Origin: Vampirovibrio sp.
GTDB lineage: Bacteria; Cyanobacteriota; Vampirovibrionia; Vampirovibrionales; JAJTHC01
DNA length: 64,000 nucleotides
Reading direction: 5' to 3'
Assembly (NCBI GenBank): GCA_050916035.1
Contig: CP050876.1
Coordinates: 1,120,635-1,184,634 of the forward strand
Part shown: piece by piece, positions 1 through 64,000 of the stretch
How the letters are laid out: the number at the start of each line of letters is the position of its first letter
How positions within the stretch are numbered: position 1 is the stretch's first letter
Translations under genes and position numbers: made by a program
Notes under the pieces: generated by a model
What the model was told of the DNA's origin: nothing
The model's input: only the letters and a program-made list of their open reading frames with translations
Database searches by the model: none

Positions 1-399
1 GAAACTCCAAACGCTTTTCCCCCAGCCAAGATCTCCTCAGGCTCTAAAGGCACAGGCTCCGCAACAGGGGCAATAGGCCCGAGCACGGGTACCGCCGCCC
101 CCAGTACAGGGGGTAAGCTCATTGAATCAGGGATCGCGTCTTGGTATGGACCTGGTTTTCATGGAAGAACCACCGCCAGTGGCAAAAAATTTGATCAAAA
201 TGCTATGACCGTTGCGCACAAAAGTCTACCCTTTGGGACAAAATTAAGAGTCGAAAGCAACGGAAAATCCGTCATTGTAACGGTCAATGACCGAGGCCCT
301 TTTGTGAAAGGCCGTGTGATTGATCTGTCCAAAGCGGCCGCTCGACAACTGGGCATAGATAAAAGTGGTACGGCTCAAGTAAAAATTTACAAAGCCTAA
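1..399 (+). CDS. rlpA: RlpA-like lipoprotein (double-psi beta-barrel domain), 5' partial at window edge
   Basis: Frame 1 is open from base 1. The C-terminal sequence SWYGPGFHGRTTASGKKFDQNAMTVAHKSLPFGTKLRVESNGKSVIVTVNDRGPF is a typical RlpA DPBB motif. Confidence 0.7.
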   Translation, partial: ETPNAFPPAKISSGSKGTGSATGAIGPSTGTAAPSTGGKLIESGIASWYGPGFHGRTTASGKKFDQNAMTVAHKSLPFGTKLRVESNGKSVIVTVNDRGPFVKGRVIDLSKAAARQLGIDKSGTAQVKIYKA

Positions 400-420
400 G
401 CGAAAAATGTAAGAAAAAAG

Positions 421-957
421 CTATGGAAGCCATGGTTCATAAATGGCTTCCCATTGTGGCGTATCCTTAAAGACACGCAAGGCAATAATCGTTAATTCAG
501 GACTCAGGTAGAAATAATGCCGCGTATAGGCAGGCACCACAATCCAGTCTCCTTGTCGCACCAAAAGTTCAAAGGGTTCCCCGTCTTGAGGGACAAAGCC
601 AAAAATACCCGTCCCGTACAGGACCACTCGCACTTCGTCATCCGTATGATGATGTTCCTGTCGAAAGGCCTTTAAAATCTCAGAAAGCTTCGGCGTTTGG
701 GGATTTAATCCAACAATATCTTCATAACGATAAGCAAAGCGCTGTTTTAACTCAGTCAAAGGCCCTTCCACCGCTTCTAAGGCTAAGTGTTGAAGGTCGG
801 GAGAGGATAGAAGCGAAGCCCCGTCTAAGTCGCTAAAGTATGCCATGGGCCATGTCCCTATATGAATACCCGCGCGCTGACAAGCCCCTTCAATGGCGGA
901 GGGATCTTCGGTCACGGGGCGACCCTTTGCATCCAGTAAGCGTACCATGCGTTTCAA
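421..957 (-). CDS. mtnD: acireductone dioxygenase (ARD, cupin; methionine salvage)
   Basis: 178 aa cupin with an HHH..D.EVR metal-binding region and the overall ARD pattern. A hairpin (TGGAAGCCAT..ATGGCTTCCA) lies at 424-452 between the convergent gene ends. Confidence 0.65.
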   Translation of the reverse strand: MKRMVRLLDAKGRPVTEDPSAIEGACQRAGIHIGTWPMAYFSDLDGASLLSSPDLQHLALEAVEGPLTELKQRFAYRYEDIVGLNPQTPKLSEILKAFRQEHHHTDDEVRVVLYGTGIFGFVPQDGEPFELLVRQGDWIVVPAYTRHYFYLSPELTIIALRVFKDTPQWEAIYEPWLP

Positions 958-961
958 CCTT

Positions 962-2791
962 CTACATTTGTTCAGGGGCGCTGACCCCTAAAAGTTCAAG
1001 CGCTTGAGCCAAGCTCATACGGATTAAATCCACCAAGGCCAAGCGTGCCAAAGCCTGCTGATCTTCCGCACACAACACACGACAAGCCGCATACAAGGAA
1101 TGAAAATCCCCTGAAAGGTCCAAGGCATAACGAGCAATTAAATGCGGCGAATGCACACGACCGGCATCTTCCACGCGTTCTGCAAAGGCAATGAGCAGCA
1201 ACAGACTTTCACGAACTTTGGCAAAGGCTTGTGTTTGTTCAGACAAAGGCGTGAGTAAGGTATCCACCCAAGCCGTGGCGCTCAAATTCTGCTTAAAGGC
1301 CTTAAATTGCTCCACGCTAAAGCGAGCAGGTAAGCGTTCGCCCGATTCCGTGTCCACAGTGGGTTCAAAGGCATGGCGAAGAATCCCACAGGCGCGCGCA
1401 TGGGCATATTGCGTGTAAAACACAGGGTTTTCATCACTGGCGGAAGTGGCCAAATCCACATCAAATTCAATGGTGCTGTCCGCGGATCGAGACACCAACC
1501 AAAACCGCGCGGCATCCACCCCGACTTCTTCAATCACATCTTCCAAAGTCAGCATGGTTTTTCGTTTGCCCATACGCGTTTTTTCACCGTCGACCACCAG
1601 ATTAACCAATTGTCCTAAAATAATATGCAGGGTCTTCGGATTATGCCCCAAGGCTTGCATGGCCGATTGAATCCGAGAGACATAACCGTGATGATCCGCC
1701 CCCCAAATGTTGACAATACTCGTAAAATCATCAGAGCGATTGAATTTATTGTCGTGATACGCCACATCCGCCGTGAGATACGTGTAAGACCCGTCACTTT
1801 TCACCAAGACACGGTCTTTATCATCTCCCATTTCGGTGGATTTAATCCACAAGGCGCCGTCTTCTTCATAGGTCACGCCCTTTGTTTTTAAGCGTTCCAA
1901 CGTTTGAAGCACCACGCCAGACTCATGCAAGCTACTTTCTAAGCACCAAATATCAAAATGCGTTCTAAAGCGTTTAAGCAAGTCTTTTTGAAGCGTCAAC
2001 ATGGCGTCACGACTCAAGGTTCGTAATTCGTTTAACAGTTCTAAACTCGGTAGATGCTCCAAACGTTTGGCCCCATGATGTTCAAACATATAGGTCAACG
2101 TTTGAACGTGTCCGTCATCTTCTAGATATTCAGCCGCCAAGTCTTTGACGTACTGCCCTGGGTAATAGGGAAATTTTTCACCTTCTACAGGACTCGGGAA
2201 AGGTGCCAAGCCCAAGTGCTCTAAACCTCTAAACCAAAGACTATTGGCCATATTCGTCATTTGTTGACCGTAATCATTAACCAAAAATTCCGTCACCACC
2301 ACGGCGCCATTATGTTGCCAAATACGGCGAAGACTATCCCCTAAAGCCGCCCAACGTCCGTGTCCTAGGTGCAAAGGCCCTGTCGGATTCGCAGAAACAA
2401 ATTCTAAATGGATGCGTTCCTGCTGCTTACTCAAGCTAGCTCCCGCCTGTTGATGCCCTTGCAAAACAGGCAACAAGGCCTGCGTCAACGTTTGCGTATG
2501 GGCTTTCACATTGACAAAACCACCCACCACACTAAAGTCATAGCCCGCGTGATTCGACAGGGTTTCCAGCACTTTTTGAGCCATTAAGGGAGGCGCTACT
2601 TTCGTATGCCGTGCCAAAAAAGACACATTCACGGCATAGTCCCCATGGTCCCGATGCTTGGGCTGTTCCATACGCAAGCCCTGTTGAAGGTGAGTGCGCC
2701 AGTCTTCTTGAGTCAAGGCTTGGCACGCCTCGAATTCGTTTTTCAAGGCAAGCAGGGTGTCTAAAAATAAATGATGTAGGTAGGCTTTCAT
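962..2791 (-). CDS. argS: arginine--tRNA ligase
   Basis: HIGH-class motif PTGPLHLGHGR and class I ArgRS architecture. The ORF track extends to 2851, but the likely start is MKAYLHH at 2791. Confidence 0.85.
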   Translation of the reverse strand: MKAYLHHLFLDTLLALKNEFEACQALTQEDWRTHLQQGLRMEQPKHRDHGDYAVNVSFLARHTKVAPPLMAQKVLETLSNHAGYDFSVVGGFVNVKAHTQTLTQALLPVLQGHQQAGASLSKQQERIHLEFVSANPTGPLHLGHGRWAALGDSLRRIWQHNGAVVVTEFLVNDYGQQMTNMANSLWFRGLEHLGLAPFPSPVEGEKFPYYPGQYVKDLAAEYLEDDGHVQTLTYMFEHHGAKRLEHLPSLELLNELRTLSRDAMLTLQKDLLKRFRTHFDIWCLESSLHESGVVLQTLERLKTKGVTYEEDGALWIKSTEMGDDKDRVLVKSDGSYTYLTADVAYHDNKFNRSDDFTSIVNIWGADHHGYVSRIQSAMQALGHNPKTLHIILGQLVNLVVDGEKTRMGKRKTMLTLEDVIEEVGVDAARFWLVSRSADSTIEFDVDLATSASDENPVFYTQYAHARACGILRHAFEPTVDTESGERLPARFSVEQFKAFKQNLSATAWVDTLLTPLSEQTQAFAKVRESLLLLIAFAERVEDAGRVHSPHLIARYALDLSGDFHSLYAACRVLCAEDQQALARLALVDLIRMSLAQALELLGVSAPEQM

Positions 2792-2944
2792 AACGAGTCT
2801 TATGTCCTTTAGCAATCGGTGAGGTGACGACAGACCCTCAATAGATCTCATTCAACCGATACACTTCTATTCACTTATTAAAGCACAAACCCCTGCCTTG
2901 GAAAACGCTTCCCTTAAATATTCCTTCACAAGAATCACCCACGC

Positions 2945-3853
2945 TTAACTTAGAAAGTTAAAAATACTTTTGGGTAAAATACGCCCCATCACACCCAAAC
3001 TGGCTTCATTGATTTGTTCTTGGAAACGTAAATTGGTAATCAATTGAGGCATATCCACGTCTTGTAATTGACTATAGAATTGGGAGGCCACATCCTGCTT
3101 AGACTGTGTTCGTTCTTGGGTTAAATTCAGTTGATTTAAAGTCGACCCGATATTGGCTTGCTGGTTCACCAAATTGTCGATATTCGTTTTAAGTAAATCC
3201 AATTGCGCGCGTGTGGTCGTCGTATCTCCCGCATCCAAGGCAGTTTTAAGATCAATCAACACCTTAAAGGCCCCTGAGGTCGTATCCCCTAAAAGCGTAT
3301 CGCCCGTCACATTAATGGTAATCGTACTTTGCTTGGCAATTTCAATAGTACGTTGAAACGGCTGGCTTTGAGGCGTCCCCGCATAGGTGACGACATCCCC
3401 CGTGCGGCTATAGGCTTGCGTCCCCGTTTTCGAGCCTGAAAAGAGGTAAATCCCACTTTGTTGACTATTGCCCAATTGCACCAGTTGATCCACCAAGGCG
3501 TTCACTTCTTTGGCAATAGATTTCATGCCCGCAGCCCCTGTGGTGACGTTAGACCCTTGCGTGGCGAGTTCAGACGCTCGCTGAAGCACACTAAGCATCT
3601 GCGTCATGGCGGTGTCCGTGGTAGAAAGTTCCGACACGCCTGTAGCAATATTTTTAAGATACTGATCGTCTTCATTCATACTGCGGGTGACGTCCATCAA
3701 TTGAATGAGCCCTAAGGGGTCATCACTCGGGCGCAGGATGTTTTTGCCGGTGGCGGCTTTTTCCTGTAATTGATTTAAGCGCACCTGGGACTGCTGAAAC
3801 CACTGCGTGCTTTGGGTGCCTTGCATGCCAGTGGCAATACGTCCAATACTCAT
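2945..3853 (-). CDS. flgL: flagellar hook-associated protein 3 (FlgL) / flagellin-family protein
   Basis: The N-terminus MSIGRIATGMQ..QLQEKAATGKNILRPSDDP matches the FlgL/flagellin TGKR..PSDDP signature. YLFSGSKT matches YIFAGYKT of FlgL, and the C-terminus is a flagellin-like helix. Start chosen at the internal Met (3853). Confidence 0.7.
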   Translation of the reverse strand: MSIGRIATGMQGTQSTQWFQQSQVRLNQLQEKAATGKNILRPSDDPLGLIQLMDVTRSMNEDDQYLKNIATGVSELSTTDTAMTQMLSVLQRASELATQGSNVTTGAAGMKSIAKEVNALVDQLVQLGNSQQSGIYLFSGSKTGTQAYSRTGDVVTYAGTPQSQPFQRTIEIAKQSTITINVTGDTLLGDTTSGAFKVLIDLKTALDAGDTTTTRAQLDLLKTNIDNLVNQQANIGSTLNQLNLTQERTQSKQDVASQFYSQLQDVDMPQLITNLRFQEQINEASLGVMGRILPKSIFNFLS

Positions 3854-5182
3854 GGGGGGCCTCTTTCTCTTCAATCGGGGGGAAGACTCTCCGTATAAGC
3901 ATGGCAAAGCGCAGGGGTTTATTCATCCACACAAGGGCGTATTTTTTAAAAGGCTCTACAATCGCTCCGTTTAGGAAGCCGCGTGGGTGAGCGTCGGATC
4001 TGGCGTCACGGAAGACCCCTTGTTTTGAATACCAACTTTAAAGACGGCGAATTTAAAAATTCAGCGTCTAATTTTATTTTTAATCGCCAGTCCCATTTGG
4101 ATGAATAAAAATGTTTGTATTATATGTTGTACTAAAGATGAGATTGCATAAATAATTGACGGCAAAGAATATGAGGGTAAAATACTGGATACAGTATTTA
4201 TAGATATATTTACAGGTATTATAAAGCTATTTTTAAGAGATAATTCAATGAGCATGATTAGATAGTTTACAAGAGTATATTTTGATAATTTATTGTATTC
4301 AAAAATAAAAAAATTGATCAGCATAAATAAAATAATACCTCCTAAAAAACAAAACAACGGTCGTTTAAAAGATAGTCCATAACTAGAAGTTATTCTATAT
4401 AGATGATGCCAAACTGTTTGATGTGTGGATTGCATTTGTTGAAAATAGAAATCGTTCGAAACTTGAGCCTGTCCCAACTCACTTGTAATTTTTTTTAGAT
4501 AGCTGTAAACTTCTGCTTTTGTGTCTTTGTCAGTTAGTTCTAAAGCTTTTAAAGTTAAACTGTTCAATGTTCTATAACCGTTTAGTATTGGCCAAGTGCA
4601 ATAAGCTAAATCTAAACCTTGAAACCAATTCCCATTTTTGATAGTTATTGATTTCATCTGAGACGAAGTTACATCTATACTATTCTTAGGCATCACACAA
4701 GACTCGAAAACAATTTGATCTTCTTCTTTGTTTTTTAAAGCCACAATTGTCAAACGTTTTACAGCTTCTGTAGAGATTAAAGATTTAAATAACAATTTAG
4801 GATAGTTCGCTTGTTCAAAATTAAGTATTGTTGAAAAACTTTCTTTTATAAAAATAGATTTAAAACTTACAGGATCAGCAGTATTTTTAAGTCTCATATT
4901 GTCTAACCCTAGCAAGCCTTCAAATATAGAATATTCAAATTTAAGGGGGAGCTCAAAATAAGTTTCATCCAGATCACACCACTGTTTAAAAATAGCCCTG
5001 TAAAAGTTTACTGTACCTAAAAATTCTGATGATTTAAAATAAACATTCCCCTTAAATACAGCATCGGAAAAATCTAAATTTTCAAAAAAAACGCAATTAT
5101 TTAAACTTGTATGGTTAGGTAGTGTCGACATATAAATAATGATATAATAAATCCAAGATCTAGTTGTTTTGAGGGATTTATT

Positions 5183-5539
5183 ATGAACGATTATATTCAA
5201 TACGAGTTGTCTAAAGCCCAATGGAATCAGATAAAAGAGGCTCTACCTGGTCAGTCGCATCATAGAGGACGCACTGCCGAAAACAACCGTCTTTTTGTAG
5301 AAGCGGTATTATGGATGGGGCGAAACGGGGGAAGATGGAGGTCGCTTCCCTATTATTACGGCAAGTGGAGCAGTGTTCACAAGCGCTTCATTCGTTGGGC
5401 GAAACAAGGCATTTGGCAAATGATTTTCAACACCCTTGCCACATCGGCAGATACCGAATGGCTTATGATTGATTCGACGATTATTCGCGCCCACCAGTGT
5501 TCAGCAGGGGCAAAAAAAGTGCCGGAAAACAAGCGTTAG
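5183..5539 (+). CDS. IS5-family transposase orfA (HTH part)
   Basis: 118 aa N-terminal DNA-binding part of a two-ORF IS427-like transposase. The frameshift site gggcaaaaaaagtg lies at about 5505-5518. Confidence 0.75.
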   Translation: MNDYIQYELSKAQWNQIKEALPGQSHHRGRTAENNRLFVEAVLWMGRNGGRWRSLPYYYGKWSSVHKRFIRWAKQGIWQMIFNTLATSADTEWLMIDSTIIRAHQCSAGAKKVPENKR

Positions 5540-5943
5540 GACGATCGTCAGGGGGCTATACGAGCAAGCTTCACGCCGTTTGTGACAGCCACGGCAACCC
5601 CGTTCGCTTTATCGTCACCGCAGGGCAGGTTTCCGACTCAACCCAAGCCATCCCTTTGTTAAAAGGGCTTGAAGCCACGGCGGTTTTGGCGGACAAGGGC
5701 TATGTTTCAGAACAAATATTTGAGGCGATTCACCTCATGGGGGCTGAAGTGGTCATCCCTAATAAAAGCAATGCGGTGGCTCCTCGTCAAGTCGATTACT
5801 TCCTTTACAAGGCTCGCCACTTGGTAGAAAACTTGTTTAAAGACCTTAAAAACTTCAGGCGAATGGCAACCCGTTACGATAAATTAGATGTGGCTTATTT
5901 GTCTTTTGTTCATCTTGCTTCTATTTGTTTATGGCTTAAGTAA
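5497..5943 (+). CDS. IS5-family transposase orfB (DDE catalytic part)
   Basis: 148 aa DDE_Tnp_1-like C-terminal part (ADKGY..). It overlaps orfA in a different frame, consistent with a programmed frameshift. Confidence 0.75.
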   Translation: MFSRGKKSAGKQALGRSSGGYTSKLHAVCDSHGNPVRFIVTAGQVSDSTQAIPLLKGLEATAVLADKGYVSEQIFEAIHLMGAEVVIPNKSNAVAPRQVDYFLYKARHLVENLFKDLKNFRRMATRYDKLDVAYLSFVHLASICLWLK

Positions 5944-6453
5944 ATGTCGACACTACCTAATAAAAGTGGTTTTGTTAAAATTTGCAGACCCTCTAAATTT
6001 AGACCCAATAAAATGTAAATTGTCTGCAATTGAATTTTTAATTTCTAGATTTTTATTGAATTGGCAGAGTATAAAACTTATACCTTCAGTAAAATTCGTA
6101 TTAGATAAATCTACATTCTCCGTAAAAATACTATTTGTGAAATCAAATCCAGTTTTACAACTGTGATGTTTAGGACTAATCCCTAAAATAAGAGGTGTTT
6201 TTGAAATCCATTCTTTAGATTGCATCGACACATTATAGCTATTTAGCTCAAAAATCACATAAGAGAAAGAAAAATCCAACGGTTTCTGTTCATTGTCTTC
6301 AGAGATTTGTTCGAGATGATTCTGTAAGATAAGCTCGAACGTAGCCTTATCAATAATCCTACGTCGAACACCATCTGGGCAGATAATAAATTCAGGTTGG
6401 TATAATTGCATTTTAAAGCTCCCTCGATCAAAAATAAATAAAAATACTCTCCA

Positions 6454-6669
6454 CTATCTGGCATGAAACTTTCCTGATTTTTGGAATTCTTTAATGAAGT
6501 GTTTCCCATCCAAGTAAGCTTTACACGTTTCGTACCACGAATTAATCTTTTCTTTTTCGGATTTTGCACGTTCATCTTCTGCCCGTTTCAACCAATTGTA
6601 TTTTTTGTTAGTAGACTCTTCAGTAAACAGATCAACAGGCTCTGGGGAAGGGTTGGTGTTTGTCGTCAA
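6454..6669 (-). CDS. small hypothetical protein (71 aa, Lys/Glu-rich)
   Basis: AT-rich ORF between the PLP enzyme and the pentapeptide gene. No recognisable domain. Confidence 0.3.
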   Translation of the reverse strand: MTTNTNPSPEPVDLFTEESTNKKYNWLKRAEDERAKSEKEKINSWYETCKAYLDGKHFIKEFQKSGKFHAR

Positions 6670-6687
6670 GTTTAAACCTTTCAGAAA

Positions 6688-7872
6688 CTAATGAGGGAAG
6701 ACGCTGACATTACCGCCACTAACCATACAAATCACCAGTCGTGTGGGGGACGGGGACCATTCGGCGTGATGCATGGCCATATAAAGCGGCGCGCCTGACG
6801 GGCCTTCCACACGGGCCCCCAAATGACGCAAGGTTTCCTTCATGCCCCAGGCCATTTGCTCGTCATTCATTTTGGTGTGGATCACATTTAAGGCGTCAAA
6901 AATGGATTGATTACCTGCCGCAGGGGTTTTGACACGCACGGCATCCCCATATTTGGTGGACATATTATGGAGCCGAAGACCCACAAACTTCAACGACACC
7001 GACTGAAAGCGCGCCTCCCACGCGGAGGCCATGGCCAAGGCCGTGGCTGTGCCAGCCAACAAGCCCCCTCCGCCAATTGGGGAAATCAGCACCACTTCCG
7101 TAATGGCGGGATTCTGAGCCAAAATAGGCGTCAACTGTCGAAATAATTCGAGTCCAATGGTCCCCTGACCTGACACCACCCATGGGTTACTGTAAGGGTC
7201 CAAATAATAGCGTTCCCCGCCCAAGCTTTGTTCAATGGCCCATGCACGGGCGTCGTCAAAGGTATCCCCAATGTAGAGGACACTGGCGTCTACCCCCCGA
7301 TGACGCACGGCTAAAACTTTGCTATTGATGTTTTTCAGCTTAAGCGCCGCGGTATTGTTGGGCACCACAATTTGAACCGACGCAGGGCGCAACAATTCCG
7401 CAGCTTTTAAAATCCCCATGGCGTGGTTGCCTGTAGACACCGCAATAAACTGAGTCGCCCCGTAAGACAACATCGCGCGACGCATCCCGCAGAAGGCGCC
7501 CCTCATTTTATAGGCTTTAATAATGGTTTGGTCTTCTCGCTTAAAATAAAGATTCGGCGTCAAGGGGCTGGCGTCTAAGGCGGTGACGGCATGCAGGGGC
7601 AGTGAAGTCCCTGTCGTTTTGGAGCGAAGACTCAGGCTTTTACGAAAGGGGTGCATCAAGCGCTCGGCTTCTAAAATGGAGGTATACAAGTGAAGCAAGG
7701 GAATATAATGTTCAACATCTAGGCCTTCAGGCACGCTAGGCAAACTTATCCGCCCGTTGGAAGCCAGTTGCGGAAAGGCTCCCCCATTAAGGGCTTCGCT
7801 AGGAAAAAGCTGCGCTTCAAAGGGTGACGGAGAGGCAGAGGGCCGTGTTTCCATAAACGATGGAATAGGCAT
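6688..7872 (-). CDS. PLP-dependent threonine/serine dehydratase-family enzyme (fold-type II)
   Basis: TPL..YFKREDQ..AYKMRGA with the Schiff-base Lys, and a GGGGL glycine loop. About 55-aa N-terminal extension. Confidence 0.6.
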   Translation of the reverse strand: MPIPSFMETRPSASPSPFEAQLFPSEALNGGAFPQLASNGRISLPSVPEGLDVEHYIPLLHLYTSILEAERLMHPFRKSLSLRSKTTGTSLPLHAVTALDASPLTPNLYFKREDQTIIKAYKMRGAFCGMRRAMLSYGATQFIAVSTGNHAMGILKAAELLRPASVQIVVPNNTAALKLKNINSKVLAVRHRGVDASVLYIGDTFDDARAWAIEQSLGGERYYLDPYSNPWVVSGQGTIGLELFRQLTPILAQNPAITEVVLISPIGGGGLLAGTATALAMASAWEARFQSVSLKFVGLRLHNMSTKYGDAVRVKTPAAGNQSIFDALNVIHTKMNDEQMAWGMKETLRHLGARVEGPSGAPLYMAMHHAEWSPSPTRLVICMVSGGNVSVFPH

Positions 7873-8078
7873 AAGGTGTGTGGAGTTCCTTCTAAAATTG
7901 AAAAGACATACAATGACGTCTCATACTCATTAGCATAAACGTATTTTCAATTAAAAACAATGCGTTTTAAAGGATTTGTTTCATTTATGCTAAATGATGG
8001 TGATGTTGTAAAAAGGTTTCAATTTCAAGGGATATTTTGATACAGGCATGGTATACTGATAAAAAGTTTCTTTAGGAT

Positions 8079-9200
8079 GTGAAACACAGAATGTCATTGA
8101 ACAAAAACCTACACAAAGCAAAAGACTCTAAAAAAGATGAGTTTTACACACAGCTTGCAGATATTGAACGAGAGTTAAAGCACTACAAGCACCATTTTAA
8201 AGACAAAGTCGTGTATTGTAATTGTGACGACCCGAGAGTCAGCAACTTTTTTCATTATTTTTCACACAATTTTGAGTCACTGGGTTTGAAAAAACTCATG
8301 GCGACCTGCTATAAAAGCCAGCAAGTGGATTTATTTAGCCAAAATGATGTGGAACAAGCGGTGTATTTAGAGTATACAGGTGATAAAAACGGTAACTTTA
8401 TACCCGATACGGAAGAGATAGACATTAAGCCCTTGAAGGATGACGGCGATTTTCGGAGTGAAGAAAGCATAGCCCTGCTAAAACAAGCCGATATTGTGGT
8501 CACCAACCCACCCTTTTCATTATTTCGGGAATATGTCGCCCAGTTGATTGAATATGACAAACAATTTGTTATTCTAGGAAATATGAATGCCATTACCTAT
8601 AAAGAAATTTTCAAACTTATAAAAGACGGTAAGCTCTGGTTTGGTGCAAGTATTAAAAGTGGGGATAGAGAATTTGGCGTCCCCCATGACTACCCACTTA
8701 ATGCAGCGAGCTGTAGAGTAGATGAAAATGGGAATAAGTTCATTCGAGTTAAAGGTGTACGTTGGTTTACAAATTTAGATTATAAAGAACGACACGAAGA
8801 CTTGATACTGTACAAAAAATACATCCCCGAAGACTACCCCAAGTATGATAATTACGATGCCATTAACGTAGACAAAACCAAAGATATACCAATGGATTAT
8901 GAGGGTGCTATGGGTGTGCCTATTACGTTCATAGATAAATATAACCCCGAGCAATTTGATATTATTGCTTTAGGCATTGTGGGATCTATAGATTTTACAA
9001 AAAATAAAAAAATGGAAATATTAAACAAAGACGGTCGTCCCACAGGAAAATTCACTTTTAACGCAAAAGGGACTTTGTATAAAATATATAATCCAATAAT
9101 AGACATAAAACCTCCTGCGTTCCAAGATTGTGAAACTGGACAATTGTATTCTAGTATTTATGCAAGAATTATCATAAAGAACAAAAAAACATGCAAATAG
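8079..9200 (+). CDS. adenine-specific DNA methyltransferase, EcoRI-methylase family
   Basis: N-terminal KNLHKAK..KDEFYTQ..VVYCNCDDPRVSNFF is typical of the EcoRI_methylase family. The NPPF catalytic motif is present (VVTNPPFS). Confidence 0.75.
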   Translation: MKHRMSLNKNLHKAKDSKKDEFYTQLADIERELKHYKHHFKDKVVYCNCDDPRVSNFFHYFSHNFESLGLKKLMATCYKSQQVDLFSQNDVEQAVYLEYTGDKNGNFIPDTEEIDIKPLKDDGDFRSEESIALLKQADIVVTNPPFSLFREYVAQLIEYDKQFVILGNMNAITYKEIFKLIKDGKLWFGASIKSGDREFGVPHDYPLNAASCRVDENGNKFIRVKGVRWFTNLDYKERHEDLILYKKYIPEDYPKYDNYDAINVDKTKDIPMDYEGAMGVPITFIDKYNPEQFDIIALGIVGSIDFTKNKKMEILNKDGRPTGKFTFNAKGTLYKIYNPIIDIKPPAFQDCETGQLYSSIYARIIIKNKKTCK

Positions 9201-10273
9201 AACTCAAAGCAATTACCGTTCGTGAATTGACCCAAGGCTACGCCGATAACGCCGAAGGCGGTGTGGTGGGGTATAATGGCTTGCTCGATATTCGCCCCCC
9301 TTATCAACGAGAATTTGTTTATAAAGACAAACAACGAGACGCGGTGATTGAAACCATTAACCAAGATTTTCCCTTAAACGTACTCTATTGGGCAGTGCGT
9401 GAAGACGGCAAATTTGAAGTCATTGACGGTCAACAACGCACCATTTCCATTGCTCAGTACGTGAATGGCGATTTTTCCTTAAATGGGCTGTCTTTTCACA
9501 ATTTACAAAAAGATCAACGAGAAAAAATACTGAACTACACACTCATGATTTATTGGTGTACAGGCACCGATAGTGAAAAACTAGCCTGGTTTAAAATCAT
9601 TAACATTGCGGGCGAAAAGCTCACCGAACAAGAACTTAGAAACGCCGTTTATTCGGGTTCTTGGGTAACGGATGCCAAACGCTATTTCAGTAAAAACGGT
9701 TGTGCCGCTTATAGTATTGGGGGGGCTTACTTAAACGGCAGTGCCATTCGGCAAGATTATTTTGAAACCGCCATCAAATGGATTAGCTCCGATAAAATAG
9801 AAGACTACATGTCAACACATCAACACGACCCCAACGCCAACGAACTATGGCTTTATTTTACAAGCGTAATGAATTGGGTAAAAGTGGTCTTTCCCACCTA
9901 TCGTAAAGAAATGAAGGGCATCGATTGGGGATTCCTTTATAACGAATTTAAAGCTCAAAACTTTGATTCAGCAAAACTAGAGCAAGACGTTTCCGAACTG
10001 ATGCAAGATGAAGATGTCACCAAGAAAAGCGGTATTTACAGTTACGTTTTAACCCGAAAAGAAAAGTATCTCAATATACGAGCCTTTAGCCCAAGTCAAA
10101 AACGAGAAGCCTTTGAACGGCAAAAAAGCGTTTGTGTGGTGTGCAAGCAAACATTCAAAATTGAAGACATGGAAGCGGACCACATTACCCCTTGGCATGA
10201 AGGCGGAAAGACGGATGCAAAAAACTGCCAAATGCTTTGCAAAGAAGACAACCGCCGAAAATCAGGGAAATAA
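9191..10273 (+). CDS. DUF262 (ParB-like nuclease, DGQQR motif) + C-terminal HNH endonuclease domain protein
   Basis: IDGQQRT motif of DUF262. The C-terminus CVVCKQ..EADHITPWHEGGKTDAKNCQMLCKEDN is an HNH motif. Its ATG overlaps the stop of the upstream methyltransferase (ATGCAAATAG). Confidence 0.7.
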   Translation: MQIELKAITVRELTQGYADNAEGGVVGYNGLLDIRPPYQREFVYKDKQRDAVIETINQDFPLNVLYWAVREDGKFEVIDGQQRTISIAQYVNGDFSLNGLSFHNLQKDQREKILNYTLMIYWCTGTDSEKLAWFKIINIAGEKLTEQELRNAVYSGSWVTDAKRYFSKNGCAAYSIGGAYLNGSAIRQDYFETAIKWISSDKIEDYMSTHQHDPNANELWLYFTSVMNWVKVVFPTYRKEMKGIDWGFLYNEFKAQNFDSAKLEQDVSELMQDEDVTKKSGIYSYVLTRKEKYLNIRAFSPSQKREAFERQKSVCVVCKQTFKIEDMEADHITPWHEGGKTDAKNCQMLCKEDNRRKSGK

Positions 10274-10552
10274 TCTCCTCAATACAGGGATTCAAGCGTC
10301 AACTACAGCGACAAATTCAAGGGGGTGTCTTCGAGTTCGGGGAGTGCTTCTAGTGGGGCATTTAAGGCTTCTAGGTTGTCCCATGTATCAACAGGTTGTC
10401 GTGGGGGGTGTCGCCTACGGTTTCTATTTGTTTAAGTAACCTAAAGGGTATGCTTTCGTGGGCGTGCAGGGCTTCTTCCTTGCCTGTACACTGTTAACAA
10501 AGGTTAGTTTTTATCGTATAATGCTTTTCATTGAAGCGAAAGGAGTATTATA

Positions 10553-10897
10553 ATGTCTCTAGATAAAAGGCTTTACCCCTTAGAAGACACTCGGTTTCTT
10601 AAAGAAATAGAACCACTGATCCAGCAGTCCTATATTTGGAAGGGGAGACCCCCCAAAGTATCCCACTATAATGTCTTTTGTGCCGTCCTCTATGTTTTAA
10701 GAACAGGCATTGCGTGGCGGGACCTGCCTAAGGAATTCGGCAATTGGCACACCATTTATACTCGTTTTTCACGGTGGAGCGAAAAAGGATTGTGGTGGAA
10801 AATCCTCTATACCCTGCAATCGCAAAGAAAAATGACCCTCGATGTCGTCATGCTAGACAGCACCACCTTTAAAGTTCACCGTCACGGAGGCGGTTAA
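10553..10897 (+). CDS. IS5-family transposase orfA
   Basis: 114 aa. The GIAWRDLP motif is shared with IS5/IS427 transposases. Confidence 0.65.
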   Translation: MSLDKRLYPLEDTRFLKEIEPLIQQSYIWKGRPPKVSHYNVFCAVLYVLRTGIAWRDLPKEFGNWHTIYTRFSRWSEKGLWWKILYTLQSQRKMTLDVVMLDSTTFKVHRHGGG

Positions 10898-10955
10898 AAG
10901 GGGGTTTCAAAGCAAAGGGAAATCCGTTGCAGGCATTACCACCAAGCTTCATCTC

Positions 10956-11264
10956 TTGATTTCAAGCGGCTTTCAAGTCATCGAAGAGGTTTTAAGTGGT
11001 GGCAACACGCATGACGTTTGTTTTGCAGACCAATTAACGGAAAACATTTACGGTTGCGCTGTTTTGGCTGACAAGAGTTACGACAGCGATCCGTATCGTC
11101 AAAGACTTTTTTCTCGAAACAATAAACCTGTGATTCCAGGTAGGGAAGGTCGAAAAACGCCTATTGTGTATGATAAAAAACTTTACAAAGCGCGTAGAAA
11201 TATTGAATTATTATTTGGAAGAATCAAGGAGCAGAAGCGTGAAGCGTTTGGTGGCTCGTTTTGA
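10956..11264 (+). CDS. IS5-family transposase orfB (DDE part), possibly frameshift-fused to orfA
   Basis: 102 aa with ADKSYDSD and YKARRNIELLFGRIKE, the DDE_Tnp_1 C-terminal signature. Confidence 0.65.
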   Translation: MISSGFQVIEEVLSGGNTHDVCFADQLTENIYGCAVLADKSYDSDPYRQRLFSRNNKPVIPGREGRKTPIVYDKKLYKARRNIELLFGRIKEQKREAFGGSF

Positions 11265-11381
11265 GACGTCTGACCTTCATTTTCTTTCGGTTATTGCGAT
11301 GGCCTTTATTAAAAACTGGCTTAAACTAAACCTTTGTTAACAATTACTAATCCCTCATCAAGGAACCCCTGTAGACGGCCA

Positions 11382-12302
11382 TTAAACAGAGGCTTGCAAA
11401 TAGGTTTCTGGGTTTTTCACCTGTCCTGCTTGGACCACTTCAAAATGGAGATGAGGCCCTGTGGCACGACCCGTCTGGCCCACCAAGGCAATCGTTTCGC
11501 CTGCTTCAACATGTTGGCCAAGCGTCACGACGGTTTTAGAGCAGTGAGCGTACTTGGTGATCAGGCCATGACCATGATCCACCATAACCAAGAGACCGTA
11601 ACTGCCTTGGCGTCCGCTAAAAATCACGGTGCCTGAAGCGGATGCCATAATGGGACTTCCTGTAGGAGAAGCCAAGTCTAATCCTTGATGTAAGCGACCC
11701 GCGCGTCTACCAAAGGGAGAACTGGCCTGCATATGAAATAAAGGTTTTTTCAGTATAAAGGGATTGGCTCGTACTGCGTCGACATGCTTGCGGTGACGCG
11801 CTTTAAACCATGAGGAGTCTTGTCGAACAAATTTAGGTAAGGCCGTTTTAATGTTAGGAGCGGATTGAATGCTCGTCGCGTCGGGCGTTAATAAAGGGGT
11901 GTACTGTGCGTTTGAAGCGCGGCTCGCTTCTTTTGAAATGTCAGCACTTGCTTGAGGGGAAGCATTCATCCACTGTTCGCTTTCAATGACCTCTTCTTGA
12001 TAGCTGGTTTCGACAAGATCAGACTGTAGCAACTCATGAATCACTCGTACATTGTCGTGGGCATTCTGTTCCGCCATCATCGGTAGTACGGAATCTGCCA
12101 TGGCTACGTTTAAAGACAATAGGCTTCCAATGGCGAAGTGAGCGATCGGGATCATCCATAGCCACCACCAAGTACGAGGCTTTGCAGAACTTTTTGCTTG
12201 GTTTTTAATCGTGTGGTTTAAAACACTGGGGGCCAAACGGGGCAAAACAGGCAGCGCAACAAAATTCAAAGGTGAGTAAGGCTGTACGATGTGTTCAGAC
12301 AT
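11382..12302 (-). CDS. M23-family metallopeptidase (LytM/NlpD-like) with N-terminal TM segment
   Basis: C-terminal HQGLDLA..GSPIMA..GTVIF..YGLLVMVDHGHGL.TKYAH..GETIALVGQTG.ATGPHLHFEV carries the Peptidase_M23 motifs. Confidence 0.8.
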   Translation of the reverse strand: MSEHIVQPYSPLNFVALPVLPRLAPSVLNHTIKNQAKSSAKPRTWWWLWMIPIAHFAIGSLLSLNVAMADSVLPMMAEQNAHDNVRVIHELLQSDLVETSYQEEVIESEQWMNASPQASADISKEASRASNAQYTPLLTPDATSIQSAPNIKTALPKFVRQDSSWFKARHRKHVDAVRANPFILKKPLFHMQASSPFGRRAGRLHQGLDLASPTGSPIMASASGTVIFSGRQGSYGLLVMVDHGHGLITKYAHCSKTVVTLGQHVEAGETIALVGQTGRATGPHLHFEVVQAGQVKNPETYLQASV

Positions 12303-12511
12303 TTGTTATCCATTTCCCATTTTTAAAAGCACAAAGGATCTAACGTGAACCACTAGTAGTAATAAAACCGAAAGGTCTTTATTTTTTGCCTTAGGGTTAC
12401 AAATTGTTACCTCGGATACCTCGTAGTGTACAAGGTGAACTGTTTTTTGTAAATCAAAAAACGCCCTTACTCAAAAAGGGAAACTCACAAAGAGCTTCCC
12501 TTTTGTAACAT

Positions 12512-12715
12512 TTAATTGATCGAATGCCATGGCAAGAAGTCGATCCAGCGCTGTTGAACCAAGGGTCTTAGCTGTAAATCTTTTTGTTTTTCAGATTCTT
12601 CGAAAATAATCAAAATCGCTTTTAAATCTTGGGACACTTCAGCAGATAATTTATTACAAACAGGTTCGGCAATGTATCCTAGCAACGTCGAAATTTGAGG
12701 CTCAGTTAAAGGCAT
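12512..12715 (-). CDS. small hypothetical protein (67 aa if start at MPLTEP)
   Basis: ORF-track ORF 12512-12823. The internal start at 12715 avoids the polypurine tract. No known domain. Confidence 0.3.
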   Translation of the reverse strand: MPLTEPQISTLLGYIAEPVCNKLSAEVSQDLKAILIIFEESEKQKDLQLRPLVQQRWIDFLPWHSIN

Positions 12716-13201
12716 AGTAGTGATGGACTCTTTTATATTGAAAGGGGGGTGAACATAAGGGGAAAATAAGACACGTGTGTAGCAAAGGAAATCTTGAGAA
12801 TAAAGCACGTGGTTTCTGAACAAGAAAGAAAGGGAGAAAAGGGAAAGAGGGGAGGAGGGAAAGTCATTTCAACGGATTTGTCCTTCAAGGCCAGGGGTCT
12901 TGATGCGAAAAATCCATTATTTTTCTGTACGAGAGGGGACACCAGCACACGCTGAGGTGGGGAACCTAATGCATGTGTGTGGAGTGTGTAAGAAGGAAAT
13001 GTATGTGTGAAGGAAGAAAGGAGGGAGGAAGGAGAAGAGCGGGTTGATTGCTCTGTGCTTTAATAAAGTTAAGTTTCTCTCAATAATTGCTTCTGTGTTA
13101 CCCTTTGTTACAGATGAATCCATCACGCGCTGTATTGAGGCTTTTTGCAGAGGGCACCCGTCCTACTTTCAAGGTGTTAAGGGCGCTGTAGCCCTTTTTG
13201 T

Positions 13202-13486
13202 TTAGACCTTTCCCAAAATACGAAACAAGGCGGTTTGCATTAAATTGAGTTGTTCTTGCATACTATGAAGCTGGCGTTGAACATCCCCTAAATGTTCACT
13301 AATTTCCTGACGCTTGATATAATGTTCTGCCACGTAGGCTTTTAATTCCTGATGTTCCCCAGAAGAGACAAAGACTTTTAAAGACAAGAGCCAAGACAAA
13401 ACACCCACACCGCAAGCCGTCATCCATAATCCAATTTGCCAAGGGGGATGGTCTAAAAGAAGAGAAAGCGATGGATCGGTGGGCAT
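13202..13486 (-). CDS. small hypothetical membrane/coiled-coil protein (94 aa)
   Basis: One predicted TM helix (IGLWMTACGVGVLSWLLSL) followed by a coiled-coil region. No known domain. Confidence 0.35.
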   Translation of the reverse strand: MPTDPSLSLLLDHPPWQIGLWMTACGVGVLSWLLSLKVFVSSGEHQELKAYVAEHYIKRQEISEHLGDVQRQLHSMQEQLNLMQTALFRILGKV

Positions 13487-13675
13487 GTCCAGTATGTCCT
13501 TTGTCGGTTATAGATGAGAGGCTTCCAAAAACCTAGCTGCGTCGTCTTATTAGTATACAAAATTTATCCGTCTAAAAAACAGTGTCTCATTCACACGATT
13601 TTTTAAAAGAGGAGAAGCAAGTCTGATTTTAATATGGCTCCTCACCATAATACGGAAAGGTTTAGCCCTAGATTC

Positions 13676-14002
13676 CTCGCTTTCGTTTTGAGCTGGTGAC
13701 GTCAGAGACCTTTTCGCGGAAAAAGGTCTCCAACACCTCTAAATCCGTTCAAGGAGGAGTGAAAAGAAGGAAATTGTTGCGGCTCTCCTTCTCTTCCCCC
13801 CTCCTTGAAAATCCTCCCCCCTTCTCATCCTTTTCGCTTGCTCCACTTGCTTACGTGGGACGTCCGCAAAACCCCTCAGGGGATTCGCCATGCGCTCACC
13901 CGCTCGGATTTAGTGCGTGGACGTCGGTTAGTGCAAGGGTTTAAACAAGTCACGTCTTAGCAAAAAGCACTATCGTTCCGCCGTTTAATGAGGAAGCCTC
14001 TC
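13676..14002 (+). repeat. dispersed intergenic repeat, copy 1 (palindromic core GAGACCTTTTCGCGGAAAAAGGTCTC)
   Basis: Shares TCGCTTCGTTTTGAGCT..GTCAGAGACCTTTTCGCGGAAAAAGGTCTCCAACACCTCTAAATCCGTTCAAGG..GACGTCCGCAAAA..GAGGAAGCCTCTC with copies at 27108-27376 and 53170-53535. Confidence 0.8.
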
Positions 14003-14023
14003 TTTTTTATGACACCTAAAAGC

Positions 14024-15055
14024 CTAGTGAAACGCCTGTACCATCTCTTGAGCGACCCCAATGGCATGCTGAAAAACGACAGGATCTTCCAATTGATCTA
14101 AATACGACCAAATCCGCTTTCGAGCCAAAGTCCCCAAGCCTACCCCCGCAATCGTGCGATAGGGAGGGAGCCGCCTTAAACGAGCCGTTTCTAAGTTGAT
14201 GCCCCCTGATACCGTGACCTTCCATCGCGTCGCAAAGGAAGCCGGTAGCGTTCGCGTCGCGTCTAAAGCAGGCAGGCTAGATTCTTTCTCTTCACTGGCT
14301 TGCATCGCTTGGCCGTCGATTTGTAACATCACGCCATAGGGCTTAATTTCTGCACAGTGGGCTGCAAAGGCCTTTAAATACAAGTCCACCACTTCTGGGG
14401 GATGTTCTTGAGGGCGAAAACAGAGAGAAATCCATTTATTGTTTAAAGTCATTCCCAATGCCTTGACCAAACGCCCCAAGGCGGAGACGTCCAAGTGATG
14501 CGTATGGAGTTCCACCGCACCCACCATGGGGTGCGACAACACATGGAGCAATTGTTCAGGGAGATACTGAAGGGCTTTAAAGGACAAAGCCTCCGTGGGA
14601 CAGGTGGGCAGACAACGAGAACACCCATAGCAACGGGCGTCATTAATCTGAAATTGCTGACTGGTATCGAAAGACAGTGCTTCTACAGGGCAAGAGGAAA
14701 GACAATCTCCACAGTCCACACAAAGCGAACGCGTCACCTGTACCTTACGAAAATGAGGATCCCCATCCACATCTAAGCTCACCATTAACAAAGGCTTCGA
14801 AATATTTTCGGGTAGTTTTTCATAGGCACGCAAAGCCGCTTCTAAAACAGGGGGTTCACAAGCAATATCAATACAATCGGCCCCAGCGTGGGCGTACACT
14901 TCAACCAAGGCTTCGATTTTGGGAAGGTCTTGAAAACTCGCCCCGCAAATTAATTTAAAATAGGTCTGAGCATCTAGGGCCTGACGAACCCGACGCAACG
15001 CCTCTTCTACAGGGGCTACACGCACTGGGCTAGACGCTGACACGACGACCTTCAC
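14024..15055 (-). CDS. 4Fe-4S dicluster ferredoxin-domain protein
   Basis: Two CxxCxxCxxxCP motifs (CVDCGDCLSSCP and CYGCSRCLPTCP). Otherwise uncharacterised, 343 aa. Confidence 0.55.
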   Translation of the reverse strand: MKVVVSASSPVRVAPVEEALRRVRQALDAQTYFKLICGASFQDLPKIEALVEVYAHAGADCIDIACEPPVLEAALRAYEKLPENISKPLLMVSLDVDGDPHFRKVQVTRSLCVDCGDCLSSCPVEALSFDTSQQFQINDARCYGCSRCLPTCPTEALSFKALQYLPEQLLHVLSHPMVGAVELHTHHLDVSALGRLVKALGMTLNNKWISLCFRPQEHPPEVVDLYLKAFAAHCAEIKPYGVMLQIDGQAMQASEEKESSLPALDATRTLPASFATRWKVTVSGGINLETARLRRLPPYRTIAGVGLGTLARKRIWSYLDQLEDPVVFQHAIGVAQEMVQAFH

Positions 15056-15689
15056 CTTCTAGGGCCTGACGCAAGCGTGCATATTCAGGGTCTCGATAAA
15101 AGGCGGAAGACGCCGTTGAAGGCCTACCACTGTATTTACTAAAACGTTTTTTAGCGTACGGCAATAAAGTTTCACGCCCTTCATAAAAACAAATTTGAGA
15201 CACTCGAACCCCTGGATATAAAGGCAGTGGCACCATAGACACATTGGAAAGTTCAAACGTCAAAGAACCTGAAAAGCCTGGGTCCACAAAGCCGGCCGTG
15301 GCATGAATTTGAAGGCCAAGGCGCCCCCACGTGCTACGACCTTCTAGACGAGCCGACAAGTCCAAGGGAATACGGATATGTTCTAAAGTCGAAGCCAAGG
15401 CAAATTCACCAGGATGCAAGACAAAGGGTTCCCCAACAGGGACATGAACCCATTCCCACAATTCATGCATTTCTTGTTGTAATTGAACGGGATCCGCCAA
15501 AGGATCCACATGCGTATAGTTGGATCGACGCATAACTTGAAAATCAGTTCCCAAGCGTAAATCTAAAGACGTGGGGCCAAATTGTTCTTCAGGGGCGATG
15601 AGGGGGGTAATGGTTAAACGTTTTTCAGGGTCAGGATGCACCAAACGGGCCAAAATTTGAGATTCATTCATAATCGTCATAGGGCTCAA
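15030..15689 (-). CDS. dcd: dCTP deaminase-like (dUTPase superfamily)
   Basis: TSLDLRLG and GFVDPGFSGSLTFELSN are Dcd-like motifs. 219 aa. Confidence 0.6.
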   Translation of the reverse strand: MSPMTIMNESQILARLVHPDPEKRLTITPLIAPEEQFGPTSLDLRLGTDFQVMRRSNYTHVDPLADPVQLQQEMHELWEWVHVPVGEPFVLHPGEFALASTLEHIRIPLDLSARLEGRSTWGRLGLQIHATAGFVDPGFSGSLTFELSNVSMVPLPLYPGVRVSQICFYEGRETLLPYAKKRFSKYSGRPSTASSAFYRDPEYARLRQALEGEGRRVSV

Positions 15690-15694
15690 TTTCC

Positions 15695-17098
15695 TTACAC
15701 AAAACTAAAAGGCTTTAAGGCAACAGACGCTTGGGCATTTGTTGAATGACGGTTGGAGGGAGTCGGGGATTTTCGACAATGACGACGAGGCTGTCCCAAT
15801 AAAACGTGATGAACATCCGCCGTTTCAATGGACTTCATAAAACGTTGTTGAAAGGCGTCTTGTGAAGGCCAAAAGGCGTCCCACCAATCGGAAAAATCGT
15901 CAGGCGCCACTTGCATGATCCCGTCTAGAGTCAAAAAGGCGTCTTCTAATCGATGCATCCACCCAGCCAACATCATTTCTTTGGCCCCCACGGGGGTTTC
16001 TCGTACTTGGGCAATGAGTTGATAAATAGCGCCTTGTTCGTGCAAGGCTTCATAATCAGGGGTTTCTGTACTTTCTTCAGTCAGGCCAAGGGTTTGAAGC
16101 TTGGTCCAGACTTCGTTTAAATCATTATGCTGAATCGCTGAAACAGGGAGCCCTTCTTTTAAGCGCGCTTGTAAAAGCAAGGCTTCTGCCGTGTGGCGTT
16201 CACTAAAGCTATCGGTTCGACTGACTTGGTGGTCGACCATCCGTAAAATAGATTTAAAATCTACGTCTTCGACATCATCGCGCATACGCTTGCTTAACGA
16301 CGACACGTCTTGACTAAGCGCTTCTACCACGCTATGTAAACGAAGCACTTGAGGCGTCGTCGTGCCAAAGAAATGAAGGGCGTCCAAGAGCAATGGTTCG
16401 ACTTTGGCAAGCGCCAAATAATCTCGATTCACCAGATGCGCCACCATCCATTCCATATAATAGGCAGCACCCCAAACCCGAATCCCTAGCGCATGAGCCG
16501 TCATCGCCGTTTTCCATGTTGAAACCGATCTCTGCTTTTCGCCTTCTAAAGCAGGCTGTAATTGTTCGGCCCATGTATTGAGAAACGCGTAAGACGCAAC
16601 CATCCATTGAGTCGGTAAAGCATGGTAAACAGAAGGCAATCGCTCCACCAAAACCGTGGGTAAAGGCCAGTCCAAGGCCGCACTAGGACTATCCATTAAA
16701 AAGACCCGACTGTCCATGTCATTTAAAAAAGACAGCGGCAAAACGGCATTCAATAAATGGAGCATTTCCATACGAGGCGCCTGAGGATCTAAGGCTTGCA
16801 TGAGTCGAGCCAAACGCTTACTTTCTTGCTGAATACTTTGTAGCGGAAGCAGTAAGGCGTCGGTGGTGCCTTCTCCATCCGTGGCGCTTTTCACCAAGGC
16901 TTGTACCTGTGTCAAGGTCTGTAAGATATGGGAGTGAAGATGCGTTTTAAGCGATTTGATCGTCGTGCTGGTTTCTTTTTTAAGGCAAAGTTGGTGGAGG
17001 CGACCCTGTAACTGAAGCAAAGCGCTGACGACATGGTGCGCGGCAAGCGTGATACTGACCTGCTTGAAAGAACCTGTATAAAAAAGAGACATCATCAT
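15695..17098 (-). CDS. hypothetical protein (467 aa)
   Basis: Long ORF with no recognisable motif. Confidence 0.4.
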   Translation of the reverse strand: MMMSLFYTGSFKQVSITLAAHHVVSALLQLQGRLHQLCLKKETSTTIKSLKTHLHSHILQTLTQVQALVKSATDGEGTTDALLLPLQSIQQESKRLARLMQALDPQAPRMEMLHLLNAVLPLSFLNDMDSRVFLMDSPSAALDWPLPTVLVERLPSVYHALPTQWMVASYAFLNTWAEQLQPALEGEKQRSVSTWKTAMTAHALGIRVWGAAYYMEWMVAHLVNRDYLALAKVEPLLLDALHFFGTTTPQVLRLHSVVEALSQDVSSLSKRMRDDVEDVDFKSILRMVDHQVSRTDSFSERHTAEALLLQARLKEGLPVSAIQHNDLNEVWTKLQTLGLTEESTETPDYEALHEQGAIYQLIAQVRETPVGAKEMMLAGWMHRLEDAFLTLDGIMQVAPDDFSDWWDAFWPSQDAFQQRFMKSIETADVHHVLLGQPRRHCRKSPTPSNRHSTNAQASVALKPFSFV

Positions 17099-17403
17099 GC
17101 AAAGCGTCCTTGAAACAAACCACGGTGACTCGGTCGTGTCGACATTGGATTAAGGTTTAATACGTCTAGTATAGTCAGGACTTCGCTCAGAACACAAGGC
17201 ATCGGCCTGCTTTGTTACGTTCGGTTATCTTTCTTCATATTTCTTAATTTTAGAGTACGGCTTCTTTCTTGCGATGCCTTCTAGAAGTCGTTTTCTCAGG
17301 CTCAAAAAGAAAGCCCTTCCCCCTAGTCAAAGACGCCTCTTTCTAGTAAAATCAACAGAGATCTAAAATAACGCGACAAAAGAACAAAGGAGCCTGTGCT
17401 TCA

Positions 17404-18408
17404 TTGAACGCCACGACCCCGAGCATTGCCGTCACCCTAGGAGATACCCAAGGCATTGGGCCTGAGTTGTCTTTAAAAGTAGCCAATGCGTGGGTTAATC
17501 AAGCGAAGCCTTCGCATTCCCTTCGTTTTTATGGCGACATTCCCACGGGGGATGCCCTTGCCGTTTCCTTGGGCTTGACGCCTCTACAAACCTTGGCGAC
17601 TCAATACCCCACACTTATTACTTTACAAGCGACTCCCCCGACGCGCCACAGTGGGGAAGCAGCTTATCTCGCGGTGAAGGAGGCGGTAAAGGACGCTTTG
17701 AATCAACGCGTCTTGGGCGTGGTGACCAATCCCATTTCAAAAGCGAACTGGTGGCAGGCAGGGATCCCTTATACAGGCCATACAGAAGCCTTAGAAGCCT
17801 TAGTTCAAGCGGCACACCCCCATGAACAAGCCCCTATGCAAGCAGATATGTTTTTTGTCTACCAAAATTTTCGTTTATTGCTTTTAACCCGTCATGTGCC
17901 GCTTGCCCAAGTCAGTCAGACCTTAAATTTAGAGCAAGCGCAACAGTCGTTAAGTACTTTAATTACGCATTTACGGCAGTCGTTGCCTGAAAAACCACTT
18001 CGCTTGGCGCTGTTAGGAGTGAATCCTCATGCAGGGGAAATTGGCGGAGCAGAAGAAGCCCGCATTTTACGGCCCTTACAAGCATGGGTGCATGAGCATT
18101 TTCCCCAGGTGGAGATGTCGTCACCTCTGCCTGCGGATGCTTTTTTCAGAGGCTTTCAGGCTGGTTCTGCCAAAGGCTACGACGCGGTGGTGAGTCCTTA
18201 TCATGATCAAGGACTCATTGCCATGAAATTATTAGGGGGTTTTGAAGCCGTAAATGTGACCATTGGCCTGCCCTTTTTAAGAACCAGTGTGAGTCACGGG
18301 ATGGCTAGCGATATTGTCGGTCAAGGGCTTGCCAATCCGCTGAGTTTAAACGCCGCGATTCAGTATGTGTGTGGATCGCACGAACGTTTAGAAGCCCCTT
18401 TGACTTAA
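17404..18408 (+). CDS. pdxA: 4-hydroxythreonine-4-phosphate dehydrogenase family (PdxA)
   Basis: GDTQGIGPEL, NPHAGE and YHDQGLIAMK..GLPF.RTSV.HG.A.DI.G.G.A are PdxA family motifs. Confidence 0.7.
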   Translation: MNATTPSIAVTLGDTQGIGPELSLKVANAWVNQAKPSHSLRFYGDIPTGDALAVSLGLTPLQTLATQYPTLITLQATPPTRHSGEAAYLAVKEAVKDALNQRVLGVVTNPISKANWWQAGIPYTGHTEALEALVQAAHPHEQAPMQADMFFVYQNFRLLLLTRHVPLAQVSQTLNLEQAQQSLSTLITHLRQSLPEKPLRLALLGVNPHAGEIGGAEEARILRPLQAWVHEHFPQVEMSSPLPADAFFRGFQAGSAKGYDAVVSPYHDQGLIAMKLLGGFEAVNVTIGLPFLRTSVSHGMASDIVGQGLANPLSLNAAIQYVCGSHERLEAPLT

Positions 18409-18451
18409 AGTATCCCCCTTCTTCATTAAGAAAAAAAGGGGGTAGGAATAC

Positions 18452-19297
18452 TTAGGTAGTGTCGACATATAAATAATGATATAATAAATCCAAGATCTAG
18501 TTGTTTTGAGGGATTTATTATGAACGATTATATTCAATACGAGTTGTCTAAAGCCCAATGGAATCAGATAAAAGAGGCTCTACCTGGTCAGTCGCATCAT
18601 AGAGGACGCACTGCCGAAAACAACCGTCTTTTTGTAGAAGCGGTATTATGGATGGGGCGAAACGGGGGAAGATGGAGGTCGCTTCCCTATTATTACGGCA
18701 AGTGGAGCAGTGTTCACAAGCGCTTCATTCGTTGGGCGAAACAAGGCATTTGGCAAATGATTTTCAACACCCTTGCCACATCGGCAGATACCGAATGGCT
18801 TATGATTGATTCGACGATTATTCGCGCCCACCAGTGTTCAGCAGGGGCAAAAAAAGTGCCGGAAAACAAGCGTTAGGACGATCGTCAGGGGGCTATACGA
18901 GTAAGCTTCACGCCGTTTGTGACAGCCACGGCAACCCCGTTCGCTTTATCGTCACCGCAGGGCAGGTTTCCGACTCAACCCAAGCCATCCCTTTGTTAAA
19001 AGGGCTTGAAGCCACGGCGGTTTTGGCGGACAAGGGCTATGTTTCAGAACAAATATTTGAGGCGATTCACCTCATGGGGGCTGAAGTGGTCATCCCTAAT
19101 AAAAGCAATGCGGTGGCTCCTCGTCAAGTCGATTACTTCCTTTACAAGGCTCGCCACTTGGTAGAAAACTTGTTTAAAGACCTTAAAAACTTCAGGCGAA
19201 TGGCAACCCGTTACGATAAATTAGATGTGGCTTATTTGTCTTTTGTTCATCTTGCTTCTATTTGTTTATGGCTTAAGTAAATGTCGACACTACCTAA
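18452..19297 (+). mobile_element. IS5-family (IS427-like) element, copy 2, 846 bp
   Basis: Same 17-bp IRs as copy 1. orfA is 18520-18876 and orfB is 18834-19280. There is one synonymous difference from copy 1 (agc vs agt). It is inserted just after the hairpin CCCCCTT..AAGGGGG downstream of pdxA. Confidence 0.85.
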
Positions 19298-19393
19298 GCA
19301 ATTTGTCTAAATATAAAACGTTTATATAGGGGAACCGCATTTCATTCCTTTATTTTTTGATATAGAGATCAATTGAGAGAGAGAACCCAAATT

Positions 19394-20719
19394 ATGTCTA
19401 ACATTAATCGTTTTAATTACACACCTAATTTTAATCCCAATGCCTCTTTGATACGGGCGTCGTCTAACGCGCCTGCAGGCTTTCAGCTTCAAATGGGTCA
19501 AATGGCCACACAAGGCAAGGCGTTTATCGCGAAATATGACGCCGATAAAGACGGCACCTTGAATTTTAACGAATACCAAGCCGCAGGCGGAAACTTGACT
19601 GACGGGTTACAGTCCACCGTGTCTAGCCCAGAACTGGCGAAGGCTTTATTTGCTTGCCACGCGGGGCCGAGTGGGACCTTGAACGCCGCTGAATGGGCGA
19701 GATCCATTAGAGCGTTTGATGATAATTTTGACGGCATTATTACCCAAGCCGAATTGGACAAAAACATTGCGGCACGGCAAGACCTACTTAAAATTGACCC
19801 TAATTTATATATTCTAGACGAATACTTGGGGGCTGCGTCTCATGGGAAGGCTATTTTTGGGCAATCGATTATTCAAAATGGTGCAAAAAAAGAGCTAGAT
19901 CCAGAACTTCAAATAGCTCAAGATCTAGTTAAGCCCTTTACAGAAACGGAAAAAGCCAATCTAGAAAAAATTAAGGCCATCAGTGAGCAGTATTACCCCA
20001 AAGACAATCCTTCCGATTTTAATAACTTAGGACTTATAAGCAAATTAAAAGCCGGCTACAGTGAACGCCTAGATAGTAGTGTTTTTCCAGCAGGGCACCC
20101 CTATTATAGTGACCCACGTGCTAAACAAGCTTACATAGATCAAACATATGTTCTTCAAGCAACACTAAAAGGCGAACTAGGGGCCAACCGTATGCTTCAA
20201 AATGGCCGCCTAGCCCTTTTGAGACAATTGCCCCCAGAGCATCCTCAAATCCCGATGCTTTTACAAGACATTGCTCAAATACAGCAAGACATAGACCGTT
20301 CAGGTAACCAGCTTAATAAGGTAACAGCAGTTTTACAACAAGAAAAAGCAAGGGGAAGTAATCCCAGTTCGCTTATTGGAAAGGTCATGGCTCAGCTGAA
20401 TGGGATGAACACGCCAGAGGCCATGAACTTACTGGATACCTTAGGGAGTATTTATACCGTTGATATGAGTGCGTCACCTGAAGAAATTGACAAGCATTTA
20501 GACATGATGCCCCGCTTGGTGGAAACCGTTTTCAAGACCAATCGCTACGTGGTAGGGGATGATTTAAGTCCCAAAACGAGCATCCCTGAAGCGCAGAGCG
20601 CGCAAGCGTGGGGCACGAAAACCACGAATCCTGCGTCGCTTGACTCCACCGCGTGGTTATCCTTTAACTCAACGACCACGGAAGATAATAATGGCAGTGG
20701 CTTAACTTACCTGCCTTAA
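19394..20719 (+). CDS. hypothetical protein with EF-hand-like calcium-binding loops
   Basis: DADKDGTLNFNEY and DDNFDGIITQAELD are EF-hand-like loops. 441 aa with no other domain. The start is MSNINRF, preceded by a GAGAGA purine run. Confidence 0.5.
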   Translation: MSNINRFNYTPNFNPNASLIRASSNAPAGFQLQMGQMATQGKAFIAKYDADKDGTLNFNEYQAAGGNLTDGLQSTVSSPELAKALFACHAGPSGTLNAAEWARSIRAFDDNFDGIITQAELDKNIAARQDLLKIDPNLYILDEYLGAASHGKAIFGQSIIQNGAKKELDPELQIAQDLVKPFTETEKANLEKIKAISEQYYPKDNPSDFNNLGLISKLKAGYSERLDSSVFPAGHPYYSDPRAKQAYIDQTYVLQATLKGELGANRMLQNGRLALLRQLPPEHPQIPMLLQDIAQIQQDIDRSGNQLNKVTAVLQQEKARGSNPSSLIGKVMAQLNGMNTPEAMNLLDTLGSIYTVDMSASPEEIDKHLDMMPRLVETVFKTNRYVVGDDLSPKTSIPEAQSAQAWGTKTTNPASLDSTAWLSFNSTTTEDNNGSGLTYLP

Positions 20720-20753
20720 GTTTCATCAAGCGGACGCCTTTATTAGCACTTTA

Positions 20754-20790
20754 TCCCTTGCCCCCTTTTGGTGGGGCAGGGGATTTTTTA
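20754..20790 (+). terminator. rho-independent terminator candidate
   Basis: GC-rich hairpin CCCTTGCCCCC..GGGGCAGGGG followed by ATTTTTTA, immediately after the stop at 20719. Confidence 0.5.
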
Positions 20791-20876
20791 TCCTAAGGGG
20801 AGGGCTCCCTTCCGCTTGCGTTTATGGTATGCTAAGGGCTATACGTTTATTGAACCTATTTGTGAAGGAGTCCGCC

Positions 20877-22340
20877 ATGAACACCGTTGCCGTTGAATCC
20901 AAATATGAAGTGGTCTTGGGCTTAGAAGTTCATGTGCAACTCAATACCGACTCCAAACTCTTTAGCACGGCGGCCAATGCCTTTGGCGCAGAACCGAATC
21001 AAAATACGGCCGTGGTGTGTCATGCCTTACCGGGGGCTTTGCCCGTTTTAAACGGAAAAGCCGTGGAATCCGCCATTCGCGTGGGGCTGGGCTTGGGTTG
21101 TGAAATCGCGCGCTATACCAAGTTTGACCGCAAGCAGTATTTCTATCCTGACTTACCTAAGGCGTATCAAATTTCTCAGTATGATTTCCCCATTTGCGGG
21201 CCAGGCGAAGTGACTTTGTCTAACGGTCGAGTGGTGCGCATTTTACGCGCGCATTTGGAAGAAGATGCAGGCAAGCTGGTGCATGTGGGCTCTACGGGGC
21301 TGGATGGTTCTACTCATTCCTTGGTGGATTTTAACCGCGCGGGGTCTCCCTTGGTGGAAATCGTGTCTGAACCGGATATGCGCTCCGCCCAAGAAGCCAA
21401 AGAATACATGATGATGATCCGCAATTTAGTCCGCTACTTAGGCGTGTGTGACGGGAACTTAGAAGAAGGTTCCATGCGTTGTGATGCCAACGTCAGCGTC
21501 AGGCCTTGGGGGCAAGCGGAATACGGCACCAAAGCGGAAATTAAAAACATGAATAGTTTTCGTTCCATTGAACGCGCCATTGAAGCGGAAGTGCTTCGCC
21601 AAGTGGCGATTGTGGAAGCGGGTGGCACGGTGATTCAAGAATCTCGCCTGTGGAATGAAGCGAAAGGTGAAACCGTTTCCATGCGTTCTAAGGAAGAGGC
21701 GCACGACTATCGTTACTTCCCCGACCCTGATATTGCACCGCTCCATATTGAAGAATCTTGGATTCAACGCTTGCGTGAAAGTCAACCCGAACTGCCACAG
21801 GAGCGTTATGAACGTTTGGTGAAAGACTTTGATTTGTCCGAGTATGACGCGCATGTGCTGACGGAATTCAAAGACATGGGCGATTTCTTCTTAAGTGCAG
21901 CGGCCTTAAGTACTGAGTACAAACTCATCGCCAATTACTTGCAAGGCGATATTACAGGCGTCTTAAAAAATGAGAAGCTTACCTTAGGGGAAACGGCCTT
22001 AAGCGCAGAAGCCTTGGCTGAATTGGCTACCTTAACCGCTGAAAAAACGGTGAGTTCCGCCACCGCGAAGAAGTTAATTCCTGTTTTGTTGAAAGACGGG
22101 GGCTTGCCCAGCGCATGGATTGAACGCTTAGGCCTGAAACAGCTAGACAATGTAGACGCATTAACCCCGATTATTGCGGATATTTTAGCCCAAAACCCTG
22201 ACAATGTGGCGGCGTACCAAGCAGGGAAGGACAAATTATTTGGCTTTTTTGTGGGACAAGCGATGAAGGCGACCCAAGGACGAGCAAACCCCGAAACCTT
22301 GAACCGCCTCATCAAAGAAGCGCTCGACGCGACTGATTAA
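20877..22340 (+). CDS. gatB: aspartyl/glutamyl-tRNA(Asn/Gln) amidotransferase subunit B
   Basis: YEVVLGLEVHVQL is the canonical GatB N-terminus, and the length and YqeY-like C-terminus fit. A GAAGGAG RBS lies upstream of the ATG at 20877. Confidence 0.85.
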   Translation: MNTVAVESKYEVVLGLEVHVQLNTDSKLFSTAANAFGAEPNQNTAVVCHALPGALPVLNGKAVESAIRVGLGLGCEIARYTKFDRKQYFYPDLPKAYQISQYDFPICGPGEVTLSNGRVVRILRAHLEEDAGKLVHVGSTGLDGSTHSLVDFNRAGSPLVEIVSEPDMRSAQEAKEYMMMIRNLVRYLGVCDGNLEEGSMRCDANVSVRPWGQAEYGTKAEIKNMNSFRSIERAIEAEVLRQVAIVEAGGTVIQESRLWNEAKGETVSMRSKEEAHDYRYFPDPDIAPLHIEESWIQRLRESQPELPQERYERLVKDFDLSEYDAHVLTEFKDMGDFFLSAAALSTEYKLIANYLQGDITGVLKNEKLTLGETALSAEALAELATLTAEKTVSSATAKKLIPVLLKDGGLPSAWIERLGLKQLDNVDALTPIIADILAQNPDNVAAYQAGKDKLFGFFVGQAMKATQGRANPETLNRLIKEALDATD

Positions 22341-22702
22341 ACATATGTTTTAATAACGTGGTTAAGATTTTTTTTCACTTCTTTTCCTATTAATTCGTAA
22401 AATTCATCGATGCTTGCTTGAGGTAATTTGAAGTTATTAAGATTATGCGAGTTTAACATCTCTCGAAGCTCTTGCACTAATTGCCCACGTGTTCTACGAC
22501 TATTAGAAGAAGTCATATTTCTTAATACAAATATTTTTTGGTTAAATGTCTTTACAAATGCTTCTCTTGCCTCTTTTTCAGCGAGTTCAGTTTTTTGATG
22601 ATTTCTGATCAAATCATCCAGCAAGGGTTTGGCAGGAGATCCTTGCTTAGGGTTATGCAATACAGTGTATGTTAATCCCGTATATGGTGGACGAATAGTC
22701 AT
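22337..22702 (-). CDS. hypothetical protein (121 aa), AT-rich
   Basis: ORF convergent with gatB. No known domain. Confidence 0.3.
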   Translation of the reverse strand: MTIRPPYTGLTYTVLHNPKQGSPAKPLLDDLIRNHQKTELAEKEAREAFVKTFNQKIFVLRNMTSSNSRRTRGQLVQELREMLNSHNLNNFKLPQASIDEFYELIGKEVKKNLNHVIKTYV

Positions 22703-22852
22703 GATAAGGACTTTCTATGATTAAAGGGGGAATACGGTGACGTGAATCACAAGCATATAAAACACCCTCAAGCGGGACTTGTGCCAAGGGGTAAATATCA
22801 TGACGAAATTGTAACATCTGAATCAGGCGGTGCAAGCCTAAAACGTAAAGCC

Positions 22853-23728
22853 TTACTGGGCGCCTTTAAGGCGCTCTTTCCCCAAAGGGGGCCGAACCCC
22901 CAAGGCATGGCAAATGCCGTAAACCAAATCACTGCGGTTTAGGGTATAGAAGTGAAAATGATTCACCCCTTCCGCCTGCAAATTCTGGCAGAGTTGAATG
23001 GCTTCGCTGGTGGCGATTAAACGGCGCGTGTCGGGGTCGTCTTCTAAGCCTTGAAATAAATCCACCACACGAGGCGGCAACGTGGCCCCACAGGCGGTGG
23101 CAAATTTTAAAGTTTGTTGAAAGTTACTCATTGGTAAAATACCAGGGATAATCGGCACCTGAATGCCTGTGGCGTGGCAGGCGTCTCTAAAGCGTAAAAA
23201 AGTTTCCGCTTCAAAAAAGAATTGCGTCATCACGGCGGTGGCGCCCAAATCCACTTTCGCTTTCAGGTAAGCCAAGTCAGATTCGAAATCAGGGGATTCA
23301 GGATGCTTTTCAGGGTAGCCTGCCACGGCGACGTCAAAGCCTCCAAAACGTTGGATGTCTTGAACCAAATCTGCCGCATAGCGATACGCCTGAAAGGCCT
23401 CTTCAGGGCTTTGGCCTTGGGGAATATCGCCTCTTAACGCCACCAATCGCGTAATGCCCAAGGCGTGGTAGCGTTCTAAAATGGAGTGAATATCCGCCTT
23501 AGTGGACCCCACACACGTTAAGTGTGGTACGGCGTTTAAGGCCATGTCCTGCTGGATTTTAGCGACAATATCGTGAGTGCGCTCCCGCGTGGAGCCCCCC
23601 GCCCCATAAGTCACGCTCACAAAATCAGGCGACAAGGGGGCAAGCTTTTGAATGCTTTGCCATAATTTTTCATGGGCTTCAGGGGTATTGGGCGGAAAAA
23701 ATTCAAAACTCACGTGGGGAATCGGCAT
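22853..23728 (-). CDS. metF: 5,10-methylenetetrahydrofolate reductase
   Basis: VSFEFFPP N-terminus and overall MetF TIM-barrel pattern. 291 aa. Confidence 0.8.
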   Translation of the reverse strand: MPIPHVSFEFFPPNTPEAHEKLWQSIQKLAPLSPDFVSVTYGAGGSTRERTHDIVAKIQQDMALNAVPHLTCVGSTKADIHSILERYHALGITRLVALRGDIPQGQSPEEAFQAYRYAADLVQDIQRFGGFDVAVAGYPEKHPESPDFESDLAYLKAKVDLGATAVMTQFFFEAETFLRFRDACHATGIQVPIIPGILPMSNFQQTLKFATACGATLPPRVVDLFQGLEDDPDTRRLIATSEAIQLCQNLQAEGVNHFHFYTLNRSDLVYGICHALGVRPPLGKERLKGAQ

Positions 23729-23944
23729 GGAGACACTTTCTTAACTGATTTCTTAATTAAATAGAGCTTAACTGAAGGCAGACCTCGCTTCATTAAGACT
23801 CACTTATCTCTTCTAGAAAAAGACTTATTCATTCTACCATCATTCAAAGGGGATTCAATGCTTAAGAAGGATTCATTTTAGTGTTTCCGTTTTTCTGCTA
23901 AAATTGAGACCTATGAAATATCGAAACGAAGAAGGACCCTCTCC

Positions 23945-25360
23945 ATGTTGATTCCAGTTATTTTGTCAGGGGGAAGTGGAACGCGTTTATGGCCATGGTC
24001 TCGCGTGGGGATGCCCAAGCAGTTTTTATCCCTACAAGCAGAAGCCAAGCATAGTCTTTTTCAACAAACGCTCGGGCGACTCCCTTTGGCGGATTTAGAA
24101 GCCCCGTGGGTGGTAGCAAACCAAGACCACCGTTTTCGTGTGGCCGAACAACTCCAAGCGCTCCACCTTAATCATGCCAGAATTATTTTAGAACCCTGTG
24201 GACGAAATACCGCCCCTGCCATTATCATTGCCGCACTCATGGCGTGTTCTCACCCCCCCACGAAGGAGGCCTGCCTTTTTATTCTCCCGTCGGATCATCA
24301 CATTGAAGATACGCTTGCCTTTCACCACGCCATTCAAGTGGCCAAGCGTCACGCGGAAGCAGGCAAAGTCGTCACCTTTGGGATTCAACCCCAATACCCC
24401 GCCACAGGCTATGGTTATATTCATGCGGGCGAAGCGGTAGACGGTGGTTTTCGGGTACAAGGCTTTAAAGAAAAGCCCGATGAAATCACGGCGCAAACCT
24501 TCATCCAGAAGGGCGGCTACTACTGGAATTCAGGCATGTTCTTGGTCAAAGCCCGTGTCTTGTTGGAAGAAGCCGAACGCTACTGTCCTGACGTCTTAAA
24601 ACACGCGCGCCACGCCCTGCTAGAAGGCCGTAAGGATTTAGATTTCATTCGTTTAGAGCCGTCTCATTTTGAGCAATGCCCTAGTATTTCCATTGATTAT
24701 GCCGTGATGGAAAAAACACCGAAAGCCATGATGGTGCCCTTAGATGCGGGCTGGAATGATGTGGGGAATTGGTCTTCTCTACGAGAAGTGTCGCCTCAAG
24801 ATGAAGCAGGCAATGCCGTTCAAGGCGATGTGATTCTCCACAATGTTAAAAACTCTATGGTGGTGAGTGAGAATGCCTTGGTCACCGTCTGTGATTTAGA
24901 ACACATCTTGGTGGTACAAAGTAAGGATGCCGTTTTGGTCGCGGATTTACGTCGCGCGGAATCTGTTAAATACATTGTAGAAGCCTTACAGGCCCAAGCC
25001 CGTAATGAACGCTTAGAACATGTACAGGTCTTTCGCCCATGGGGCAGTTATGAAACGATTGTTGAGTCCACGGGCTTTAAAGCCAAGCGCATTATCGTAA
25101 ATCCTCAACAAAAATTATCGCTTCAAATGCATCATCACCGTGCAGAACATTGGGTGGTGGTCAAAGGCACGGCACAAGTCACCAATGGGGATAAAGCCTT
25201 CTTACTCAGTCAGGACGAATCCACCTATATTCCTATTGGGCAGACGCATCGTTTAGAAAATCCAGGAAAAATCCCCTTGGAAATCATCGAGGTACAATCA
25301 GGGGCGTATTTAGAAGAAGATGATATCGTCCGTTATGAAGATATCTATCAACGGGTATAA
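23945..25360 (+). CDS. manC: mannose-1-phosphate guanylyltransferase / mannose-6-phosphate isomerase (bifunctional, cupin C-term)
   Basis: PVILSGGSGTRLWP nucleotidyltransferase motif and a C-terminal cupin (HHH..EHW). 471 aa. Confidence 0.8.
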   Translation: MLIPVILSGGSGTRLWPWSRVGMPKQFLSLQAEAKHSLFQQTLGRLPLADLEAPWVVANQDHRFRVAEQLQALHLNHARIILEPCGRNTAPAIIIAALMACSHPPTKEACLFILPSDHHIEDTLAFHHAIQVAKRHAEAGKVVTFGIQPQYPATGYGYIHAGEAVDGGFRVQGFKEKPDEITAQTFIQKGGYYWNSGMFLVKARVLLEEAERYCPDVLKHARHALLEGRKDLDFIRLEPSHFEQCPSISIDYAVMEKTPKAMMVPLDAGWNDVGNWSSLREVSPQDEAGNAVQGDVILHNVKNSMVVSENALVTVCDLEHILVVQSKDAVLVADLRRAESVKYIVEALQAQARNERLEHVQVFRPWGSYETIVESTGFKAKRIIVNPQQKLSLQMHHHRAEHWVVVKGTAQVTNGDKAFLLSQDESTYIPIGQTHRLENPGKIPLEIIEVQSGAYLEEDDIVRYEDIYQRV

Positions 25361-25368
25361 AGGGCCTT

Positions 25369-25653
25369 TTGCTTTGTGTCTTTGACGTAAAGCGTCGTAT
25401 TTATGTTATGCTAAAAAAGTTGAATACTTGTTTGCATGACCTGATTCAAAGTGGGACTCCCCTATTCATGTCGTCTATCTTATCTTTTTTTAAAAAGTTT
25501 ATCGGTCTTGAATCAAAACTTGATATTATACACTGGGTACTAATTTGTATTTCCTTGAGCTTAAGCTTGGGTTATTTTTTTCCTCTTCATTTCCCTTACT
25601 TCAAGGAGATTCTTGATTTTGTGTTAGACCTATTACGTTACTTAAATAGGTAG
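25369..25653 (+). CDS. hypothetical 94-aa ORF, partial duplicate of the tsp 5' region
   Basis: Contains MSSILSF and LLRYLN, which recur at the N-terminus of the next gene. About 30-35 bp of near-identical DNA blocks are shared. Confidence 0.25.
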   Translation: MLCVFDVKRRIYVMLKKLNTCLHDLIQSGTPLFMSSILSFFKKFIGLESKLDIIHWVLICISLSLSLGYFFPLHFPYFKEILDFVLDLLRYLNR

Positions 25654-25686
25654 TAAAGATTGTAGTTAAAATAAAAACTTAATTTT

Positions 25687-27078
25687 GTGTCAGATCTATT
25701 ACGTTACTTAAACCAGAATGAGATTCTCCTATTAATGTCGTCTATCTTATCTTTTTTAGTGAAACATCCTCAAGTTAAACTGGGTCTTACGCTTCTGTTT
25801 TGGGGGCTGGTTCTTCTTTACTTGGCATTAAAGTCTGTGGATTACTTTCCTGCAGAAAGCTCGCGGATTAAATGGCCTGAATTACAAACGCATCCTCAAC
25901 CCCTGCAGACAACGGGTTCGGCTCGTCAAGCGCAAGCCTTATTTGGCGATGTCTTAGAAAAAATTGAAAGCTCTTATGTGGATGAAACCTTGAATCATCA
26001 ACGTTGGTCGACTTGGCGAAAGCGCTATCAGTCCGTCATTCAAAACCCTGAAGATGCCTATGTGGCCATTGACTCGGTGATTGCGAGCTTAAATGACCCC
26101 TATACACGCTTTTTTAAGCCCGATGAGTTTACGGAACAAAACTTAAGTATTTCCTCCAAACTCTACGGCATTGGGGTAGAAATTACCATTACCAATGAAG
26201 CGGTCACCATTATCAATATTCTGCCGAATTCCCCCGCCATGGGTTCTAAATCCTTGGCCTTGGGAGATGTCATTACCCATATTGACGGTAAAACGGTGGC
26301 AGGTTTGTCCTTGTTGGATGTGGCCAAACGCATTCGTGGGCAAAAAGGGACCGCTTTGGTCTTAACTGTGCAAACGCCTGAACATGAGTCTAAAACCGTC
26401 AAAGTCTTACGCGACGAAATCAAAGTGCTTCACGTGCAAGCACAAGGGTTGTCACAGCATCCTGACGTCGGCTATATTAAGCTTCAATCCTTTATGGGCT
26501 TGGGGATTTCTAATGAGTTTCGTCATATTTTAGAAATGCAGAAAAACAAACCCTTTTTGATTATTGACTTACGCAACAACGGCGGTGGGATGCTCAATAA
26601 TGCCGTTGAAATTGCCGACTTTTTTGTGGATGACGAAACCATTGTCACCGTTGATGGTCGAGGCCGCGCTTACGATACCACCTTAAAAGGACAAGAAGGG
26701 ACCCTTTACACAGGAAAAATCGCCTTTTTGGCCAATCAAGGTTCCGCAAGTGCCAGTGAAGTGTTGGCAGGAGCACTACGAGACTTAAACAAAGCCATTA
26801 TTGTGGGGCAAACCACGTATGGGAAAGGGCTTGTTCAGCAAATTATTCCTTTACAAGGCGAAACCGTGGGTTTGAATTTAACCATTGCGCGTTATCTTAC
26901 CCCAAGCGGGTATGACTTAAATCACGTGGGCTTAAAACCCGATGTCTTTGTTTCGGAAACGAAGATTCGTCAAGGCATTCAACAGGGTAAAGATGTGGTC
27001 TTAGAACGTGCTATTGAAACCCTGAAAAGCACCACAACGACCGCCACTGTACCCGTCAAGCAGCCCATACAGCGCTAA
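25687..27078 (+). CDS. ctp: C-terminal processing (tail-specific) protease, S41 family with PDZ domain
   Basis: PDZ (GIGVEI..LPNSPA..GDVI..IDG) and S41 catalytic motifs (IIDLRNNGGG and TYGKGLVQ). Confidence 0.8.
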   Translation: MSDLLRYLNQNEILLLMSSILSFLVKHPQVKLGLTLLFWGLVLLYLALKSVDYFPAESSRIKWPELQTHPQPLQTTGSARQAQALFGDVLEKIESSYVDETLNHQRWSTWRKRYQSVIQNPEDAYVAIDSVIASLNDPYTRFFKPDEFTEQNLSISSKLYGIGVEITITNEAVTIINILPNSPAMGSKSLALGDVITHIDGKTVAGLSLLDVAKRIRGQKGTALVLTVQTPEHESKTVKVLRDEIKVLHVQAQGLSQHPDVGYIKLQSFMGLGISNEFRHILEMQKNKPFLIIDLRNNGGGMLNNAVEIADFFVDDETIVTVDGRGRAYDTTLKGQEGTLYTGKIAFLANQGSASASEVLAGALRDLNKAIIVGQTTYGKGLVQQIIPLQGETVGLNLTIARYLTPSGYDLNHVGLKPDVFVSETKIRQGIQQGKDVVLERAIETLKSTTTTATVPVKQPIQR

Positions 27079-27107
27079 TTTTTTGATTTATAGGCTTGCA
27101 ATAGAGT

Positions 27108-27376
27108 TCTCGCTTCGTTTTGAGCTTGTGCCGTCAGAGACCTTTTCGCGGAAAAAGGTCTCCAACACCTCTAAATCCGTTCAAGGGGGGACGGGGTAGG
27201 ACGCATTGCGTTTCTCCTCCCCTTCGTCCCCCCTTGAAAATCCCCCCTTAATCCCCACCTCCTCGCATCATTTACGGCCACGACGTCCGCAAAATGTCTC
27301 GGAAGCCTCGCATTTAGTGCGTTGACGTCTGCTTTAAAATTAAAAAAACGTCTGCCGTGTGGTGAGGAAGCCTCTC
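27108..27376 (+). repeat. dispersed intergenic repeat, copy 2
   Basis: Same palindromic core and the same start and end blocks as copy 1. It lies between the convergent genes tsp and nanE. Confidence 0.8.
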
Positions 27377-27379
27377 AAT

Positions 27380-28078
27380 TTAATTAAGCCCTGTCTTAAA
27401 ACGTGCCGTAATGAGTTGAGGGCGCGTAATGGCGGAGCCCACCACCACGGCGGTCGCCCCACAAGTAAACGCTTGGCGGATTTGATTTACGTCCCACACA
27501 CGACCTTCTAAGCAAATGGGATGCGAAGGAAAGGCCTGAATCAAACCTTTTAAAAGTTCAAAATCGGGTTCTCCCGCCACCGTAGACGTTAACGCTTCCG
27601 TTTCTTGGGTATAACCACTTAAGGTGGTACTCAGGATATGAACCCCCGCCTCCACGGCATAGCTGGCAGAAGCCAGCGTGTCGATATCCCCCATGAATAA
27701 GACGTGGGGATACTGCGCCTGAACCGTGGCAATGATCTTTTTTAAGACGTCTTCTCGAAAGCGTGGCGTGGCGTCTAAGGCAATAATATCCGCGCCTGCC
27801 TCTGCAAGGGCTAAGGCATCTGAAGCGTGTCGCGTAATATAGACACTCGCCTTAGGATCCGCAGGCAAGGGAACAGACTTATGCAATCCAATAATAGGGA
27901 GCTGAGGATACCCCTGTTTCAGCTGCCGAATCAAGTCCACATGCGCCACGCGTAGCCCTTCTGCTCCCCCTTGAATCACGCTTTCACACAGGGCCATGAG
28001 TATTTCAAGTCTGCCCAAGGGTTCATGGGCTTCGGCTTGGACGGATACCCAAAATCGGGGAAGGGAGGGAAGGGTCAT
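27380..28078 (-). CDS. nanE: N-acetylmannosamine-6-phosphate 2-epimerase
   Basis: GADIIALDAT, TTLSGYT, GPDFELL and AVVVGSAITRP..IT.RF form the NanE family pattern. Confidence 0.7.
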   Translation of the reverse strand: MTLPSLPRFWVSVQAEAHEPLGRLEILMALCESVIQGGAEGLRVAHVDLIRQLKQGYPQLPIIGLHKSVPLPADPKASVYITRHASDALALAEAGADIIALDATPRFREDVLKKIIATVQAQYPHVLFMGDIDTLASASYAVEAGVHILSTTLSGYTQETEALTSTVAGEPDFELLKGLIQAFPSHPICLEGRVWDVNQIRQAFTCGATAVVVGSAITRPQLITARFKTGLN

Positions 28079-28137
28079 ACCAATTTCTTTCTTCGGGGGC
28101 TTACTTTTTGGCTTTTGGGAACTTTCTTTTGTGGGGC

Positions 28138-28512
28138 TTAAGCGACCGATCCCACGCGGAATTCAATTTCGCTGAGATGAATCCCTGTTTGAGGAGTGTA
28201 TCGATTCAATTTGCTTAAAAGGTCTTCTCGCTCAAAAGCCAGTTCCGTGGCCGTAATGGGGTGATTGACCTGTACGCGTAAAACGGCACGCTTGCCTTTG
28301 TAAAAAACCGAGCGGGCCTGTGCCTTGGACTGATACGCAGGAGGCACAATCCTGTTCCATACGGACAACACACCAAATTCTTGCGTTTTTTTGTCCAGTC
28401 CCAAGCGTTGGGCCACGACCTGTAGCAACTGATTAAACTCTTGCATAAAGGGATCAACTGACTTTTTTTGAGTGAATGCCTCTATTCTTTCGGATTCTTT
28501 CTGAAAAGTCAA
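28138..28512 (-). CDS. DUF721 (DciA-like) domain protein
   Basis: 124 aa in the DUF721 size range. The central region LQVVAQRLGL..VLSVWNRIV..AQARSVFYKGKRAVLRVQV..ITATELAFEREDLLSKLN has a DUF721-like feel. The call is tentative. Confidence 0.45.
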   Translation of the reverse strand: MTFQKESERIEAFTQKKSVDPFMQEFNQLLQVVAQRLGLDKKTQEFGVLSVWNRIVPPAYQSKAQARSVFYKGKRAVLRVQVNHPITATELAFEREDLLSKLNRYTPQTGIHLSEIEFRVGSVA

Positions 28513-28659
28513 TAAAACTGTTAAAATAGAACTTTACTTAACTTTACTTGTGTTTTCAACAGGGATTCTCGTAAAATAGATTCATACATGTATTAGACGG
28601 TTTTGGCATTTGAGTATGTGTCATTCCCTAGCCGTTGTCTATGAGGAGACTTCCCCCCT

Positions 28660-31002
28660 ATGCACGTCATTAAACGAAACGGGCAACGTGTTGAAGTTCG
28701 CTTTGATGAAATTTTAGATCGCATCAATTCATTATGCTTTGACTTGGATCACCGCTATATTGAACCCATTGAAGTCGCCAAGCGCGTGGTCGACGGCATT
28801 TATGATGGGGTGACCACTGAACAGTTGGACCAATTGGCCGCTGAAACCGCAGCCAGCATGACCTCCTTACACCCTGACTACGCCAATTTGGCGGCGCGTG
28901 TGGCGGTGTCCAACTTGCATAAAAAAACAAAAGCCTCTTTTAGTGGCGTGGTGGAAGATCTTTACCATTATATTGATCCTAAAAGTGAGCAAGCCGCGAG
29001 CTTAATTAGTGAAGATGTCTTTCACTTTGTGCAAGCGAATGCCGCTCGTTTAGATGCTTCCATTCGTTATGAACGTGACTATTTATTTGATTATTTTGGA
29101 TTTAAAACCCTAGAGCGTTCTTATTTATTGCGTTTGTACGGGCAAATTGTTGAGCGTCCCCAACATATGTGGATGCGTGTTTCCGTCGGCATCCATTGTG
29201 GAGACATCGACGCCGTGATTGAAACCTACAATTTAATGTCTGAAAAATGGTTTACCCATGCGTCCCCCACCTTGTTTAATGCGGGTACGCCGAATCCACA
29301 GTTGTCGTCCTGCTTTTTATTGGGCATGCAAGACGACAGCATTTCAGGGATTTATGACACCTTGAAACAAACCGCTTTAATTTCTAAAAATGCGGGGGGT
29401 ATTGGCTTACATATTCACAATGTGCGTGCCAAAGGGAGCTATATTCGTGGCACCAATGGGACGTCTAACGGCATTGTGCCGATGTTGCGGGTCTTTAACG
29501 ACACGGCGCGTTATGTGGATCAAGGCGGCAATAAGCGCAAAGGGGCCTTTGCCATTTACTTAGAACCTTGGCATGCGGATGTCTTCGAATTTTTAGACTT
29601 GCGTAAAAATCACGGCAAAGAAGAATTTAGAGCCCGAGATTTATTCTTGGCGTTATGGATTCCTGACTTATTCATGGAACGCGTGGAAGTCGATGGAGAA
29701 TGGACTTTATTTTGTCCCAATGAAGCCCCCGGCTTGGCAGACGTTTATGGTGACGCCTTTAAACGCTTATACGAACAGTATGAAGCGAGTGATAAGCCTC
29801 GGCGTGTGGTTAAGGCGAGAGAATTGTGGTTTGCGATTTTGGAATCTCAAATCGAAACGGGAACACCCTTTATTTTATACAAGGACGCCTGCAACCTCAA
29901 AAGTAATCAACAGAATCTAGGCACCATTAAATCGTCCAACCTGTGTACAGAAATTGTCGAATATACCGCCAAAGACGAAATTGCCGTGTGTAATTTAGCC
30001 AGTATTGCTTTAAGCCGTTTTGTGGCACACGGTAAATTTGATTTTGAACGACTTCATCATATTGCCAAAGTCATTACCCGTAACTTAAACCGTATTATTG
30101 ACGTCAATTTTTACCCCTTGCCTGAAACGTCTAATTCTAATTTAAGGCATCGCCCGATTGGCATTGGCGTACAAGGGCTAGCCGACGCCTTTTTACAATT
30201 GCATTTGCCTTTTGACAGTCCAGAAGCCAAGCAGTTGAACCGCGATATTTTTGAAACCATTTATCATGGCGCGGTGGAAGCGTCTATGGAATTGGCCGAG
30301 CGAGATGGGGCGTATTCAACGTTTAAGGGGTCTCCCGCCAGTGAAGGTCGTCTTCAGTTTGATTTATGGGACCTAAAACTCAGCAATGACCGTTATGATT
30401 GGGACGCCCTAAAAGCGAAGATTCAAACGCATGGCCTGCGTAATAGTCTGTTACTGGCCCCCATGCCCACCGCTTCTACTTCTCAAATCCTAGGGAACAA
30501 TGAATGTTTTGAGCCCTATACCAGTAACATTTATACCCGTCGGGTTTTATCGGGTGAATTTACCATTATCAATAAATACTTGGTCAAAGACCTCATTGCC
30601 TTGGGCCTGTGGGATGACCGTATGCGTCAGCGTATTATGTCTGCCAATGGGTCTGTTCAATCCATCCCTACTATTCCTGATGAAATTAAGGCCATGTATA
30701 AAACCGTTTGGGAAATCAGCCAGCGGGATATTATTGACATGGCGGCGGATCGAGGTCCCTTTATTTGTCAAAGTCAGAGTTTGAATATTCACTTGGCCAA
30801 TCCTAACTTTGCAAAGATGGCGAGCATGCACTTCTATTCTTGGAAGGCAGGCTTAAAAACGGGCATGTATTATTTACGTTCCAATGCGGCAGTAGAAGCC
30901 ATTAAATTTACCGTGGATAAAAAAATGTTGCAAGAACAGCGAGAAGAAGAGCTCGCCTGTTCGCTCGACAATCCCGAAGAATGTATTTCTTGTAGTGGGT
31001 AA
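28660..31002 (+). CDS. nrdA: ribonucleoside-diphosphate reductase alpha subunit, class Ia with N-terminal ATP-cone
   Basis: The N-terminal ATP-cone [18 protein letters not shown] is eukaryote R1-like. Catalytic Cys/Asn/Glu regions are present ([17 protein letters not shown]). 780 aa. Confidence 0.85.
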
Positions 31003-31102
31003 AGCCTCTACGCGGCCACGACGTAAAGATCTACAAGATCAACAAGAGCCCCTCATCATCAAAAAACGCTTTGGGCTTCTGTCTTAGGCTCTTGCTTATG
31101 AC

Positions 31103-32596
31103 TTAGGCGTCTAGGCAAATCGTAATCGCTTCTCGGATATTACGCACAAAGTGAAGCTCCACCCCTATCGGCAATTCCCGTTGAAGGGCTTCCACATCCA
31201 CAGAAGGACTTCGTCCCTGAGGCAATGGCAAGACAATACGAGTAAATCCGATTTTGACCGCTTCCATTAAGCGTTCTCGCCAACGACGAACACTGCGTAT
31301 TTCTCCTGTCAAACCAATTTCCCCCATCAGCACCGTGCCTGATTTCACACTAATGTCGCGTAAACTGGTGACCAAGGCAATGGCCATCCCCAAGTCCACG
31401 GCAGGTTCGTCAATTTTCATCCCACCAACGACATTAATATAAAGGTCCAAATTCGCAAAACTCAAGCCCACGCGTCGTTCTAAGACGGCAATGACTTGAT
31501 GCAAACGATTCGTTTCCACGCCATTGACCACACGTCGAGGAGAGGCATACACACTTTGCCCCGCCAGCGCTTGAAGTTCAATTAAAAGGGGGCGACTGCC
31601 TTCCAAGCTACACACCGTGACACAACCCGGAACGGGATGCAAGGCCGCGTCAGACAAAAAGACATCCGAAGGATTTAACACATCTTTCAAGCCCGTTTCC
31701 TGCATTTCAAACACACCCATTTCTTGTGTGGAACCAAAACGGTTTTTAACCGAACGCAGTAAGCGTAAATCTTTATAACGTTCCCCTTCAAAATATAAGA
31801 CCGCATCCACCATATGCTCCAGTAATTTAGGACCAGACAATTGACCGTCTTTGGTGACATGGCCAATTAATAAGGTGGTAATATTTAAACCCTTCGCCAC
31901 TTGCATCAGCGCATTGGCACAAGCCTTGACCTGATTATTCGCCCCCGGTGTCCCCGAAACATTGGCATCCATCAGCGATTGAATGGAATCCACCATCAAA
32001 ACATCGGGGCGACTTTGAACGATGACTTGTAAAATACGTTGTAAATTGACTTCCGCCAGTAATAAAATATCCTTAGCGCCCTGTAATTGTAAGCGCTCGG
32101 CACGGTGCTTAATTTGAACACCCGATTCTTCACCCGTGACATAAACGACCTTCTTACCTGTAGACGCTAAATTAGCCGCCGCTTGAATCATCAAGGTGGA
32201 TTTGCCAATGCCGGGGTCTCCCCCCACTAAGATATAAGCCCCTTGCAGTAAGCCACCCCCAAGAACGCGGTCTAATTCGGGCATCAACGTTGAAAAGCGA
32301 GGGGCCGTGGTCATATCCACTTCAGACAAAGGCAGCAAGACGCTACTGGCCCCATTAAGAAGGGCGTGTGTCTCTTCATTGTCTTTCCCCATGGGGATAT
32401 TACCCGACCATGCGGCTTCACTTTCTAAACTCATATGAGCATAGGCAGGTCTATTTAAAGCAATTTCTGGAGATTCTCTTACATCTTGCACTTCTTGAAA
32501 GGTATTCCACGCTTGACAATTAGGGCAACGCCCTAAATGCAGGGGGGCTTCATAATCGCAGGCCTGACAAATATATTTACGCTTAATTTTGGCCAT
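31103..32596 (-). CDS. radA: DNA repair protein RadA/Sms
   Basis: N-terminal C4 zinc ribbon (CQACDYE..CPNCQAW), Walker A GDPGIGKST, KNRFG motif and a Lon-like C-terminal domain. Confidence 0.85.
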   Translation of the reverse strand: MAKIKRKYICQACDYEAPLHLGRCPNCQAWNTFQEVQDVRESPEIALNRPAYAHMSLESEAAWSGNIPMGKDNEETHALLNGASSVLLPLSEVDMTTAPRFSTLMPELDRVLGGGLLQGAYILVGGDPGIGKSTLMIQAAANLASTGKKVVYVTGEESGVQIKHRAERLQLQGAKDILLLAEVNLQRILQVIVQSRPDVLMVDSIQSLMDANVSGTPGANNQVKACANALMQVAKGLNITTLLIGHVTKDGQLSGPKLLEHMVDAVLYFEGERYKDLRLLRSVKNRFGSTQEMGVFEMQETGLKDVLNPSDVFLSDAALHPVPGCVTVCSLEGSRPLLIELQALAGQSVYASPRRVVNGVETNRLHQVIAVLERRVGLSFANLDLYINVVGGMKIDEPAVDLGMAIALVTSLRDISVKSGTVLMGEIGLTGEIRSVRRWRERLMEAVKIGFTRIVLPLPQGRSPSVDVEALQRELPIGVELHFVRNIREAITICLDA

Positions 32597-32628
32597 GAGA
32601 GGAGGCTTCCTTTATTACAAAGATCAAT

Positions 32629-33801
32629 TTAGGATTTCGCGGATAAAAACGATTGAAGCAAGACCATGACCTCCGCTTGATCGACCTCGCTTAAATGAGG
32701 AGAAGACGGCAGGTTCAATCCACGCTCCCACAAACGATAGGCATGAGGAAAGACCTCACGCGGATTGGGACTCGGATTTGCCCAAAACGGGTGTAGATAA
32801 GGCATTTCGGGAAAAGGCATAAACACGGGACGAACCTGTACCCCATGAAGCGCTAAATAGTTGTGTAGATCACGACGTGTAACGTGCGAATCCACATACG
32901 CGAGATTTAACCAGTAGCTGGGTTCGACCTGCGCTAAAGCCTTTGAATAAGAGGGGATACCCTGATACACAACATCTAGGCCATTTAAGCCTTCTAAGCC
33001 CGTGGCATAACGTGAAGCAATGGCCTTTTTAGCGTCTAAAATTTCAGGGAGCCGTTTCAGTTGACTGAGTCCCAAGGCGGCATGCAAGGCATTCATACGG
33101 AGATTAAAGCCCACCGCATCATGAAAGAGCTCGCCTTCCCCGTAGCATTTGGACTGTGTACTTTGATGTTTAATTTGAGCCAATACCGCGTGATCTTCCG
33201 AAACCAACATCCCTCCGCTGGCGGTAGTGAGCGTTTTATTGACATTAAAACTATACACGCCGTAATGCCCCACAGTCCCCACCGGTTTGCCTTCCACCAA
33301 AGTTCCTAAGGCTTCCGCGGCGTCTTCAATGAGTATAAGGCCTTCTTCATCACACCAACGCCTTAAGGCCAAGAGTTCAGGCATGGCCAAGCCGTAAAGA
33401 TGCGCCACCAGCACGACCTTCGTTTGAGGGGTTTGGGCTGCTTGAAATGCCTGTAAAGTAGGCGCCCAACTGTGGGGATCTACATCCACAAAGCGGAGCT
33501 TAAACGATTGATACAAAAAAGGATGAATACTCGCTACAAAACTCGTGACAGGGCATAAAACTTCCGTGCCCACAGGGAGATTCAGCACGTAAAGGAGCAT
33601 CCACAAGGCGGAAGTGCCCGATTGTGTGGCCAGTGTTCCCAGCGCAGAAGACGCTCCCCATGCGTGGAGTTGCGCCAAGAAGGCCGTTTCAAAGTCCTCC
33701 ACCACAGGCGCCACGGAAGACAACCAGCCTGCCTGAAGGACTTGCATCACAGCGCTTTGATCGTCTGGCGTCAGGTGAGCATCACAAAGGGGTATCCGCA
33801 T
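32629..33801 (-). CDS. DegT/DnrJ/EryC1/StrS-family PLP-dependent sugar aminotransferase
   Basis: 390 aa with family-typical N-terminus and a Lys-containing segment (SFNVNKTLT). Confidence 0.7.
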   Translation of the reverse strand: MRIPLCDAHLTPDDQSAVMQVLQAGWLSSVAPVVEDFETAFLAQLHAWGASSALGTLATQSGTSALWMLLYVLNLPVGTEVLCPVTSFVASIHPFLYQSFKLRFVDVDPHSWAPTLQAFQAAQTPQTKVVLVAHLYGLAMPELLALRRWCDEEGLILIEDAAEALGTLVEGKPVGTVGHYGVYSFNVNKTLTTASGGMLVSEDHAVLAQIKHQSTQSKCYGEGELFHDAVGFNLRMNALHAALGLSQLKRLPEILDAKKAIASRYATGLEGLNGLDVVYQGIPSYSKALAQVEPSYWLNLAYVDSHVTRRDLHNYLALHGVQVRPVFMPFPEMPYLHPFWANPSPNPREVFPHAYRLWERGLNLPSSPHLSEVDQAEVMVLLQSFLSAKS

Positions 33802-34066
33802 ATCAGCCTCTCAACACATCGGCGAAGAATACCTTACCAGTGTACCTCATAAATGAGTCTCGTGTGTGTTTCATGACGCTTGAGCAGGCAGCAAAATAAA
33901 AAAGTGTAGGTTCTTTTCGATGGCCCCCTCTTTTTTACTTGAACATATTCGCACAAGCTTGATCATAACACAGGATTTCACCAGGGCGCATCATAATTGT
34001 TTCCCCTGGACGAAAAGTATCTAAGGCCTGCTTCATGGGGTAACAAGCCAGATTTAAGGAATAAAA

Positions 34067-34139
34067 TGGACAGTACTGGATTCGAACCAGCGACCACCAC
34101 AATGTCAATGTGGTGCTCTACCAACTGAGCTAACTGTCC
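34067..34139 (-). tRNA. tRNA-Val (anticodon GAC)
   Basis: The reverse complement folds as GGACAGT-TA-GCTCAGTTGGTAGAGC-A-CCACA-TTGACAT-TGTGG-TGGTC-GCTGGTTCGAATCCAGT-ACTGTCC-A. The acceptor stem is a perfect 7 bp. A TTCGAAT T-loop is present. CCA is not encoded. Confidence 0.8.
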
Positions 34140-34199
34140 ACTTATGAAAGTCTCAACAGAACTTAATTAAACGACAAGCATGGCTTCAATGCAAGTTTT

Positions 34200-34943
34200 T
34201 TAGACGAGGAAGGCTTCAACCATTTCATTAAAGCTTAGAAGATCTACAATGCAAAAGGCTTCCGCATAAGGGAGGTCTCGTTGTAATCCACGATAGGCAT
34301 TTAAAGCCAGCATTTTTGAAGTATATGCTTTTTGACTCACTTGAGAGGCATGCGCTTGAATCATCGCTTTTTTAAGATCCACCACGGTGGAAATATCGAC
34401 AAATGCATTGGGTAAGGGGTGCGTATTCCAGACTTCATAAAAGGCTATTTTTAAGTCTTCTTTCGCGGAGCACGCTTCTTTTAAGCAGTGATACAGATGT
34501 AAAGCAACCGCCTTATGATCCTTATGTTGATCCAAAATATTGGGTGCAAAAATATAATCATACGCTGAAAAATCAAGACGTTTAAACAGAGCCAGATGCG
34601 TTAAAATCCCTTGATCAGGCATATTTAAATAAGAAAACTGCTTAACTCCAGAAAGACGCATGGCCTCTTCAAATTCAGATTGACGGATGCTTTGCACTTC
34701 TTCAATTCCTTCTGATTTTAAGCCTTTTTCACCATGACTAAGACAAATGACTTCACATTGGGTGGGGAATAAAGCAAGGGTTCCTCCCATCCCGATACTT
34801 TCATCATCGGGGTGAGGTGCCAGAACCAGCACTTTAGAAAGGCTTAGATCTAAGGCGAGAGGCTTAAGATTAAGTCTGAAATACAGCTTAAACACACGTA
34901 GAATCATATGAGCAAAAAACCAGTGTTTTAATTTTTTTATCAT
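34200..34943 (-). CDS. PIG-L/LmbE-family N-acetylglucosaminyl deacetylase
   Basis: LVLAPHPDDESIGMGGT is the signature motif of LmbE-like deacetylases. Confidence 0.7.
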   Translation of the reverse strand: MIKKLKHWFFAHMILRVFKLYFRLNLKPLALDLSLSKVLVLAPHPDDESIGMGGTLALFPTQCEVICLSHGEKGLKSEGIEEVQSIRQSEFEEAMRLSGVKQFSYLNMPDQGILTHLALFKRLDFSAYDYIFAPNILDQHKDHKAVALHLYHCLKEACSAKEDLKIAFYEVWNTHPLPNAFVDISTVVDLKKAMIQAHASQVSQKAYTSKMLALNAYRGLQRDLPYAEAFCIVDLLSFNEMVEAFLV

Positions 34944-36078
34944 GAGACGCTTTCATCCTTTGAAAATAAATGGGTCACCACCGTGTCTGTAAATCGTTGC
35001 CATGAATAGTCTTTGGCGGTATTAAACGCATTGTCTCGCAGACGACTCATGGCATAAGCATCTAGGGTAATCGCGGTTTCAAGTGTGTTCATCAGTGAAA
35101 AGAGAGGCTGCTTTAAGCGATTAAATTGAAACCCATTCACGCCGTCTTCAATAAGTTCCGCGGCGCCTGCGGTAGAACTCACAATAGGAATAACGCCTTG
35201 AGACAGGGCTTCTAACACCACTAAGCCAAAGGCTTCATTTAAAGAAGAAACGACCAGAAAATCGAGACTTGTATAGAAATGAGTCATGTCCGCCTGAAAG
35301 GGAAGTATTTCAATCCAAAAGGCTAAGCGTAATAGTTTCAGTAGTGACGGTATGAACTGATCGTTGGCTTTGGGGCGTTTAGGGGCATAAATCATTAAGA
35401 CACGAAAGGATTTTGTTTTTAAGCGCAGCAACAAGATGGCGAGTAAAAATAACCATAGGCTTTTATTTAAAGAACCACCCCCTACCAAGCCGATAACGGG
35501 TATTGAAGCAAACGCTTTATTCGAGAGTACTTCTGATTGCTCTACCCCTGGGTAGGCCACTTTGATTTGAGGCGCCTTAAGCGGGAAATTGGAAAGATAG
35601 TCTGCCTTCAGAGCCTTGGAAACCGTGATCAATAAACGAGGTTCCCCTTCTAGAGCAAGCGCCTGTTTCTTGAGTTTGTGGCGATTTTGATACAGGGTAA
35701 AAGGCCGAAAGAGGGGGGAATCTCGATTTCGACGATGCCTAACCGAATGAGACTGTATTAATAGGTGGCCAAAAGGTGCCATAAAATCTGAAAATAAAAG
35801 TGTATAGTCGGGATGCTTTAAATGATGTGCTTGAATTTGGCTTAATACCGAAGCCGTGTCGGTATAAATAGACCCGTCAAAGTAAAAAATATCACGACAA
35901 GACTTGTAAGCCTTTTGATTGGATTGAGTCGTGATGAGCTTAAGTTCAATATCGGGCCGTTGCAGCAAATGATTCAACAGTTCAAGATTAACACGATCCC
36001 CGCCCCCTTTAATACCCGTAGGGTCTAAGAGTGCTTCTAGTGAATGGATTACCAAGGCTAATTTTTTGGACTGCATTT
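34940..36078 (-). CDS. glycosyltransferase family 4 (GT-B, GT1-like)
   Basis: C-terminal EAFGLVVLEALSQGVIPIVSSTAGAAELIEDGVNGF motif. The start is chosen at the internal MQSKKLAL (36078) to avoid overlap with the upstream GT9 gene. The ORF track extends to 36226. Confidence 0.7.
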
Positions 36079-36113
36079 TAGAAATCTCTATACACTCATG
36101 AACTTGAACAGGT

Positions 36114-37139
36114 TTAAAGGGATTTGGCAAGTGCTTCAATAGCCGCTTGAAGCACTTGCTCATAGGCGATGTCCCCTTCAAAAGCCATAAGCGTTTGGGG
36201 ATGTACAGGCCCATAATGTAGAGCATCCGTCACGTGATACAGACCAATCTTCGGGGTTTGGGTGTAGCTAGCGAGATGTAAAAGTCCTGAATCATTCCCG
36301 ATGTATAAAGAAGCACCCGTCAATACGGTGGCGACTTGAAGTAAAGACAATTGCCTACGAAGATCCCACAAGCGAGGATTCGTCAGCGGAAGCGGTGTTT
36401 TTTCGGAACCAAGCACCAGAATATCTAAATCAGGGAACTGTTCTAATAAAGCGTCAAATAGCGTTACCCAATGACGAGACGCCCAACGACGATTTTCATT
36501 GCGCTTAGACCCATACGCGGCTTCCATGCAGATCGTGATATAAGGCTTCGCTGTAGATAGGCAAGGGGGCCAATGAGCAGGCATCAATTTTGAATCTAAG
36601 GCGGGAGGCTTAATCCATAAATGAGGATAGACTTTATCTTTAAAAGTGTTTACCCATATGGATTCAGGTTGTTCAAAACAAGCAGGCCCAATGCCCATAT
36701 TTTGCAGTATCGAATAGGACAAGCCCAAGTCTTGAATGATAACGTTTTGTAAAGAAGGAGATAATAAAGTTTTACACGTATGAACGTCTAAAAAAGGAAG
36801 CGACTCATCAAAATGAATCCACGATTTTTGAGGGACCTTTTTACCTGCATGTAGAGTACTACGTAGTCCCCAAGTGGTATGAGACGTCAACAAATGTAAG
36901 GTATAGGCATAAGGATGCACCCAAGACCGTGCTTTGGTTTGCCAATGCATTGGGCGAATTTGCCAAGGAAAAGAAAAGGTGTCTAGCAAAGGAAGTAGAA
37001 ATGGATCCGCGAGGACTTCTATACGATGGGGGAAGGTTTCCGCTAGTGTGGCTACGGCGGGTAAGGCCATGAGACAATCCCCAATACGATTCGGTAGTAG
37101 GCAGGCCACACGAGACGACGTCTTAATACTCATCCACAT
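36114..37139 (-). CDS. ADP-heptose:LPS heptosyltransferase family (GT9)
   Basis: LTGASLYIGNDSGLLHLAS matches the GT9 GNDSG.MHLA motif. 341 aa. Confidence 0.7.
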   Translation of the reverse strand: MWMSIKTSSRVACLLPNRIGDCLMALPAVATLAETFPHRIEVLADPFLLPLLDTFSFPWQIRPMHWQTKARSWVHPYAYTLHLLTSHTTWGLRSTLHAGKKVPQKSWIHFDESLPFLDVHTCKTLLSPSLQNVIIQDLGLSYSILQNMGIGPACFEQPESIWVNTFKDKVYPHLWIKPPALDSKLMPAHWPPCLSTAKPYITICMEAAYGSKRNENRRWASRHWVTLFDALLEQFPDLDILVLGSEKTPLPLTNPRLWDLRRQLSLLQVATVLTGASLYIGNDSGLLHLASYTQTPKIGLYHVTDALHYGPVHPQTLMAFEGDIAYEQVLQAAIEALAKSL

Positions 37140-37267
37140 CCTTTAAAAGCTTTTGATTGCTAGACTCCAACCATAACGTATGTATGATTCTAGCACAAAG
37201 GTCTTTTAACACATGTGTCTTTAATTATATTTTGTTGAACCGTGTCTCGTGTAGAAAGGACTGTCCG

Positions 37268-38518
37268 TTATTCTTCAGCTTCTGCTGGAGCAGGCGTTTC
37301 TGTCTTTACGGGAGCCTTATAATCGCTCACACGGTAGTCGTCTAAGGGTTTATTTAATTGGGTGCGTTCTTTATTGTCCGCATCAAACCCTTCCCCTAAA
37401 ATACCCGTAGGTTTAACGCCATCGGCGGCGACCCCTTTATCTTTGGTTTTAACATCCGTGTCAATATAATTAATAAGCTTGCCATCTTTGTCTTTTAAGC
37501 CGGTTTTAATTAGTGTGAAGCTAAAATCATATTCCGTTTTGTTGGTATTGGTCGCGGTCAACTGGTCTTTTTCCCATTTGACTTCCGTGCCATCTTGTAA
37601 CTTAACAATTTCACCTTCTTTTAAGGCTTTACCATTTAAGCTAGCGGCTTCTCCATTCAGGCTTAAGGCATCGTCTTTTAATTTCAAATTGACTTCTGTT
37701 GCTACAGCCAATTGCCATTGTGGAAATAAATCTTGCTTCGCGGTCAAAGAAACGTCTTTGTCCTTGAGTAAATTAAATTCCCCAGGAGGTGTAATGTCAA
37801 AGCTGGTGGCTCTGTTATCTGCCTTATTCTGACGATCTGGATCGACCACATGGGGGTCTCCCCAATATGCAGCACTTTCGTTTACCGCAATCATTTCAGG
37901 CGGCGGCGTTGGTGTAGGAATCCAAGTGAGTTGAACGATAGGATCTGGCGTGGGCGCAGGCGCAGGCGTAGAAGGAGAAGAGGTATTCTGTCGTTGTAAG
38001 AACTGCTTAAGTAGTGCCAAGAAATTTTGAGTAGGGGGTTGAGTAGGTGTGCTGAGGCTAGAATCGTTACCACTTGAAATTATAGGCTTAGGATTTAATA
38101 CGGGAGGCTCAACAACAGGTGCTTTTTGAGTGTTTTTCAACAAAAATAACATGAATAACGTGGAAAGTAACATGAATAACGTGGAGGGATTTTTAATTGC
38201 TCCTGCATTGCCTTGGTTAAATTGGTAAGGAGGAGAAATAGGCCCATAAGGTCTTGCAGTATAGACTGCTGAAGAATAAAAAGAGGGGTAAAGCCTCTGA
38301 TTATAATTAACTTGGTTCACAGGAAGGGCTGAAGCATTTGAAGCAGTTCTAGAAATAAATTGAAGATTATTAGGCGGGGGTAAAGGTTGTTTGGGGTATT
38401 GTGAAGGATAGTTAGACGCAAACGGCATCATTCCAGAAGGTGCGGTATAATTACTGAATCCTAAATTTCCATATCCTGACATTATATTTGAATTCCTTTT
38501 CTCTATCTCGTCACTCAA
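37268..38518 (-). CDS. membrane protein with low-complexity N-terminus, TM helix and YWGDPH (VWD-like) extracytoplasmic domain; paralog A
   Basis: N/Q/Y/P-rich N-terminus, TM helix LFMLLSTLFMLFLL and a Pro/Thr linker. AAYWGDPHVVDPDR and a C-terminal GILGEGFDADNKER block are shared with the 48400-49374 gene. An alternative start is at 38482. Confidence 0.6.
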   Translation of the reverse strand: MSDEIEKRNSNIMSGYGNLGFSNYTAPSGMMPFASNYPSQYPKQPLPPPNNLQFISRTASNASALPVNQVNYNQRLYPSFYSSAVYTARPYGPISPPYQFNQGNAGAIKNPSTLFMLLSTLFMLFLLKNTQKAPVVEPPVLNPKPIISSGNDSSLSTPTQPPTQNFLALLKQFLQRQNTSSPSTPAPAPTPDPIVQLTWIPTPTPPPEMIAVNESAAYWGDPHVVDPDRQNKADNRATSFDITPPGEFNLLKDKDVSLTAKQDLFPQWQLAVATEVNLKLKDDALSLNGEAASLNGKALKEGEIVKLQDGTEVKWEKDQLTATNTNKTEYDFSFTLIKTGLKDKDGKLINYIDTDVKTKDKGVAADGVKPTGILGEGFDADNKERTQLNKPLDDYRVSDYKAPVKTETPAPAEAEE

Positions 38519-38859
38519 ACACGATTTTATCTATAGCTTTTGTATTGAAAAAGTCCCTTAACTTAATAAAGAAAAACGTGCCTAAGTAATTGCTAAATCG
38601 TAACAATCAGTTACATTTTTAACATCGCGGCGTTATTTTGTAGGTTTAAGCTTTATTTTTAGTCATCAGGTGAACTCTTGACTAAGAAATGTGTTGAAGC
38701 CGTGAGAGTTGTCTACTCAATTGCTTGAGACGTTGGTACGGATACTTGGAGTCGTTTACTATATCATCCTCATTGACAGGGGACTGTCCAATTGGATAGA
38801 ATCCGGTTCACGCTTGATTCTGCTTTTCGTCCTTTTTAAAGAGCTAGGAGACTCCCTGA

Positions 38860-39636
38860 ATGAACCCAACACACCCCGAACCGACTCTCGCTCCCGTTCT
38901 TGAAACGAAAAGCGTTACCCGTCGCCACTTTTTAAAAGCCTCTGGCTTGGCTTTGTCCAGCCTTTTATTAGCCAGTTCGGGTTTAGGGACTTTGTCGTCT
39001 GCTCGCCTGCGACCTTCCCCCGTTGAAGTACTCCCTCCATTAGGGGTCGCGAAACGTTTTACACGTCTTGAAAATGGAATTGAAGGCCTCAGCGCTCATC
39101 AAATTCAAGCCCACATTAAACTTTACGAAGGCTATGTTAAAAAACATCAAAGTATTGTCGACGCTTTAAAACAGTTTAGCCCTGAAGCCTTAGACGGTGT
39201 AAATGCGACTTACCATCCTTTTCGTGAATTATTGATTGAGGAAAGTTTCGCGCTCAATGGGGTACTGCTTCATGAAGCCTACTTCGAAAATTTAAGTCCT
39301 GTGCCTCAAGCCATGTCCGCTTCGCTTCAAAGTAAGCTCATCAAGGCCTTTGGTTCTTTAGAAGCCTTTAAAGGACAGTGCTTAGCGGCGGCCAAATCCA
39401 TGAGAGGCTGGGCCATTTTGGCGTATCACCCTCGTTATCAGTCTTTGAATTTTTATGGTTTAGATACGCATAACACGTATGCGCCGATGGGAACCCTTCC
39501 CGTTTTGGTGCTGGATGTTTACGAACATGCCTATTTGTTGGATTATGGGACGGACCGTAGTCGTTATCTGGACGCCTTATGGCGACAAATTGATTGGTCT
39601 GTGGTGGAAGCCCGCTTAGGTTCAAGCGCACTTTAA
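38860..39636 (+). CDS. Fe/Mn-family superoxide dismutase with twin-arginine (Tat) signal peptide
   Basis: TRRHFLKASGLALSSLLLA..LSSA is a Tat leader. The C-terminal DVYEHAYLLDY matches the SOD DVWEHAYY motif. His ligands appear conserved (AH.., LHEAYF). Confidence 0.65.
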   Translation: MNPTHPEPTLAPVLETKSVTRRHFLKASGLALSSLLLASSGLGTLSSARLRPSPVEVLPPLGVAKRFTRLENGIEGLSAHQIQAHIKLYEGYVKKHQSIVDALKQFSPEALDGVNATYHPFRELLIEESFALNGVLLHEAYFENLSPVPQAMSASLQSKLIKAFGSLEAFKGQCLAAAKSMRGWAILAYHPRYQSLNFYGLDTHNTYAPMGTLPVLVLDVYEHAYLLDYGTDRSRYLDALWRQIDWSVVEARLGSSAL

Positions 39637-39683
39637 GCACTCACTATGCTTCAAGATTAAAAAAGGACTGTAGGTTTGATTGT

Positions 39684-40304
39684 ATGGCACCTGTACGAAG
39701 GCTTTTAAAAACGGAGGAGTGGTCTTTATTTTATACGCAGACTCCCCTGCCTCTCTCCTGCCTAAAAGCGGAGCATCACGCCAAGCTTGCCCGCTTAAGC
39801 AATCCGCGTGCGCGTCATCACGCCTTATTGGCTTTGTACTTACGCGAGCAATTTCCTGAAACGGCTCAAGCGGTTTTACCTCGTTTCGCCAGTATTTCCC
39901 ATGGGGAAAATATTGCCGTCATGGCGATGCATGAGGATCCGAAACAAGTCATCGGTGTGGATTTAGAAGCGTCTCATCGTCCTATTCATCCAAGGCTCTT
40001 TGACAAATTGACCCCCAGCCCCCTTGAAAAATCCTGTGTAAAAACCTTACCACTCCTTGCCTTGTGGAGTGTGAAAGAAGCCTTGTGGAAGGCGTGGAAA
40101 AATAATCACTTGGGTTTATTGAAGGACCTCACCATTACGGAAGTGGCGGCATCACGCTTAAGCGTAGATGCTTCTGTCATGCTTTTATTTACAGGCCGTG
40201 CGAGGACGCCTTGTGGAACGATACTGGGCTGGCATTTATATGAAATGGAAATGCCTCAAGCGGGTCAACCCTTGTTTTATGTGGCTGTGGCTACCACCTT
40301 TTAA
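39684..40304 (+). CDS. 4'-phosphopantetheinyl transferase (Sfp/AcpT type)
   Basis: IGVDLE and WSVKEALWKA are PPTase motifs. The start is at MAPVRRLL (39684). The ORF track starts at 39594 and overlaps the upstream gene. Confidence 0.65.
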   Translation: MAPVRRLLKTEEWSLFYTQTPLPLSCLKAEHHAKLARLSNPRARHHALLALYLREQFPETAQAVLPRFASISHGENIAVMAMHEDPKQVIGVDLEASHRPIHPRLFDKLTPSPLEKSCVKTLPLLALWSVKEALWKAWKNNHLGLLKDLTITEVAASRLSVDASVMLLFTGRARTPCGTILGWHLYEMEMPQAGQPLFYVAVATTF

Positions 40305-41073
40305 GGCGACGAATTAAGGTATGTAAGAGATATAAAATAGGAGTAATGCCCAAGGCGACAAGCAGTTTTACTTCGTAATTGGAGCGTCCAATCAGTAAAA
40401 TTTCAGACCACGGCAAGCTTCCCCAAAAGGCAAGACTCGTGACAATAAAAGAATCAAAGGCTTGTGAAATAACGGTAGACCCCGTTGCACGAACGCCAAT
40501 CCACCGAGTCCCCGTCCATTTTTTAAATTGTGCGAAAAGGGCAATGTCGAGAAATTGAGAAATTAAATAGGCAGTGAGTGACGCGACAATCATGCCTGTA
40601 AAATTATGGGCCACTTGATGAAACGCCGTCGCTGAAATGGGAGAATATTCCGCAATGGGGAGCATTTCTAAGAGTCGAAACACCTCATAAAACGCCATGG
40701 CCACGATAAAACCAAGCCATGTAATACGTTGGGCTCCCGCATTACCGTAAAATTCATTGAGTAAATCGGTGAGTAAAAAGGTGACGGGGAAAGTAATAAT
40801 CCCTGCGGAAATGAGGCGTTCCCCTAAAAAAGGAAGCGTTAAAGGGATTAATACGGCTCCCGTTAAGTTGGCCACCATTAAGCAGGTACAAAACACCACC
40901 GCCATGAGCGTATACAACAGGCCCGATTCGTTGACCCCCTGAACTTTGGGGAGAAATACGGCTTTCCAGTTAAGCTTCATTTCAAAGGGAATCCTCATGA
41001 TTGATGCTTCTTTGCCCAATGGACACGAAATAGACAATAGGCTGTATAATAGCATAAAAAAGAAGGGATGCAC
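40291..41073 (-). CDS. queuosine-precursor transporter-like membrane protein (YhhQ/DUF165 family)
   Basis: Polytopic membrane protein. The LISQFLDIALFAQF region resembles YhhQ. The call is tentative. Confidence 0.45.
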   Translation of the reverse strand: MHPFFFMLLYSLLSISCPLGKEASIMRIPFEMKLNWKAVFLPKVQGVNESGLLYTLMAVVFCTCLMVANLTGAVLIPLTLPFLGERLISAGIITFPVTFLLTDLLNEFYGNAGAQRITWLGFIVAMAFYEVFRLLEMLPIAEYSPISATAFHQVAHNFTGMIVASLTAYLISQFLDIALFAQFKKWTGTRWIGVRATGSTVISQAFDSFIVTSLAFWGSLPWSEILLIGRSNYEVKLLVALGITPILYLLHTLIRRLKRW

Positions 41074-41075
41074 CC

Positions 41076-41693
41076 ATGCTGAAACGAATCGTCATTACAG
41101 GGGGCATTGCCTGCGGTAAAAGTACGGTGGGGCGTTTACTTGAAGCAAAAGGTTATGCAGTGGTGGATGCCGACGTACTGGTGCATCAACTTTTGGCGCA
41201 GGATTTTACGGTTCAGCAGGCCTTGCGTACTTATTTTGGGGCGGGCGTTTTTGACGAGAAAACAGACCGACCGTCTCGAACTGCTTTAGCCGAGCGTGTA
41301 TTTTCGAATCCACAGGACAAAACTTTTTTAGAAGGTCTTTTGCATCCCCTCGTGCGGGAGCGCATGGAGGCTTTTTTTCAAGCACACCAAGACCAGTCGC
41401 TTGCCTTTGTGTTGATTCCCCTGTTTTTTGAAGGGGGAGCCCAAGGACAATATGACGACGTATGGTGTGTGGCGTGTGACGAATCTTTGCAGATTCAGCG
41501 CATGCAAACGCATCGTCAAATGAGCTTGCCTCAAATTCAAAGTCGTTTAAGTAGTCAATGGCCGTTGTCTGAAAAAATAAAGCATTCGAATCGGGTGCTT
41601 TGGAATAATACAGACCCGTTGGCTTTAGATTCACAAGTCGAAAAAGCGTTGCAAGAGATACAGGACGAAACAAAAATAAAGCCTGTCCTTTAG
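41076..41693 (+). CDS. coaE: dephospho-CoA kinase
   Basis: N-terminal P-loop ITGGIACGKST and length (205 aa) are typical of CoaE. Confidence 0.8.
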   Translation: MLKRIVITGGIACGKSTVGRLLEAKGYAVVDADVLVHQLLAQDFTVQQALRTYFGAGVFDEKTDRPSRTALAERVFSNPQDKTFLEGLLHPLVRERMEAFFQAHQDQSLAFVLIPLFFEGGAQGQYDDVWCVACDESLQIQRMQTHRQMSLPQIQSRLSSQWPLSEKIKHSNRVLWNNTDPLALDSQVEKALQEIQDETKIKPVL

Positions 41694-41796
41694 TTTTTTA
41701 TAGCGGTGGGGAAATGACTCGCGTTTATTTTAAAATGTATGTTAAAATTAAGCTAAATTGATGTGTTAAAATCTCCCGTTTTGAAAGTGTTTCCCC

Positions 41797-42375
41797 ATGT
41801 CTGTTCTTGATACATCTCATCTTCAGAATCTTTTAGAACAAAGTGAAGCGGAACTGGCCGACGTTCAAGCGCGTATTGTGACCTTAGAAGAAACGCTCGA
41901 AAATTTAGAAGCGCTTCGTCATCAGGTGGAACAATTAAAGGCTTTTCAACAAGGGATTCAGCAGGCCTTAAGCCCTATTTTAGTCAAGGAAGCGCCTTCT
42001 GCTAAACCAAAAATGTCTCGGTCCTATCGGACGTCTTCTTCATTATTGTCGTCTGGCGCGACAGGGGTGTTTCTCCCTGAATTGGCGTTTAAGGAAGCGG
42101 ATGAGGTCTTGCGTCATCGTCAATCGATGAATTACGAAATTTTTAGAGCGGTTGTTTTACAGGGGGGGCAAGCGCACACCAGGGATATCCGCGACTACCT
42201 GATTACTGAAAACATACAGACCCCTCAAGGGAAAGATTTTAAAACGGCTACCTTGTCTGAAATTTCTGCTCGCGTGGCCTATTTGGTTAAGCGCGGGGTG
42301 TTGCGCCCCATTGCACCGGGGCGTTTTCAGTCTTGTTTTGGCTGGGACCCACTTGTTTCGCAATCAACGCCGTAA
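41797..42375 (+). CDS. hypothetical coiled-coil protein (192 aa)
   Basis: N-terminal coiled coil. No domain. Its 3' end overlaps the convergent ORF 42287-44092 by about 89 bp. Confidence 0.35.
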   Translation: MSVLDTSHLQNLLEQSEAELADVQARIVTLEETLENLEALRHQVEQLKAFQQGIQQALSPILVKEAPSAKPKMSRSYRTSSSLLSSGATGVFLPELAFKEADEVLRHRQSMNYEIFRAVVLQGGQAHTRDIRDYLITENIQTPQGKDFKTATLSEISARVAYLVKRGVLRPIAPGRFQSCFGWDPLVSQSTP

Positions 42376-44092
42376 GTAAATCTTGCGCTTGTTTTTCTCT
42401 AAATTGATGCACACGTTTATGGTAGGCTTCAGGCGCTTCCCCTTTTTTAACCCATGCTTTTTGATCGTTTTGAAGGCTGTTGGGAATACTTAGGGGGTAT
42501 TGTATGTCGTTCGCGACGGAAGGCGATAAAACCCCCTTGACATTCTGAACCGAAACGTCGTGCATGCCTTGCCAGTCTTTTTCAGCATCGCTTTGTATTT
42601 CGGTAATATGATGAATCCTTGGAATGAGCTGGGCTTCAGGCATCCAGAGGCTTTGCCCCATGGCGGTGTCGTGCACTTTAAAATCGACCGTCATGGGTTG
42701 ACTCGGATGAGGACGCGTCCCCAAAATTCTTAACACATGGCCTTCTGTAAAGGTACCACTGCTATTAGGGACTTCCACATTGGCGAGTATTTGACCTAAG
42801 GGACTCTGTAAGGCGGAGATGACATTTTTTTTAATCGCACTAAAGGGTTGAGTATAGCCAGCCACTTGATAGGTCGCTTCCTGCGGATTGGGCGTTGTAC
42901 TCAGGGTGTCAATCTGTTGGAAGCTTACATTTTCAAGCTTTACTTGGTCTTCCATAATACGCTCCATCATCAATTGCTCTTCTTGACTCAAGCCCGCACT
43001 GTGATGCGTCAGGCTTTGCCTAATCGTTTGAGCCTCTTGAGGGGAAAGGTCTTTGAGTGTAGCGAGTAATGCGTTGACTTGCGCTTCAATTTTATCGGGT
43101 CGATGAGGACTTTGATTCAAAACACGGTTAAAGGCTTCTTTGTCACGCGGCGTCAGCGACGGCATTTGATTAATGGTGGCACTGGCTTGATTGAGGCTGT
43201 CGCGTTGGTCGGTTCCTGCATCGTAACTTTTGGCAGAAAAATTATACAATAAGGCGGTTTCTAATAAGGTTTCAGCCCCTGAAGCAGAAGGTCCTTTTTC
43301 TAAGAGTGAAGCGTCCTGTGCGTTCATGGCGCGAAGCGTGCCTAGAGTGGGCACAGGTAAAGACACTTGAAAGCTGGGGACTTCTCCTTCATGCTGGGGA
43401 GGAAGGATTTTATAATCTAAATTTAAATCCTGCAGCACTTGTTCCGCCAAAATAGGCGCGGTCGGGAAGAGCTCATCCGCCTTCAGCTTTTCATGCATAT
43501 TGTGACTAGGGGCAGAGGCTTCATAAATGAGACGCGCCACTTCTTTAGGGTGTTGATCCGCCAAGCGGGCCACTTCGGCAGTGACTGCACAGGTATTGAG
43601 TTGCTTGACGGCTAAAGCATCCGTACTTGTGGGAACGGGCAGGGGCTGTTGTTGATACGTATCATGAGTCGGATTGAGATAAGCGGAGAGCATTAACGAT
43701 TGATACAGGGGACTTAACGGCGGCGTATTTTGTGTTAAGTGATCAGGGCGCGTTAATAAATCAAGGGTTTCGCCGACCGTTTTTTCAGCATCCAGACCAG
43801 GGAGGCAGGGTTCGTTTAATCGTTTTTGTAGATAATACAGGGTTGAATGTTGGTCATCTCCGCGTTGATCGCTCAAGGCGCCTTGGTACAGTAGCTGTCG
43901 CAACGCATTTTGGCGAGCGGGATCGGAGGCAAAACGAGATTCCAACTGCCGAAACCACTGAATTCGCTCAGGAATGCTTTCCGTAATTTCAGGCTTCTCC
44001 TGTGAGGTGTTTTGCTTGGTCACGGCGGGTGATGGTGCAAGCACCTTTTGGGGGAAAGCGTTTAAATAAGAAGAATCGACAGAAGTAAGCAT
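42287..44092 (-). CDS. hypothetical protein (601 aa)
   Basis: Long ORF with no recognisable domains. Confidence 0.4.
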   Translation of the reverse strand: MLTSVDSSYLNAFPQKVLAPSPAVTKQNTSQEKPEITESIPERIQWFRQLESRFASDPARQNALRQLLYQGALSDQRGDDQHSTLYYLQKRLNEPCLPGLDAEKTVGETLDLLTRPDHLTQNTPPLSPLYQSLMLSAYLNPTHDTYQQQPLPVPTSTDALAVKQLNTCAVTAEVARLADQHPKEVARLIYEASAPSHNMHEKLKADELFPTAPILAEQVLQDLNLDYKILPPQHEGEVPSFQVSLPVPTLGTLRAMNAQDASLLEKGPSASGAETLLETALLYNFSAKSYDAGTDQRDSLNQASATINQMPSLTPRDKEAFNRVLNQSPHRPDKIEAQVNALLATLKDLSPQEAQTIRQSLTHHSAGLSQEEQLMMERIMEDQVKLENVSFQQIDTLSTTPNPQEATYQVAGYTQPFSAIKKNVISALQSPLGQILANVEVPNSSGTFTEGHVLRILGTRPHPSQPMTVDFKVHDTAMGQSLWMPEAQLIPRIHHITEIQSDAEKDWQGMHDVSVQNVKGVLSPSVANDIQYPLSIPNSLQNDQKAWVKKGEAPEAYHKRVHQFREKQAQDLLTALIAKQVGPSQNKTENAPVQWGATPRA

Positions 44093-44451
44093 GACGAAAC
44101 CTTTGTAAGAAAAGAGGGATTAAAGCGCATAAGACACCATAAGCGACAGTAGTATTATAACAAAAATAATAAAAGTATCAAATGTATATTTAATTGTAGC
44201 ATCAATGTTTTATTCCTGGATTGTTAAAGGGTTATTTTAGTTCATTCGCTTTTAGCCTTTATGTTTGAATACATCAAACGGTTCTTAGGAAATGTGCTAT
44301 ATTGGAAGAGTCAAGATGTTTTATTTTGTCGTCCGCTGTTTATTTCTAATCTCAACGAGATAAGATTTTTTAATGACGTGTTTTGACTTTTTTTCTGTTC
44401 TTACAGAAAAATATAAGGGTAAATGTTATAGAGAGAAAGAGAGATCTCTAA

Positions 44452-46176
44452 ATGACTGTAAAAATCGATCGTTGGAATCCCAGCATTTTAAGAAAAGATG
44501 TCACGGCGGGCATGATTACAGGCTTAATGGCTATCCCGATTACCGTTGGGATTTGTTTGATGTCTGAATTTCCTGTACAGACGGGTTTACTGACGGTGGT
44601 TTGTGCCTGTATCATTAGTTTTATCACGTCTTTCTTTCGCCCTGGTAACCACACGGGTGTGCCTGGCGTAGCGGCAGGTTTAGCTCCTGTTTTGGCGTTG
44701 GGGATTCATCAATTTGGTATGGTCAACATGCCTTTTTTAATTGCATTAACAGCGTTAATTCAAATGCTCGTCTGGTCCAATGGATGGGAAAAATACATTT
44801 TAAAAGCCGTTCCTTCTTTTTTAGTGGAAGGTTTACTCGCAGGGGTGGGGGCGAAAATTGCTTTGAAGTTTTTGCCTTATACCTATGAAACAATTCACGC
44901 GTCGACGGGAAAGTACTGGTTGTCCCAAGAACGCTTAGAAGTAATTTGTATTTCTCTTCTGTCTATGGGTTTATTTTTGTGGCTTTTTAATACCTTTAAA
45001 AAAACAAATCCTGGTTTGCCCTATATTATCACCATTGTGGTGGGGGTCTTAATGGCTGCTTTTTTCCCACTGCCCATGTTGCATATTGAACATTTGCCGA
45101 TTCATTTTAACTGGCCTTTGCCGAATATTGATATGCATCATCCTTCGGTTTTAATTCACATGGCGGGCTACGCGTTGATGCTAGCGACCATTGATATCAT
45201 TGAACAAGTCATGTGTAATGTGGCCATTGGGAAGATGGATCCTTTACAGCGCCCTGTTTCTAGTAACAATAGCTTATTAGCGATTTGGATTTCAAATTTA
45301 CTGTCGAGCTTATTCGGTGGGATGACCAATTTAGATGGTCTCGCGAAAAGTACCACCAATACCACCGCAGGGGCAATCACCAAAACGTCTAATTTAATCA
45401 CGGCAGGGGTTTTATTATTCTTTGTATTTAATCATCATTTGCTGGAATACTTACCGCAGTTTTCCCTTGCGGTTTTGATGATTTTTGCTGGACTTAAAAT
45501 GGTAGCGGGCATTACCCATGTGGCGGCAGAAGGGAAGTATGCCTTTATGCTGTCCTTATTCTGCGGAATCTTTGTTTTTGAAATGGGTATTTTTGAAGGG
45601 CTTTTACTGTCGTTGGCGATTCATGTTTTGGTGACTTATATGATGTATCGTCACCAGCAAACGCCTACCATGACGATGCTTCGTCACTTGTTTGAAAAAT
45701 TTATGGATGACCCCATTGAACTGGCCTTAGACAATACGGCCATTGAAACGGATACCTTTACAGGCGGCAAACGTTACCGCACACTGCGCAAGTTACCGTC
45801 GGATCGTAAATTGTTTGAACGTTTTATTGAAGATTGGGCCGTTGCACTGAATAGTCATAGTCTTTTGCAAATTGTTAATTTATATGACTATGATGCGTTG
45901 CTATGGGGGACTTTTGCCAAAGAACTAGGCAGTGGCCATGTCCCGATTAAAAAGTATTTTGAACATCTCTTAGAACTTGAAGATTTAACCGTTACGTTTC
46001 AAAGTGGTGAAACACGCCAATATAATGATGTATATGTTCAGTCAGGCTCCTATGAATTTACCTACATTAAGCGTGGACATGTCATTAAAGTGCCTGCACG
46101 TTATACCTTTGTGTGTAAAAAATATATGAACAGTTGGTGCATTGTGGAACATCACTCGTCTGAATTTCCTGCTTAG
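44452..46176 (+). CDS. SulP-family-like anion transporter membrane protein with C-terminal cytoplasmic domain
   Basis: The N-terminal DVTAGMITGLMAIPITVGI pattern resembles SulP/MFS-superfamily permeases. Many TM helices, then a roughly 170-aa soluble tail. 574 aa. Confidence 0.45.
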   Translation: MTVKIDRWNPSILRKDVTAGMITGLMAIPITVGICLMSEFPVQTGLLTVVCACIISFITSFFRPGNHTGVPGVAAGLAPVLALGIHQFGMVNMPFLIALTALIQMLVWSNGWEKYILKAVPSFLVEGLLAGVGAKIALKFLPYTYETIHASTGKYWLSQERLEVICISLLSMGLFLWLFNTFKKTNPGLPYIITIVVGVLMAAFFPLPMLHIEHLPIHFNWPLPNIDMHHPSVLIHMAGYALMLATIDIIEQVMCNVAIGKMDPLQRPVSSNNSLLAIWISNLLSSLFGGMTNLDGLAKSTTNTTAGAITKTSNLITAGVLLFFVFNHHLLEYLPQFSLAVLMIFAGLKMVAGITHVAAEGKYAFMLSLFCGIFVFEMGIFEGLLLSLAIHVLVTYMMYRHQQTPTMTMLRHLFEKFMDDPIELALDNTAIETDTFTGGKRYRTLRKLPSDRKLFERFIEDWAVALNSHSLLQIVNLYDYDALLWGTFAKELGSGHVPIKKYFEHLLELEDLTVTFQSGETRQYNDVYVQSGSYEFTYIKRGHVIKVPARYTFVCKKYMNSWCIVEHHSSEFPA

Positions 46177-46224
46177 CCTAGCCTCTCCCTTAAATTAGTA
46201 ATCATCATCGAAAGGAAAATACTT

Positions 46225-47124
46225 ATGTCTGCTTTAACTGTACTCGAAGCCTCCATTATTGGTGCGGGAGGTCTCGTATTTCTTCTCTTCTGGCAAAGCT
46301 TATACACCGTTTCACAAGGTAATGTGGCGGTGATTACCTCTTTTGGAAAATATGTACGAAGTGCCTCACCAGGTGTACATTTTAAGAATCCCTTTACGGA
46401 ACAAATTTTCAAACGCATTTCGATTCAAAATAAAGCCATTGAAATTGAATTTACCGCGATTACGGAAGACCAAGCCAATGTTGATTTTAAGGCAATGCTT
46501 TTGTATTCCACCTTGGATGGTTCAGAAGATACCATTAAAAAAGTAGCCTTTAAATTCATTGATGAAGCCAACTTTATGCAAGCGTTGATTCGAAGTGTGG
46601 AAGGATCTATTCGGGCGTTTGTGGCACGGAAAAAGCAAAATGAAATTCTCGGTGTGCGGGAAGAAATTGTGCAAGAAGTCAAACAACACTTAGACGCACG
46701 CTTGGCGAGCTGGGGATATTGCTTAATTGATTTACAAATCAACGATATTTTATTTGATGAAGCGGTAATGCGTTCTATGGCACAGGTGGTGGCGAGCGAA
46801 AATTTAAAATTAGCGGCCTTAAATGAAGGCGAAGCCGTTTTAATTAAAGAAACCAAACGTGCAGAATCTCAAAAAATTTCAACGATTTTAAAAAGCGAAG
46901 GCATTGCCAAGCGCGAAGAAATTTTATCGATTGAACGAGTTAAAGTGGCAGAACGTTTAAAAAATGCCAATTTAGACTACAGCATTATGCAGCTGACCAG
47001 TTGGGTGGAAGCCATGAAATATATTGCGGAACATGGTTCTGGCAATACACTCTTCTTTGATGCGGGTCCTGAAGGCTTAGACAAATATGCGAAAAGAATT
47101 CAAAGTCAACAGCCACATGCCTAG
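46225..47124 (+). CDS. SPFH/band-7 (stomatin/prohibitin-like) domain protein
   Basis: N-terminal TM helix then VAVITSFGKY..SPGVHFKNPF SPFH core. 299 aa. Confidence 0.7.
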   Translation: MSALTVLEASIIGAGGLVFLLFWQSLYTVSQGNVAVITSFGKYVRSASPGVHFKNPFTEQIFKRISIQNKAIEIEFTAITEDQANVDFKAMLLYSTLDGSEDTIKKVAFKFIDEANFMQALIRSVEGSIRAFVARKKQNEILGVREEIVQEVKQHLDARLASWGYCLIDLQINDILFDEAVMRSMAQVVASENLKLAALNEGEAVLIKETKRAESQKISTILKSEGIAKREEILSIERVKVAERLKNANLDYSIMQLTSWVEAMKYIAEHGSGNTLFFDAGPEGLDKYAKRIQSQQPHA

Positions 47125-47149
47125 CATAATCAATTCACCTAAAATAAAA

Positions 47150-47170
47150 CCCTACCTTCCGAAGGTAGGG
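47150..47170. terminator. possible bidirectional terminator hairpin
   Basis: CCCTACC-ttccgaa-GGTAGGG with a T-run on the minus strand (tttattttagg) and a weaker U-tract on plus. It lies between the SPFH (+) and paralog C (-) gene ends. Confidence 0.35.
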
Positions 47171-47385
47171 AACATGGCTTTATAAGTGTTGAGAATCACC
47201 TACAAAGATTGAGAGTAAAATTTCATCTTATTTCTAAACAATTAAATCACAACATTATCAGTAGAAAGAGAGCATAAATGCCATGAGTCAGGGGGACATG
47301 AGGTCTATTCATGGCATAAGTTTCCTAAGCGTAAGAGAGAGAGAGAGAGAAAGAGTCGCCTATTCCGTGGCATTTTGTTTTAGAC

Positions 47386-47973
47386 TTATTTCCCAATACT
47401 TATAATGGATAAAGCAACCAAAATCAAGGCATTGACGTTGTCAGGGAGAGAAATCCCTAAGAAATTATTTGGGTTCCCTTGAGCCGTCCCCAGCGTATTG
47501 CCGTTAGCATCACAATTGCCCGTCTTGTAATCACTTTGGCCATAGTTGGGCGTGTTCCAGTAAGATCCTACTTGAGGCTTTAACATTTGATAAGGATCGT
47601 TTTGAGTCGTTGGATTAGCATAAGGCGTTGGATGCTGGCCTTTCATTTGCTGCAGGCCCATGCCCATCAATCGGCTGGCCATCATAAAACCTTTAATAAA
47701 ATCAGGCGAACTGGCTGGATTTTGTGTGTAGCCCCCACCATACGTTTTATTTTGACCATATTGAGGTTGTAATAACGAAGGAGCATAACTGTTGTCGGTA
47801 GGGGGGGTGGCTCCGTAATTTAATCCAAGTGCATTGCTTGAATTTGAATACCCATTAAGCGGAAACACCCCAAAAAATCCTTGTGGTAGAGCATTCATAT
47901 AATTATTACTTTGTAATGAACCCATTCTATAAACTCCTTTTATCCCATTTTGCCTTACACACGCTTCATTCAA
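47386..47973 (-). CDS. low-complexity (N/Q/G/Y/P-rich) protein with C-terminal TM anchor; paralog C of the family
   Basis: Composition and Met-Gly/Ser start resemble the N-termini of the two YWGDPH proteins. C-terminal helix ALILVALSIISIG. Likely start at MGSLQS (47925). Confidence 0.45.
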   Translation of the reverse strand: MNEACVRQNGIKGVYRMGSLQSNNYMNALPQGFFGVFPLNGYSNSSNALGLNYGATPPTDNSYAPSLLQPQYGQNKTYGGGYTQNPASSPDFIKGFMMASRLMGMGLQQMKGQHPTPYANPTTQNDPYQMLKPQVGSYWNTPNYGQSDYKTGNCDANGNTLGTAQGNPNNFLGISLPDNVNALILVALSIISIGK

Positions 47974-48399
47974 TACAAATAAGGTGCTTGGCTCCCTTAT
48001 CTTAAAAAACGATAGGCTTTAGCTAGCCGTTACTTAAATGCGGTCCCTCCCTGTTTTAAATCGATATTTGATAAGCCGTCCGTTTTTTGTAAACGTCCTT
48101 GATCAAACGCGTGGCTCTATGATTTTAAAGCGTCGTTTACGATCTTTTGTTTTTAATACCGTCTATTAAAAACATGGAAGCTTCATCCTTGAAGTTTTAC
48201 GCCGTACACAAAAGCGTATTTACACATCCTTATCAAAATCTTATTGATGTCCCTCTGCTTGAATAAAGTGAAAGGAAGCATCCAAATTGCGTATTTGAAA
48301 CATTTCGTTACAAAAAGAGCCTGTTCTTGATTGAAAGGGATGAAAGGCAAGGCCTAAATCCTTAGACAATCGCTGCTTTTTCAGAGTGAACGCTAAAAT

Positions 48400-49374
48400 T
48401 TACACGTCCAAAAGACTGGCTTTTTTATAGGTCGAAATATCTTTTTTTAAGCCACTGCGAGCTTCGTTGTCTTCATCAAAACCTTCACCTAAAATTCCAC
48501 TAGGCAGGACACCATCACTATTGACGCCCTTGCTTTTGGTTGAAATATCAGTGTCTAGGTACTTCACGGGACTACCATCGGCATTTTTATGTTCGCTGGT
48601 GACAATGCTAACATCTAGGTTATATTCCCCTGTCTCACCCGTTCGTACGGTGAGTTTGTTCCCGTCAAAACGGACTTGGGTGCTGTCGCTTAAGGTGACG
48701 ACTTCGCCTGAACCTAAGGGTTTACCATTGACCATCGGGCCTCCATAGGCACTGAAGGTAATACCTACATTGCCAAGGGCAATACCCACTTTGTCGGTGA
48801 CTTCAATACCCCATTGGTCATATTTTTTATGTTCGGCATTCACCGCGATATTGGTGTCCTTTAAGAGTTGGAAAATGCCTTCGCCTTTCACAACAAAGTT
48901 GTCTTGGCGCTGGTTCCCTTTGTCGGAACGATCGGCATCAGCGACGTGAGGATCCCCCCAGTAACTACTATGCTCGTTGGCGGCTACCACAGGTCTAGGT
49001 TTAGGGATGACCACAGGAGGGATTGTCACTGGTGGTGGTGGATCTTTTTTAATAGGGGTATTGTACACGTTGGCATATTGAGGCACGACAGGATTATCTC
49101 CCCAACCGCTTGACCAGCCCCCACCACGAGGGATTTGAACACGAGGATCCACCGCGTAGCGTAAGCGAGGATCCACTTGCGAAGCATGCAAATAAGGGTT
49201 TAGGGTTGTGAATTGCTGTACCGTATTGGTCGTGAAGCCATAACTGGGTCGAGGATCGGTGGGTATCGACGCATAAGGAGGGTAAGGGGTTCTCATGCTA
49301 TTGGTGGCATTGAGATAAGGATTTTGCATATAAGGGGATGTAGGGGAGGTGGTATAGGGATTAAACATAGTCAT
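48400..49374 (-). CDS. membrane protein with low-complexity N-terminus and YWGDPH (VWD-like) domain; paralog B
   Basis: HSSYWGDPHVADADR and C-terminal LPSGILGEGFDEDNEAR are homologous to paralog A. Start at MTMFNPYT (49374). The ORF track extends to 49566. Confidence 0.6.
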   Translation of the reverse strand: MTMFNPYTTSPTSPYMQNPYLNATNSMRTPYPPYASIPTDPRPSYGFTTNTVQQFTTLNPYLHASQVDPRLRYAVDPRVQIPRGGGWSSGWGDNPVVPQYANVYNTPIKKDPPPPVTIPPVVIPKPRPVVAANEHSSYWGDPHVADADRSDKGNQRQDNFVVKGEGIFQLLKDTNIAVNAEHKKYDQWGIEVTDKVGIALGNVGITFSAYGGPMVNGKPLGSGEVVTLSDSTQVRFDGNKLTVRTGETGEYNLDVSIVTSEHKNADGSPVKYLDTDISTKSKGVNSDGVLPSGILGEGFDEDNEARSGLKKDISTYKKASLLDV

Positions 49375-49674
49375 AATTAATGATGTCTTTATGAAGGGTT
49401 TGATTAGGGGAATTCTGTAAAGGGAGAGAGAGGAGGAGAAGGGAGGAAGGGAAATCTGAACATAGGGAAGGGATTCGTATCTTAATAAAGTTTTAAAAAT
49501 ACGAAAAGTGCGCGAATGTTTACACTTTGTAACATTATGTTCATTCTCCCTGATAAGCACTTGCAAATCCCTTATAAATAGGGCATATTATAAAGTGTAA
49601 AGCTTTTCTTTTTTTATCTTTTTTTATCTCTCTTTTTGTAGCAATCAATGTAACCGTTTAGGGAATAAGCTCAT

Positions 49675-50334
49675 ATGACTCAATGTTCTATGGATGTGTA
49701 CCGTCGTGTTAAGGCGGGGTTTGCTCCTGCCTTTCAATTTGTTGTGGACAGCTGGAAACCGTGGATGCTTATTACGCTGCATCGTGTTCGTCAGCACTCT
49801 TCTTTACATCAACAATTATTGGATGTGGAAGAATTGTGGAATGAAGCGTTGCATGGCTTACATCATGCGGTGACTCATTTAAATGAGTCGTTTGAACCGC
49901 CACAATGCCAAAGCTATATTCGCATGACCATTCGTTTTGCGTTATGGCGATATGCAGAACAGCAATTAAAGCATCGTATGGCTTGTCAATCCGATGTTTT
50001 AGAGGTCACCATGAACCGACAATCGCTCTGTGAAAGTATTCATCAATTGGATGCCCTCATTCAAGAAGAAACCCATACCGCTTTAAAAGGAGTGGTACGT
50101 AAATACTGTACGCCTGATGAACAGCGTTACCTTTTTCAACGTTTTGGTATGATTCCAGATCCGAACTCTCCCTTAAGTGCTCAGAATGTCTTGAAAGATG
50201 TTCAGGATTCTATGCAAAGTCTCCGCCGTCTGGCTCATATTTTAGGGGTGAGTTATCAAGCCTTACAACGTAAAGAACGTCGCTTGCTTAAACGTTTACG
50301 ACATTTATTGACCCGACATCATTTAAAAAATTAG
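49675..50334 (+). CDS. RNA polymerase sigma factor, sigma-70 family (regions 2 and 4 only; sigma-28/ECF-like size)
   Basis: Region 4 HTH ILGVSYQALQRKERRLLKRLR. Region-2-like YIRMTIRFALWRY. 219 aa. Confidence 0.5.
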   Translation: MTQCSMDVYRRVKAGFAPAFQFVVDSWKPWMLITLHRVRQHSSLHQQLLDVEELWNEALHGLHHAVTHLNESFEPPQCQSYIRMTIRFALWRYAEQQLKHRMACQSDVLEVTMNRQSLCESIHQLDALIQEETHTALKGVVRKYCTPDEQRYLFQRFGMIPDPNSPLSAQNVLKDVQDSMQSLRRLAHILGVSYQALQRKERRLLKRLRHLLTRHHLKN

Positions 50335-50434
50335 CGAAAATAATGAACCTCCTACACTCCACCAAGCACAGGGGGCGTTAAAGACTTTGACTCCCTACGT
50401 CGAAAGAAGTCTTTATGAGCCTTGAAATTTAAAC

Positions 50435-52234
50435 GTGTGTGTAAAGTGCCTGGAGTATCTTCTGATGACGCTGCTAAATTCTTCTTTTTCTCCTCTCTTA
50501 TCTAATGAAGCGGTGGCCAAACGGCTTGAAGAACATCAAGACTATTTTAAGGTGATACAACCGTATAGTTTGGATTTATATGAAAATTTAGGGCGTTGGC
50601 TTCCTTGTATTCAGCATTATGATGCCTTTACATTGAAGCCTACCCAGCAGCAGGATATTGACGATAAATTAAAGCACTTGATTCGGATGCTTCAAGACCA
50701 TTATGCTTTTACCCCTGTGGAGCTTTCCATGGTGGAAACGGTGGGTACTTGGGGCCTTTCTTTTTTGGAAAAACAAGGCTTCGCAGATGCGGTAGACCAT
50801 AGTCTAAAAGTGGCTTTCACCGCGGTGGCTTTATGTCGCTATTTGGAATTGCCTCGTGAAATATACAGCATGGCGGTTTTGGTCAGCTTACTTCATGACC
50901 CTAAAGATCAAGTGGATGAGGACACACAAATAGCGGTTTTAGTGAGCCATCCTTCTTTGGCTTCTGCCTTGTTGACGTTGTTTCTTAGTCCAGAAGCTTC
51001 CCAAACCATAGGGGTCCCTTGTCTCTTAGAACATTTAGAAGCCATTGCTCAATACTACGACGTTTCTTCAGTTGACCTGGCCGTTTCCGCGGTGAGTGCC
51101 CTGATGGAAAATATAGATTCGGGTTTTGTGGTGGAAGGCGGCTTTGTGAAGTATTTAAATCAAGTACATCATGAAAAATCATGCCAGAAAAATTCCCTAA
51201 TTGTAGAGGCGACTCCTTTTGCGATGGAAGGGGCTTTAGAATTGGCCGAATCCATTCGTATGCAATATCTTAGTCAACTGTTTTGTGTGGAAGGAGACGA
51301 GAGCGCTTCCCCTGATTCTGGTTTTTTGGAGAATACGGATTTAGAAAAAGTGGCGAAAGAAATTCACATTCGCAGTGGATATCCTCATGTGCCTCCTCTT
51401 CCTATCAGTGATGTTTTAATTAGCCACACCCACTTGCAAAAAGAGCATCAAACGTGTCAGCAATTGGGCGCCATACTGGGAGCCGCGGACAACGGACAAC
51501 TGAACGGTTATAAAATTATAGAACATAGTACGGCAGACTATATTACTCGAATTCAGGAGGCTTTTGACGCTCCGTCGTCGTCTTATCTCAATCAGTGGAT
51601 CAGCGTTTGTCACCGTTATCATTTAACATTACCCGCTTGTTTGGATGCCCATCAATTTTCGATGCATTCCCATCCCTCTTTGATGGTCAACGCCTTTGGT
51701 GAATCACTGTGGCGTTCCGTCATTGAAAATTACTTATACCTAAAAAACAATGTCAGCCATATCATTGCCTTGCATTATGTGGTGAGAGAAGGGATTGCCT
51801 TTATCGCTGGCTTACAACGTTATAGCGAAAGCATTGGCTTTGGCAGCCTTTGTTTGTCTTCTCGTTTTGGAGATTTTCTTACGGCGGATTCTTGGCTGGA
51901 CGCGTTAGAAGAAATTGCCTATGACGAAGAATTTTTATGTCTCTTGTACCACGAAATTAATGAATGGTGTGAAGAATCTTTACTACAATGGCCTGACGAA
52001 CTTCCTTTAGACTTAAGTGCTTTTTTACGGATTTATAAGCAGGAAACGGAACGGATTGAAGTGGTTTTACCCTTAATCCCAGAAGGGCGACTTCCCATAG
52101 AGGCTTTAAAAGAAACGGCTTCCTCAGCGCAGTATTTTTCAATTCAACGAAATAATGCTGAAAAACAGCTTGATGATATTTCTACCGTGTCTTCGGGCGA
52201 TCTTATGAATTCATGGAAGGCTTATGTCTTGTAA
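50435..52234 (+). CDS. hypothetical protein (599 aa)
   Basis: Long ORF immediately downstream of the sigma factor gene. No recognisable domains. Confidence 0.4.
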   Translation: MCVKCLEYLLMTLLNSSFSPLLSNEAVAKRLEEHQDYFKVIQPYSLDLYENLGRWLPCIQHYDAFTLKPTQQQDIDDKLKHLIRMLQDHYAFTPVELSMVETVGTWGLSFLEKQGFADAVDHSLKVAFTAVALCRYLELPREIYSMAVLVSLLHDPKDQVDEDTQIAVLVSHPSLASALLTLFLSPEASQTIGVPCLLEHLEAIAQYYDVSSVDLAVSAVSALMENIDSGFVVEGGFVKYLNQVHHEKSCQKNSLIVEATPFAMEGALELAESIRMQYLSQLFCVEGDESASPDSGFLENTDLEKVAKEIHIRSGYPHVPPLPISDVLISHTHLQKEHQTCQQLGAILGAADNGQLNGYKIIEHSTADYITRIQEAFDAPSSSYLNQWISVCHRYHLTLPACLDAHQFSMHSHPSLMVNAFGESLWRSVIENYLYLKNNVSHIIALHYVVREGIAFIAGLQRYSESIGFGSLCLSSRFGDFLTADSWLDALEEIAYDEEFLCLLYHEINEWCEESLLQWPDELPLDLSAFLRIYKQETERIEVVLPLIPEGRLPIEALKETASSAQYFSIQRNNAEKQLDDISTVSSGDLMNSWKAYVL

Positions 52235-52305
52235 AAGTGTAAATGCAGACTTTAAGATTGATGCTTCACTATGTTTCCGCTAGGCTAGCTTAAGCATAGA
52301 TTTGA

Positions 52306-53163
52306 ATGTCTGACGTATCAATTGAAAAGGATGATAAGCACATGGCAGAACTTTCGACACCTTTTGCGTTTTATAATGAAGAAAATGCCGTGGCCGATAT
52401 TGGCGTTTTTGGCGGTTCTGGATTTTATCAATTTTTAGAAAACACCAAAACCCTTCGTCTTGAAACGCCCTTTGGTTCACCGAGTGACGACATTACCTTA
52501 GGAGAAATACACGGAAAACGGGTGGCTTTTTTACCTCGCCATGGTAAGCAACATCATATTGCGCCTCACCGTATTAACTATAAAGCCAATGTGTGGGCCA
52601 TGAAAAGTCTAGGGGTGCATACGGTTATTTCTCCTTGTGCGGCAGGAAGCCTTCAAAAAGCGGTAGCCCCCGGTCATGTGGTGATTTGTGATCAATATGT
52701 AGACCGTACGCATAGTCGTGGAGATACCTTCTATGAAGGGTCCTTAATTACCCATGTATCCGCAGCGGATCCCTTTGATGAAGCGGGACGCCAGTGGGCG
52801 ATTCAAGCCGCCAAAGAAGCAGGTTTAACGGTACATGAAACAGGTACGGTGGTGGTGATTCAGGGGCCTCGTTTTTCGACGAAGGCGGAAAGTCAATGGT
52901 TCCGCAATCAAGGTTGGGAAGTGATCAACATGACCCAATACCCTGAAGTACATTTAGTCAAAGAGCTCAATCTTTACCCCATTAGTATTGCGCTGATTAC
53001 CGATTATGATTCAGGGGTGGATGGGATTCCTCCTGTAAGCCATGGTGAAGTCATGCAATTTTTCAATCAAAATGTGGTGAACGTGAAAACCTTACTTTTT
53101 AACTTGATTGAAAAAATACCCGCGCGTCGTCCCTTGCCTGATTACGTCCCCAGCGAACGATAG
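52306..53163 (+). CDS. mtnP: S-methyl-5'-thioadenosine phosphorylase (purine nucleoside phosphorylase family)
   Basis: IGVFGGSGFY and RHGKQHHIAPHRINYKANVWA..GVHTVIS.CAAGSL are MTAP/PNP-I motifs. Confidence 0.75.
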   Translation: MSDVSIEKDDKHMAELSTPFAFYNEENAVADIGVFGGSGFYQFLENTKTLRLETPFGSPSDDITLGEIHGKRVAFLPRHGKQHHIAPHRINYKANVWAMKSLGVHTVISPCAAGSLQKAVAPGHVVICDQYVDRTHSRGDTFYEGSLITHVSAADPFDEAGRQWAIQAAKEAGLTVHETGTVVVIQGPRFSTKAESQWFRNQGWEVINMTQYPEVHLVKELNLYPISIALITDYDSGVDGIPPVSHGEVMQFFNQNVVNVKTLLFNLIEKIPARRPLPDYVPSER

Positions 53164-53169
53164 AGACCC

Positions 53170-53535
53170 CATAGAATTTCACCAGAAGTCTTTTCAAAGC
53201 AGACGTCCACGCACTAAATCCGAGCGGGTGAGCGAATGGCGAATCCCCGAGCGATTTTGCGGACGTCGTTCAAAGGAATGATGCGACGAGGTGGGTCAAA
53301 AGGGGGAGGATTTTCAAGGAGGGGGAAATGAGGGAGGAGAAACGCAATGCGTCCTCCCTTTCCCCCTCCTTGAACGGATTTAGAGGTGTTGGAGACCTTT
53401 TTCCGCGAAAAGGTCTCTGACGTCGCCAGCTAAAAACAAAAGCCAGCCATCCAAAAAAAACTCTCATTTAAAGGGGTGGAGAACCTTTTTCCGCAAAAAG
53501 GTCTCTGACGGCACAAGCCAAAAACGAAGCGAGGA
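53170..53535 (-). repeat. dispersed intergenic repeat, copy 3 (reverse orientation, core duplicated)
   Basis: The reverse complement of copies 1 and 2. The palindromic core GAGACCTTTTTCCGCGAAAAGGTCTC occurs twice (53391-53420 and 53479-53508). It lies between the convergent genes mtnP and 53538-56165. Confidence 0.8.
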
Positions 53536-53537
53536 CT

Positions 53538-56165
53538 CTAGGGCGATGCTTTTTTTTGAGCCAAGGCTTTTTGAGTCTTTACGTTTCGGTAAAAGGGAGC
53601 GATTGCCGAAGCGGGTTTGAGCAATGGGGGCTTTTCGTCTGAAGCATGTGTACTGGCGTGTGAGTGATGTAAAGCCTGTACCACGGAAGAATATAAAGAT
53701 CCTGCTAAAGCCATGGCTTCATTAAAGCAGAAAATCGAACCCGCGCAACATCCGTTCGCACAGACGGCTCCGCCTGCTCCTGCCATAATCGCCCATGCTT
53801 TTACCACTTGTGGATTATGCCCATTAATGTGGTCCGCCTTACTGGTATACAATTGTAATTCTTGAATAAAGGCATCCCGCGCTTCTGGCGACCACTTGTT
53901 TTTGTCCAGCACGGCCTTTATGTTGGCTTGCGTGTCAGGGGCGATATGGCCGTCTTGGTGTAAAGGCTTCAGGACGGCCAAGGCTCGGGTGACGTGATTA
54001 AAATTGTCTGCCAAGGTGGACTTCGGTTTTAAGACCTCAGGCGCTTCATGCAGGTGTTGAGCAATGGCTTTTAAACTGGCTAAGCCTCCAATGCCTTCGT
54101 GTTCTAAACCGTGAAGTAAATCAGGCTGTTCTTTCAAGAGTTTGGCTATAGCGTCGCCACTGAACACCCAGTGAAAGATGTCGCCGCCATTGGCATCATG
54201 CGGATCAAAGGTGGAGGTGCCTTTTTTAGGGGCTTCAGGGGCATGGTGATGATGGTCATCTTCGCAGTGGGCGTGGTCATGGTGTATTTCGGGCCTAGAA
54301 GCGCTAGAAAAATCGGTGTTTTGTTTTGAAAAGTCAATATCCCTCAGTGAATGGCTACTTGTACATTTCGCATCCGTACAGGCGTGAACGAAGTTTTCCT
54401 TAAAGGATTCATATTCTTGTGGGTTAGAATGCCGTTGTAATAGACGTGTATATATTGCCTCTAAATCATCAACAGGATCATTAACACCTATCGTAGCACC
54501 AAGACTACCCATTCCAAAGGCTGAGTTTACATTTCTGCCTGCTTCGGATTTTTCTCTGTGCTTCGCTATTGCTGCCATTGCCTTTGCGATCAATTCCGTA
54601 TTATGGATATCATCTTCTGGTTCAAAAACTTGGGTATGTATGTTTTTCGATACCGTATTAAAAGTCAAATGTTCGAGCAGTTCGTTACGAATTTTTAAAT
54701 CTTCCGCCTGAGATTGGGCGTTATGCAACCCGTCTGCCATGTCCTCCCATTCTGCTTCTAAGTCTTCTTGTTCCTCTATTTTGGCTTGACGTTCTGCCTC
54801 ATACGCTTTTTGCGCTTTGGCTTGAAGCAAACGCTCATCATAGGCGTGCGCTTGATCCGCACGACCATGAAACGCCACCGCCTTATAGGCCACTTGCACA
54901 GAGTGTGCCGCGTCTAATTTTTTTAAGGCGTCCTGTTCTAAAACCTCTCGCGCCACTAGGCTAGGGCGAATCAAATCAGGGATGGCTTCTTTGGCCAAAC
55001 GGGCTTCCACTTCCTGATGAATCTTCAGGAAGGGATGTTGTTCTTTTTGTGCTAAAAGGGCTTCTAAGGTAGCCGTTTTTTCGCCTAAATTTTGGGTGGT
55101 CATATGCGCAAGTTCAGACTTTAAATAAGGCTGAAAGACTCGGCTTAACCCTTTCGACGTATAAGCCCCCAAAACATCAGAAAAAACAGTCCCTTTATAC
55201 GCTTGGGAAGTCCCCGTTAAAGGGATGGCCCGCAAGATATTATAAAGCTCATGTTCAACGCCCTTGCGATTATTCATACTGGGTTCATGACGGCGATAGT
55301 AGTTGTCTTTCCCCGCGAGTGTGGGGTCGCCCTGTACCAAGAAAGGATCTTCAAACGCGTTTTTAAAAACCTGACCCACTTGATTTAAACGTTTAGTCTG
55401 CCACGCGGTTTTAAGCGATTCCCGCACTCCGTTGACGACGCCATCCACATGATGCACCGTATTGATGTACCAGCCTTTTTCCCCTCCCCATAAGGGGCGT
55501 TCAGTCGTGGCGTGGGCAAAGGGATTTTTAAGTTCCATTAAGCCCAAGTGAACCCGTGGAAACAAGGCCAGAGCGCCTACCGCGGTGACGCCTGAAACCG
55601 CTAAGCCACTAAGACCCTTGGCGAGGGATTTTTGATTGGCGGACCAGTCCTTTTGATCATCAATACCCTCTTCTATTTTTTCGTGCGCCGTACTAGCGAC
55701 CAAAGCGGACCCTGCGAGTAAAGGGGCCATGGTTAAAAAATGAGCCGTTTTCATCCCGATGCTACCAGGAATCATGGCATGAAATGCAGCACCTAATTCT
55801 AAGGCCAGTAAAGGAGAAGCCAGACTTAAACCGATGCCTTTATTGATCATCGACACCGCACTCATTAAGCCCAAAGCTTTTAAAACCGCCAAGGGCGTGG
55901 GTTGAAATAAGGCAGAACTTTCGACTCTAGGACGAAGCCATGAGGGAACATTCGTCCCTTTTCCCACTTTTTTACGGGCGAAATTCAAAACAGATTCTTG
56001 ATTGCCCAAGGCGATGATGGCCCCCCCCAGCAGGAGTCCACTGCCTACTTGAGTCCATTTATTTTCAGGTTCATGTTGATCATGTACAGCCGTGTCATGT
56101 TGATGCCCAACGCGTGGCTGCAAAGCAACCACAGGGATAGTCAAAGACGAAGAGCTTACACGCAT
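53538..56165 (-). CDS. large hypothetical protein with N-terminal hydrophobic segments and His-rich stretch
   Basis: 875 aa with several hydrophobic helices in the first 250 aa and HHDHAHCEDDHHHHAPE. No catalytic motif recognised. Confidence 0.4.
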   Translation of the reverse strand: MRVSSSSLTIPVVALQPRVGHQHDTAVHDQHEPENKWTQVGSGLLLGGAIIALGNQESVLNFARKKVGKGTNVPSWLRPRVESSALFQPTPLAVLKALGLMSAVSMINKGIGLSLASPLLALELGAAFHAMIPGSIGMKTAHFLTMAPLLAGSALVASTAHEKIEEGIDDQKDWSANQKSLAKGLSGLAVSGVTAVGALALFPRVHLGLMELKNPFAHATTERPLWGGEKGWYINTVHHVDGVVNGVRESLKTAWQTKRLNQVGQVFKNAFEDPFLVQGDPTLAGKDNYYRRHEPSMNNRKGVEHELYNILRAIPLTGTSQAYKGTVFSDVLGAYTSKGLSRVFQPYLKSELAHMTTQNLGEKTATLEALLAQKEQHPFLKIHQEVEARLAKEAIPDLIRPSLVAREVLEQDALKKLDAAHSVQVAYKAVAFHGRADQAHAYDERLLQAKAQKAYEAERQAKIEEQEDLEAEWEDMADGLHNAQSQAEDLKIRNELLEHLTFNTVSKNIHTQVFEPEDDIHNTELIAKAMAAIAKHREKSEAGRNVNSAFGMGSLGATIGVNDPVDDLEAIYTRLLQRHSNPQEYESFKENFVHACTDAKCTSSHSLRDIDFSKQNTDFSSASRPEIHHDHAHCEDDHHHHAPEAPKKGTSTFDPHDANGGDIFHWVFSGDAIAKLLKEQPDLLHGLEHEGIGGLASLKAIAQHLHEAPEVLKPKSTLADNFNHVTRALAVLKPLHQDGHIAPDTQANIKAVLDKNKWSPEARDAFIQELQLYTSKADHINGHNPQVVKAWAIMAGAGGAVCANGCCAGSIFCFNEAMALAGSLYSSVVQALHHSHASTHASDEKPPLLKPASAIAPFYRNVKTQKALAQKKASP

Positions 56166-56463
56166 AGAGATACCTTTGGTGGGTCATATAGTATTTTAAT
56201 AATCAACCATACAGCGTCTCTTCGTTGTCACTACGATTCTCGATGTGCTTATGTACGTCTTTAGTACACTTCACACCTCTGCGAGTCTAGGCTCCTAGAA
56301 TAGCCTACTGTCTGCTTAATTATTAAAAACACTATAAAAAGTTTTCAAACCGAACACGAAACTTCTTTTAAGCTTACTTATAGCCCAAGTATCTTCAAAA
56401 TGCAACACTGTTGTATAAAATATTACATTTCGTTAGAATTAAATTGACGATGCAACCGTCTAT

Positions 56464-57276
56464 TTAGTAAAATAAGGCACTAATGATATAGTCTAACAAG
56501 GCCATCACAATAAAACTCCAGACCACGGCTTTGGTCACCGATTTGGCCGATTCATTGCTAGAACGGCTAGAGGTAAAGCCCACACTACAGCATAATAAGC
56601 CAATCATACCTGCAAAAACCACAGATTTTAAAAATAAGACCCCAATATCCTTCATTTCAATAAATTCACGCACAGAGTCTAAATACGTGGTATAAGGAAT
56701 GCCTGCAATAAAATTAGCCGTATACATTCCCCCTAAAATACCCAAACTGGTGCCGATGAGCGTTAAAAACGGTAATACAATTAAAGTCGCCACGACACGC
56801 GGAATCATCAGGTAACGAATGGGATTCATTTGCAGAACCTTTAGCGCATCAAGCTGATTATTACTTTTCATGACGGTAATTTCCGCAGCAAAGGCGGAGC
56901 CTGCCATGGCAATCACGGAAAAGCCTGTCATCACGGGGCCGAGTTCTCGAACCATCGCCACCGATACCAAGGCGCCTACGAACGGTGTTCCGCCTTGATC
57001 CGCCATATCTTTGGCGACTTGCATCGCCAGCACCGCCCCTAAAGTCCCTGTGAGTAATAGCGACATCGGTAGGCTGTCCCACCCGACAAACGCAATTTTT
57101 TCTAGAATAGCAGGCCAGCTTCCATGCCCTTTTAGGATATAGCGACACATGATGCTCCCGTCAATCACGGCAAAGCCCATGGTTTCTAAAATACCTGACA
57201 AGGGTTCTAAGCACCACGCGAAAAAACGTCGAGTCAAGGGAAATAAAGGTTCGGACGAGGATCGAGACATACGCAA
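56464..57276 (-). CDS. mlaE: MlaE/YrbE-family ABC transporter permease (lipid asymmetry maintenance)
   Basis: GPVMTGFSVIAMAGSAFAAEITVMKSNNQLDALKVLQMNPIRYLMIPRVVA matches the MlaE conserved EAL..G..P core. Confidence 0.75.
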   Translation of the reverse strand: MRMSRSSSEPLFPLTRRFFAWCLEPLSGILETMGFAVIDGSIMCRYILKGHGSWPAILEKIAFVGWDSLPMSLLLTGTLGAVLAMQVAKDMADQGGTPFVGALVSVAMVRELGPVMTGFSVIAMAGSAFAAEITVMKSNNQLDALKVLQMNPIRYLMIPRVVATLIVLPFLTLIGTSLGILGGMYTANFIAGIPYTTYLDSVREFIEMKDIGVLFLKSVVFAGMIGLLCCSVGFTSSRSSNESAKSVTKAVVWSFIVMALLDYIISALFY

Positions 57277-57597
57277 AAACTTTTCGTGACAAGAGGGATA
57301 CTTTATTTTAATTATACAGGAAAGGCTCTAAATACGTTTGCCTCCCGACAATAATAATATACAAGCAAAGATACGACAACAATCACAAATCTTGCGAAAT
57401 GCGGGCTAATTAGCCTTTACCGCTCATGTGGTGAAGGGGTTTCTCTCTTTAAGGGAAGCAAGTAAGTGTAACATTTACTTGACAGATCAAATAAAATGTG
57501 TATTTTTATGTCATTTGCTTGACTTTATGTTTCTAGTGAGTCAAAATACTCATGAGGCTCATTGACCATGTTGTCAAAGGAGTTCCGTGGGCGTTTT

Positions 57598-58206
57598 CTA
57601 CTTATAGTAGGGGACGCTTTTCTGGTTTTTTAAAAATATGATACACTTGCTCGAAGAGGATTGAAGATTTTGTAAAGACTGAATTTGAGGATATTGTTTT
57701 TCAAGTGTTGTTTTAAACTTTTTTGCCTTGGGGTTGAAATGATATGACGAAATAAGTTGCCAATGGTAATTTCGGTCTTCTAATACAATAAGGTGTGCAA
57801 CATCCCCTTGCCACCATGCATAGGTGTATCTATAGCGTTCTTTTACAAAACGTGTTTCAGTAATCAAGAGTTCATCGTTTTGATACCCATAAGTTAAGAG
57901 TGGACGAATCCATGGGATGCGAATAACTCTATCAAAATCAGGTATTCTGATATTGTAATTTTCAATTTTTTGTGAATGAGGTTCGGCATTTTTGCTTGTT
58001 ACATGATAAAAACTTTCTATATAATTAAGATAACTTTTAGTACTAAAAAGCTTTATAGGCTTATTCTTGAAATGAATTGGGTTTAAACATAAATCTTGTT
58101 CAAAAATTTGATAAGCATTGGCTATTGTCGCATCATAACCTTGTGAATCGAGAGATAGTCGCTCTGGTAACCAAAAAGGTAGCTTCAATTTACTATTGAG
58201 AGACAT
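57598..58206 (-). CDS. hypothetical protein (about 203 aa), partner of DUF3800 gene
   Basis: Low-GC ORF. Chosen start MSLNSKLK gives an ATGA start/stop overlap with the upstream gene. No known domain. Confidence 0.4.
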   Translation of the reverse strand: MSLNSKLKLPFWLPERLSLDSQGYDATIANAYQIFEQDLCLNPIHFKNKPIKLFSTKSYLNYIESFYHVTSKNAEPHSQKIENYNIRIPDFDRVIRIPWIRPLLTYGYQNDELLITETRFVKERYRYTYAWWQGDVAHLIVLEDRNYHWQLISSYHFNPKAKKFKTTLEKQYPQIQSLQNLQSSSSKCIIFLKNQKSVPYYK

Positions 58207-58207
58207 C

Positions 58208-58921
58208 TTAACGACCTCCTTGCAAACGGGGTTGCCAGTGAAAGAGATTGAACTTTGCTTCGCCCAGTGGGGTGGAATGCTTGAGTGTGTAACCACTACG
58301 GTTTTGGATATGCTGAATCAACCTTTGTTTCGCCAAGCTTTCAGGAGGGTTCGGACGGTTATGAGCCATGACGGCTCCCAATAATAAATCCGTCAATTGA
58401 ATCAGTTCGACTTCATGGGAATGCACGGCTTGAATATCTCGAATTAAGTCCATTTGAAAATCATGATTCGCATTACATAAAACATGCTTAAGCTTTTCTC
58501 GCCGTTGGGATCCACAGGTGTCTTTAATATCTAAAAAAATGTGAAAAAATCCTTGATTATGAATGTGGCGGTCGAGTAAAAAATAGTACATTTTGTAGTA
58601 CCAGTCTTCATGCGTTTGATAAAACTGGTCATGCTGTAAATTAACCTTATGAGCGACCAACCCTCTAAAACGTAAGGCGTTATTATCAAAAAAATAATCC
58701 ACCCACGCCAAATAAAAATCCAACTTCGCAGGGGAAACCTTATTCCATTTTACATCCATGCCCTTTAATCCGTGATCTTCTTTAATTTTTCGAAGCGCCT
58801 TATGTGTTTTAGCCACATCTTTATAAGAGCAAGCCATAGCGCCTAAAACCATATTAGGTTGATGATCATGTTCTAAGTGGCAACTTTCATCACAATATAA
58901 AAAGGTCATTTCTTTTTTCAT
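58208..58921 (-). CDS. DUF3800-family protein
   Basis: The N-terminal FLYCDES motif is characteristic of DUF3800. 237 aa, low GC. Confidence 0.55.
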   Translation of the reverse strand: MKKEMTFLYCDESCHLEHDHQPNMVLGAMACSYKDVAKTHKALRKIKEDHGLKGMDVKWNKVSPAKLDFYLAWVDYFFDNNALRFRGLVAHKVNLQHDQFYQTHEDWYYKMYYFLLDRHIHNQGFFHIFLDIKDTCGSQRREKLKHVLCNANHDFQMDLIRDIQAVHSHEVELIQLTDLLLGAVMAHNRPNPPESLAKQRLIQHIQNRSGYTLKHSTPLGEAKFNLFHWQPRLQGGR

Positions 58922-59333
58922 TTCAGTGTCTTTCTATTGTGTAAAGGGACTTAATTCGATTATATTCCAAACAAAAAAAGGATAGTTTTAGTCGCTAGGC
59001 GAAGCCTCTAAAATGGGGTGCTTGAAAAAACCATATACAAGAGAAAATACGGCAACACTTACAAGTCTTGCAAGACAAGGGCTACTTAGCCTCTTATTAT
59101 ACGGTTTTTAGTTTACTTGGCTATAGATTTCTGGAAACCCGCACAAATACTCATAAATGCGTGTCCATTGATAGGGATTAAGACGCAACGAATAGGACAT
59201 ACAAACCCTCCTTTAAAAGAAGTGTATCCTGCCCCTTACTAAATCTCAACAGAACCTATTTCTTATATTCAATAGGAATACGATAATCGTATAAAAACAG
59301 CTCAATTTAATTTGGTGCGCTATTGACCAAACT

Positions 59334-60386
59334 TTACAAGGCATTGCCAAAGGCGGAGGCTTCTGCGTCACGAAGGCGCTGCCGTGCCAAGGCATCCTCC
59401 CCACGATGGACTTGTACCTCATTCAAGGGGACCCATTCAGGGACCTGCGTGTGTCCTTCCCTTCCCACAAAAACCAAATAGGTACTGGCCACCAAACGAG
59501 GCATGCTCCCTGCTTGAGACAAGGCTTCACAGTCGACTTGAACTTCTAAAGCGCCGTCCCATGTTTTGGTCACCACCGCTTTGGGTCTTAAAATATCTGT
59601 AATATAGGTCGGTGCCTTAAAATCCATACGGTCTTGTCGGATACATCGGATTTGGTCATGCCCCACGTGGGAGGTGGCCGCCTTCAGGGCCACATCAAAC
59701 ATATGAGACAAGACGACCCCCCCAAAAATATTTTGCTCTAAACCATTGCCGTCTTCGTCGGTCATAACAAACTGTCCAATCGCACTTGCTTCACTTCCTA
59801 CAATGGGGTGCCATGTGGTTTGAAGTAGTTCTTCTTGTCGATACGTCTTACGTAAATCCGCAGAGCGTTGTAAAAGCTGGTCTTCAGGAGTAATGGGAAG
59901 CAGGGCGGGAATGCAGTTAGCATCCGCCTTGCCTTGGCCTTGTTCAGAAGTCGCGACGGCCACCACATAAGCCGTGGCCACTAGGCGTGTTTCATCCGTA
60001 CGGAAATTCCATGCGGTGACCACCACACGACTTTCCATACTCGTTTTCCATACCCGCGTCATACGCGCATCTAAGGATAAAATTTCCCAAGGGAAAACAG
60101 GCGCGATAAAATCCAAGCGATCAATTGAAGCCGTCACGGGGTTAAGGTTTGCTCCTAAATGGCGTTTAACGGGGATGCATCCTGCAATGTCAATCAACTT
60201 TAACAATTCCCCTACGGGCACGGACCCATGTATCCCTACCATCGAATTAAATAAGGGTACTTGCAAGCGAAACGCACTTTCATCTGCAATTTTAGTGGGC
60301 TTTAAAATTTCGGAATTGGTCTCATGGGGATCGATTTGGGATTGAAACGGCATAGTCAGCATTTTCCTATGATTTAAACTAGTCAT
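59334..60386 (-). CDS. acyl-CoA thioesterase with tandem hotdog domains (ACOT/BFIT-like)
   Basis: Two hotdog-like halves. FGGVVLSHMFDVALKAAT resembles the HGG..L.WMD.AA motif. Start set at 60386 (MTSLNHR) because the longer ORF (to 60653) runs into rnpB. Confidence 0.5.
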   Translation of the reverse strand: MTSLNHRKMLTMPFQSQIDPHETNSEILKPTKIADESAFRLQVPLFNSMVGIHGSVPVGELLKLIDIAGCIPVKRHLGANLNPVTASIDRLDFIAPVFPWEILSLDARMTRVWKTSMESRVVVTAWNFRTDETRLVATAYVVAVATSEQGQGKADANCIPALLPITPEDQLLQRSADLRKTYRQEELLQTTWHPIVGSEASAIGQFVMTDEDGNGLEQNIFGGVVLSHMFDVALKAATSHVGHDQIRCIRQDRMDFKAPTYITDILRPKAVVTKTWDGALEVQVDCEALSQAGSMPRLVASTYLVFVGREGHTQVPEWVPLNEVQVHRGEDALARQRLRDAEASAFGNAL

Positions 60387-60469
60387 CGCTACAGTATAAA
60401 TTAAAAAACGTGACCGTACACAAGTGAACGTCGTCTTAAAGTGATTGAAGGAGGCTTGTTTAAAAAATA

Positions 60470-60882
60470 GCGTGTGGTGTAAGCCGGGTTCTGTTTTTAT
60501 CGTAATCATCTGTCTTGGGGGAAGGTCACCCTTCACTCCTCTAGCGGCGTATGTTCTTCGCTTGTTCCGCCGAGCAGACGTTTTGAACAAGCCTCTAACA
60601 AACACTAGCCTTGCACCCAGTTGGGGTTTACCTAGCCATGGTCTTACGGCCATGCTGGTGAGCTCTTACCTCACCGTTGCACCTTCGCCTGCGTTCCAAA
60701 CGAATCCACCCAAAGGTGTTTTCCGTTCATTCACATCGGCTGTCTTCATTTCTGTGGCACTTTCCTCACGGTTGCCCGCACCAGGCGTTACCTGGCGACT
60801 CGCCCTTGGGAGCCCGGACTTTCCTCAGGTTGGTGGACAGTACAAAAGTTCCGTCCCCACCCCGCGATTACGTACCACACGC
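60470..60882 (-). ncRNA. rnpB: RNase P RNA, bacterial type A
   Basis: The minus strand contains GAGGAAAGTCCGGGCTCC (P4 5' strand), GGTGCAACGGTGAGGTAAGAGCTCACC (GGTGCGGTAAGAGCGCACC consensus), ACAGAAATGAAGACAGCC and the 3' ACAGAACCCGGCTTA. GCGTGTGGT at the 5' end pairs with ACCACACGC at the 3' end (P1). Confidence 0.85.
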
Positions 60883-60952
60883 TACAAGTAGTAGTATGAC
60901 ACAAATGTAGGAGGAATCCAAGTCAAGCCCTTGAGGCAAAGTTATATTCCGC

Positions 60953-62167
60953 TTAAAGTACAATGGTTCCGCCGTAGCGCCCTCGTTTAAACGTGACGCG
61001 TTTTTCACTTTCGAGCTGTTTCAAACCGCGGCGAATGGAATTGACCGTCACGCCAATTTCGTCAGACAAGGCTTGGACTGAAGGCAGTTGTTCTCCCGAC
61101 TGAAATTCATTCGAGAGCTTGGCATGCAGGGACTGATACGCTTTTTCATAATCATACGCTTCAATGTGTTGTTCCACCGGGATAAAGAAATGTTCAATAT
61201 CACTTAAAGGCGTCGTATACAAAGGCAAGCGGGTCACGTAAGTGCCGTAGCGTCCACGTTTGGCATGGGTCATGCCTTGTTCCGCTAAGCGTTGCATCGC
61301 GTCATGCACAGTTTTAATCGACACCTTGAACGATGTCGCCAATTCCTGATGCGAAGGTAAGGTGTCATTGACTTCATAGTGATCCGAAATCAAGGCTTTG
61401 AGGTCTCGCTCCACTTGATCAATCAACGTATAGGATTCAATCGGGGCAAAAACTTTTCCCACATGTTCAATAGAAGGCAAGCGTTTCAACGTCCAGTTGG
61501 GTTTTTTACCTCGATTGCCCATGGCTTCTAAAAGGCCTTCATTGGCCAAAAATTCCATGGCCAATCGCGTGGTGTTGGGAGCCGAATCAATGGTTTTGGC
61601 CATTTCACGGCTTGAAGGCAGAATATCATTGACTTGGAAACCCGCACTGACAATATACTGTTGAATGGCCAATACGGCTTGATCCCGCTTAGAGGTTTGC
61701 TTACGAATACGTGAAACCTCTTGCGTATCAGACGCATTGCGTAACAAGGTTCCAATACGTTGCTTGGATTCCACCCAGCCTTCGTCTTCCACAAAACGAA
61801 TTGCATTTTGAACCGTTCCAATACTGACGCCTAAATAATCGGCCAAATCTTTTTTCAAGGGAAGTAAATGAGATTCATGCAAGGTGGCTTGTTCAAAACC
61901 TGCTTGAATCCAAGCGCTTAACCATTCTGCGATTTGAGTATCTTTACCAACCCCCATACTGAGAGAAAACGCTTCAGGTAATTCATTCACGCTTAAGCGA
62001 ATAGGGGCTTGAAGCGTCGCGGTATTTTCCAGCACTTGCTCATGCAAGAGCCTTGTAGAACTAAAGGCGCCTTTGACTTGCCGAGTGGCGGGTCGCATAT
62101 TTTGCGTGCCATTGACGGCCATATGAAGGGAAAGCGTTTCTGTGGGTTGTTGAGGCGTTTTGGACAT
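60953..62167 (-). CDS. multi-domain transcription regulator with four tandem GntR-type winged-HTH modules
   Basis: Four repeats of LPS..ELA..VS..TV..A...L...G.......G.GT.V, starting LPLKKDLADYLGVSIGTVQNAIRFVEDEGWV, LPSSREMAKTIDSAPNTTRLAMEFLANEGLL, LPSHQELATSFKVSIKTVHDAMQRLAEQGM and LPSVQALSDEIGVTVNSIRRGLKQLESEKRV. Confidence 0.6.
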   Translation of the reverse strand: MSKTPQQPTETLSLHMAVNGTQNMRPATRQVKGAFSSTRLLHEQVLENTATLQAPIRLSVNELPEAFSLSMGVGKDTQIAEWLSAWIQAGFEQATLHESHLLPLKKDLADYLGVSIGTVQNAIRFVEDEGWVESKQRIGTLLRNASDTQEVSRIRKQTSKRDQAVLAIQQYIVSAGFQVNDILPSSREMAKTIDSAPNTTRLAMEFLANEGLLEAMGNRGKKPNWTLKRLPSIEHVGKVFAPIESYTLIDQVERDLKALISDHYEVNDTLPSHQELATSFKVSIKTVHDAMQRLAEQGMTHAKRGRYGTYVTRLPLYTTPLSDIEHFFIPVEQHIEAYDYEKAYQSLHAKLSNEFQSGEQLPSVQALSDEIGVTVNSIRRGLKQLESEKRVTFKRGRYGGTIVL

Positions 62168-62439
62168 GAATGGTTCCTTATCTATGTCATCTATGTCTGA
62201 TGAGTGTTAAATGTGATGCAAAGCCTTTTGTCGAAAAATATATAAAATATGCATCCTCTATACGTATTAAAACAAACAGCGTTCTATTTAATGCTATTGT
62301 TTTAATAGAGATTACTTTATTTACCTTTCGGCTGAGACAACGCAGACTTTAATTTTTGTTACAAATAAAAACAAACACAGGTATCCGTCGTTCATTTTAA
62401 ATCTTGTTCCCTAGATTCTGTTGAGATTTGTTAAGAGGC

Positions 62440-63030
62440 AGGATGCACTGCTCTAAAAGGAGGGTTTATAGGTTTTATTCGTTGAGGCTCAACCCCTATC
62501 AATGGGCACGCATTTATGAGTATTTATGCGGGTTTCAAGAAATTCATGTCAAAAATAAAGCCGTCTGCCGTCACACTACGGGTCGTGGAATACGGTCTAC
62601 CGCCGTTTTGCAGACTGGGCGAAAAAAGGAATTTGGTACAAAATGCTGTATTATTTTCAAGAAGATCCCGATATGGAGTATATCATGGTGGATTCTACGA
62701 TATTAAGGGCGCACGCCTGTGCCAGTCCCAAAAAAACGAGCAAGACTCTGAAGGCTTAGGGCGTTCTTGTGGGGGCTTTTCTTCTAAAATACATGCCGTA
62801 TGCGATGCGCTGGGCAATCCGTTAGGCTTTATTGTCAGTGGTGGTTAGGGTCACGACGCGACGCAAGCCATTGCTTTAATTTCGGGGCTTCAGGTGAACG
62901 CCTTACTGGCGGACAAGGGCTATGATAGCGATGCTAGTCGTGAGTTTGCGCGGCATCAGGAAATTGAACCTCATATCCCTCCTCGTCAAAACCGTGTAGA
63001 AACAAGGTTTTATGATAAAGAACTGTGAGA
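62440..63030 (+). pseudogene. degraded IS5-family (IS427-like) transposase remnant
   Basis: Fragments of the orfA-like GIRS..WAKKGIWYKML..MVDSTILRAHACAS and the orfB-like LADKGYDSD, broken by several frameshifts and stops. Distinct in sequence from the intact IS. Confidence 0.6.
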
Positions 63031-63089
63031 CATTTAACTATTTAGCTATATTTTAAGTTGACTTGGTGGAAGTAAATAGCTACCGCATG

Positions 63090-63585
63090 AATGAAGTCTT
63101 TCAGGCTCCGAGACACCACCTTCCATAGCTTTCTCAGGGTTTTAAGGCCACGACAACCCACTTCCCAGTCAAGGGTTCGTCGCGTTTCTCGACACAGAGC
63201 CAGCCATACCCATATTTTGCGTTTTTTTAGTCAAAAAAGTGCAGAGCTCATCCAGTTCAAGCACGGTGACGGGTTGCGGTTCGAGCCGAGAGCCTGAGCT
63301 GTCCATTTTTCGAATTTGTTTAAGCACCGCCACTGTAGAAACCCCAATTATTTTCCCAATTTGGCGGAGGGAAACCCCCGACAAATAGAGATTTCTGGCA
63401 AGCTCCCACAAGTGCGGAGCAAGCCCCTTGGGGGTAGAACGTGTATATTAACAGGGACAATTTTTGCATTGATAGCGTTGGTTTTCGCCAATAAATACTG
63501 CTTTGACTTTGTCAAAACTACCACATTTGGCACACTGCCTTTTATAGTACTCCTTAATAGACTTAAGGAGTATTATAAAAGCTAT
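63090..63585 (-). pseudogene. IS1-family (InsA/InsB-like) transposase remnant
   Basis: The minus strand encodes the C..CAKCGSFDKVK..RYQCKNC zinc-finger and the GVSLRQIGKIIGVSTVAVLKQIRKM HTH of InsA, then an InsB N-terminal ELDELCTFLTKKTQ. It is interrupted by stops. Confidence 0.55.
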
Positions 63586-64000
63586 TTAGGTAGTGTCGAC
63601 ATTTACTTAAGCCATAAACAAATAGAAGCAAGATGAACAAAAGACAAATAAGCCACATCTAATTTATCGTAACGGGTTGCCATTCGCCTGAAGTTTTTAA
63701 GGTCTTTAAACAAGTTTTCTACCAAGTGGCGAGCCTTGTAAAGGAAGTAATCGACTTGACGAGGAGCCACCGCATTGCTTTTATTAGGGATGACCACTTC
63801 AGCCCCCATGAGGTGAATCGCCTCAAATATTTGTTCTGAAACATAGCCCTTGTCCGCCAAAACCGCCGTGGCTTCAAGCCCTTTTAACAAAGGGATGGCT
63901 TGGGTTGAGTCGGAAACCTGCCCTGCGGTGACGATAAAGCGAACGGGGTTGCCGTGGCTGTCACAAACGGCGTGAAGCTTGCTCGTATAGCCCCCTGACG
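63586..64000 (-). mobile_element. IS5-family (IS427-like) element, copy 3, reverse orientation, truncated by window end
   Basis: Begins with the IR TTAGGTAGTGTCGACAT at 63586. orfB (63603-63890, minus) is identical to orfB of copies 1 and 2. Confidence 0.85.

Follow-up and report, generated by a model that had tools for sequence, protein, structure and literature searches.

This work indicates that a locus of Vampirovibrio sp., lying within a 64,000-nucleotide stretch of contig CP050876.1 (hereafter the window, whose numbering is used throughout), is probably a self-contained, horizontally mobile restriction-modification (RM) module, in which two translationally coupled genes would provide a methylase and a nuclease and methylation would protect the host DNA. 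Both genes are intact, the domains of their products are identified, the genes overlap, their pairing is obligate in hundreds of taxa and on mobile elements of several kinds, and they lie in a transfer unit of 2.25 kb; the window copy is thus an intact, ordinary instance of a widespread, horizontally mobile RM module. In the mechanism that we favour, an N6-adenine methyltransferase of the monomer type, belonging to the M.EcoRI family, would mark the host DNA, its most probable target, judging from homology, being the second A in sites with an AATT core, and a compact GmrSD-like endonuclease, in which a helical linker joins a ParB/Srx-type DUF262 domain to a zinc-bound HNH domain, would cut or nick unmarked DNA. 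Because the nuclease gene starts within the end of the methylase gene, the nuclease would depend for its synthesis on the methylase being translated first, and the fold of the DUF262 domain suggests that, as in BrxU, GmrSD and SspE, it probably binds a nucleotide and acts as a gate on the HNH domain.

The methylase gene lies on the + strand at 8091-9200, starting either at GTG 8079 or at ATG 8091 and ending at a stop at 9200, and its ATG-8091 form (369 aa) is 100% identical with the deposited protein P0391, 'modification methylase [Vampirovibrio sp.]'. The Pfam family PF13651 (EcoRI_methylase) covers it over the complete profile (positions 1-345 of 345, E=1.8e-144), which bears out the family assignment of the initial annotation, and the PADLOC profile MTase_II (PDLC03297) matches it with E=5.5e-126. 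It is 57% identical over aa 2-292 with M.EcoRI, whose reference gene adjoins that of R.EcoRI on the E. coli plasmid NZ_OW967970, and the two enzymes share the N-terminal DEFYTQ (aa 16-21, 8136-8153), the NPPF motif (aa 139-142, 8505-8516) and the C-terminal Y.RI.IKNK. The full-length PF13651 match, the NPPF motif and the M.EcoRI identity together identify an N6-adenine DNA methyltransferase, and because of that identity an AATT-core site is probably its mark. According to palindrome-avoidance statistics, neither the window nor 755 kb of host flanks shows depletion of any AATT-core palindrome; GAATTC has an observed/expected ratio of 0.74 in the flanks and of 1.04 in the window, and many unrelated palindromes are lower. 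The missing depletion is at most a point against the RM reading, as a recently acquired system need not leave such a trace.

The nuclease gene (9191-10273, + strand, 360 aa) fuses a ParB/Srx-like DUF262 domain, also named GmrSD_N, with the motifs RPPYQREF and DGQQR (PF03235, aa 34-154, 9290-9652, E=2.9e-18; DGQQR at aa 79-83, 9425-9439) to a C-terminal HNH (His-Me finger) nuclease domain (PF01844, aa 315-358, 10133-10264, E=2.2e-12), where a DH...N...N motif is accompanied by two cysteine pairs (C315/C318 and C346/C350) forming a four-cysteine zinc site. The fusion had been read from the letters beforehand, and the profile searches recovered all three expected families, DUF262, HNH and EcoRI_methylase. 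The PADLOC profile REase_II (PDLC03418), a curated Type II endonuclease family, spans the nuclease end to end (aa 1-360 against profile positions 1-372 of 372, E=4.9e-139). Both module proteins thus match the Type II profiles of PADLOC-DB, and therefore standard defence finders would call the locus 'RM type II'; the RM profiles of PADLOC are presumably derived from REBASE reference sequences. The domains, these matches and the overlap of the genes support the earlier suggestion of an RM-like module to which no specificity was assigned.

Structural comparison places the DUF262 domain near the CTP-binding domains of ParB/Noc, sulfiredoxin and BrxU, with no Foldseek match below E=0.01, and BrxU is the best overall fold match of the nuclease. 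Because the fold matches these families, the domain may bind NTP, which raises the possibility of an NTP dependence that would be atypical for Type II. Sequence and profile searches of the PDB with the nuclease returned only generic HNH domains, among them the Gme HNH nickase 4h9d (E=6e-4 alone, 1e-6 with the family profile). The architecture of the nuclease is absent from the solved Type II enzymes, and the folds closest to it belong to DUF262 nucleases that are Type IV or phosphorothioate-linked. R.LcaA2P was considered as a characterised prototype and was rejected, as it is a relative of I-HmuI and does not belong to the DUF262-HNH family. In the literature searched, including the Type II classification (PMC2441816), the His-Me finger survey (PMC5714182), the phylogenomics of GmrSD (PMC4619093) and reviews, we found neither a description of a DUF262-HNH nuclease paired with an EcoRI-family methylase nor a study of self/foreign discrimination by a nuclease of this family.

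The two genes share the stretch ATGCAAATAG (9191-9200, + strand), read directly, in which the nuclease ATG occupies 9191-9193 and the methylase TAG 9198-9200, so that the methylase ends 7 nt past the nuclease ATG; the overlap claimed at first sight is therefore real. An overlapping stop/start is usually the family norm, occurring in 43 of 78 related genomic loci (38 of the 43 being of the 4-nt ATGA type), and mostly 0-24 nt separate the two genes in the remainder. Given the overlap, the nuclease would be made after the methylase has been translated, and this would fit the need for host protection first. Of the related loci, 156 could be tested, 78 genomic and 78 viral, and each has a methylase adjoining the nuclease, so that the synteny foreseen for the pair holds throughout; the methylase immediately precedes the nuclease on the same strand in 155 (77 of the genomic and 78 of the viral loci) and lies downstream in a single genomic one. 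Even where the nucleases are 40-44% identical, as on plasmids of Lactiplantibacillus and Enterococcus and in a Flavobacterium phage, the pairing is kept, and when searched from the methylase side, a nuclease follows in three of three homologues. The separate, adjacent methylase and endonuclease genes expected of Type II systems are thus present, on the same strand and overlapping.

The initial annotation had taken this architecture to be atypical, a view contradicted by the existence of the PADLOC Type II profiles and by the wide occurrence of the pair, in at least 592 species representatives and 167 IMG/VR contigs, on plasmids and in a phage. The homologous proteins form more than 8000 clusters, which span bacterial phyla and DPANN archaea at identities of 66-89%, and the pair is among the most promiscuously transferred and widely distributed two-gene modules sampled. 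Carriers include small plasmids of 7-11 kb, a carriage typical of addictive RM systems. In the window, DNA homology to other copies of the module is limited to 8031-10283, a transferred unit of about 2.25 kb with a GC content of 0.39 vs 0.45-0.53 in the flanks, and both the low GC and the limited homology support its foreign origin. A second Vampirovibrio genome holds the module between unrelated genes.

The module was compared with several known systems. Some methylases of the family bear a C-terminal cassette of the M.EcoRI type (type 1), whereas that of the window methylase is of type 3 and has 67 aa; moreover, the DUF262-HNH nuclease is unrelated to R.EcoRI, there is no EcoRI-like PD-(D/E)XK partner, and the order is methylase to nuclease with an overlap, but nuclease to methylase in the EcoRI system. 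The nuclease shares the DUF262 (GmrS) domain and its DGQQR motif with GmrSD; however, it has 360 aa vs about 580 in GmrSD/BrxU, carries a canonical PF01844 HNH with a zinc site in place of DUF1524, and has an obligate methylase partner where those nucleases stand alone. In SspE (SspABCD-SspE) and DndI the mark is a phosphorothioate made by a multi-gene pathway, whereas that of the module would be m6A made by a single methylase, and the nuclease domain family and protein size differ as well. From Type III and Type IIG/L systems and phasevarions (Mod/Res, MmeI family) the window differs in having neither a helicase-like Res nor a fused polypeptide, and a dependence of the nuclease on its methylase is, in the module, hypothetical.

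The methylase C-terminus bears on how the two proteins may cooperate. A hypervariable cassette (8974-9155, + strand, aa ~295-355) lies between the conserved motifs MGVPITF.DKYNP.QF and YARI.IKNK, and the other Vampirovibrio copy (L084), whose cassette is of type 0, is homologous up to 8973 and again from 9156. The cassette is modelled as confident beta structure (pLDDT 83-95), and its type is common to three other loci (L090, L091 and L093). About 70 paired methylases carry at least 23 unrelated types between them, beside nucleases that remain 63-86% identical; nuclease identity is the same within (0.712) and between (0.714) types, and none of 323 nuclease columns follows the cassette type (z at most 4.3). 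In one MAG there are two modules whose nucleases are 86% identical and whose cassettes differ, and relatives in R. bromii switch three alternative cassettes via a (GACA)n repeat while keeping a single nuclease. Such simple-repeat phase switches are present in relatives, and no tandem or simple repeat was found in the window at 7800-10500. Since the cassettes do not co-vary with the nuclease, the nuclease itself may not read DNA sequence. Unless every cassette has the same specificity, such variation fits poorly with a pair of partners that each recognise sequence independently.

These observations are where a methylase-guided restriction would find support, namely that a nuclease without its own sequence reader works in a complex with the methylase, like Type III Res with Mod or the Type IIG/L fusions, and that the swappable cassette sets both specificities. 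Overlapping genes would give stoichiometric co-synthesis, natural fusion proteins of EcoRI_methylase, GmrSD_N and HNH exist (P0279), and the identities of the methylase core and the nuclease correlate (r=0.68), which could reflect an interface but is also expected from plain co-inheritance; this co-divergence and the fusions speak for the favoured RM module as well. However, the role of the cassette as specificity determinant is itself hypothetical, the enzymes of the M.EcoRI family act alone, M.EcoRI has an unrelated endonuclease partner, and Cj0208, a member of the same family, is an orphan methylase (PMC4687069), which counts against this reading; we regard it as doubtful. The many cassette types beside one nuclease would also be accommodated if the DUF262 domain sensed host m6A, as an SspE-type effector might, and thereby licensed non-specific nicking of unmarked invader DNA, the methylase being both activator and protector. 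SspE, a DUF262 nuclease whose function is coupled to a modification module of its host (PMC12707154; PMC13251355), offers the precedent. Yet an m6A-binding pocket is hypothetical, the C-terminal domain is a PF01844 HNH and not DUF1524, and 360 aa compare with about 560-600 aa for SspE and BrxU, so that this mode of action appears improbable. In a broader form, which we consider possible if clearly less than probable, the DUF262-HNH protein may itself be blind to sequence and gated by nucleotide, with its targets supplied entirely by the partner methylase, through a complex or through m6A sensing; the recombining cassette, phase-switchable in some lineages, would then reprogramme both activities, and the pair would be a distinct minimal RM class on a GmrSD-type effector.

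A modification-dependent Type IV nuclease of the GmrSD kind, standing beside an unrelated orphan methylase, is suggested by the Pfam name of its DUF262 domain and by BrxU as top fold match, but is hardly tenable. The adjacency in every testable locus, in the same strand and order in all except one and with overlapping codons in most, and the fusion proteins argue against it, as does the lack of DUF1524 (GmrD; PF07510) in the Pfam search of the nuclease, whose C-terminus is a PF01844/PF14279 HNH. In addition, a nuclease attacking m6A would be suicidal beside an active adenine methylase, and by inference the module nuclease cannot depend on adenine methylation; this reading was rejected on the obligate methylase pairing. 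The spread of the module could also be taken for that of a selfish homing-type cassette, whose HNH nuclease chiefly drives its own spread or its maintenance by post-segregational killing, with defence secondary, and the high identity across phyla and DPANN archaea, the unrelated insertion sites without an integrase and the carriage by small plasmids and viruses would agree with it. Nevertheless, neither a conserved target site nor flanking repeats were seen at the module ends, and we hold it to be highly improbable as a separate explanation, for it is compatible with the RM module proposed here and not a true alternative to it. Selfish maintenance is reportedly known behaviour of Type II systems from Kobayashi's work.

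Being a further intact example of an RM module already catalogued, the window instance matters little alone, and the family is more interesting than the instance, having been transferred widely across bacteria, DPANN archaea, plasmids and viruses, with methylase cassettes that shuffle independently of a near-constant nuclease in the present data. If the nuclease does borrow its specificity from the methylase, the pair would offer a simple, naturally modular scaffold for programmable restriction and a mechanistic link between Type II methylases and GmrSD/SspE-type effectors.

Upstream of the methylase, homology to L084 starts at 8031, and the leader of the module (8031-8090, + strand) contains the extended -10-like element TGGTATACT (8049-8057), 34 nt before the methylase ATG, which may function as a promoter; conservation of the leader, TGGTATA(C/T)T included, links the window to L084 and does not extend to other lineages. 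The initial annotation had proposed a divergent AT-rich promoter region shared with a PLP enzyme, of which the AT-rich intergenic region (7873-8090, GC 0.307) and the divergent PLP gene (6688-7872, - strand, PALP E=7.4e-31) stand, but only the -10-like element is conserved with L084. The PLP gene, with a GC content of 0.53, lies between the left IS element and the pair; the ORFs flanking the pair encode the PLP enzyme, IS elements and an M23 peptidase, with no dnd/ssp modification genes.

Both flanking elements belong to the IS5 family, having a two-ORF transposase (DUF4096 + DDE_Tnp_1) and terminal inverted repeats, at the positions first given for them; they are context and not part of the module. 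The left, IS427-like one (5115-5960, + strand, 17-bp inverted repeats) has further copies at 18452-19310 and, inverted, at 63573-64000, three in the window, and interrupts a low-GC pentapeptide-repeat gene, in which in-silico excision restores a 514-codon frame. The right one (10493-11341, + strand, 13-bp inverted repeats) is different, is single-copy in the window and lies 209 nt downstream of the end of the module homology. A composite transposon or IS-bounded island, as the pair had been described, was rejected, because the two elements differ, the left one sits inside another gene and the homology covers 8031-10283 only. The Vampirovibrio genome of the window is IS-rich, and the module forms a low-GC block within it.

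The window carries, on the + strand, an EcoRI-family adenine methylase gene at 8091-9200 (ATG start, with an in-frame GTG further upstream at 8079) and a DUF262-HNH nuclease gene at 9191-10273, and the ORF listing and domain scans reproduced, almost to the base, the ORFs, domains and overlap that the initial annotation had described. The methylase is a whole-profile match to Pfam EcoRI_methylase (domain scan, E=1.8e-144) and is 100% identical to the database protein 'modification methylase [Vampirovibrio sp.]', and the 360-aa nuclease combines GmrSD_N/DUF262 at aa 34-154 with HNH at aa 315-358 (domain scan). The nuclease ATG (9191-9193) lies 5 nt ahead of the methylase TAG (9198-9200), within ATGCAAATAG. 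Both genes look intact, because every residue invariant in the homologue alignments is retained in the two window proteins. Around the pair, the two IS5-family elements (5115-5960 and 10493-11341), the oppositely oriented PLP enzyme gene (6688-7872; domain scan) and the AT-rich spacer (GC 0.307) separating it from the pair are likewise present as had been claimed; elsewhere in the window, a flagellin gene and one resembling LdpA are consistent with a Vampirovibrio source.

The possibility, raised in the initial annotation, that the two genes are never syntenic elsewhere is firmly rejected. An EcoRI-family methylase adjoins the nuclease in 78 of the 80 best genomic loci (of at least 592), the remaining two having less than 180 nt of upstream DNA, where pairing is not assessable, and in all 78 testable loci among the best 80 of 167 viral contigs, so that adjacency holds in 78/78 testable loci of either kind. 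Overlap of stop and start is seen at 43 of these 78 genomic loci, at 38 of them with the 4-nt ATGA type, and the others mostly have a gap of 0-24 nt; the methylase lies downstream of the nuclease in one locus, and in three Rickettsiales/Alphaproteobacteria MAGs (L032, L040, L046) a Bro-N gene of ~270 aa uncouples the two genes by 818 nt. Searching from the methylase instead, the three best long-contig homologues were all followed by a 360/361-aa GmrSD_N+HNH gene, and the pairing is still present down to ~40% nuclease identity. Two homologous proteins, P0279 (688 aa; EcoRI_methylase, GmrSD_N and HNH) and P0387 (515 aa; EcoRI_methylase and GmrSD_N), are predicted as single polypeptides, either as true fusions or through read-through in gene calling.

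The pair is very common. The nuclease has >8000 homologous clusters at 90% identity, the best 120 of which are 75-96% identical and usually 360 aa long, and 518 representatives with E≤1e-30 at 50% clustering. With one genome per species scanned, the at least 592 confirmed loci, many of the compared ones being MAG contigs, come from most bacterial phyla as well as Pacearchaeota and Micrarchaeota, still at 66-77% nuclease identity; the picking of loci by nuclease similarity biases nuclease identities upward. Plasmids also carry the pair (PLSDB): those from Lactobacillaceae and Enterococcus are 7-11 kb, those from Actinomycetota and Pseudomonadota larger. The 167 viral contigs with a relative (IMG/VR) are joined by a Flavobacterium siphovirus in which the pair forms an insert adjoining the tape-measure gene.

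The locus would act as a Type II RM system does, and it is filed as such by current tools, PADLOC assigning the nuclease end-to-end to REase_II (E=4.9e-139) and the methylase to MTase_II; weaker PADLOC matches of the nuclease, to NsnA and PD-T4-2_A, cover the DUF262 part only. As the family already has a full-length profile, the window copy is a further case of a known module, and no publication on the EcoRI-methylase/DUF262-HNH pairing was found in the literature searched. The nuclease model is confident (mean pLDDT 87.7), with a predicted fold in which a helical middle region lies between a ParB/Srx-like domain and an HNH finger, and fold comparison returned no solved Type II enzyme with this architecture. 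Although alike in fold to the DUF262 nucleases GmrSD, BrxU and SspE, the window nuclease lacks two features that define GmrSD, namely a DUF1524 domain and modification-dependent action as a stand-alone protein. In practice, the first of these absences together with the obligate methylase partner rules out a Type IV reading. Among GmrSD proteins, the most enriched neighbours include Type I RM domains, not EcoRI_methylase (PMC4619093, Table 1). We propose a methylation-protected restriction module as the simplest account, in which the methylase would mark self DNA and the DUF262-HNH enzyme would attack unmarked DNA. Through translational coupling, the nuclease would be made only upon methylase translation, and DUF262 could gate the HNH domain via nucleotide, judging by its likeness to BrxU, GmrSD and SspE (PMC12707154).

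Judged by its sequence, the window methylase is a genuine EcoRI-family member, with 57% identity over aa 2-292 to a methylase encoded on an E. coli plasmid of 5.6 kb, next to a gene annotated 'type-2 restriction enzyme EcoRI'; a sequence search found no methylase relative in the PDB. Since M.EcoRI is specific for GAATTC and Cj0208 for RAATTY, the latter methylating motif position 3 (PMC4687069), we infer that the window methylase targets an AATT-core m6A site.

The module had been placed in an 'IS-bracketed island', and this did not hold in the sense proposed. The two flanking IS elements differ, nucleotide homology with any other module copy is restricted to 8031-10283, and in a second Vampirovibrio genome (L084) the module, with no IS in its vicinity, lies between an ahpC-like and an rsmB-like gene; the mobile unit is therefore the 2.25-kb pair itself (GC 0.387) plus a ~60 nt leader, in which the extended -10-like TGGTATACT is kept in both Vampirovibrio copies. 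The left IS (5115-5960), separated from the pair by the PLP gene (GC 0.53), interrupts a pentapeptide-repeat gene at 4061-6411 (GC 0.29-0.31), whose 514-codon frame is restored once the IS and a 2-bp duplication are removed; the gene, low in GC, looks like another insert of foreign origin, separate from the module. The 846-bp IS5-family element within it occurs three times in 64 kb (5115-5960, 18452-19310 and 63573-64000; 98-100% identical), so the genome is IS-rich.

Unexpectedly, the family has a hypervariable C-terminal methylase cassette of 21-90 aa between the conserved motifs MGVPITF.DKYNP.QF and Y.RI.IKNK (in the window, aa ~295-355, 8974-9155). Among ~70 paired methylases at least 23 mutually unrelated cassette types occur, an approximate count, as types were grouped by short-sequence BLAST; the M.EcoRI type is one of them, and the window type is common to L090, L091 and L093. 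The two Vampirovibrio copies have the leader in common, a methylase core 76% and a nuclease 81% identical, and unrelated cassettes, with homology breakpoints exactly at the cassette edges. One Bacteroidia MAG (Co_bin.288) holds two modules (L002 and L005) with 86% identical nucleases and unrelated cassettes; a mixture of strains binned together might also account for this.

Nuclease identity follows methylase-core identity (r=0.68) but not cassette similarity (r=0.10, partial r=0.06); it is 0.712 within and 0.714 between cassette types, and a column scan of the paired loci found no nuclease column tracking cassette type. In the methylase core, the sole column strongly tracking it is D253 (about 8847-8849; z=10.7, next 3.8), a candidate contact of core with cassette. 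Either the cassette would be a non-specificity element, all members having one site, or the nuclease would read no sequence itself and depend on the methylase or its mark. We regard such a sequence-blind nuclease as rather unlikely; co-inheritance alone explains the core/nuclease correlation.

Relatives also carry simple repeats, of which the window copy has none. Five Ruminococcus bromii-type contigs (L085-L089) have an otherwise identical locus with (GACA)n, n = 7, 9, 14, 14 and 27, in the methylase gene that precedes the one for DUF262-HNH (about 5520-6011, locus coordinates). All three frames past the tract are open, each to a different complete methylase C-terminal cassette, and a single one stops on the nuclease ATG; from this arrangement the tract looks like a three-way phase switch. 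Among six loci of unrelated lineages (L048, L131, L141, L093, L173, L154), methylase genes contain (GAAGA)10, (CGGCA)12, (AG)12 and G11, C16 lies just upstream of one methylase start, and G22 lies in one nuclease gene. It is the cassettes and the repeat switches that merit further work.

As a separate observation, CCGG is strongly depleted across the window (1-64000; 21 observed vs 123 expected, O/E 0.17), which suggests that a restriction system specific for CCGG, encoded elsewhere, has acted on this genome for a long time.

Follow-up and report, generated by a model that had tools for sequence, protein, structure and literature searches.

The three intergenic loci described here are real copies of one non-coding, hairpin-rich repeat, and they represent a new, lineage-restricted family of mosaic repeat that is similar in kind to the REP/BIME, dRS3/NIME and BOX elements. 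Specifically, a side-by-side reading of all copies shows each element to be a mosaic of hairpin modules, among them a short palindrome preceded by a CGTC or TGTC tag. The reading that we prefer, and hold with moderate confidence, is that of a REP/BIME- or BOX-like mosaic repeat that is probably read through as a structured 3′-UTR and exchanged among loci.

Three copies in the window

Throughout the text, the window is the whole stretch of DNA that was analysed (64 kb), and copies are written head to tail in the orientation of the initial annotation, the opposite strand being referred to as the reverse strand. A 30-nt core (GTCAGAGACCTTTTCGCGGAAAAAGGTCTC) has three exact copies in the window and no others at up to three mismatches, where shuffling (100 shuffles) leads to an expectation of 0.00. 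The exact block that is common to the three copies spans approximately 54–56 nt (the core plus CCAACACCTCTAAATCCGTTCAAGG), and after this invariant block a three-way alignment retains CCTTGAAAATCC, GACGTCCGCAAAA and ATTTAGTGCGT.GACGTC in all of them. The three elements that had been proposed at these places are thus well founded, as are the common blocks (core, spacer and GACGTC blocks) that had been listed for them. A repeat finder pairs 13682–13757 with 27114–27189 (96%) and, inverted, with 53365–53451 (93%), and nhmmer searches in which each copy in turn and two foreign copies served as the query detected no additional copy or fragment within the window.

The limits of the elements needed some adjustment. 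The left starts had been set too short, since homology extends from about 13636 in copy 1 and about 27092 in copy 2, and copy 3 reaches approximately 53545–53555 by homology to other copies. On the other side, the right boundary of copy 2 (between CCTCTC and AATTTAATTAAGCC) was set by comparison with locus L020, and the terminal GAGGAAGCCTCTC, which had been described as shared by all three, is present in copies 1 and 2 and missing from copy 3, where 35 nt are deleted relative to its ortholog L007. The core of copy 3 is indeed duplicated, as had been noticed early on, with a second, diverged head (81–87% identity) lying 88 bp upstream. The features of the three copies are as follows, where T1 and T2 are hairpin modules and T3 is the variable end.

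13636–14002, + strand: copy 1, 367 bp, the most complete copy; better-folding strand, −
13636–13655, + strand: copy 1, left block GGCTCCTCACCATAATACGG, with an imperfect inverted match to 13981–13998
13656–13738, + strand: copy 1, head unit (small hairpin region, CGTC tag, core palindrome, tail CAAC)
13677–13685, + strand: copy 1, TCGCTTTCG within the head
13700–13703, + strand: copy 1, CGTC tag
13705–13730, + strand: copy 1, core palindrome
13696–13944, + strand: mechanical ORF of 82 aa inside copy 1, judged spurious
13748–13809, + strand: copy 1, T1 long hairpin, A-type
13859–13925, + strand: copy 1, T2 hairpin with a long loop, GACGTC closing each end
13926–14002, + strand: copy 1, T3 variable end, last letters CCGTTTAATGAGGAAGCCTCTC
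27092–27376, + strand: copy 2, 285 bp
27132–27135, + strand: copy 2, tag of the head
27137–27162, + strand: copy 2, core of the head
27180–27238, + strand: copy 2, T1, B-type
27282–27329, + strand: copy 2, T2, short loop
27330–27376, + strand: copy 2, T3
53170–53545, − strand: copy 3, inverted, about 376 bp; better-folding strand, +
53466–53545, − strand: copy 3, distal diverged head (tag 53507–53510, core 53479–53505)
53378–53465, − strand: copy 3, proximal head (tag 53419–53422, core 53392–53417)
53313–53374, − strand: copy 3, T1, hybrid
53202–53267, − strand: copy 3, T2, long loop
53170–53201, − strand: copy 3, T3, truncated

Modular organization of the element

Every head unit consists of a small hairpin (GAAAGGCGA/TCGCTTTC) and the core palindrome, and a copy carries from one to four or more such units as direct repeats with a period of 87–88 bp (in L009, 3.3 head units at 98% identity and a period of 87 bp are followed by the end of the contig). 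The arms of the palindrome (GAGACCTTTT/AAAAGGTCTC) form a stem of 10 bp that starts with G-C and encloses a 6-nt loop (CGCGGA); the perfect arms are therefore one base pair shorter than the 11 bp first reported. The 10-mer arm GAGACCTTTT occurs seven times in the window, every time within the elements, against an expectation of 0.2. This confinement also led to the rejection of the idea that the arm might be an uptake sequence. A tag lies directly 5′ of the palindrome in all 32 heads, being CGTC in 27 and TGTC in 5, and is unpaired on the forward strand according to RNAalifold. The palindrome is followed by a short tail of the form CAA(C), CAC(C) or CGA(C), so that the core unit including tag and tail measures about 34 nt. 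A divergent relative (L034) has another hairpin, without a tag, in place of the core palindrome, and no inverted pair of heads was found at the 19 loci recovered from public genomes (see below).

The remaining modules are more variable. An optional left block exists in two forms, GGCTCCTCACCATAATACGGAAAGG (copy 1, L001, L013 and L011) and GAGAGTCTCTGTTTTTTGGAT (L009, L016 and the inner head of copy 3). T1, a hairpin that measures about 60 nt and is closed by TTCAAGG...CCTTGAA, has two forms, A (copy 1) and B (copy 2), which are distinguished by compensatory changes and occur as hybrids in copy 3, L016 and L031. X is an optional insert of 115 bp that adds three further hairpins when folded (L003, L017, L018 and L019). 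T2 is a hairpin closed by GACGTC...GACGTC, and hence with CGTC at both of its ends, with a loop that is short in copy 2 and long in copies 1 and 3. T3, the variable end, frequently closes in ..CCGT.T.GTGAGGAAGCC(TCTC). Internal deletions or truncations affect several copies (L002, L004, L006, L011 and L013).

Ragged ends and the absence of terminal inverted repeats

On the left, homology starts 20–70 nt ahead of the first core, and on the right it ends 206–346 nt past the last core, meaning that the ends vary among copies by 50 bp and 140 bp, respectively. A scan for terminal inverted repeats (TIRs), in which each left flank was locally aligned to the reverse complement of its right flank, was negative in all copies but L014, where the match is an inverted partial copy of the tail adjoining the head. 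No direct duplication was seen flanking any copy. The ends of copy 1 (GGCTCCTCACCATAATACGG and CCGTTTAATGAGGAAGCC) show a weak, imperfect inverted match of 18–20 nt, below the threshold of the scan, and they pair in both the MFE and the centroid folds of the reverse strand; in these predicted folds, the terminal complementarity may be taken as a weak lead, not as a general rule.

These observations bear directly on the suggestion, made in the initial annotation, that the elements are MITE-like. A classical MITE would have arisen from an IS by deletion and would depend for its movement on a DDE transposase recognizing the TIRs. The size of the elements (285–400 bp), their many copies, the lack of coding capacity and the presence of active IS elements in the host genomes would all be in keeping with such an origin, and the pairing ends of copy 1 could be seen as its imperfect inverted repeats. 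However, TIRs and target-site duplications (TSDs) are generally absent, the one positive in the scan stems from an adjacent inverted partial copy, and the limits vary in a way that argues against defined ends. Moreover, the sole IS in the window (IS5/IS427 type) has ends (TTAGGTAGTGTCGACAT...) that are unrelated to those of the element, and module mosaicism and tandem heads are atypical of MITEs. The defining features of MITEs thus do not support the suggestion, and we regard a MITE as a distinctly improbable explanation.

Genomic setting

Copy 1 lies between two co-directional genes, an LdpA-like gene (14024–15055, −) and a small ORF (13202–13486, −). Copies 2 and 3 lie between convergent ORFs, precisely as had been observed for both. 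Copy 2 occupies the entire spacer between the genes for an S41 peptidase (stop codon at 27076–27078) and NanE (stop codon at 27380–27382); it begins about 14 nt past the stop codon of the peptidase gene and ends 4 nt short of that of the NanE gene. Copy 3 is found between a PNP_UDP_1 phosphorylase gene, which ends at 53163, and an ORF of 875 aa, whose stop codon TAG (53538–53540) is located inside the edge of the copy. For the 12 copies with both flanks known, the setting is convergent in six cases, co-directional in five and divergent in one.

The tail points toward the 3′ end of a gene at 10 of 12 loci in the lineage of the window and at one of five in other lineages, giving 11 of 17 overall, which is not significant. 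A first count (12 of 15) was lowered to this value by merging orthologs and adding metagenome copies, and because of the single case among five outside the window's lineage no orientation rule is relied on here.

The flanking genes are ordinary chromosomal ones (LdpA-like, dCTP deaminase-like, S41 peptidase, NanE, DciA, ribonucleotide reductase and PNP-family phosphorylase). At the 19 loci, inspected over about ±4 kb each, there is neither a recurring flanking protein nor a gene flanked by inverted cores, and the protein clusters that the loci have in common are exclusively spurious frames that lie within the repeat. That the element might belong to a prophage or an IS was also considered and rejected on the same grounds, namely chromosomal flanking genes and no protein recurring beside it.

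Distribution in public collections

A scan for the core, covering 185,579 species-representative genomes, returned 19 loci, all of them in three Vampirovibrionales MAGs (16 contigs in JBIJBR01, two in JAJTHC01 and one in JBKDRU01). Three copies thus fall within the 64 kb of the window, and at least 16 contigs carry the element in the closest MAG, JBIJBR01, whose relatedness to the window genome is apparent from L001 (94% against 11347–13793), L007 (92% against 48414–53434) and L006 (96% against 20790–22524). The core pattern had no matches in metagenome and viral contigs; the T2-module pattern led to four more copies, from one metagenome and all at contig ends. Neither the 50,697 phage records nor the 72,556 plasmid records searched by BLASTN contained a match. 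A search of the literature on repeats in Vampirovibrio and Melainabacteria retrieved nothing relevant. The family is so far confined to a few Vampirovibrionales genomes. Many contigs end inside the element (L001, L005, L009, L012, L021–L025 and L033–L037), which fits a high-copy repeat that breaks assemblies.

A census of this type, across the genome and its relatives, had been recommended from the outset, and it extends the family well beyond the three loci of the window. The initial annotation had also named what would speak against a family of its own, either that the copies are prophage or IS ends, or that the similarity is limited to three loci without structural conservation; neither turned out to be the case. 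A related explanation would make the copies pieces of some larger mobile element of a known type, for example the attachment sites of a prophage, the ends of an IS or sites like those of integrons. Foreign insertions do abut or interrupt the element in relatives from Lake Mendota, at the site orthologous to copy 2, which is in favour of such an explanation. Against it stand the ordinary chromosomal flanks, the lack of a recurring associated protein and the lack of matches in phages, plasmids or viral contigs, and we consider it extremely unlikely.

Exchange between copies

At the two orthologous sites that can be compared, the flanks are 92–97% identical and the module content of the element is different. 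Copy 2 has a B-type T1 and no X, whereas its ortholog L031 has a hybrid T1 (A on the left, B on the right) and the start of X, followed by a foreign insertion. Copy 3 has two heads, a hybrid T1, a long-loop T2 and a truncated T3, whereas in its ortholog L007 there is a single head, T1 is of the B-type and bears an apical deletion, the loop of T2 is short and T3 is complete. Conversely, high identity links copies to non-orthologous loci of the other genome, copy 2 to L014 (95%) and copy 3 to L016 (94%). Different modules at orthologous sites, together with such identity between non-orthologous ones, indicate frequent exchange between copies, which at the level of sequence comparison could have proceeded by gene conversion or by recombination. 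The mosaicism would be a consequence of this exchange, which in itself says nothing about the colonization of new loci. On its head side, L007 is flanked by sequence without homology to the window, and this points to a rearrangement at the element.

Sites without the element were sought by means of orthologs of the genes that flank copy 2. Contigs with the NanE side either end at the boundary of the element or carry an IS there, contigs with the peptidase side have a rearranged element, and more distant relatives show other synteny and no element. Neither an empty site nor a TSD was found by this route.

Non-coding status, promoters and terminators

The 82-aa ORF inside copy 1 is spurious, as had been supposed: it has no Pfam hit, the frame stops after 23 codons in copy 2, and in copy 3 it has no start codon. 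No sigma-70-type promoter was detected in the three copies scanned, and on neither strand of these copies does a U/T tract directly follow a module hairpin. A single terminator-like match, in the distal head of copy 3, is at chance level, as are the matches in a 20-kb control stretch of the window. A bidirectional terminator, another of the early proposals, therefore has no support in the form of a canonical intrinsic terminator, since no hairpin is followed by a U tract. When the window was compared with Rfam 15 at the gathering score, only RNase P RNA and one tRNA were matched. More permissive scans of copy 1 and L018 gave only sub-threshold hairpin matches resembling microRNA precursors. 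Those of copy 1 are located in T1.

Conserved structure and strand asymmetry

Fold prediction, which had been put forward as a check on the elements, revealed conserved hairpins and whole elements that are far more stable than shuffled controls. On the reverse strand, the folding z-scores of the whole element are −3.2 for copy 1, −4.9 for copy 2 and −5.0 for copy 3, and L018 has −7.4. Among 15 distinct sequences of T1 plus core, used as a covariation set, the consensus structure has 98.5% of its cells paired and six pairs changed on both sides; none of 500 shuffles attains the observed pairing or covariation, and pairing falls to 50–69% when partners are slid by 1–3 columns.

The two strands do not fold equally well. 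RNAalifold yields −61.0 kcal/mol for the reverse strand versus −48.8 for the other, and the cells that are not Watson-Crick pairs comprise 118 G·U versus 4 A·C, numbers which reflect few independent events, since many G·U pairs are shared by descent and the A and B forms of T1 likewise amount to few such events. The reverse strand folds better because its G·U pairs are A·C mismatches on the other strand. There, the core stem grows from 10 to about 16 pairs, and T1 plus core is more stable in all three copies with RNA and DNA parameters alike; by z-score, the asymmetry is clear for copy 1 only, and copies 2 and 3 are approximately equal between strands. G·T pairs are tolerated in single-stranded DNA as well, so that the asymmetry does not discriminate between RNA and single-stranded DNA.

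Two further explanations draw on these structures. The first is that the elements are independently transcribed structured RNAs of 250–400 nt acting in trans, for instance as a sponge for a protein or for ribosomes by way of GGAGG tracts. The strong conserved structure, the compensatory changes and the tolerance of G·U on one strand would suit such RNAs, and the reverse strand does contain repeated purine-rich AGGAGG/GGGGGG tracts. What argues against them is the combination of no sigma-70-type promoter or terminator in any of the three copies, no matching Rfam family, ragged ends, optional modules and internal deletions (L002, L004, L011 and L013), together with the divergence of orthologous copies by module replacement, whereas constancy would be expected of a gene for one defined RNA. 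RNA genes of this kind are accordingly quite unlikely in our judgement.

The second explanation sees a REP/REPIN-type element of single-stranded DNA, served by an enzyme whose gene lies elsewhere in the genome, either a RAYT-like HUH tyrosine transposase or a different strand-specific nuclease. Such an enzyme would recognize the CGTC-tagged hairpin on one strand and copy the element, and any RNA effects would be incidental. The invariable position of the CGTC/TGTC tag directly 5′ of the palindrome (32 of 32 heads), the CGTC at both ends of T2, the absence of TIRs and TSDs that this class predicts and the persistence of strand asymmetry under DNA parameters are all consistent with it; in addition, tagged REPs have been described as candidate miniature transposons (PMC3733652). 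However, the CGTC-tagged REPs have no known dedicated transposase (PMC3733652), no gene flanked by inverted cores and no recurring flanking protein accompany the 19 loci, the heads are direct tandem repeats rather than inverted pairs, and the elements have ragged ends. Moreover, copies 1 and 2 are on the strand opposite to copy 3 in a stretch of steadily rising cumulative GC skew, which speaks against strict targeting of one replication strand. We see this explanation as unlikely. More broadly, it also appears unlikely to us that the elements, rather than being decaying REP-like DNA, are substrates of a putative strand-specific CGTC-hairpin system (e.g. an enzyme that mobilizes CGTC-REPs) or functional RNAs that bind a cellular partner through the AGGAGG and G-tracts of the purine-rich reverse strand.

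A possible mode of action and spread

For the mosaic repeat that we prefer, the following course of events can be envisaged. Having no promoter of their own, the copies would be read through from neighbouring genes, and the transcript, which would chiefly be that of the reverse strand, would form a row of stable stem-loops. By analogy with what experiments have shown for the REPs of E. coli, these could act as a barrier in the 3′-UTR that blocks exonucleases and partly stops read-through. Both transcription of the elements and effects on the neighbouring genes are inferred here. Recombination or gene conversion between loci would keep the copies similar and at the same time reshuffle them. New loci might arise by rare recombinational colonization, or through a candidate trans-acting, strand-specific enzyme that works on the CGTC-tagged hairpin.

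Implications

The family adds an undescribed repeat to the Vampirovibrionales, which are non-photosynthetic and form the sister group of the cyanobacteria, and extends CGTC-tagged palindromes to this order in the form of an unusual composite with tandem heads. In practical terms, the many public contigs that stop inside the element mark it as a limit on MAG assembly; knowledge of it is useful for the annotation and assembly of Vampirovibrionales genomes, and the element is a candidate marker for strain typing. As copies take up whole intergenic spacers where housekeeping genes converge, and one of them provides a stop codon, they may tune 3′-end formation and mRNA stability. The replacement of modules at orthologous sites offers a compact case of concerted evolution in dispersed repeats. 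If a strand-specific system or functional RNAs were after all involved, the recent swapping of modules between loci in very close genomes would make this lineage a usable model of repeat spread.

Comparison with known repeats

Close parallels are found with the CGTC-tagged REP super-family, in which the tag is at times TGTC or CCTC (Di Nocera, De Gregorio & Rocco 2013, PMC3733652). Its units measure 20–40 bp and have a stem of 8–9 bp starting with A-T, a loop of 4–5 nt and a tail CCA; they are mostly arranged as head-to-head dimers and prefer spacers between co-directional and convergent ORFs (PMC3733652). Both families have an unpaired CGTC/TGTC tag before a short palindrome and a short C/A tail after it, a high copy number, an intergenic location in convergent or co-directional settings and G·T pairs in the stems, and the unit of about 34 nt found here is within the size range of the super-family. 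G·T pairing and unidirectional or convergent location have been taken as a sign that REPs function at the RNA level (PMC3733652). In contrast, the present stem has 10 bp starting with G-C, the loop has 6 nt and the tail, similar to CCA but not the same, is CAA, CAC or CGA; the heads follow one another in tandem as direct repeats of 87 bp instead of forming head-to-head dimers; the palindrome makes up one module of a composite of 285–400 bp; and the relative L034 has a different, untagged hairpin. Since the core departs from the super-family in the size of its stem and loop and lacks the dimer arrangement, the family is best called REP-like and is not a proven member of the CGTC-tagged super-family. 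In Neisseria, the dRS3 repeats are CGTC-tagged REPs clustered in mosaic intergenic regions, the NIMEs (PMC3733652), and the interleaving of units with other repeats in mosaic regions is a trait that they share with the elements described here.

With the REP/BIME elements of E. coli the family has in common the clusters of palindromic units with conserved linkers, the 3′ intergenic position without a promoter of its own, a location that differs between strains and a role, whether proposed or shown, as 3′-UTR stabilizer and partial terminator; REP325 (the yjdMN BIME), for example, is both a partial terminator and an mRNA stabilizer (bioRxiv 10.64898/2026.03.23.713779). There is, however, no sequence similarity, and neither a GTAG tag nor a RAYT was seen here. 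The units of a BIME alternate in orientation, unlike the direct repeats of the present heads, and the T1, X and T2 hairpins have no BIME counterpart.

ERIC/IRU elements and MITEs (Correia/NEMIS and the cyanobacterial Nezha) are similar in size, in being non-coding and co-transcribed with neighbouring genes, and in their large hairpins, but they possess TIRs, and the MITEs TSDs in addition, neither of which was found here. The description as a REP/ERIC-like non-coding repeat, with which the elements were introduced, nonetheless holds well: they are multi-copy, have a CGTC-tagged palindrome and hairpin modules, occupy spacers at gene ends and contain an ORF that is not conserved.

A different parallel is provided by the BOX element of Streptococcus pneumoniae, which is organized as boxA-boxB(n)-boxC. 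BOX and the present family are both modular, with a sub-unit in variable tandem number, and both are non-coding, rich in stem-loops and dispersed near genes; the variation in the number of head units specifically recalls the boxB module. The two are unrelated in sequence and in phylum, and the defined A and C ends of BOX contrast with the ragged ends and alternative module forms of the elements described here. Given the likeness to both REP/BIME and BOX, the elements are to be considered a new family of a known kind of repeat, and not a new kind of system.

Other sequence features of the window

Besides the repeat family, a non-coding mosaic of hairpin modules, the window holds several other features.

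5115-5960, 18452-19300 and 63573-64000: three copies of an insertion sequence (IS) of ~850 bp, the third inverted and truncated by the window limit
59127-59258 and 62412-62543: 132-nt inverted repeat, arms 86% complementary
25432-25757: two pairs of direct repeats in the spacer immediately upstream of the S41 peptidase gene
12300-13200: ORF-poor region of ~900 bp, between a 306-aa gene and the small ORF adjoining copy 1

The IS is of the IS5/IS427 type, since its two overlapping ORFs carry DUF4096 and DDE_Tnp_1 domains and its terminal inverted repeats measure 25-28 bp (TTAGGTAGTGTCGACAT...); two of the copies are 100% identical over their initial 300 nt, and the termini bear no relation to the repeat family. 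The arms of the 132-nt inverted repeat are separated by 3.1 kb and enclose the RNase P RNA gene (60465-60883, minus strand). The direct repeats (identity 78-80%) comprise one pair of 59 nt, 267 bp apart, and one of 50 nt, 66 bp apart. The ORF-poor region has no credible ORF and no match in Rfam; it contains long purine-rich tracts (e.g. GAAAGAAAGGGAGAAAAGGGAAAGAGGGGAGGAGGG) and is kept at about 94% in L001, a contig of the close relative JBIJBR01.

Purine tracts and a gene end at copies 2 and 3

about 27215-27260, minus strand: candidate G-quadruplex-like run, copy 2
53538-56165, minus strand: 875-aa ORF whose 3′ end meets the left edge of copy 3

On its purine-rich reverse strand, the B-type element shows a G-quadruplex-like pattern, GGGG-N5-GGGGGG-N8-GGGGGG-N5-GGGG; in copy 2 this run and one of the T1 hairpin arms overlap, and similar tracts occur in copy 3. 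The TAG stop of the 875-aa ORF lies inside the left-edge homology of the repeat (53538-53555; GCCCTAGAG), and its last few codons possibly do so as well. The original end of this gene may have been replaced by the repeat element.

Variant and truncated copies elsewhere

L034 (metagenome Ga0315903), 1050-1110: head variant
L013, about 2990-3170: truncated copy and neighbouring tRNA-like sequence

The L034 copy has the same T1/T2 tail as other copies, but its head palindrome is swapped for a different hairpin with a 13-bp stem, TTGGGGGTCTTTG-TGCCGC-CAAAGACTCCCCAA, lacking the CGTC tag; the position of the head hairpin is kept but its sequence is not. The L013 copy ends inside the T1-T2 linker, and close behind it comes a putative tRNA-like sequence whose variable arm is long (GGATGAGGTCCGGGTGG...GGTTCGAATCC...).

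Insertions at the copy 2 site in relatives

L020 (NanE side), 3806-4220, and
L031 (peptidase side), 2960-3098: foreign insertions at the orthologous site, Lake Mendota orthologs

In the closest relatives, foreign insertions abut or interrupt the repeat element at the site of copy 2. On the NanE side, a stretch that codes for an InsA-like zinc-ribbon protein (MQCPKCGS...) begins precisely at the right boundary of the element, and on the peptidase side a second foreign insertion follows the beginning of the X module. By analogy, these insertions recall IS elements that target REP sequences.

Follow-up and report, generated by a model that had tools for sequence, protein, structure and literature searches.

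Paralogous Vampirovibrionales proteins with a cysteine-free, putatively self-cleaving VWD/MIIA-like domain

Much is known about autoproteolysis at the sequence GDPH from work on mucins, FCGBP, RGM/hemojuvelin, and SUSD2. To our knowledge, the only characterized bacterial proteins that cleave at GD/PH are those with NopE-type MIIA domains, for which we know of no solved structure; these include NopE1 and NopE2 of Bradyrhizobium and VIC_001052 of Vibrio coralliilyticus, which are effectors of the type III secretion system (T3SS); NopE1 contains two internal MIIA domains. Neisseria FrpC and related RTX proteins undergo Ca2+-triggered self-cleavage at Asp-Pro and are secreted without a Sec signal. 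In the VWD domains of FCGBP, cleavage at GDPH proceeds via an Asp anhydride (PMC8267560, PMC10880436); recombinant MUC2 D4 is uncleaved, and GDPH-bearing VWD domains do not all cleave under all conditions (PMC10880436). In the heavy chains of inter-alpha-trypsin inhibitor (ITIH), cleavage at D/PHFII generates a reactive Asp, which then forms an ester link to a glycan (summarized in PMC8267560). The MIIA (metal ion-inducible autocleavage, DUF1521) domain of NopE1 and VIC_001052 is unfolded without Ca2+ and cuts at GD/PH when Ca2+ binds; in VIC_001052 it comprises about 170 aa (residues 73-243), with Asp116 at the cleavage site, and the D116A substitution blocks the Ca2+-induced cleavage (PMC6506597). 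The mucin literature lists the NopE-type cleavers as "without vWD domains" (PMC8267560).

The 64-kb stretch of Vampirovibrio sp. DNA analyzed here (the window) contains two genes, A and B, currently annotated "hypothetical", whose products join a disordered N-terminal region to a C-terminal domain with a GDPH motif. The Vampirovibrionales are predatory, non-photosynthetic Cyanobacteria (Melainabacteria). The two genes and the relevant parts of A are located as follows.

37268..38482, minus strand: gene A, an ORF call with its ATG at 38482 (404 aa)
37310..37891, minus strand: the VWD/MIIA-like domain of A, a beta-sandwich (EMIAVNES...RVSDYK, about 194 aa)
37844..37855 (within about one codon), minus strand: GDPH motif of A, Gly208-Asp209-Pro210-His211 in the 404-aa numbering
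48400..49374, minus strand: gene B, 324 aa from the ATG, with GDPH as residues 140-143

The initial annotation took both ORFs to be real, and both are indeed present on the minus strand. The mechanical ORF of A covers 37268-38518, with a TTG start at 38518, but the ATG at 38482, which is also the start in NCBI's model (P0001), is the more plausible of the two. The product of A is identical to NCBI HEQ32_05695 (from a Vampirovibrio sp. MAG) and has a syntenic ortholog in locus L001; the mechanical ORF of B extends to 49566, and B has a syntenic ortholog in L014 and is 60% identical to its homolog in L018. In A, a disordered N-terminal half rich in Pro, Ser, Asn, and Tyr leads through a Pro-rich linker to the C-terminal VWD/MIIA-like domain; in B, a disordered N terminus of about 125 aa, rich in Pro, Thr, Tyr, and Asn, precedes a domain that extends to the C terminus. 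The earlier description of low-complexity N termini agrees with these P/S/N/Y/T-rich compositions. Over 192 aa, the BLASTP alignment of A and B has 39% identical and 61% positive positions (E = 1e-50), a similarity far beyond chance; the two are paralogs, as had been proposed. They have the motifs YWGDPHV, LLKD, and GILGEGFDxDN in common, the sequences around GDPH being AAYWGDPHVVDPDR in A and SSYWGDPHVADADR in B and those of the C-terminal block GILGEGFDADNKER and GILGEGFDEDNEAR, respectively. The motifs quoted previously are all present, including G.F.LLKD, but the spacing given as F(D/V)..G is actually four residues.

Two further features are an ORF, here called C, and a tract in the leader of gene B.

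47386..47973, minus strand: ORF C, whose low-complexity product is rich in N, Q, G, and Y and contains the motif SPDFIKGFMMAS
49420..49475, minus strand: C/T tract (pyrimidine-rich) that lies about 46 nt upstream of the ATG of gene B, in its 5' leader

ORF C had been regarded as a third relative sharing the low-complexity and transmembrane part of A and B, but its product has no significant alignment with A (E = 0.04) and it was rejected as a homolog, composition alone being in common. In L018, the ORF located downstream of the B-type gene has a match to the SPDFIKGFMMAS motif of ORF C (E = 4e-7), and the arrangement of a B-type gene with a downstream ORF C is repeated in L009, L018, and L019; ORF C is a conserved downstream neighbor of B-type genes. 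Pyrimidine-rich leaders had been noted at both loci. This holds for B, in which 93% of 40 nt are C or T (the 99th percentile of the window is 0.82), but not for A, where the upstream pyrimidine fraction of 0.62 is at background; in the leaders of the B orthologs in L014 and L009 the enrichment is weaker (0.80).

An AF2 model of the domain based on a 54-sequence alignment (pLDDT 95.5, pTM 0.91) has the beta-sandwich fold of VWD domains, and in the model of A the GDPH motif is located in a turn between strands 8-12 and 16-18. This model replaced one from a 7-sequence alignment in which the GDPH segment had a pLDDT below 50 and which likewise matched VWD domains in Foldseek. The top 39 PDB matches of the 54-sequence model in Foldseek are all VWD domains, among them those of MUC5B, MUC2, VWF, and FCGBP (TM 0.5-0.67, probability 1.0), the best being MUC5B (8oer_A, E = 3.7e-6, TMq 0.67), and the next fold has a probability of 0.3 and a TM of 0.18. 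When PDB sequences were searched with the A3 family profile, FCGBP was found with a whole-sequence E-value of 2.8e-23 and MUC5B, MUC5AC, and MUC2 with values of 1.4e-3, 1.7e-3, and 3.9e-3, with GDPH aligned on GDPH, and the A3 pattern WGDPH-x4-DG-x-[FY]D-x-QG-x-Y-x-L is alignable to five FCGBP VWD domains and to the mucins. A shallow 7-sequence profile retrieved nothing meaningful from the PDB sequences, its best match being a phage tail fiber (E = 0.018).

A and B themselves have no match to the Pfam VWD model (PF00094) at E ≤ 10. The relatives P0024 and P0054, which the A1 profile search finds with E-values of 9e-50 and 7e-24, score 31.3 and 28.3 bits on this model, above its gathering cutoff of 22.9 bits, and hhalign matches the Vampirovibrionales subfamily (A1) to the relatives (A4) with a probability of 100% (E = 8.6e-41). 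The putative Pfam VWD membership of A and B is transitive only, via P0024 and P0054. The Foldseek matches, the FCGBP alignment, and the relatives above the PF00094 cutoff support the view that the A/B domain is a Cys-free version of the animal VWD domain that keeps GDPH, and bear out the original proposal of a VWD-like domain with a potentially autoproteolytic GDPH motif.

The likeness to the VWD domains of FCGBP, MUC2 D4, MUC5AC, SUSD2, and RGM lies in the beta-sandwich and in the position of W-G-D-P-H at the first inter-strand turn; the C-terminal G-[IL]-L-G-E-x-F-D we take, also by inspection, to occupy the place of the VWD motif GLCGN. Unlike animal VWD domains, those of A and B are found in a bacterial host and have no cysteines, disulfides, or signal peptide. 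Cys-free domains account for 49 of the 54 in the family alignment, and the lack of disulfides in A and B means that nothing covalent would hold cleaved fragments together. Pfam scans gave no matches to C8 or TIL in A, B, or their relatives, and since the C8, TIL, and E modules are absent, A and B are not "D assemblies". In the Vampirovibrionales subfamily, the canonical DGGKYD that follows GDPH is replaced by D[AP]DRxxKxNxRxxxF, which is 8 residues longer and could change the geometry of cleavage. The domain carries a net charge of -9 in A and -8 in B, an acidity compatible with folding and cleavage induced by Ca2+ or Mn2+, as would be predicted for an MIIA domain.

DUF1521/MIIA, which the initial annotation missed, is the closest functionally characterized bacterial relative of A and B. 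When A, B, and ORF C were compared with Pfam and NCBIfam, one match resulted, with none at all for A: residues 133-203 of B align with positions 37-98 of the DUF1521 model (PF07481) at 15.5 bits (E = 0.018), below the gathering cutoff of 23.6 bits. In this sub-threshold match, the GDPH of B is at about model positions 44-47, as Asp116 of VIC_001052 predicts. P0054 and P0091 exceed the cutoff with 24.4 and 26.2 bits, P0054 on the same residues as its VWD match; the relatives that pass cover model positions 37-121, and P0046 has a precomputed PF07481 assignment. Because there are only about 10 conserved residues before GDPH in the A/B family, model positions 1-36 have no counterpart. The A4 homology search returned no named NopE proteins but instead entries with the NCBI name "VWD domain-containing protein", which some of the relatives carry. 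Since relatives score above both the VWD and the DUF1521 thresholds on the same residues, the family may be seen as a bridge between VWD and MIIA, and these comparisons show homology of the A/B domain to both. Like MIIA, the A/B domain is bacterial and acidic, has GDPH and no Cys, and belongs to proteins without signal peptides; it differs in the missing first 36 or so model positions, the sub-threshold score, and the absence of a T3SS context from the window, and A and B are from another taxon and carry one such domain, at the C terminus, preceded by a low-complexity region of prion-like type.

Taken together, we consider it fairly probable that A and B are Vampirovibrionales paralogs, with a disordered, P/N/Y/S/Q-rich N terminus and a Cys-free VWD/MIIA-like domain of about 190 aa, that are secreted and cleave themselves in a Ca2+-dependent manner. 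We infer that both proteins are exported, cleave in dependence on Ca2+, and take part in contact with prey; the scissile bond predicted in A is Asp209/Pro210. It should be noted that the GDPH motif might be kept for folding, the VWD-like sandwich being a non-cleaving binding or scaffold module, for example in a prey attachment pad. Many eukaryotic VWD domains function without cleavage, the GDPH of recombinant MUC2 D4 was left uncleaved (PMC10880436), V. chlorellavorus makes an attachment pad (PMC4451040), and the lectin, PKD, and dockerin domains found in relatives are typical of adhesive proteins. However, GDPH is conserved in 98% of the 54 aligned family domains (mean column identity 33%), whereas identity in the remainder of the domain falls to 25-30%; in VWD domains that do not cleave, the motif is usually degenerate (GGAHI and GDGHF are examples from the mucins in the profile alignments), and cleavage does occur in the bacterial relatives examined for it, those with MIIA (PMC6506597). 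A non-cleaving module is on balance rather unlikely.

The wider family is large: at E ≤ 1e-3 the A1 profile search finds at least 318 protein clusters, and at E ≤ 1e-10 it finds 167. Of 155 proteins, 134 contain [GAS]DPH. Pfam assigns VWD to 23 and DUF1521 to 8 of 73 relatives, and the accessory domains in relatives (RTX repeats, EF-hands, dockerin, PKD, and PA-IL lectin) are extracellular or Ca2+-binding types. A locus search with A1, whose sample covers the Vampirovibrionales subfamily only, gave 22 loci; the number of paralogs per MAG is 2-4, and essentially all of the loci are from Vampirovibrionales. The A/B subfamily has several copies per genome and is almost restricted to this order, reflecting a lineage-specific expansion.

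The initial annotation described A and B as membrane proteins with one transmembrane helix, which would be compatible with single-pass surface proteins having a cytoplasmic N terminus and an external VWD domain, as in MUC4 or SUSD2. The basis for this is the hydrophobic stretch STLFMLLSTLFMLFLL of A, between the low-complexity region and the domain, but its best 19-residue Kyte-Doolittle window (KD19) is 1.46, below the cutoff of 1.6, and its counterpart in P0002, an ortholog of A with 66% identity, is LLMLLLL with a KD19 of 0.77. In B, the KD19 maximum (1.03) falls within the domain and the rest of the protein contains no hydrophobic stretch; most homologs also lack one. A 19-mer of at least 1.6 is present in only 11 of 162 family proteins, where these segments look like amphipathic Leu/Met-rich helices. 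The conserved hydrophobic helix of about 19-21 residues expected of a single-pass membrane protein is not found. The description as membrane proteins is not sustained, and a membrane-anchored arrangement is very improbable. A simple heuristic detected a Sec-type signal peptide in none of the 162 proteins.

Export by a non-Sec route is a component of the preferred reading, that of secreted, self-cleaving proteins, and one form of it is that A and B are NopE-type effectors injected into eukaryotic or bacterial prey through a T4SS or a flagellar or T3SS-type exporter and would cleave themselves only on meeting the Ca2+ of the prey cell. Such a role would fit their homology to DUF1521/MIIA-positive proteins and their disordered N termini without signal peptides, as is typical of such effectors, and a domain that, like MIIA, is unfolded without Ca2+ would suit export through a needle (PMC6506597); the predator has been proposed to inject proteins by a T4SS (PMC4451040). 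Against it, the window contains no secretion genes, neither locus has a secretion system or chaperone gene nearby, and an operon link to secretion machinery was rejected, the neighbors of A and B being housekeeping genes. In addition, the match to DUF1521 is below threshold and lacks a counterpart of model positions 1-36, and Vampirovibrio is reported to have a T4SS and flagella (PMC4451040), with no T3SS known. Injection into prey is quite unlikely; it would be one particular form of the preferred reading, and the two do not strictly compete.

If A and B are secreted, self-cleaving proteins, they would be exported by a non-Sec route, and the domain would then fold, probably upon binding Ca2+, placing strain on W-G-D-P-H, in the turn that leads from the first strand to the second. 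The Asp side chain would attack its own carbonyl, breaking the Asp-Pro bond via a cyclic anhydride. In mucins and FCGBP a disulfide keeps the pieces joined; as A and B have none, their disordered N-terminal part would be released on cleavage, or would stay attached through one beta-strand only, and would then end in a reactive Asp. The Asp-Pro-His-hydrophobic site of the ITIH heavy chains has a counterpart in the wider bacterial family, whose motif reads WGDPHF[IV]; the analogy with ITIH is one of chemistry, with no claim of homology. The RTX repeats in some relatives are reminiscent of FrpC. The FrpC-type self-processing module was rejected as a relative, with no sequence or fold match in the PDB profile searches or Foldseek, and presumably has an unrelated fold.

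These results provide a domain assignment for proteins labeled "hypothetical" in genome annotation. Since the VWD and DUF1521 models of Pfam find the same residues in this family, MIIA gains a structural template from it. The Cys-free family may provide a minimal, disulfide-free VWD domain in which the chemistry of cleavage can be studied and from which self-cleaving tags might be engineered, and the A/B subfamily comprises lineage-expanded candidate secreted factors in Vampirovibrionales predators. Two linked readings go further, that VWD and MIIA form one superfamily and that Vampirovibrionales use an Asp-anhydride glue; that both should hold is unlikely. If VWD and MIIA are one superfamily, the Cys-free bacterial family would be the bridge between them, GD/PH self-cleavage would be ancient and of prokaryotic origin, and the structure and mechanism of MIIA would be readable from VWD structures. 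If the glue is also real, the released prion-like N-terminal segment would bear a C-terminal Asp anhydride able to couple covalently, by ITIH-like chemistry, to glycans or amines of the prey cell wall and would serve as a self-activating molecular glue for the attachment pad of the predator.

The relationship between the two minus-strand genes A and B is well established: across 192 residues their products are 39% identical, with 61% positives, in a BLASTP alignment (E 1e-50), so the initial annotation was correct in describing them as clear paralogs, and every motif that it quoted from them is found in the sequences.

37268–38518, minus strand: gene A, an ORF of 416 aa from TTG; the ATG at 38482 gives 404 aa.
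48400–49374, minus strand: gene B, 324 aa; the mechanical ORF extends to 49566 across a C/T-rich leader.
∼49420–49475, minus-strand leader of B: pyrimidine-rich tract, lying ∼46 nt 5′ of the start codon.
47386–47973, minus strand: ORF C, Q/G/Y/N/P-rich and low-complexity, with a short conserved motif.

The 404-residue form of A is 100% identical to HEQ32_05695 (P0001; 2.04-Mb contig), annotated by NCBI as hypothetical in a Vampirovibrio sp. MAG. Similarity between A and B begins ∼10 residues ahead of YWGDPH and is restricted to the C-terminal ∼195 residues. The N-terminal halves are P/S/N/Y/T-rich and, as had been described, low-complexity in both proteins, with no alignment between the two. 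The Pro-rich linker ahead of the domain evolves via tandem duplication; the ortholog in locus L001 (2897–4408) contains three copies of PTPDPIVELPWIP..KPTP versus one in A, which explains the 99-aa difference in length. B-type proteins (B residues ∼86–93; L018 5575–6588; P0003) have a common motif, G[WF]x[ST]G[WF]GD, ∼40 residues before the domain, that looks like a degenerate second WGD(P) site.

ORF C had been described as sharing the low-complexity and transmembrane part of these proteins, but its E value against A is only 0.04 and it is therefore not a paralog, being homologous to neither A nor B. Its motif, SPDF[IV][KR]GFMMAS-x-x-MGM, matches over 41 aa (E 4e-7) an ORF that follows the B-type gene in L018, and the same order is found in L009 and L019.

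L009 7175–7798, L018 7010–8026, and L019 7006–7977: C-like ORFs with the motif SPDF[IV][KR]GFMMAS, 400–600 nt downstream of B-type genes.

From this matching arrangement, the B-C pair is a conserved gene neighborhood, with C as a possible partner or substrate. Pyrimidine-rich leaders had been attributed to both A and B; this holds for B, with 93% C/T in 40 nt versus a 99th percentile of 0.82 for the window, but not for A, where the upstream maximum of 0.62 equals the background mean. The tract is weaker (0.80) in the leaders of B orthologs (L014 and L009).

A word-indexed search returned only seven relatives, each of Vampirovibrionales or metagenomic origin, and none of them has a Pfam domain. 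An exhaustive search of 1.84 billion cluster representatives with a profile of those seven C-terminal domains (A1) matched 318 clusters at E ≤ 1e-3, of which 167 reached E ≤ 1e-10 and 29 reached E ≤ 1e-30. Of the 155 proteins retrieved, 134 contain the sequence [GAS]DPH, usually in the form [IVFY]WGDPH[FIV], and 9 contain two copies. In an alignment of 54 domains (A3), mean column identity is 33%, and the G, D, P, and H of GDPH are each 98% conserved; near invariance is also seen at LL-x-D, E-Y, and G-V-x-x-D-G-x-x-P-x-G-x-L-G-E-x-F-D-x-D. Cysteine is absent from 49 of these 54 domains, and on average they carry a net charge of about −8 (A, −9; B, −8). When 185,579 species-representative genomes were scanned for two motifs of the subfamily, YW[GA]DPHV[AV] and LGEGFD[AE]D, 22 loci were located, with 2–4 paralogs per MAG, all but two of them in Vampirovibrionales or Melainabacteria MAGs, a lineage-specific multicopy expansion in these predatory Vampirovibrionales. 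The two exceptions (L016 and L019; JBEISK010000013.1 and JBEISK010000006.1) are in a bin labeled Gammaproteobacteria, where the genes and their order are nearly a duplicate of the Vampirovibrionales MAG containing L018; this bin is probably mislabeled or contaminated. Syntenic orthologs are present in L001 for A and in L014 for B, and in more distant genomes genes of the A/B type lie in unrelated contexts.

A model of the domain from the seven-sequence alignment (pLDDT 73.5) did not resolve the GDPH segment, and in a structure search its only matches were VWD (von Willebrand factor type D) domains (MUC2, E 9.7e-5). The model based on A3 (pLDDT 95.5, pTM 0.91) is an all-β sandwich in which GDPH lies in the turn between strands 8–12 and 16–18. 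In a search of every PDB chain sequence with the A3 profile, mouse FCGBP matched with an E value of 2.8e-23, a sum across its five VWD domains (individual i-E values 0.01–0.3), and MUC5B, MUC5AC, and MUC2 with values of 1.4e-3 to 4e-3; every alignment places WGDPH against the (W)GDPH of VWD, and next comes F-D-G-x-x-[FY]-D-[FM]-x-G-x-x-x-Y. Among 73 family members scanned with Pfam, 23 match VWD (PF00094), P0024 at 31.3 bits when scanned individually (gathering cutoff 22.9), and 8 match DUF1521 (PF07481), NopE1's MIIA (metal ion-inducible autocleavage) domain; some relatives, e.g. from Paracoccus aminophilus, are already named “VWD domain-containing protein” by NCBI. In P0054, both models score above their cutoffs, VWD at 28.3 bits (residues 344–462, model 2–123) and DUF1521 at 24.4 bits (cutoff 23.6; residues 340–422, model 37–121), and P0091 scores 26.2 bits for DUF1521 and 21.2 bits for VWD. 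Since the two match the same residues (P0054 residues 340–462, P0091 residues 2–116), the two Pfam families describe one domain in these proteins. P0091 (397 aa, metagenomic) also carries a phycobilisome-linker domain (PF00427) and DUF4214, an odd architecture that is possibly cyanobacterial.

A1 aligns with a profile of seven DUF1521/VWD-positive relatives (A4) over 179 columns (hhalign probability 100%, E 8.6e-41). The Vampirovibrionales subfamily differs in having 8 extra residues directly after GDPH, D-[AP]-D-R-x-x-K-x-N-x-R-x-x-x-F versus D-G-G-K-Y-D. A itself matches neither Pfam model, B reaches 15.5 bits for DUF1521, below threshold (GDPH at model positions ∼44–47), and an NCBIfam scan of the window proteins found nothing. 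The VWD-like GDPH domain of the initial annotation is thus upheld by agreement of fold, profile, and transitive Pfam matches, at the level of homology and not of threshold for either Pfam family. The domain of A and B is a cysteine-free, acidic β-sandwich of the VWD/MIIA type with a strictly conserved GDPH turn; disulfides and D-assembly modules, defining features of VWD, are both absent. On fold and homology, we are highly confident in assigning A and B as divergent, Cys-free bacterial VWD/MIIA domains fused to a prion-like N terminus.

The description of A and B as membrane proteins with one transmembrane helix was not confirmed by hydropathy. B has no hydrophobic segment beyond the domain on the Kyte-Doolittle scale; in A, the best 19-residue window, in the stretch STLFMLLSTLFMLFLL, scores 1.46, under the usual 1.6 cutoff, and in the syntenic ortholog P0002 (66% identical) the stretch has shrunk to LLMLLLL (0.77). 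Only 11 of 162 family proteins with complete N termini have any 19-mer of ≥1.6, and these resemble amphipathic Leu/Met-rich helices; a simple n-region/h-region heuristic detects a Sec-type signal peptide in none of the 162. The N-terminal region is disordered, with neither Sec signal nor membrane anchor, and membrane anchoring is very improbable. Short amphipathic Leu/Met/Phe-rich stretches outside the domain recur in many family members, among them A (residues ∼100–116 and ∼153–162, 404-aa numbering), P0027, P0029, and P0033, examples being STLFMLLSTLFMLFLL, FLALLKQFLQ, and MISQLLDFLMQLINMLLEM. Their shortness and variability rule out transmembrane helices, and they could act as an element for chaperone binding or export.

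The GDPH Asp-Pro bond of animal VWD domains (FCGBP, MUC2, MUC5AC, SUSD2, and RGM) is cut autocatalytically via an Asp anhydride, which can react with water or, as occurs in ITIH heavy chains, with a glycan hydroxyl, and the fragments are held together by a disulfide (PMC8267560, PMC10880436). In the absence of metal, the MIIA domain, for which no structure exists, is mostly disordered; two Ca2+ ions bind with micromolar Kd, and the domain folds and is cleaved after Asp116 of GDPH (VIC_001052 numbering), and D116A stops cleavage (PMC6506597). A and B would be exported by a non-Sec route; modules found in relatives (RTX repeats, EF-hands, dockerin, PKD, and PA-IL lectin) are without exception extracellular or Ca2+-linked. 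The domain would fold outside the cell, probably Ca2+-dependently. Scission is predicted at Asp209-Pro210 in A (404-aa numbering) and Asp141-Pro142 in B; because no disulfide spans the cut, the whole low-complexity N-terminal part, ending in a reactive Asp, would be freed or loosened. We somewhat favor autocleavage and consider the chances of secretion about even.

The genes flanking A and B are housekeeping (GT4 and GT9 glycosyltransferases, Fe/Mn-SOD, PPTase, dephospho-CoA kinase, SulP, SPFH, RNR, GatB, PdxA, and RadA) and therefore give no functional clue. The SulP-family anion transporter (44452–46176, plus strand) has an unusual fusion to a C-terminal CaMKII association-domain/SnoaL-like module (PF08332, E 6e-7). 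At the thresholds applied, no Pfam family matches four large ORFs: 42287–44092 (minus, 601 aa), 50435–52234 (plus, 599 aa; kept beside the B ortholog in L014), 53538–56165 (minus, 875 aa), and 19373–20719 (plus, 448 aa).

Vampirovibrio chlorellavorus forms an attachment pad of uncharacterized makeup, and injection of proteins via a T4SS has been proposed for it (PMC4451040); that A and B act in prey contact is plausible. Of greater interest is a by-product: their family connects MIIA/DUF1521 with VWD. NopE1 has been listed among GDPH proteins “without vWD domains” (PMC8267560), and a literature search of limited reach found no paper connecting the two. The coincidence of PF00094 and PF07481 on the same residues suggests that the NopE1-type MIIA domain may be a divergent, cysteine-free VWD domain.

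Follow-up and report, generated by a model that had tools for sequence, protein, structure and literature searches.

The two adjacent protein genes that lie between mlaE and a thioesterase gene in a Vampirovibrio sp. chromosome probably belong to a mobile, three-part module of the phage P1 rlfAB/PDC-M04 type, in which a nuclease-type protein and its partner would be controlled by a small RNA, and the direct repeats that flank this module would be relics of DpnI_C coding sequence. (The window referred to below is the whole 64,000-nucleotide stretch of DNA that was analysed, and all coordinates are counted from its first letter.) The cassette occupies 57467–59017 (1.55 kb), has two protein genes, and reads, on the minus strand, as a promoter region, a DUF3800/RlfA-like gene and an RlfB-like gene, with a convergent small-RNA gene at the end. 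The preliminary description had reported a markedly AT-rich cassette between mlaE (56464–57276, the left neighbour of the pair) and an acyl-CoA thioesterase gene, and both observations were borne out: the thioesterase is a 4HBT protein, and the GC content of the cassette is 0.362, compared to 0.447 for the whole window, a value equally low in just 1.1% of windows of the same size. There were no tandem repeats within the cassette.

The first gene (58208–58921, minus strand) encodes a protein of 237 amino acids that begins MKKEMTFLYCDES. Its assignment to the DUF3800 family, previously made from a FLYCDES motif, was confirmed by the Pfam model (PF12686), which gave 57.1 bits against a gathering cut-off of 21. 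HMM comparison and structure prediction were among the checks proposed in the preliminary description: the protein matched the PADLOC PDC-M04A model PDLC04353 over residues 6–232 of 237 (E = 1.1e-84), and was modeled with confidence as an RNase H2-like fold. Residues D11-E12 and Q175-L-T-D178, corresponding to an N-terminal DE and a C-terminal QxxD, were invariant in 30 homologues. The RNase H2-like fold is known for DUF3800, and the invariant DE...QxxD agrees with published descriptions (PMC7736814, PMC10910872). With its acidic active site intact, the protein is likely to be a nuclease effector, predicted to be metal-dependent. At E ≤ 1e-10, the DUF3800 homologues of this clade alone formed 6393 clusters, and PDB sequence searches with either this protein or its partner returned no match.

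The RlfB-family partner (57598–58206, minus strand) starts 1 nt past the DUF3800 stop codon and has its own AAGGAGG ribosome-binding site. The coordinates given for it previously, as well as its lack of a Pfam domain, were correct, but the protein consists of 202 amino acids followed by the stop codon, not 203. The ATGA overlap that had been described, and with it the translational coupling of the two genes, did not hold: the minus-strand junction reads TAA G ATG, with the stop at 58210–58208, one spacer base, and the ATG at 58206–58204, and is preceded by the ribosome-binding site. True overlaps of 1 or 4 nt are found at the gene junction of the homologues L014 and L018 and of P1. The partner is fast-evolving. 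A word-indexed protein search retrieved only the partner itself, and no secure fold was obtained for it, RelE/BrnT-type (BECR) RNase toxins being among the folds considered. The protein did match phrog_16230 (E = 9.5e-8), and contained the WLP, FWH and RxPDxxRxxRxxW motifs of the RlfB family, in the alignment of which H68, R93 and W99 are invariant.

The partner also matched the PDC-M04B model PDLC04355 (E = 5e-22) and seven further B models. The two genes are adjacent, 1 nt apart and both on the minus strand, as in PDC-M04. P1 RlfA shared 43% identity with the DUF3800 protein (E = 1e-49), and P1 RlfB matched the RlfB family profile (3e-42). These comparisons show the protein pair of the cassette to be the same as phage P1 rlfA-rlfB (rapA-rapB in P7), with the same two protein families (RlfB being matched by profile) in the same gene order, and as the PADLOC candidate PDC-M04. 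To call DUF3800 uncharacterised and the partner unknown, as was done before, was therefore an overstatement, since the pair is homologous to rlfA/rlfB and DUF3800 has an RNase H2-like fold. There are also differences: the partner has 202 amino acids here and 154 in P1, and the P1 pair carries a C1 operator and sits beside the lytic replicon of a plasmid-prophage, whereas the Vampirovibrionales pair stands on its own in the chromosome, as a cassette of 1.55 kb.

The PDC systems (n = 145) are candidates put forward in the preprint of Payne et al. 2024 (10.1101/2024.01.29.577857). Both PDC-M04 models are matched by adjacent genes on one strand, and in one relative (L028) the pair is embedded in a type I restriction-modification (R-M) operon, in the order hsdM-hsdS-pair-hsdR, which fits the logic by which such candidates are discovered; the copy described here lies outside any other defence system, however, and the definition of the PDC-M04 candidate comprises two proteins and no RNA component. 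The DUF3800 gene preceded its partner in all chromosomal and metagenomic relatives that were examined, and P1 and 77 of 80 IMG/VR loci had this order too. Together, the PDC-M04 matches of both proteins, the conserved order and the R-M embedding in L028 sustain the earlier proposal of a compact two-gene module that is a candidate anti-phage or toxin-type pair.

The annotation of P1 rlfAB as "possibly associated with lytic replication" is based on position only. It would nevertheless be possible to view the pair as a phage replication accessory, with RlfA acting in RNase H-type processing of primers or R-loops, RlfB as a replication protein, and the chromosomal copy as a stranded fragment of a prophage. 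The RNase H2-like fold would suit such a role, as would the location of the P1 pair directly after kilA-repL/oriL with its C1 operator, and phrog_16230 carries the label "replication protein". P1, however, stays viable under CRISPRi knock-down of rlfA/rlfB, and other cargo substitutes for the pair in some P1-like plasmids. Moreover, no phage or replication genes were found near the cassette, either here or at a minimum of six further sites in chromosomes, and one copy resides inside the R-M operon of L028. We consider a replication role very unlikely.

The third component of the proposed RNA-controlled module is a predicted small RNA of ≈75 nt, encoded on the strand opposite the genes, beside the stop codon of the partner. 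Three elements on the plus strand delimit it: a sigma-70-like promoter at 57519–57547 (TTGACT, 17 nt, CAAAAT); a conserved hairpin of 8 base pairs at 57554–57587, GAGGCUCA-UUGAC-CAUGUU-GUCAA-AGGAGUUCCG; and a Rho-independent terminator at 57589–57629, consisting of a 14-bp stem and a T tract, which on the other strand takes in the partner's stop codon and the ≈10 codons before it. The promoter and terminator are consensus matches. Among 36 non-redundant homologous loci, an equivalent promoter (score of at least 8/12) was present in 32, the −10 box mostly ending 4–7 nt before the motif, and 34 had a terminator hairpin and T run downstream of the motif. P1 likewise has the conserved hairpin with a promoter and terminator, on the opposite strand and just past rlfB (AF234172, nt 52947–52979), although the stem is UCUAC/GUAGA there, as opposed to UUGAC/GUCAA here.

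Of the 91 related loci, many of them near-duplicates, 89 (P1 among them) carried the motif, with one match per cassette. In 86 it was on the opposite strand, from −25 to +43 nt relative to the partner stop codon. A covariance model (R1) scored the hairpin in the window at 46.2 bits (E = 2e-11), while the runner-up in the 64 kb reached 10.8 bits. In the hairpin alignment, 99.4% of the cells were paired, and five of the eight pairs exhibited double compensatory changes, a result equalled by none of 500 shuffles; this covariation rests on ≈22–36 distinct sequences that are related by descent. RNAalifold predicted the identical hairpin, and G-U pairs were confined to the small-RNA strand. Weaker, independent matches to the motif, in the right place and on the right strand, were found in Rhizobium and Phocaeicola plasmids. 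A GTG-initiated frame of 6 codons after an AAGGAG in the RNA was considered as a small peptide and rejected, as it was not conserved in the aligned homologues.

DUF3800 genes have previously been linked to 11 RNA motifs, DUF3800-I to DUF3800-XI, as well as drum and skipping-rope (Weinberg et al. 2017, PMC5737381). Like the cassette RNA, these are structured RNAs that occur close to a DUF3800 gene, and they can lie on either strand; a Rho-independent terminator often comes after them. In contrast, the RNA described here is a simple 8-bp hairpin linked to the RlfA/RlfB subfamily; the comparison was made through the families in Rfam 15. No Rfam 15 family, including DUF3800-I and DUF3800-IX, matched the motif at any of the loci, even in targeted scans of 150 nt at E ≤ 10. 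Those of the DUF3800-I to -XI, drum and skipping-rope motifs that are in Rfam gave no hit at E ≤ 5 in 56000–60500, or at E ≤ 10 in 57500–57650 and in L011, and no DUF3800-associated Rfam family was detected at E ≤ 1 in 14 prophage loci. The small RNA may correspond to a DUF3800-associated motif that Weinberg et al. described but Rfam does not include.

The hairpin might instead act as DNA, either as a single-strand recombination or transposition site (attC-like, or subterminal as in IS200/IS605-type elements) or as a protein operator. A DNA site would explain how a cassette that has no recombinase can move, and the hairpin does lie within ≈90 nt of the sharp 3' end of the cassette, where GTCAAG-type motifs are repeated; folded single-stranded DNA sites would also tolerate strand-specific G-T pairs. 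This is most improbable, however, given the spaced promoter and the T-run terminator, which share the orientation of the hairpin, and given three loci in which the whole promoter-motif-terminator unit is flipped together. Conservation of the motif is also just as strong in P1 and in those prophages that carry the pair as fixed cargo, a matching hairpin was not seen at the 5' end, and no HUH- or integron-type recombinase was present among the genes listed around the cassettes.

The extent of the cassette was established by comparison with its relatives. In L009/L010 there is 91% identity over exactly 59017–57467, at another chromosomal site, and in L018–L020 74% identity across 59013–57467, while remoter relatives have only parts of the 57467–59017 unit in common with the window. 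In the two closest contexts, homology thus ends at identical points (57467 and 59013–59017), demonstrating that the cassette is a discrete mobile unit lacking its own recombinase. Closely related cassettes occur at no fewer than seven chromosomal sites, all different. In L009, a partner protein identical to that of the cassette is encoded between yajQ and purD; the neighbours in near relatives include an ABC permease gene, HDOD, ftsZ and others. In L011, the pair is found at the end of a prophage, adjoining an LXG toxin. The 5' end differs by 25–45 nt among copies. No convincing terminal inverted repeats or target duplications were found at the cassette ends, which showed just a recurrent GAAAA-like flank. 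These data support horizontal mobility of the compact two-gene module.

We also looked for an uninterrupted empty site, as had been suggested. A genome scan with MlaE yielded seven Vampirovibrionales relatives, the closest of which (L002) is 95% identical at the nucleotide level. The cassette is absent from L002: synteny with the window is lost at 57344, and TPR, murA and dnaN genes are found there instead. None of the other six relatives has the upstream neighbourhood in common with the window, so that no clean empty site was obtained among the seven.

The cassette is bracketed by a direct repeat of 67 nt with 76% identity (57350–57416 and 59026–59092, plus strand), spaced 1676 nt apart. The preliminary description was right about the existence of these repeats, their orientation and their identity of roughly 75%, but had made them too short. 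Their similarity is significant: a local alignment of the two flanks scored 35, whereas shuffled flanks scored 10.5 ± 1.4, with a maximum of 17. The repeat core is present in only two places within the window. Translation of the left repeat, which has an in-frame TAA stop, matched the Dam-replacing winged-helix domain DpnI_C (PF17726) with 32.9 bits (cut-off 23) at domain positions 38–64 of 70. The right repeat, which abuts the 5' end of the cassette and translates as KNHIQEKIRQHLQVLQDKGYLAS, matched with 27.6 bits at positions 41–60 of 70, and these results were stable with longer translations. Because both translations match DpnI_C above the Pfam threshold, the repeats are, on this evidence, what is left, in two diverged copies, of the final ≈25 codons of a gene for a DpnI-like restriction enzyme, and lie outside the module. 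DpnI and related Dam-replacing endonucleases combine PF06044 with PF17726; the repeats encode pieces of the C-terminal winged-helix domain only. There is no intact DpnI-like gene at the repeats, which lack both the PF06044 catalytic part and a start codon; only ≈22–27 codons of each remain.

Other readings of the repeats were rejected. A dispersed element is at odds with just two copies in the window; the right repeat's single metagenome match, in L016, proved to be part of a genuine DpnI gene, in which the DKG codons differ synonymously. Folding z-scores ranged from −0.5 to −1.8 and therefore gave no support to a structured RNA. A continuation of the left relic upstream into the DNA shared with L002 was suggested by tblastn, but not by the Pfam HMM.

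The repeats had been taken for a duplicated attachment or target site. This would make the cassette an integrated element with the 67-nt repeats as attL and attR; in one version, the element entered the 3' end of a DpnI-like gene and supplied a substitute 3' end, which would explain why the imperfect repeats begin at the same codon. Both repeats do begin at the same DpnI_C position (≈38–41), which simple decay does not explain. They are direct and highly significant, the longest identical run, ATATACAAG, is at their 5' edge, as a crossover core might be, and the left one starts where synteny with L002 stops, within 5 nt. In addition, a terminator-like hairpin (57414–57437) follows the left copy, as expected of a substitute gene end. 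However, the repeats lie outside the 57467–59017 unit that is common to independent insertions, the left one 50 nt away, and no comparable flanking repeat was found at the other insertion contexts tested (L009, L018 and L023/L024). The unit and its surroundings encode no integrase or recombinase: only the two protein genes lie between the repeats, and the neighbours are mlaE and an insertion sequence (IS) fragment. The supposed target gene has no body, and the 24% divergence of the repeats greatly exceeds the 5% that separates the source genome from L002. An attachment site is consequently unlikely, and reading the repeats as decayed ends of a restriction-enzyme gene corrects a tempting misinterpretation.

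We infer that the module is of an RNA-controlled toxin or abortive-infection type, in which the small RNA would hold off the nuclease pair. One way would be base pairing, in the manner of type I toxin-antitoxin systems, to the 3' end of the operon mRNA, to which the small RNA is fully complementary, through a hairpin-hairpin contact involving the palindromic CAUG loop. Alternatively, the proteins might bind the small RNA, as happens in type III systems. If transcription or RNA turnover were disturbed by phage infection or by loss of the element, the level of the short RNA would drop and the nuclease would be released, which would lead to abortive infection or exclusion of competitors.

Convergent antisense RNAs that overlap the 3' end of the toxin gene are found in type I systems such as txpA/RatA and bsrG/SR4 of B. 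subtilis. The cassette resembles type I systems and type III ToxIN in that a short RNA with a promoter of its own runs towards a putative toxin operon and overlaps it at the 3' end, and in being a small mobile module carried on prophages and plasmids. However, type I toxins are small membrane peptides, whereas the putative toxin here comprises two sizeable cytoplasmic proteins, and plain antisense pairing does not require the conservation of sequence across phyla seen in the cassette RNA. In ToxIN, tandem antitoxin RNA repeats are upstream of the endoRNase toxin, while the cassette RNA is single-copy, downstream and convergent. RNase H-like accessory or effector proteins in RNA-linked immunity are known from the type VII retron DUF3800 effectors and the Cas12a2-associated TPR-DUF3800 proteins (PMC7736814, PMC10910872), but the cassette has no reverse transcriptase, msr/msd or CRISPR array, and its partner is of the RlfB family. 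The QxxD is intact in the cassette protein, whereas the Q is missing from the retron-linked clade.

The same anatomy would be expected if the module were purely selfish, serving addiction (toxin-antitoxin) alone and taking no part in defence against phages. Copies are scattered among housekeeping genes, and P1, a plasmid-prophage that carries the pair, already relies on addiction modules. Such a purely selfish role seems rather doubtful, since PDC-M04 is based on embedding in R-M/BREX-type operons and the "moron" position at prophage ends is typical of defence cargo, although addiction and defence are mutually compatible.

With a strictly conserved, covarying small RNA that has its own predicted promoter and terminator, what had been a "candidate" of two proteins becomes a defined system of three parts. 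As a tentative possibility, RlfA/RlfB (PDC-M04) modules in general, including that of P1, might be obligate three-component RNA–protein systems, in which a DUF3800 nuclease of RNase H2/PIWI-like type would have the deeply conserved ≈75-nt RNA as its specific ligand, its antitoxin or its guide. If so, they would represent a new class of RNA-controlled immunity, and provide a first functional handle on the many different structured RNA companions of DUF3800 genes, which are very common and occur in retrons, CRISPR loci, R-M operons and phage P1. The comparisons also document a 1.55-kb cassette that, lacking a recombinase, has fixed ends at no fewer than seven chromosomal sites.

The cassette is located in a rearrangement-prone zone, littered with IS fragments. 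An exact-protein look-up of a neighbouring GntR-repeat gene gave no match. An RNase P RNA gene (60465–60883) overlaps the long "thioesterase" open reading frame in its 5' part, and the truncated 5' portion of a transposase gene of the IS5 family (59127–59258, minus strand, 132 nt) is located between the right repeat and the thioesterase; neither of these, nor the small RNA, was mentioned in the preliminary description. The IS5 fragment is the inverted partner of 62412–62543, with which it forms a 132-nt inverted repeat that is 86% complementary.

The cassette contains two genes on the minus strand. The first ORF (58208–58921, −; 237 aa, beginning MKKEMTFLYCDES) matches the Pfam DUF3800 family, PF12686, at 57.1 bits (cut-off 21); a Pfam search with the partner ORF (57598–58206, −; 202 aa) gave no match. 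The two genes were previously thought to overlap as ATGA, but the minus-strand junction reads ...GGAGGTCGT TAA G ATG..., with one spacer base between the genes, and an AAGGAGG ribosome-binding site serves the partner start. The low GC content reported in the preliminary description was borne out: the cassette has a GC content of 0.362, compared to 0.447 for the window, and just 1.1% of equal-sized windows are this low. (The lowest-GC 1.5-kb stretch in the window, at ≈4000–5550, has an even lower GC content than the cassette, 0.335, has IS5-type transposase fragments close by (≈5683), and may be another acquired segment.)

Rather than an uncharacterised novelty, as first proposed, the pair adds a member to a known candidate family. 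The PADLOC models for the phage-defence candidate PDC-M04 match both proteins (A, E = 1.1e-84; B, E = 5e-22), the pair also matches PHROG families 3732 and 16230, and tblastn against phage genomes showed homology to rlfA/rlfB of phage P1 and rapA/rapB of P7. RlfA is 43% identical to the DUF3800 protein (E = 1e-49, tblastn), while RlfB is 25% identical to the partner (tblastn) and matches the family profile at 3e-42. Residues D11, E12, D131, D134, E170, Q175 and D178 of the DUF3800 protein were invariant across 30 homologues, in agreement with published DUF3800 structure predictions (PMC7736814, PMC10910872). The protein has a predicted nuclease fold with an intact active site, and is accompanied by an obligate partner, whose family comprises 82 representatives at E < 1e-3 with H68, R93 and W99 invariant.

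In P1, rlfA/rlfB comes after kilA-repL and carries a C1 operator; the only annotation of the pair is “possibly associated with lytic replication”. The P1 pair was dispensable in a CRISPRi screen (PMC10695390), and other cargo takes its place in some P1-like plasmids (PMC6906374). The PDC systems are 145 candidates that were discovered by their embedding within BREX, DISARM or type I R-M operons (preprint 10.1101/2024.01.29.577857). Exactly this type of embedding is seen in a related locus (L028), where the gene order is hsdM, hsdS, DUF3800, partner, hsdR. The same operon has a second embedded passenger, an NTase_sub_bind gene (nucleotidyltransferase substrate-binding, HEPN-like; 613–1080 of L028), between hsdM and hsdS. 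The module occurs on prophages, on the P1 plasmid-prophage, embedded in R-M operons, and free-standing as a cassette.

The MlaE relatives assign the window to the Vampirovibrionales. The closest of these, L002, is 95% identical through mlaE as far as window position 57344, beyond which it has wholly different genes (TPR protein, murA, dnaN). The other relatives differ upstream of mlaE, and no clean empty site was found among them. An identical partner protein is present in other assemblies (L009/L010), where it is located between yajQ and purD, and the stretch shared with the window (59017 to 57467) has 91% identity. Further cassettes, with DUF3800 proteins 52–86% identical to that of the window, were found flanked by yajQ and an ABC-permease gene, by acetyltransferase and HDOD genes, or by thioredoxin and short-chain dehydrogenase genes; others follow ftsZ or a glycosyltransferase gene. 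In L009/L010 and in a second group of loci, L018–L020, the homology ends at 57467 (‘...TTGTTACA’) and at 59013–59017, even though L018–L020 are only 74% identical to the window. These fixed end points at differing sites make a discrete mobile unit of ≈1.55 kb very probable. More distant relatives have just parts of the unit in common, and some copies run 25–45 nt longer at the 5′ end. No recombinase, terminal inverted repeats or convincing target duplication was found in the unit, and the presence of such a fixed-ended cassette at seven or more chromosomal sites is a point of interest in itself. Directly upstream of the cassette at the yajQ–purD site, L009 has about eight tandem 21-nt units (GGCCATGAAAGTCGTTTTTCT; 6698–6890), absent from the window and from L018, that look like iterons or a binding array.

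Identity to L009 is ≈99% in the partner gene and in the 3′ flank with the RNA region, against just ≈87% in the DUF3800 gene, and the cassette is therefore a mosaic. In L018, a DUF3800 protein 84% identical to that of the window is paired with a distinct partner variant of 193 aa. Among family representatives that are not identical to the partner, the nearest has 51% identity, and lengths of 170, 193, 202, 207 and 217 aa were seen. Divergence is much quicker in the partner than in the DUF3800 gene, through either faster evolution or faster recombination.

The flanking direct repeats noted in the preliminary description are real, and longer than claimed (57350–57416 and 59026–59092; 67 nt, 76% identical). 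Alignment of the 300-nt flanks gave a score of 35, against 10.5 ± 1.4 (maximum 17) for shuffled sequences. Their interpretation as attachment sites was not supported, since they lie outside the common unit (the right copy abuts it, the left copy is 50 nt off), are missing at the other insertion contexts tested, and are not accompanied by a recombinase. A metagenome scan with the repeat core yielded one locus, in which the matching stretch belongs to the C-terminal part of a true DpnI-family gene (PF06044 + PF17726). The plus-strand translations (left, NNNIQAKIRQQSQILRNAG*LAF; right, KNHIQEKIRQHLQVLQDKGYLAS) both match the DpnI_C winged-helix domain, at 32.9 bits over positions 38–64 of 70 (left) and 27.6 bits over positions 41–60 (right; Pfam cut-off 23). 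Both repeats open at the same domain position, and the start of the left repeat coincides with the end of the L002 synteny. An upstream extension of the left match was suggested, but was unsupported on re-check. The repeat locus is rich in IS debris, and an IS5-family transposase fragment (59127–59258) sits between the right repeat and the thioesterase gene. If the element had long ago integrated into a DpnI-like gene at its 3′ end, bringing a substitute end with it, this would account for the imperfection of the repeats, for their shared start and for the terminator-like hairpin that follows the left copy (57414–57437); however, with no recombinase, the body of the DpnI-like gene missing, and the cassette clearly moving without repeats elsewhere, this scenario is rather improbable. 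As the DpnI_C matches are above threshold, the rest of the gene is absent from both copies and the left copy has an in-frame stop, we consider it highly likely that the repeats are two diverged relics of DpnI-like restriction gene 3′ ends.

Comparison of the DNA past the partner stop codon across loci revealed a conserved element of ≈33 nt. With an nhmmer profile, exactly one copy was found in 90 of 110 sequences, and likewise in 89 of the 91 loci with a partner gene, both misses being contig ends. In 86 cases the element is encoded antisense to the genes, at −25 to +43 nt relative to the partner stop codon (median 29). In the other three it shares the strand of the genes and is farther from that stop; at these loci, promoter, motif and terminator are flipped as a single block. 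Among 36 non-redundant loci, a sigma-70-like promoter (at least 8/12) precedes the motif in 32, its −10 box mostly ending 4–7 nt before the motif, and a strong hairpin plus T run follows in 34. The predicted promoter in the window is at 57519–57547 (+; TTGACT, 17 nt, CAAAAT), and the predicted terminator at 57589–57619 (+), with a T tract to ≈57629, overlaps the last partner codons. In P1 (AF234172), the motif occupies nt 52947–52979 of the complementary strand, in a stretch from rlfB to pmgF that carries no annotation in the record.

The element forms a hairpin of 3 + 5 base pairs, 5′-(A)GCUCA-NNNNC-CAUGU-GNNNN-AGGAGUUCC, with stem variants UCUAC/GUAGA (P1), UUGAC/GUCAA (window), CGAAC/GUUUG, CCUAC/GUAGG, UCCAC/GUGGA and UUCAC/GUGAA. 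In 22 distinct sequences, 99.4% of cells hold standard pairs and five of the eight pairs have both-side changes (16 cells), values matched by none of 500 shuffles; the count of further pair types was reached by 22 of the 500. When the structure was slid by 1–3 columns, pairing fell to 37–62%. At one position the pair is A-U (13 sequences) or G-U (nine); since the G-U form would be an A-C mismatch on the gene-sense strand, it is the opposite strand that folds. The same hairpin, plus the downstream terminator stem, was predicted independently by RNAalifold, with compensatory changes in 15 of 19 pairs. A covariance model scored 46.2 bits (E = 2e-11) at 57554–57587 (+), nothing above 10.8 bits elsewhere in the 64-kb window, and nothing on cassette-free loci. 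In unrelated Rhizobium and Phocaeicola plasmids it found weaker matches (15–16 bits) at the correct place and strand, which bring further compensatory variants. We regard the small-RNA gene, as predicted from sequence, as likely to be real.

No Rfam 15 family, including DUF3800-I/-IX, drum and skipping-rope, matched the motif in any locus, even in targeted 150-nt scans at E ≤ 10. Weinberg et al. described 11 different RNA motifs near DUF3800 genes, without a functional hypothesis (PMC5737381); judged against the Rfam 15 families, the present motif looks like a further one, specific to the RlfA/RlfB clade. The interest of the cassette rests mainly on this conserved RNA, which makes the RlfAB/PDC-M04 family a three-part system and can be tested directly in P1 and E. 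coli.

The predicted small RNA is convergent, separately promoted and structurally constrained, and shows full complementarity to the operon transcript at its 3′ end. It would keep the system off, perhaps as an antisense regulator of the operon mRNA; because the CAUG loop is palindromic, hairpin–hairpin contact with the mRNA would be possible. It might also be a ligand of the proteins: the conservation of the RNA sequence across phyla and the invariant AAGGAGU tail favour recognition by a conserved partner over simple complementarity. Infection that disturbs transcription or RNA turnover, or loss of the element, would then release the nuclease. Anti-phage or inter-element defence is a plausible biological role, on which our confidence is evenly balanced.

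The 439-aa ‘thioesterase’ ORF (59334–60653) overlaps, in its first ≈60 codons, with a bacterial class A RNase P RNA gene (60465–60883, −; 214.8 bits), so the true thioesterase start must be farther downstream. Inverted 132-nt copies (86%) of an IS5-family transposase gene 5′ end (59127–59258 and 62412–62543) bracket the block of thioesterase, rnpB and GntR-repeat genes, and in the last 1.6 kb of the window (62400–64000) both strands carry a patchwork of degraded IS fragments, which suggests that the neighbourhood was rearranged by IS elements. The GntR-repeat gene (60953–62167, −) encodes a 404-aa protein built of GntR-type winged-helix repeats over nearly its whole length (four matched stretches) without an effector-binding domain, an unusual regulator architecture. 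On the other side of the cassette, an intergenic element of ≈150 nt (56188–56336) with 21-nt terminal inverted repeats (56194–56214/56308–56328) is 93–95% identical to copies in the relatives L005 and L006, where the adjacent mlaE is just ≈74% identical; L008 has three diverged copies. It matches no Rfam family at the gathering threshold and resembles a MITE or a small mobile element of another kind. The 875-aa His-rich protein encoded at 53538–56165 (−), with only a faint TgpA_N match, is ≈79% identical to its L002 orthologue, compared to ≈95% for the flanking DNA, and 54282–54741 has no DNA-level alignment to L002; this is a fast-evolving or recombining locus.
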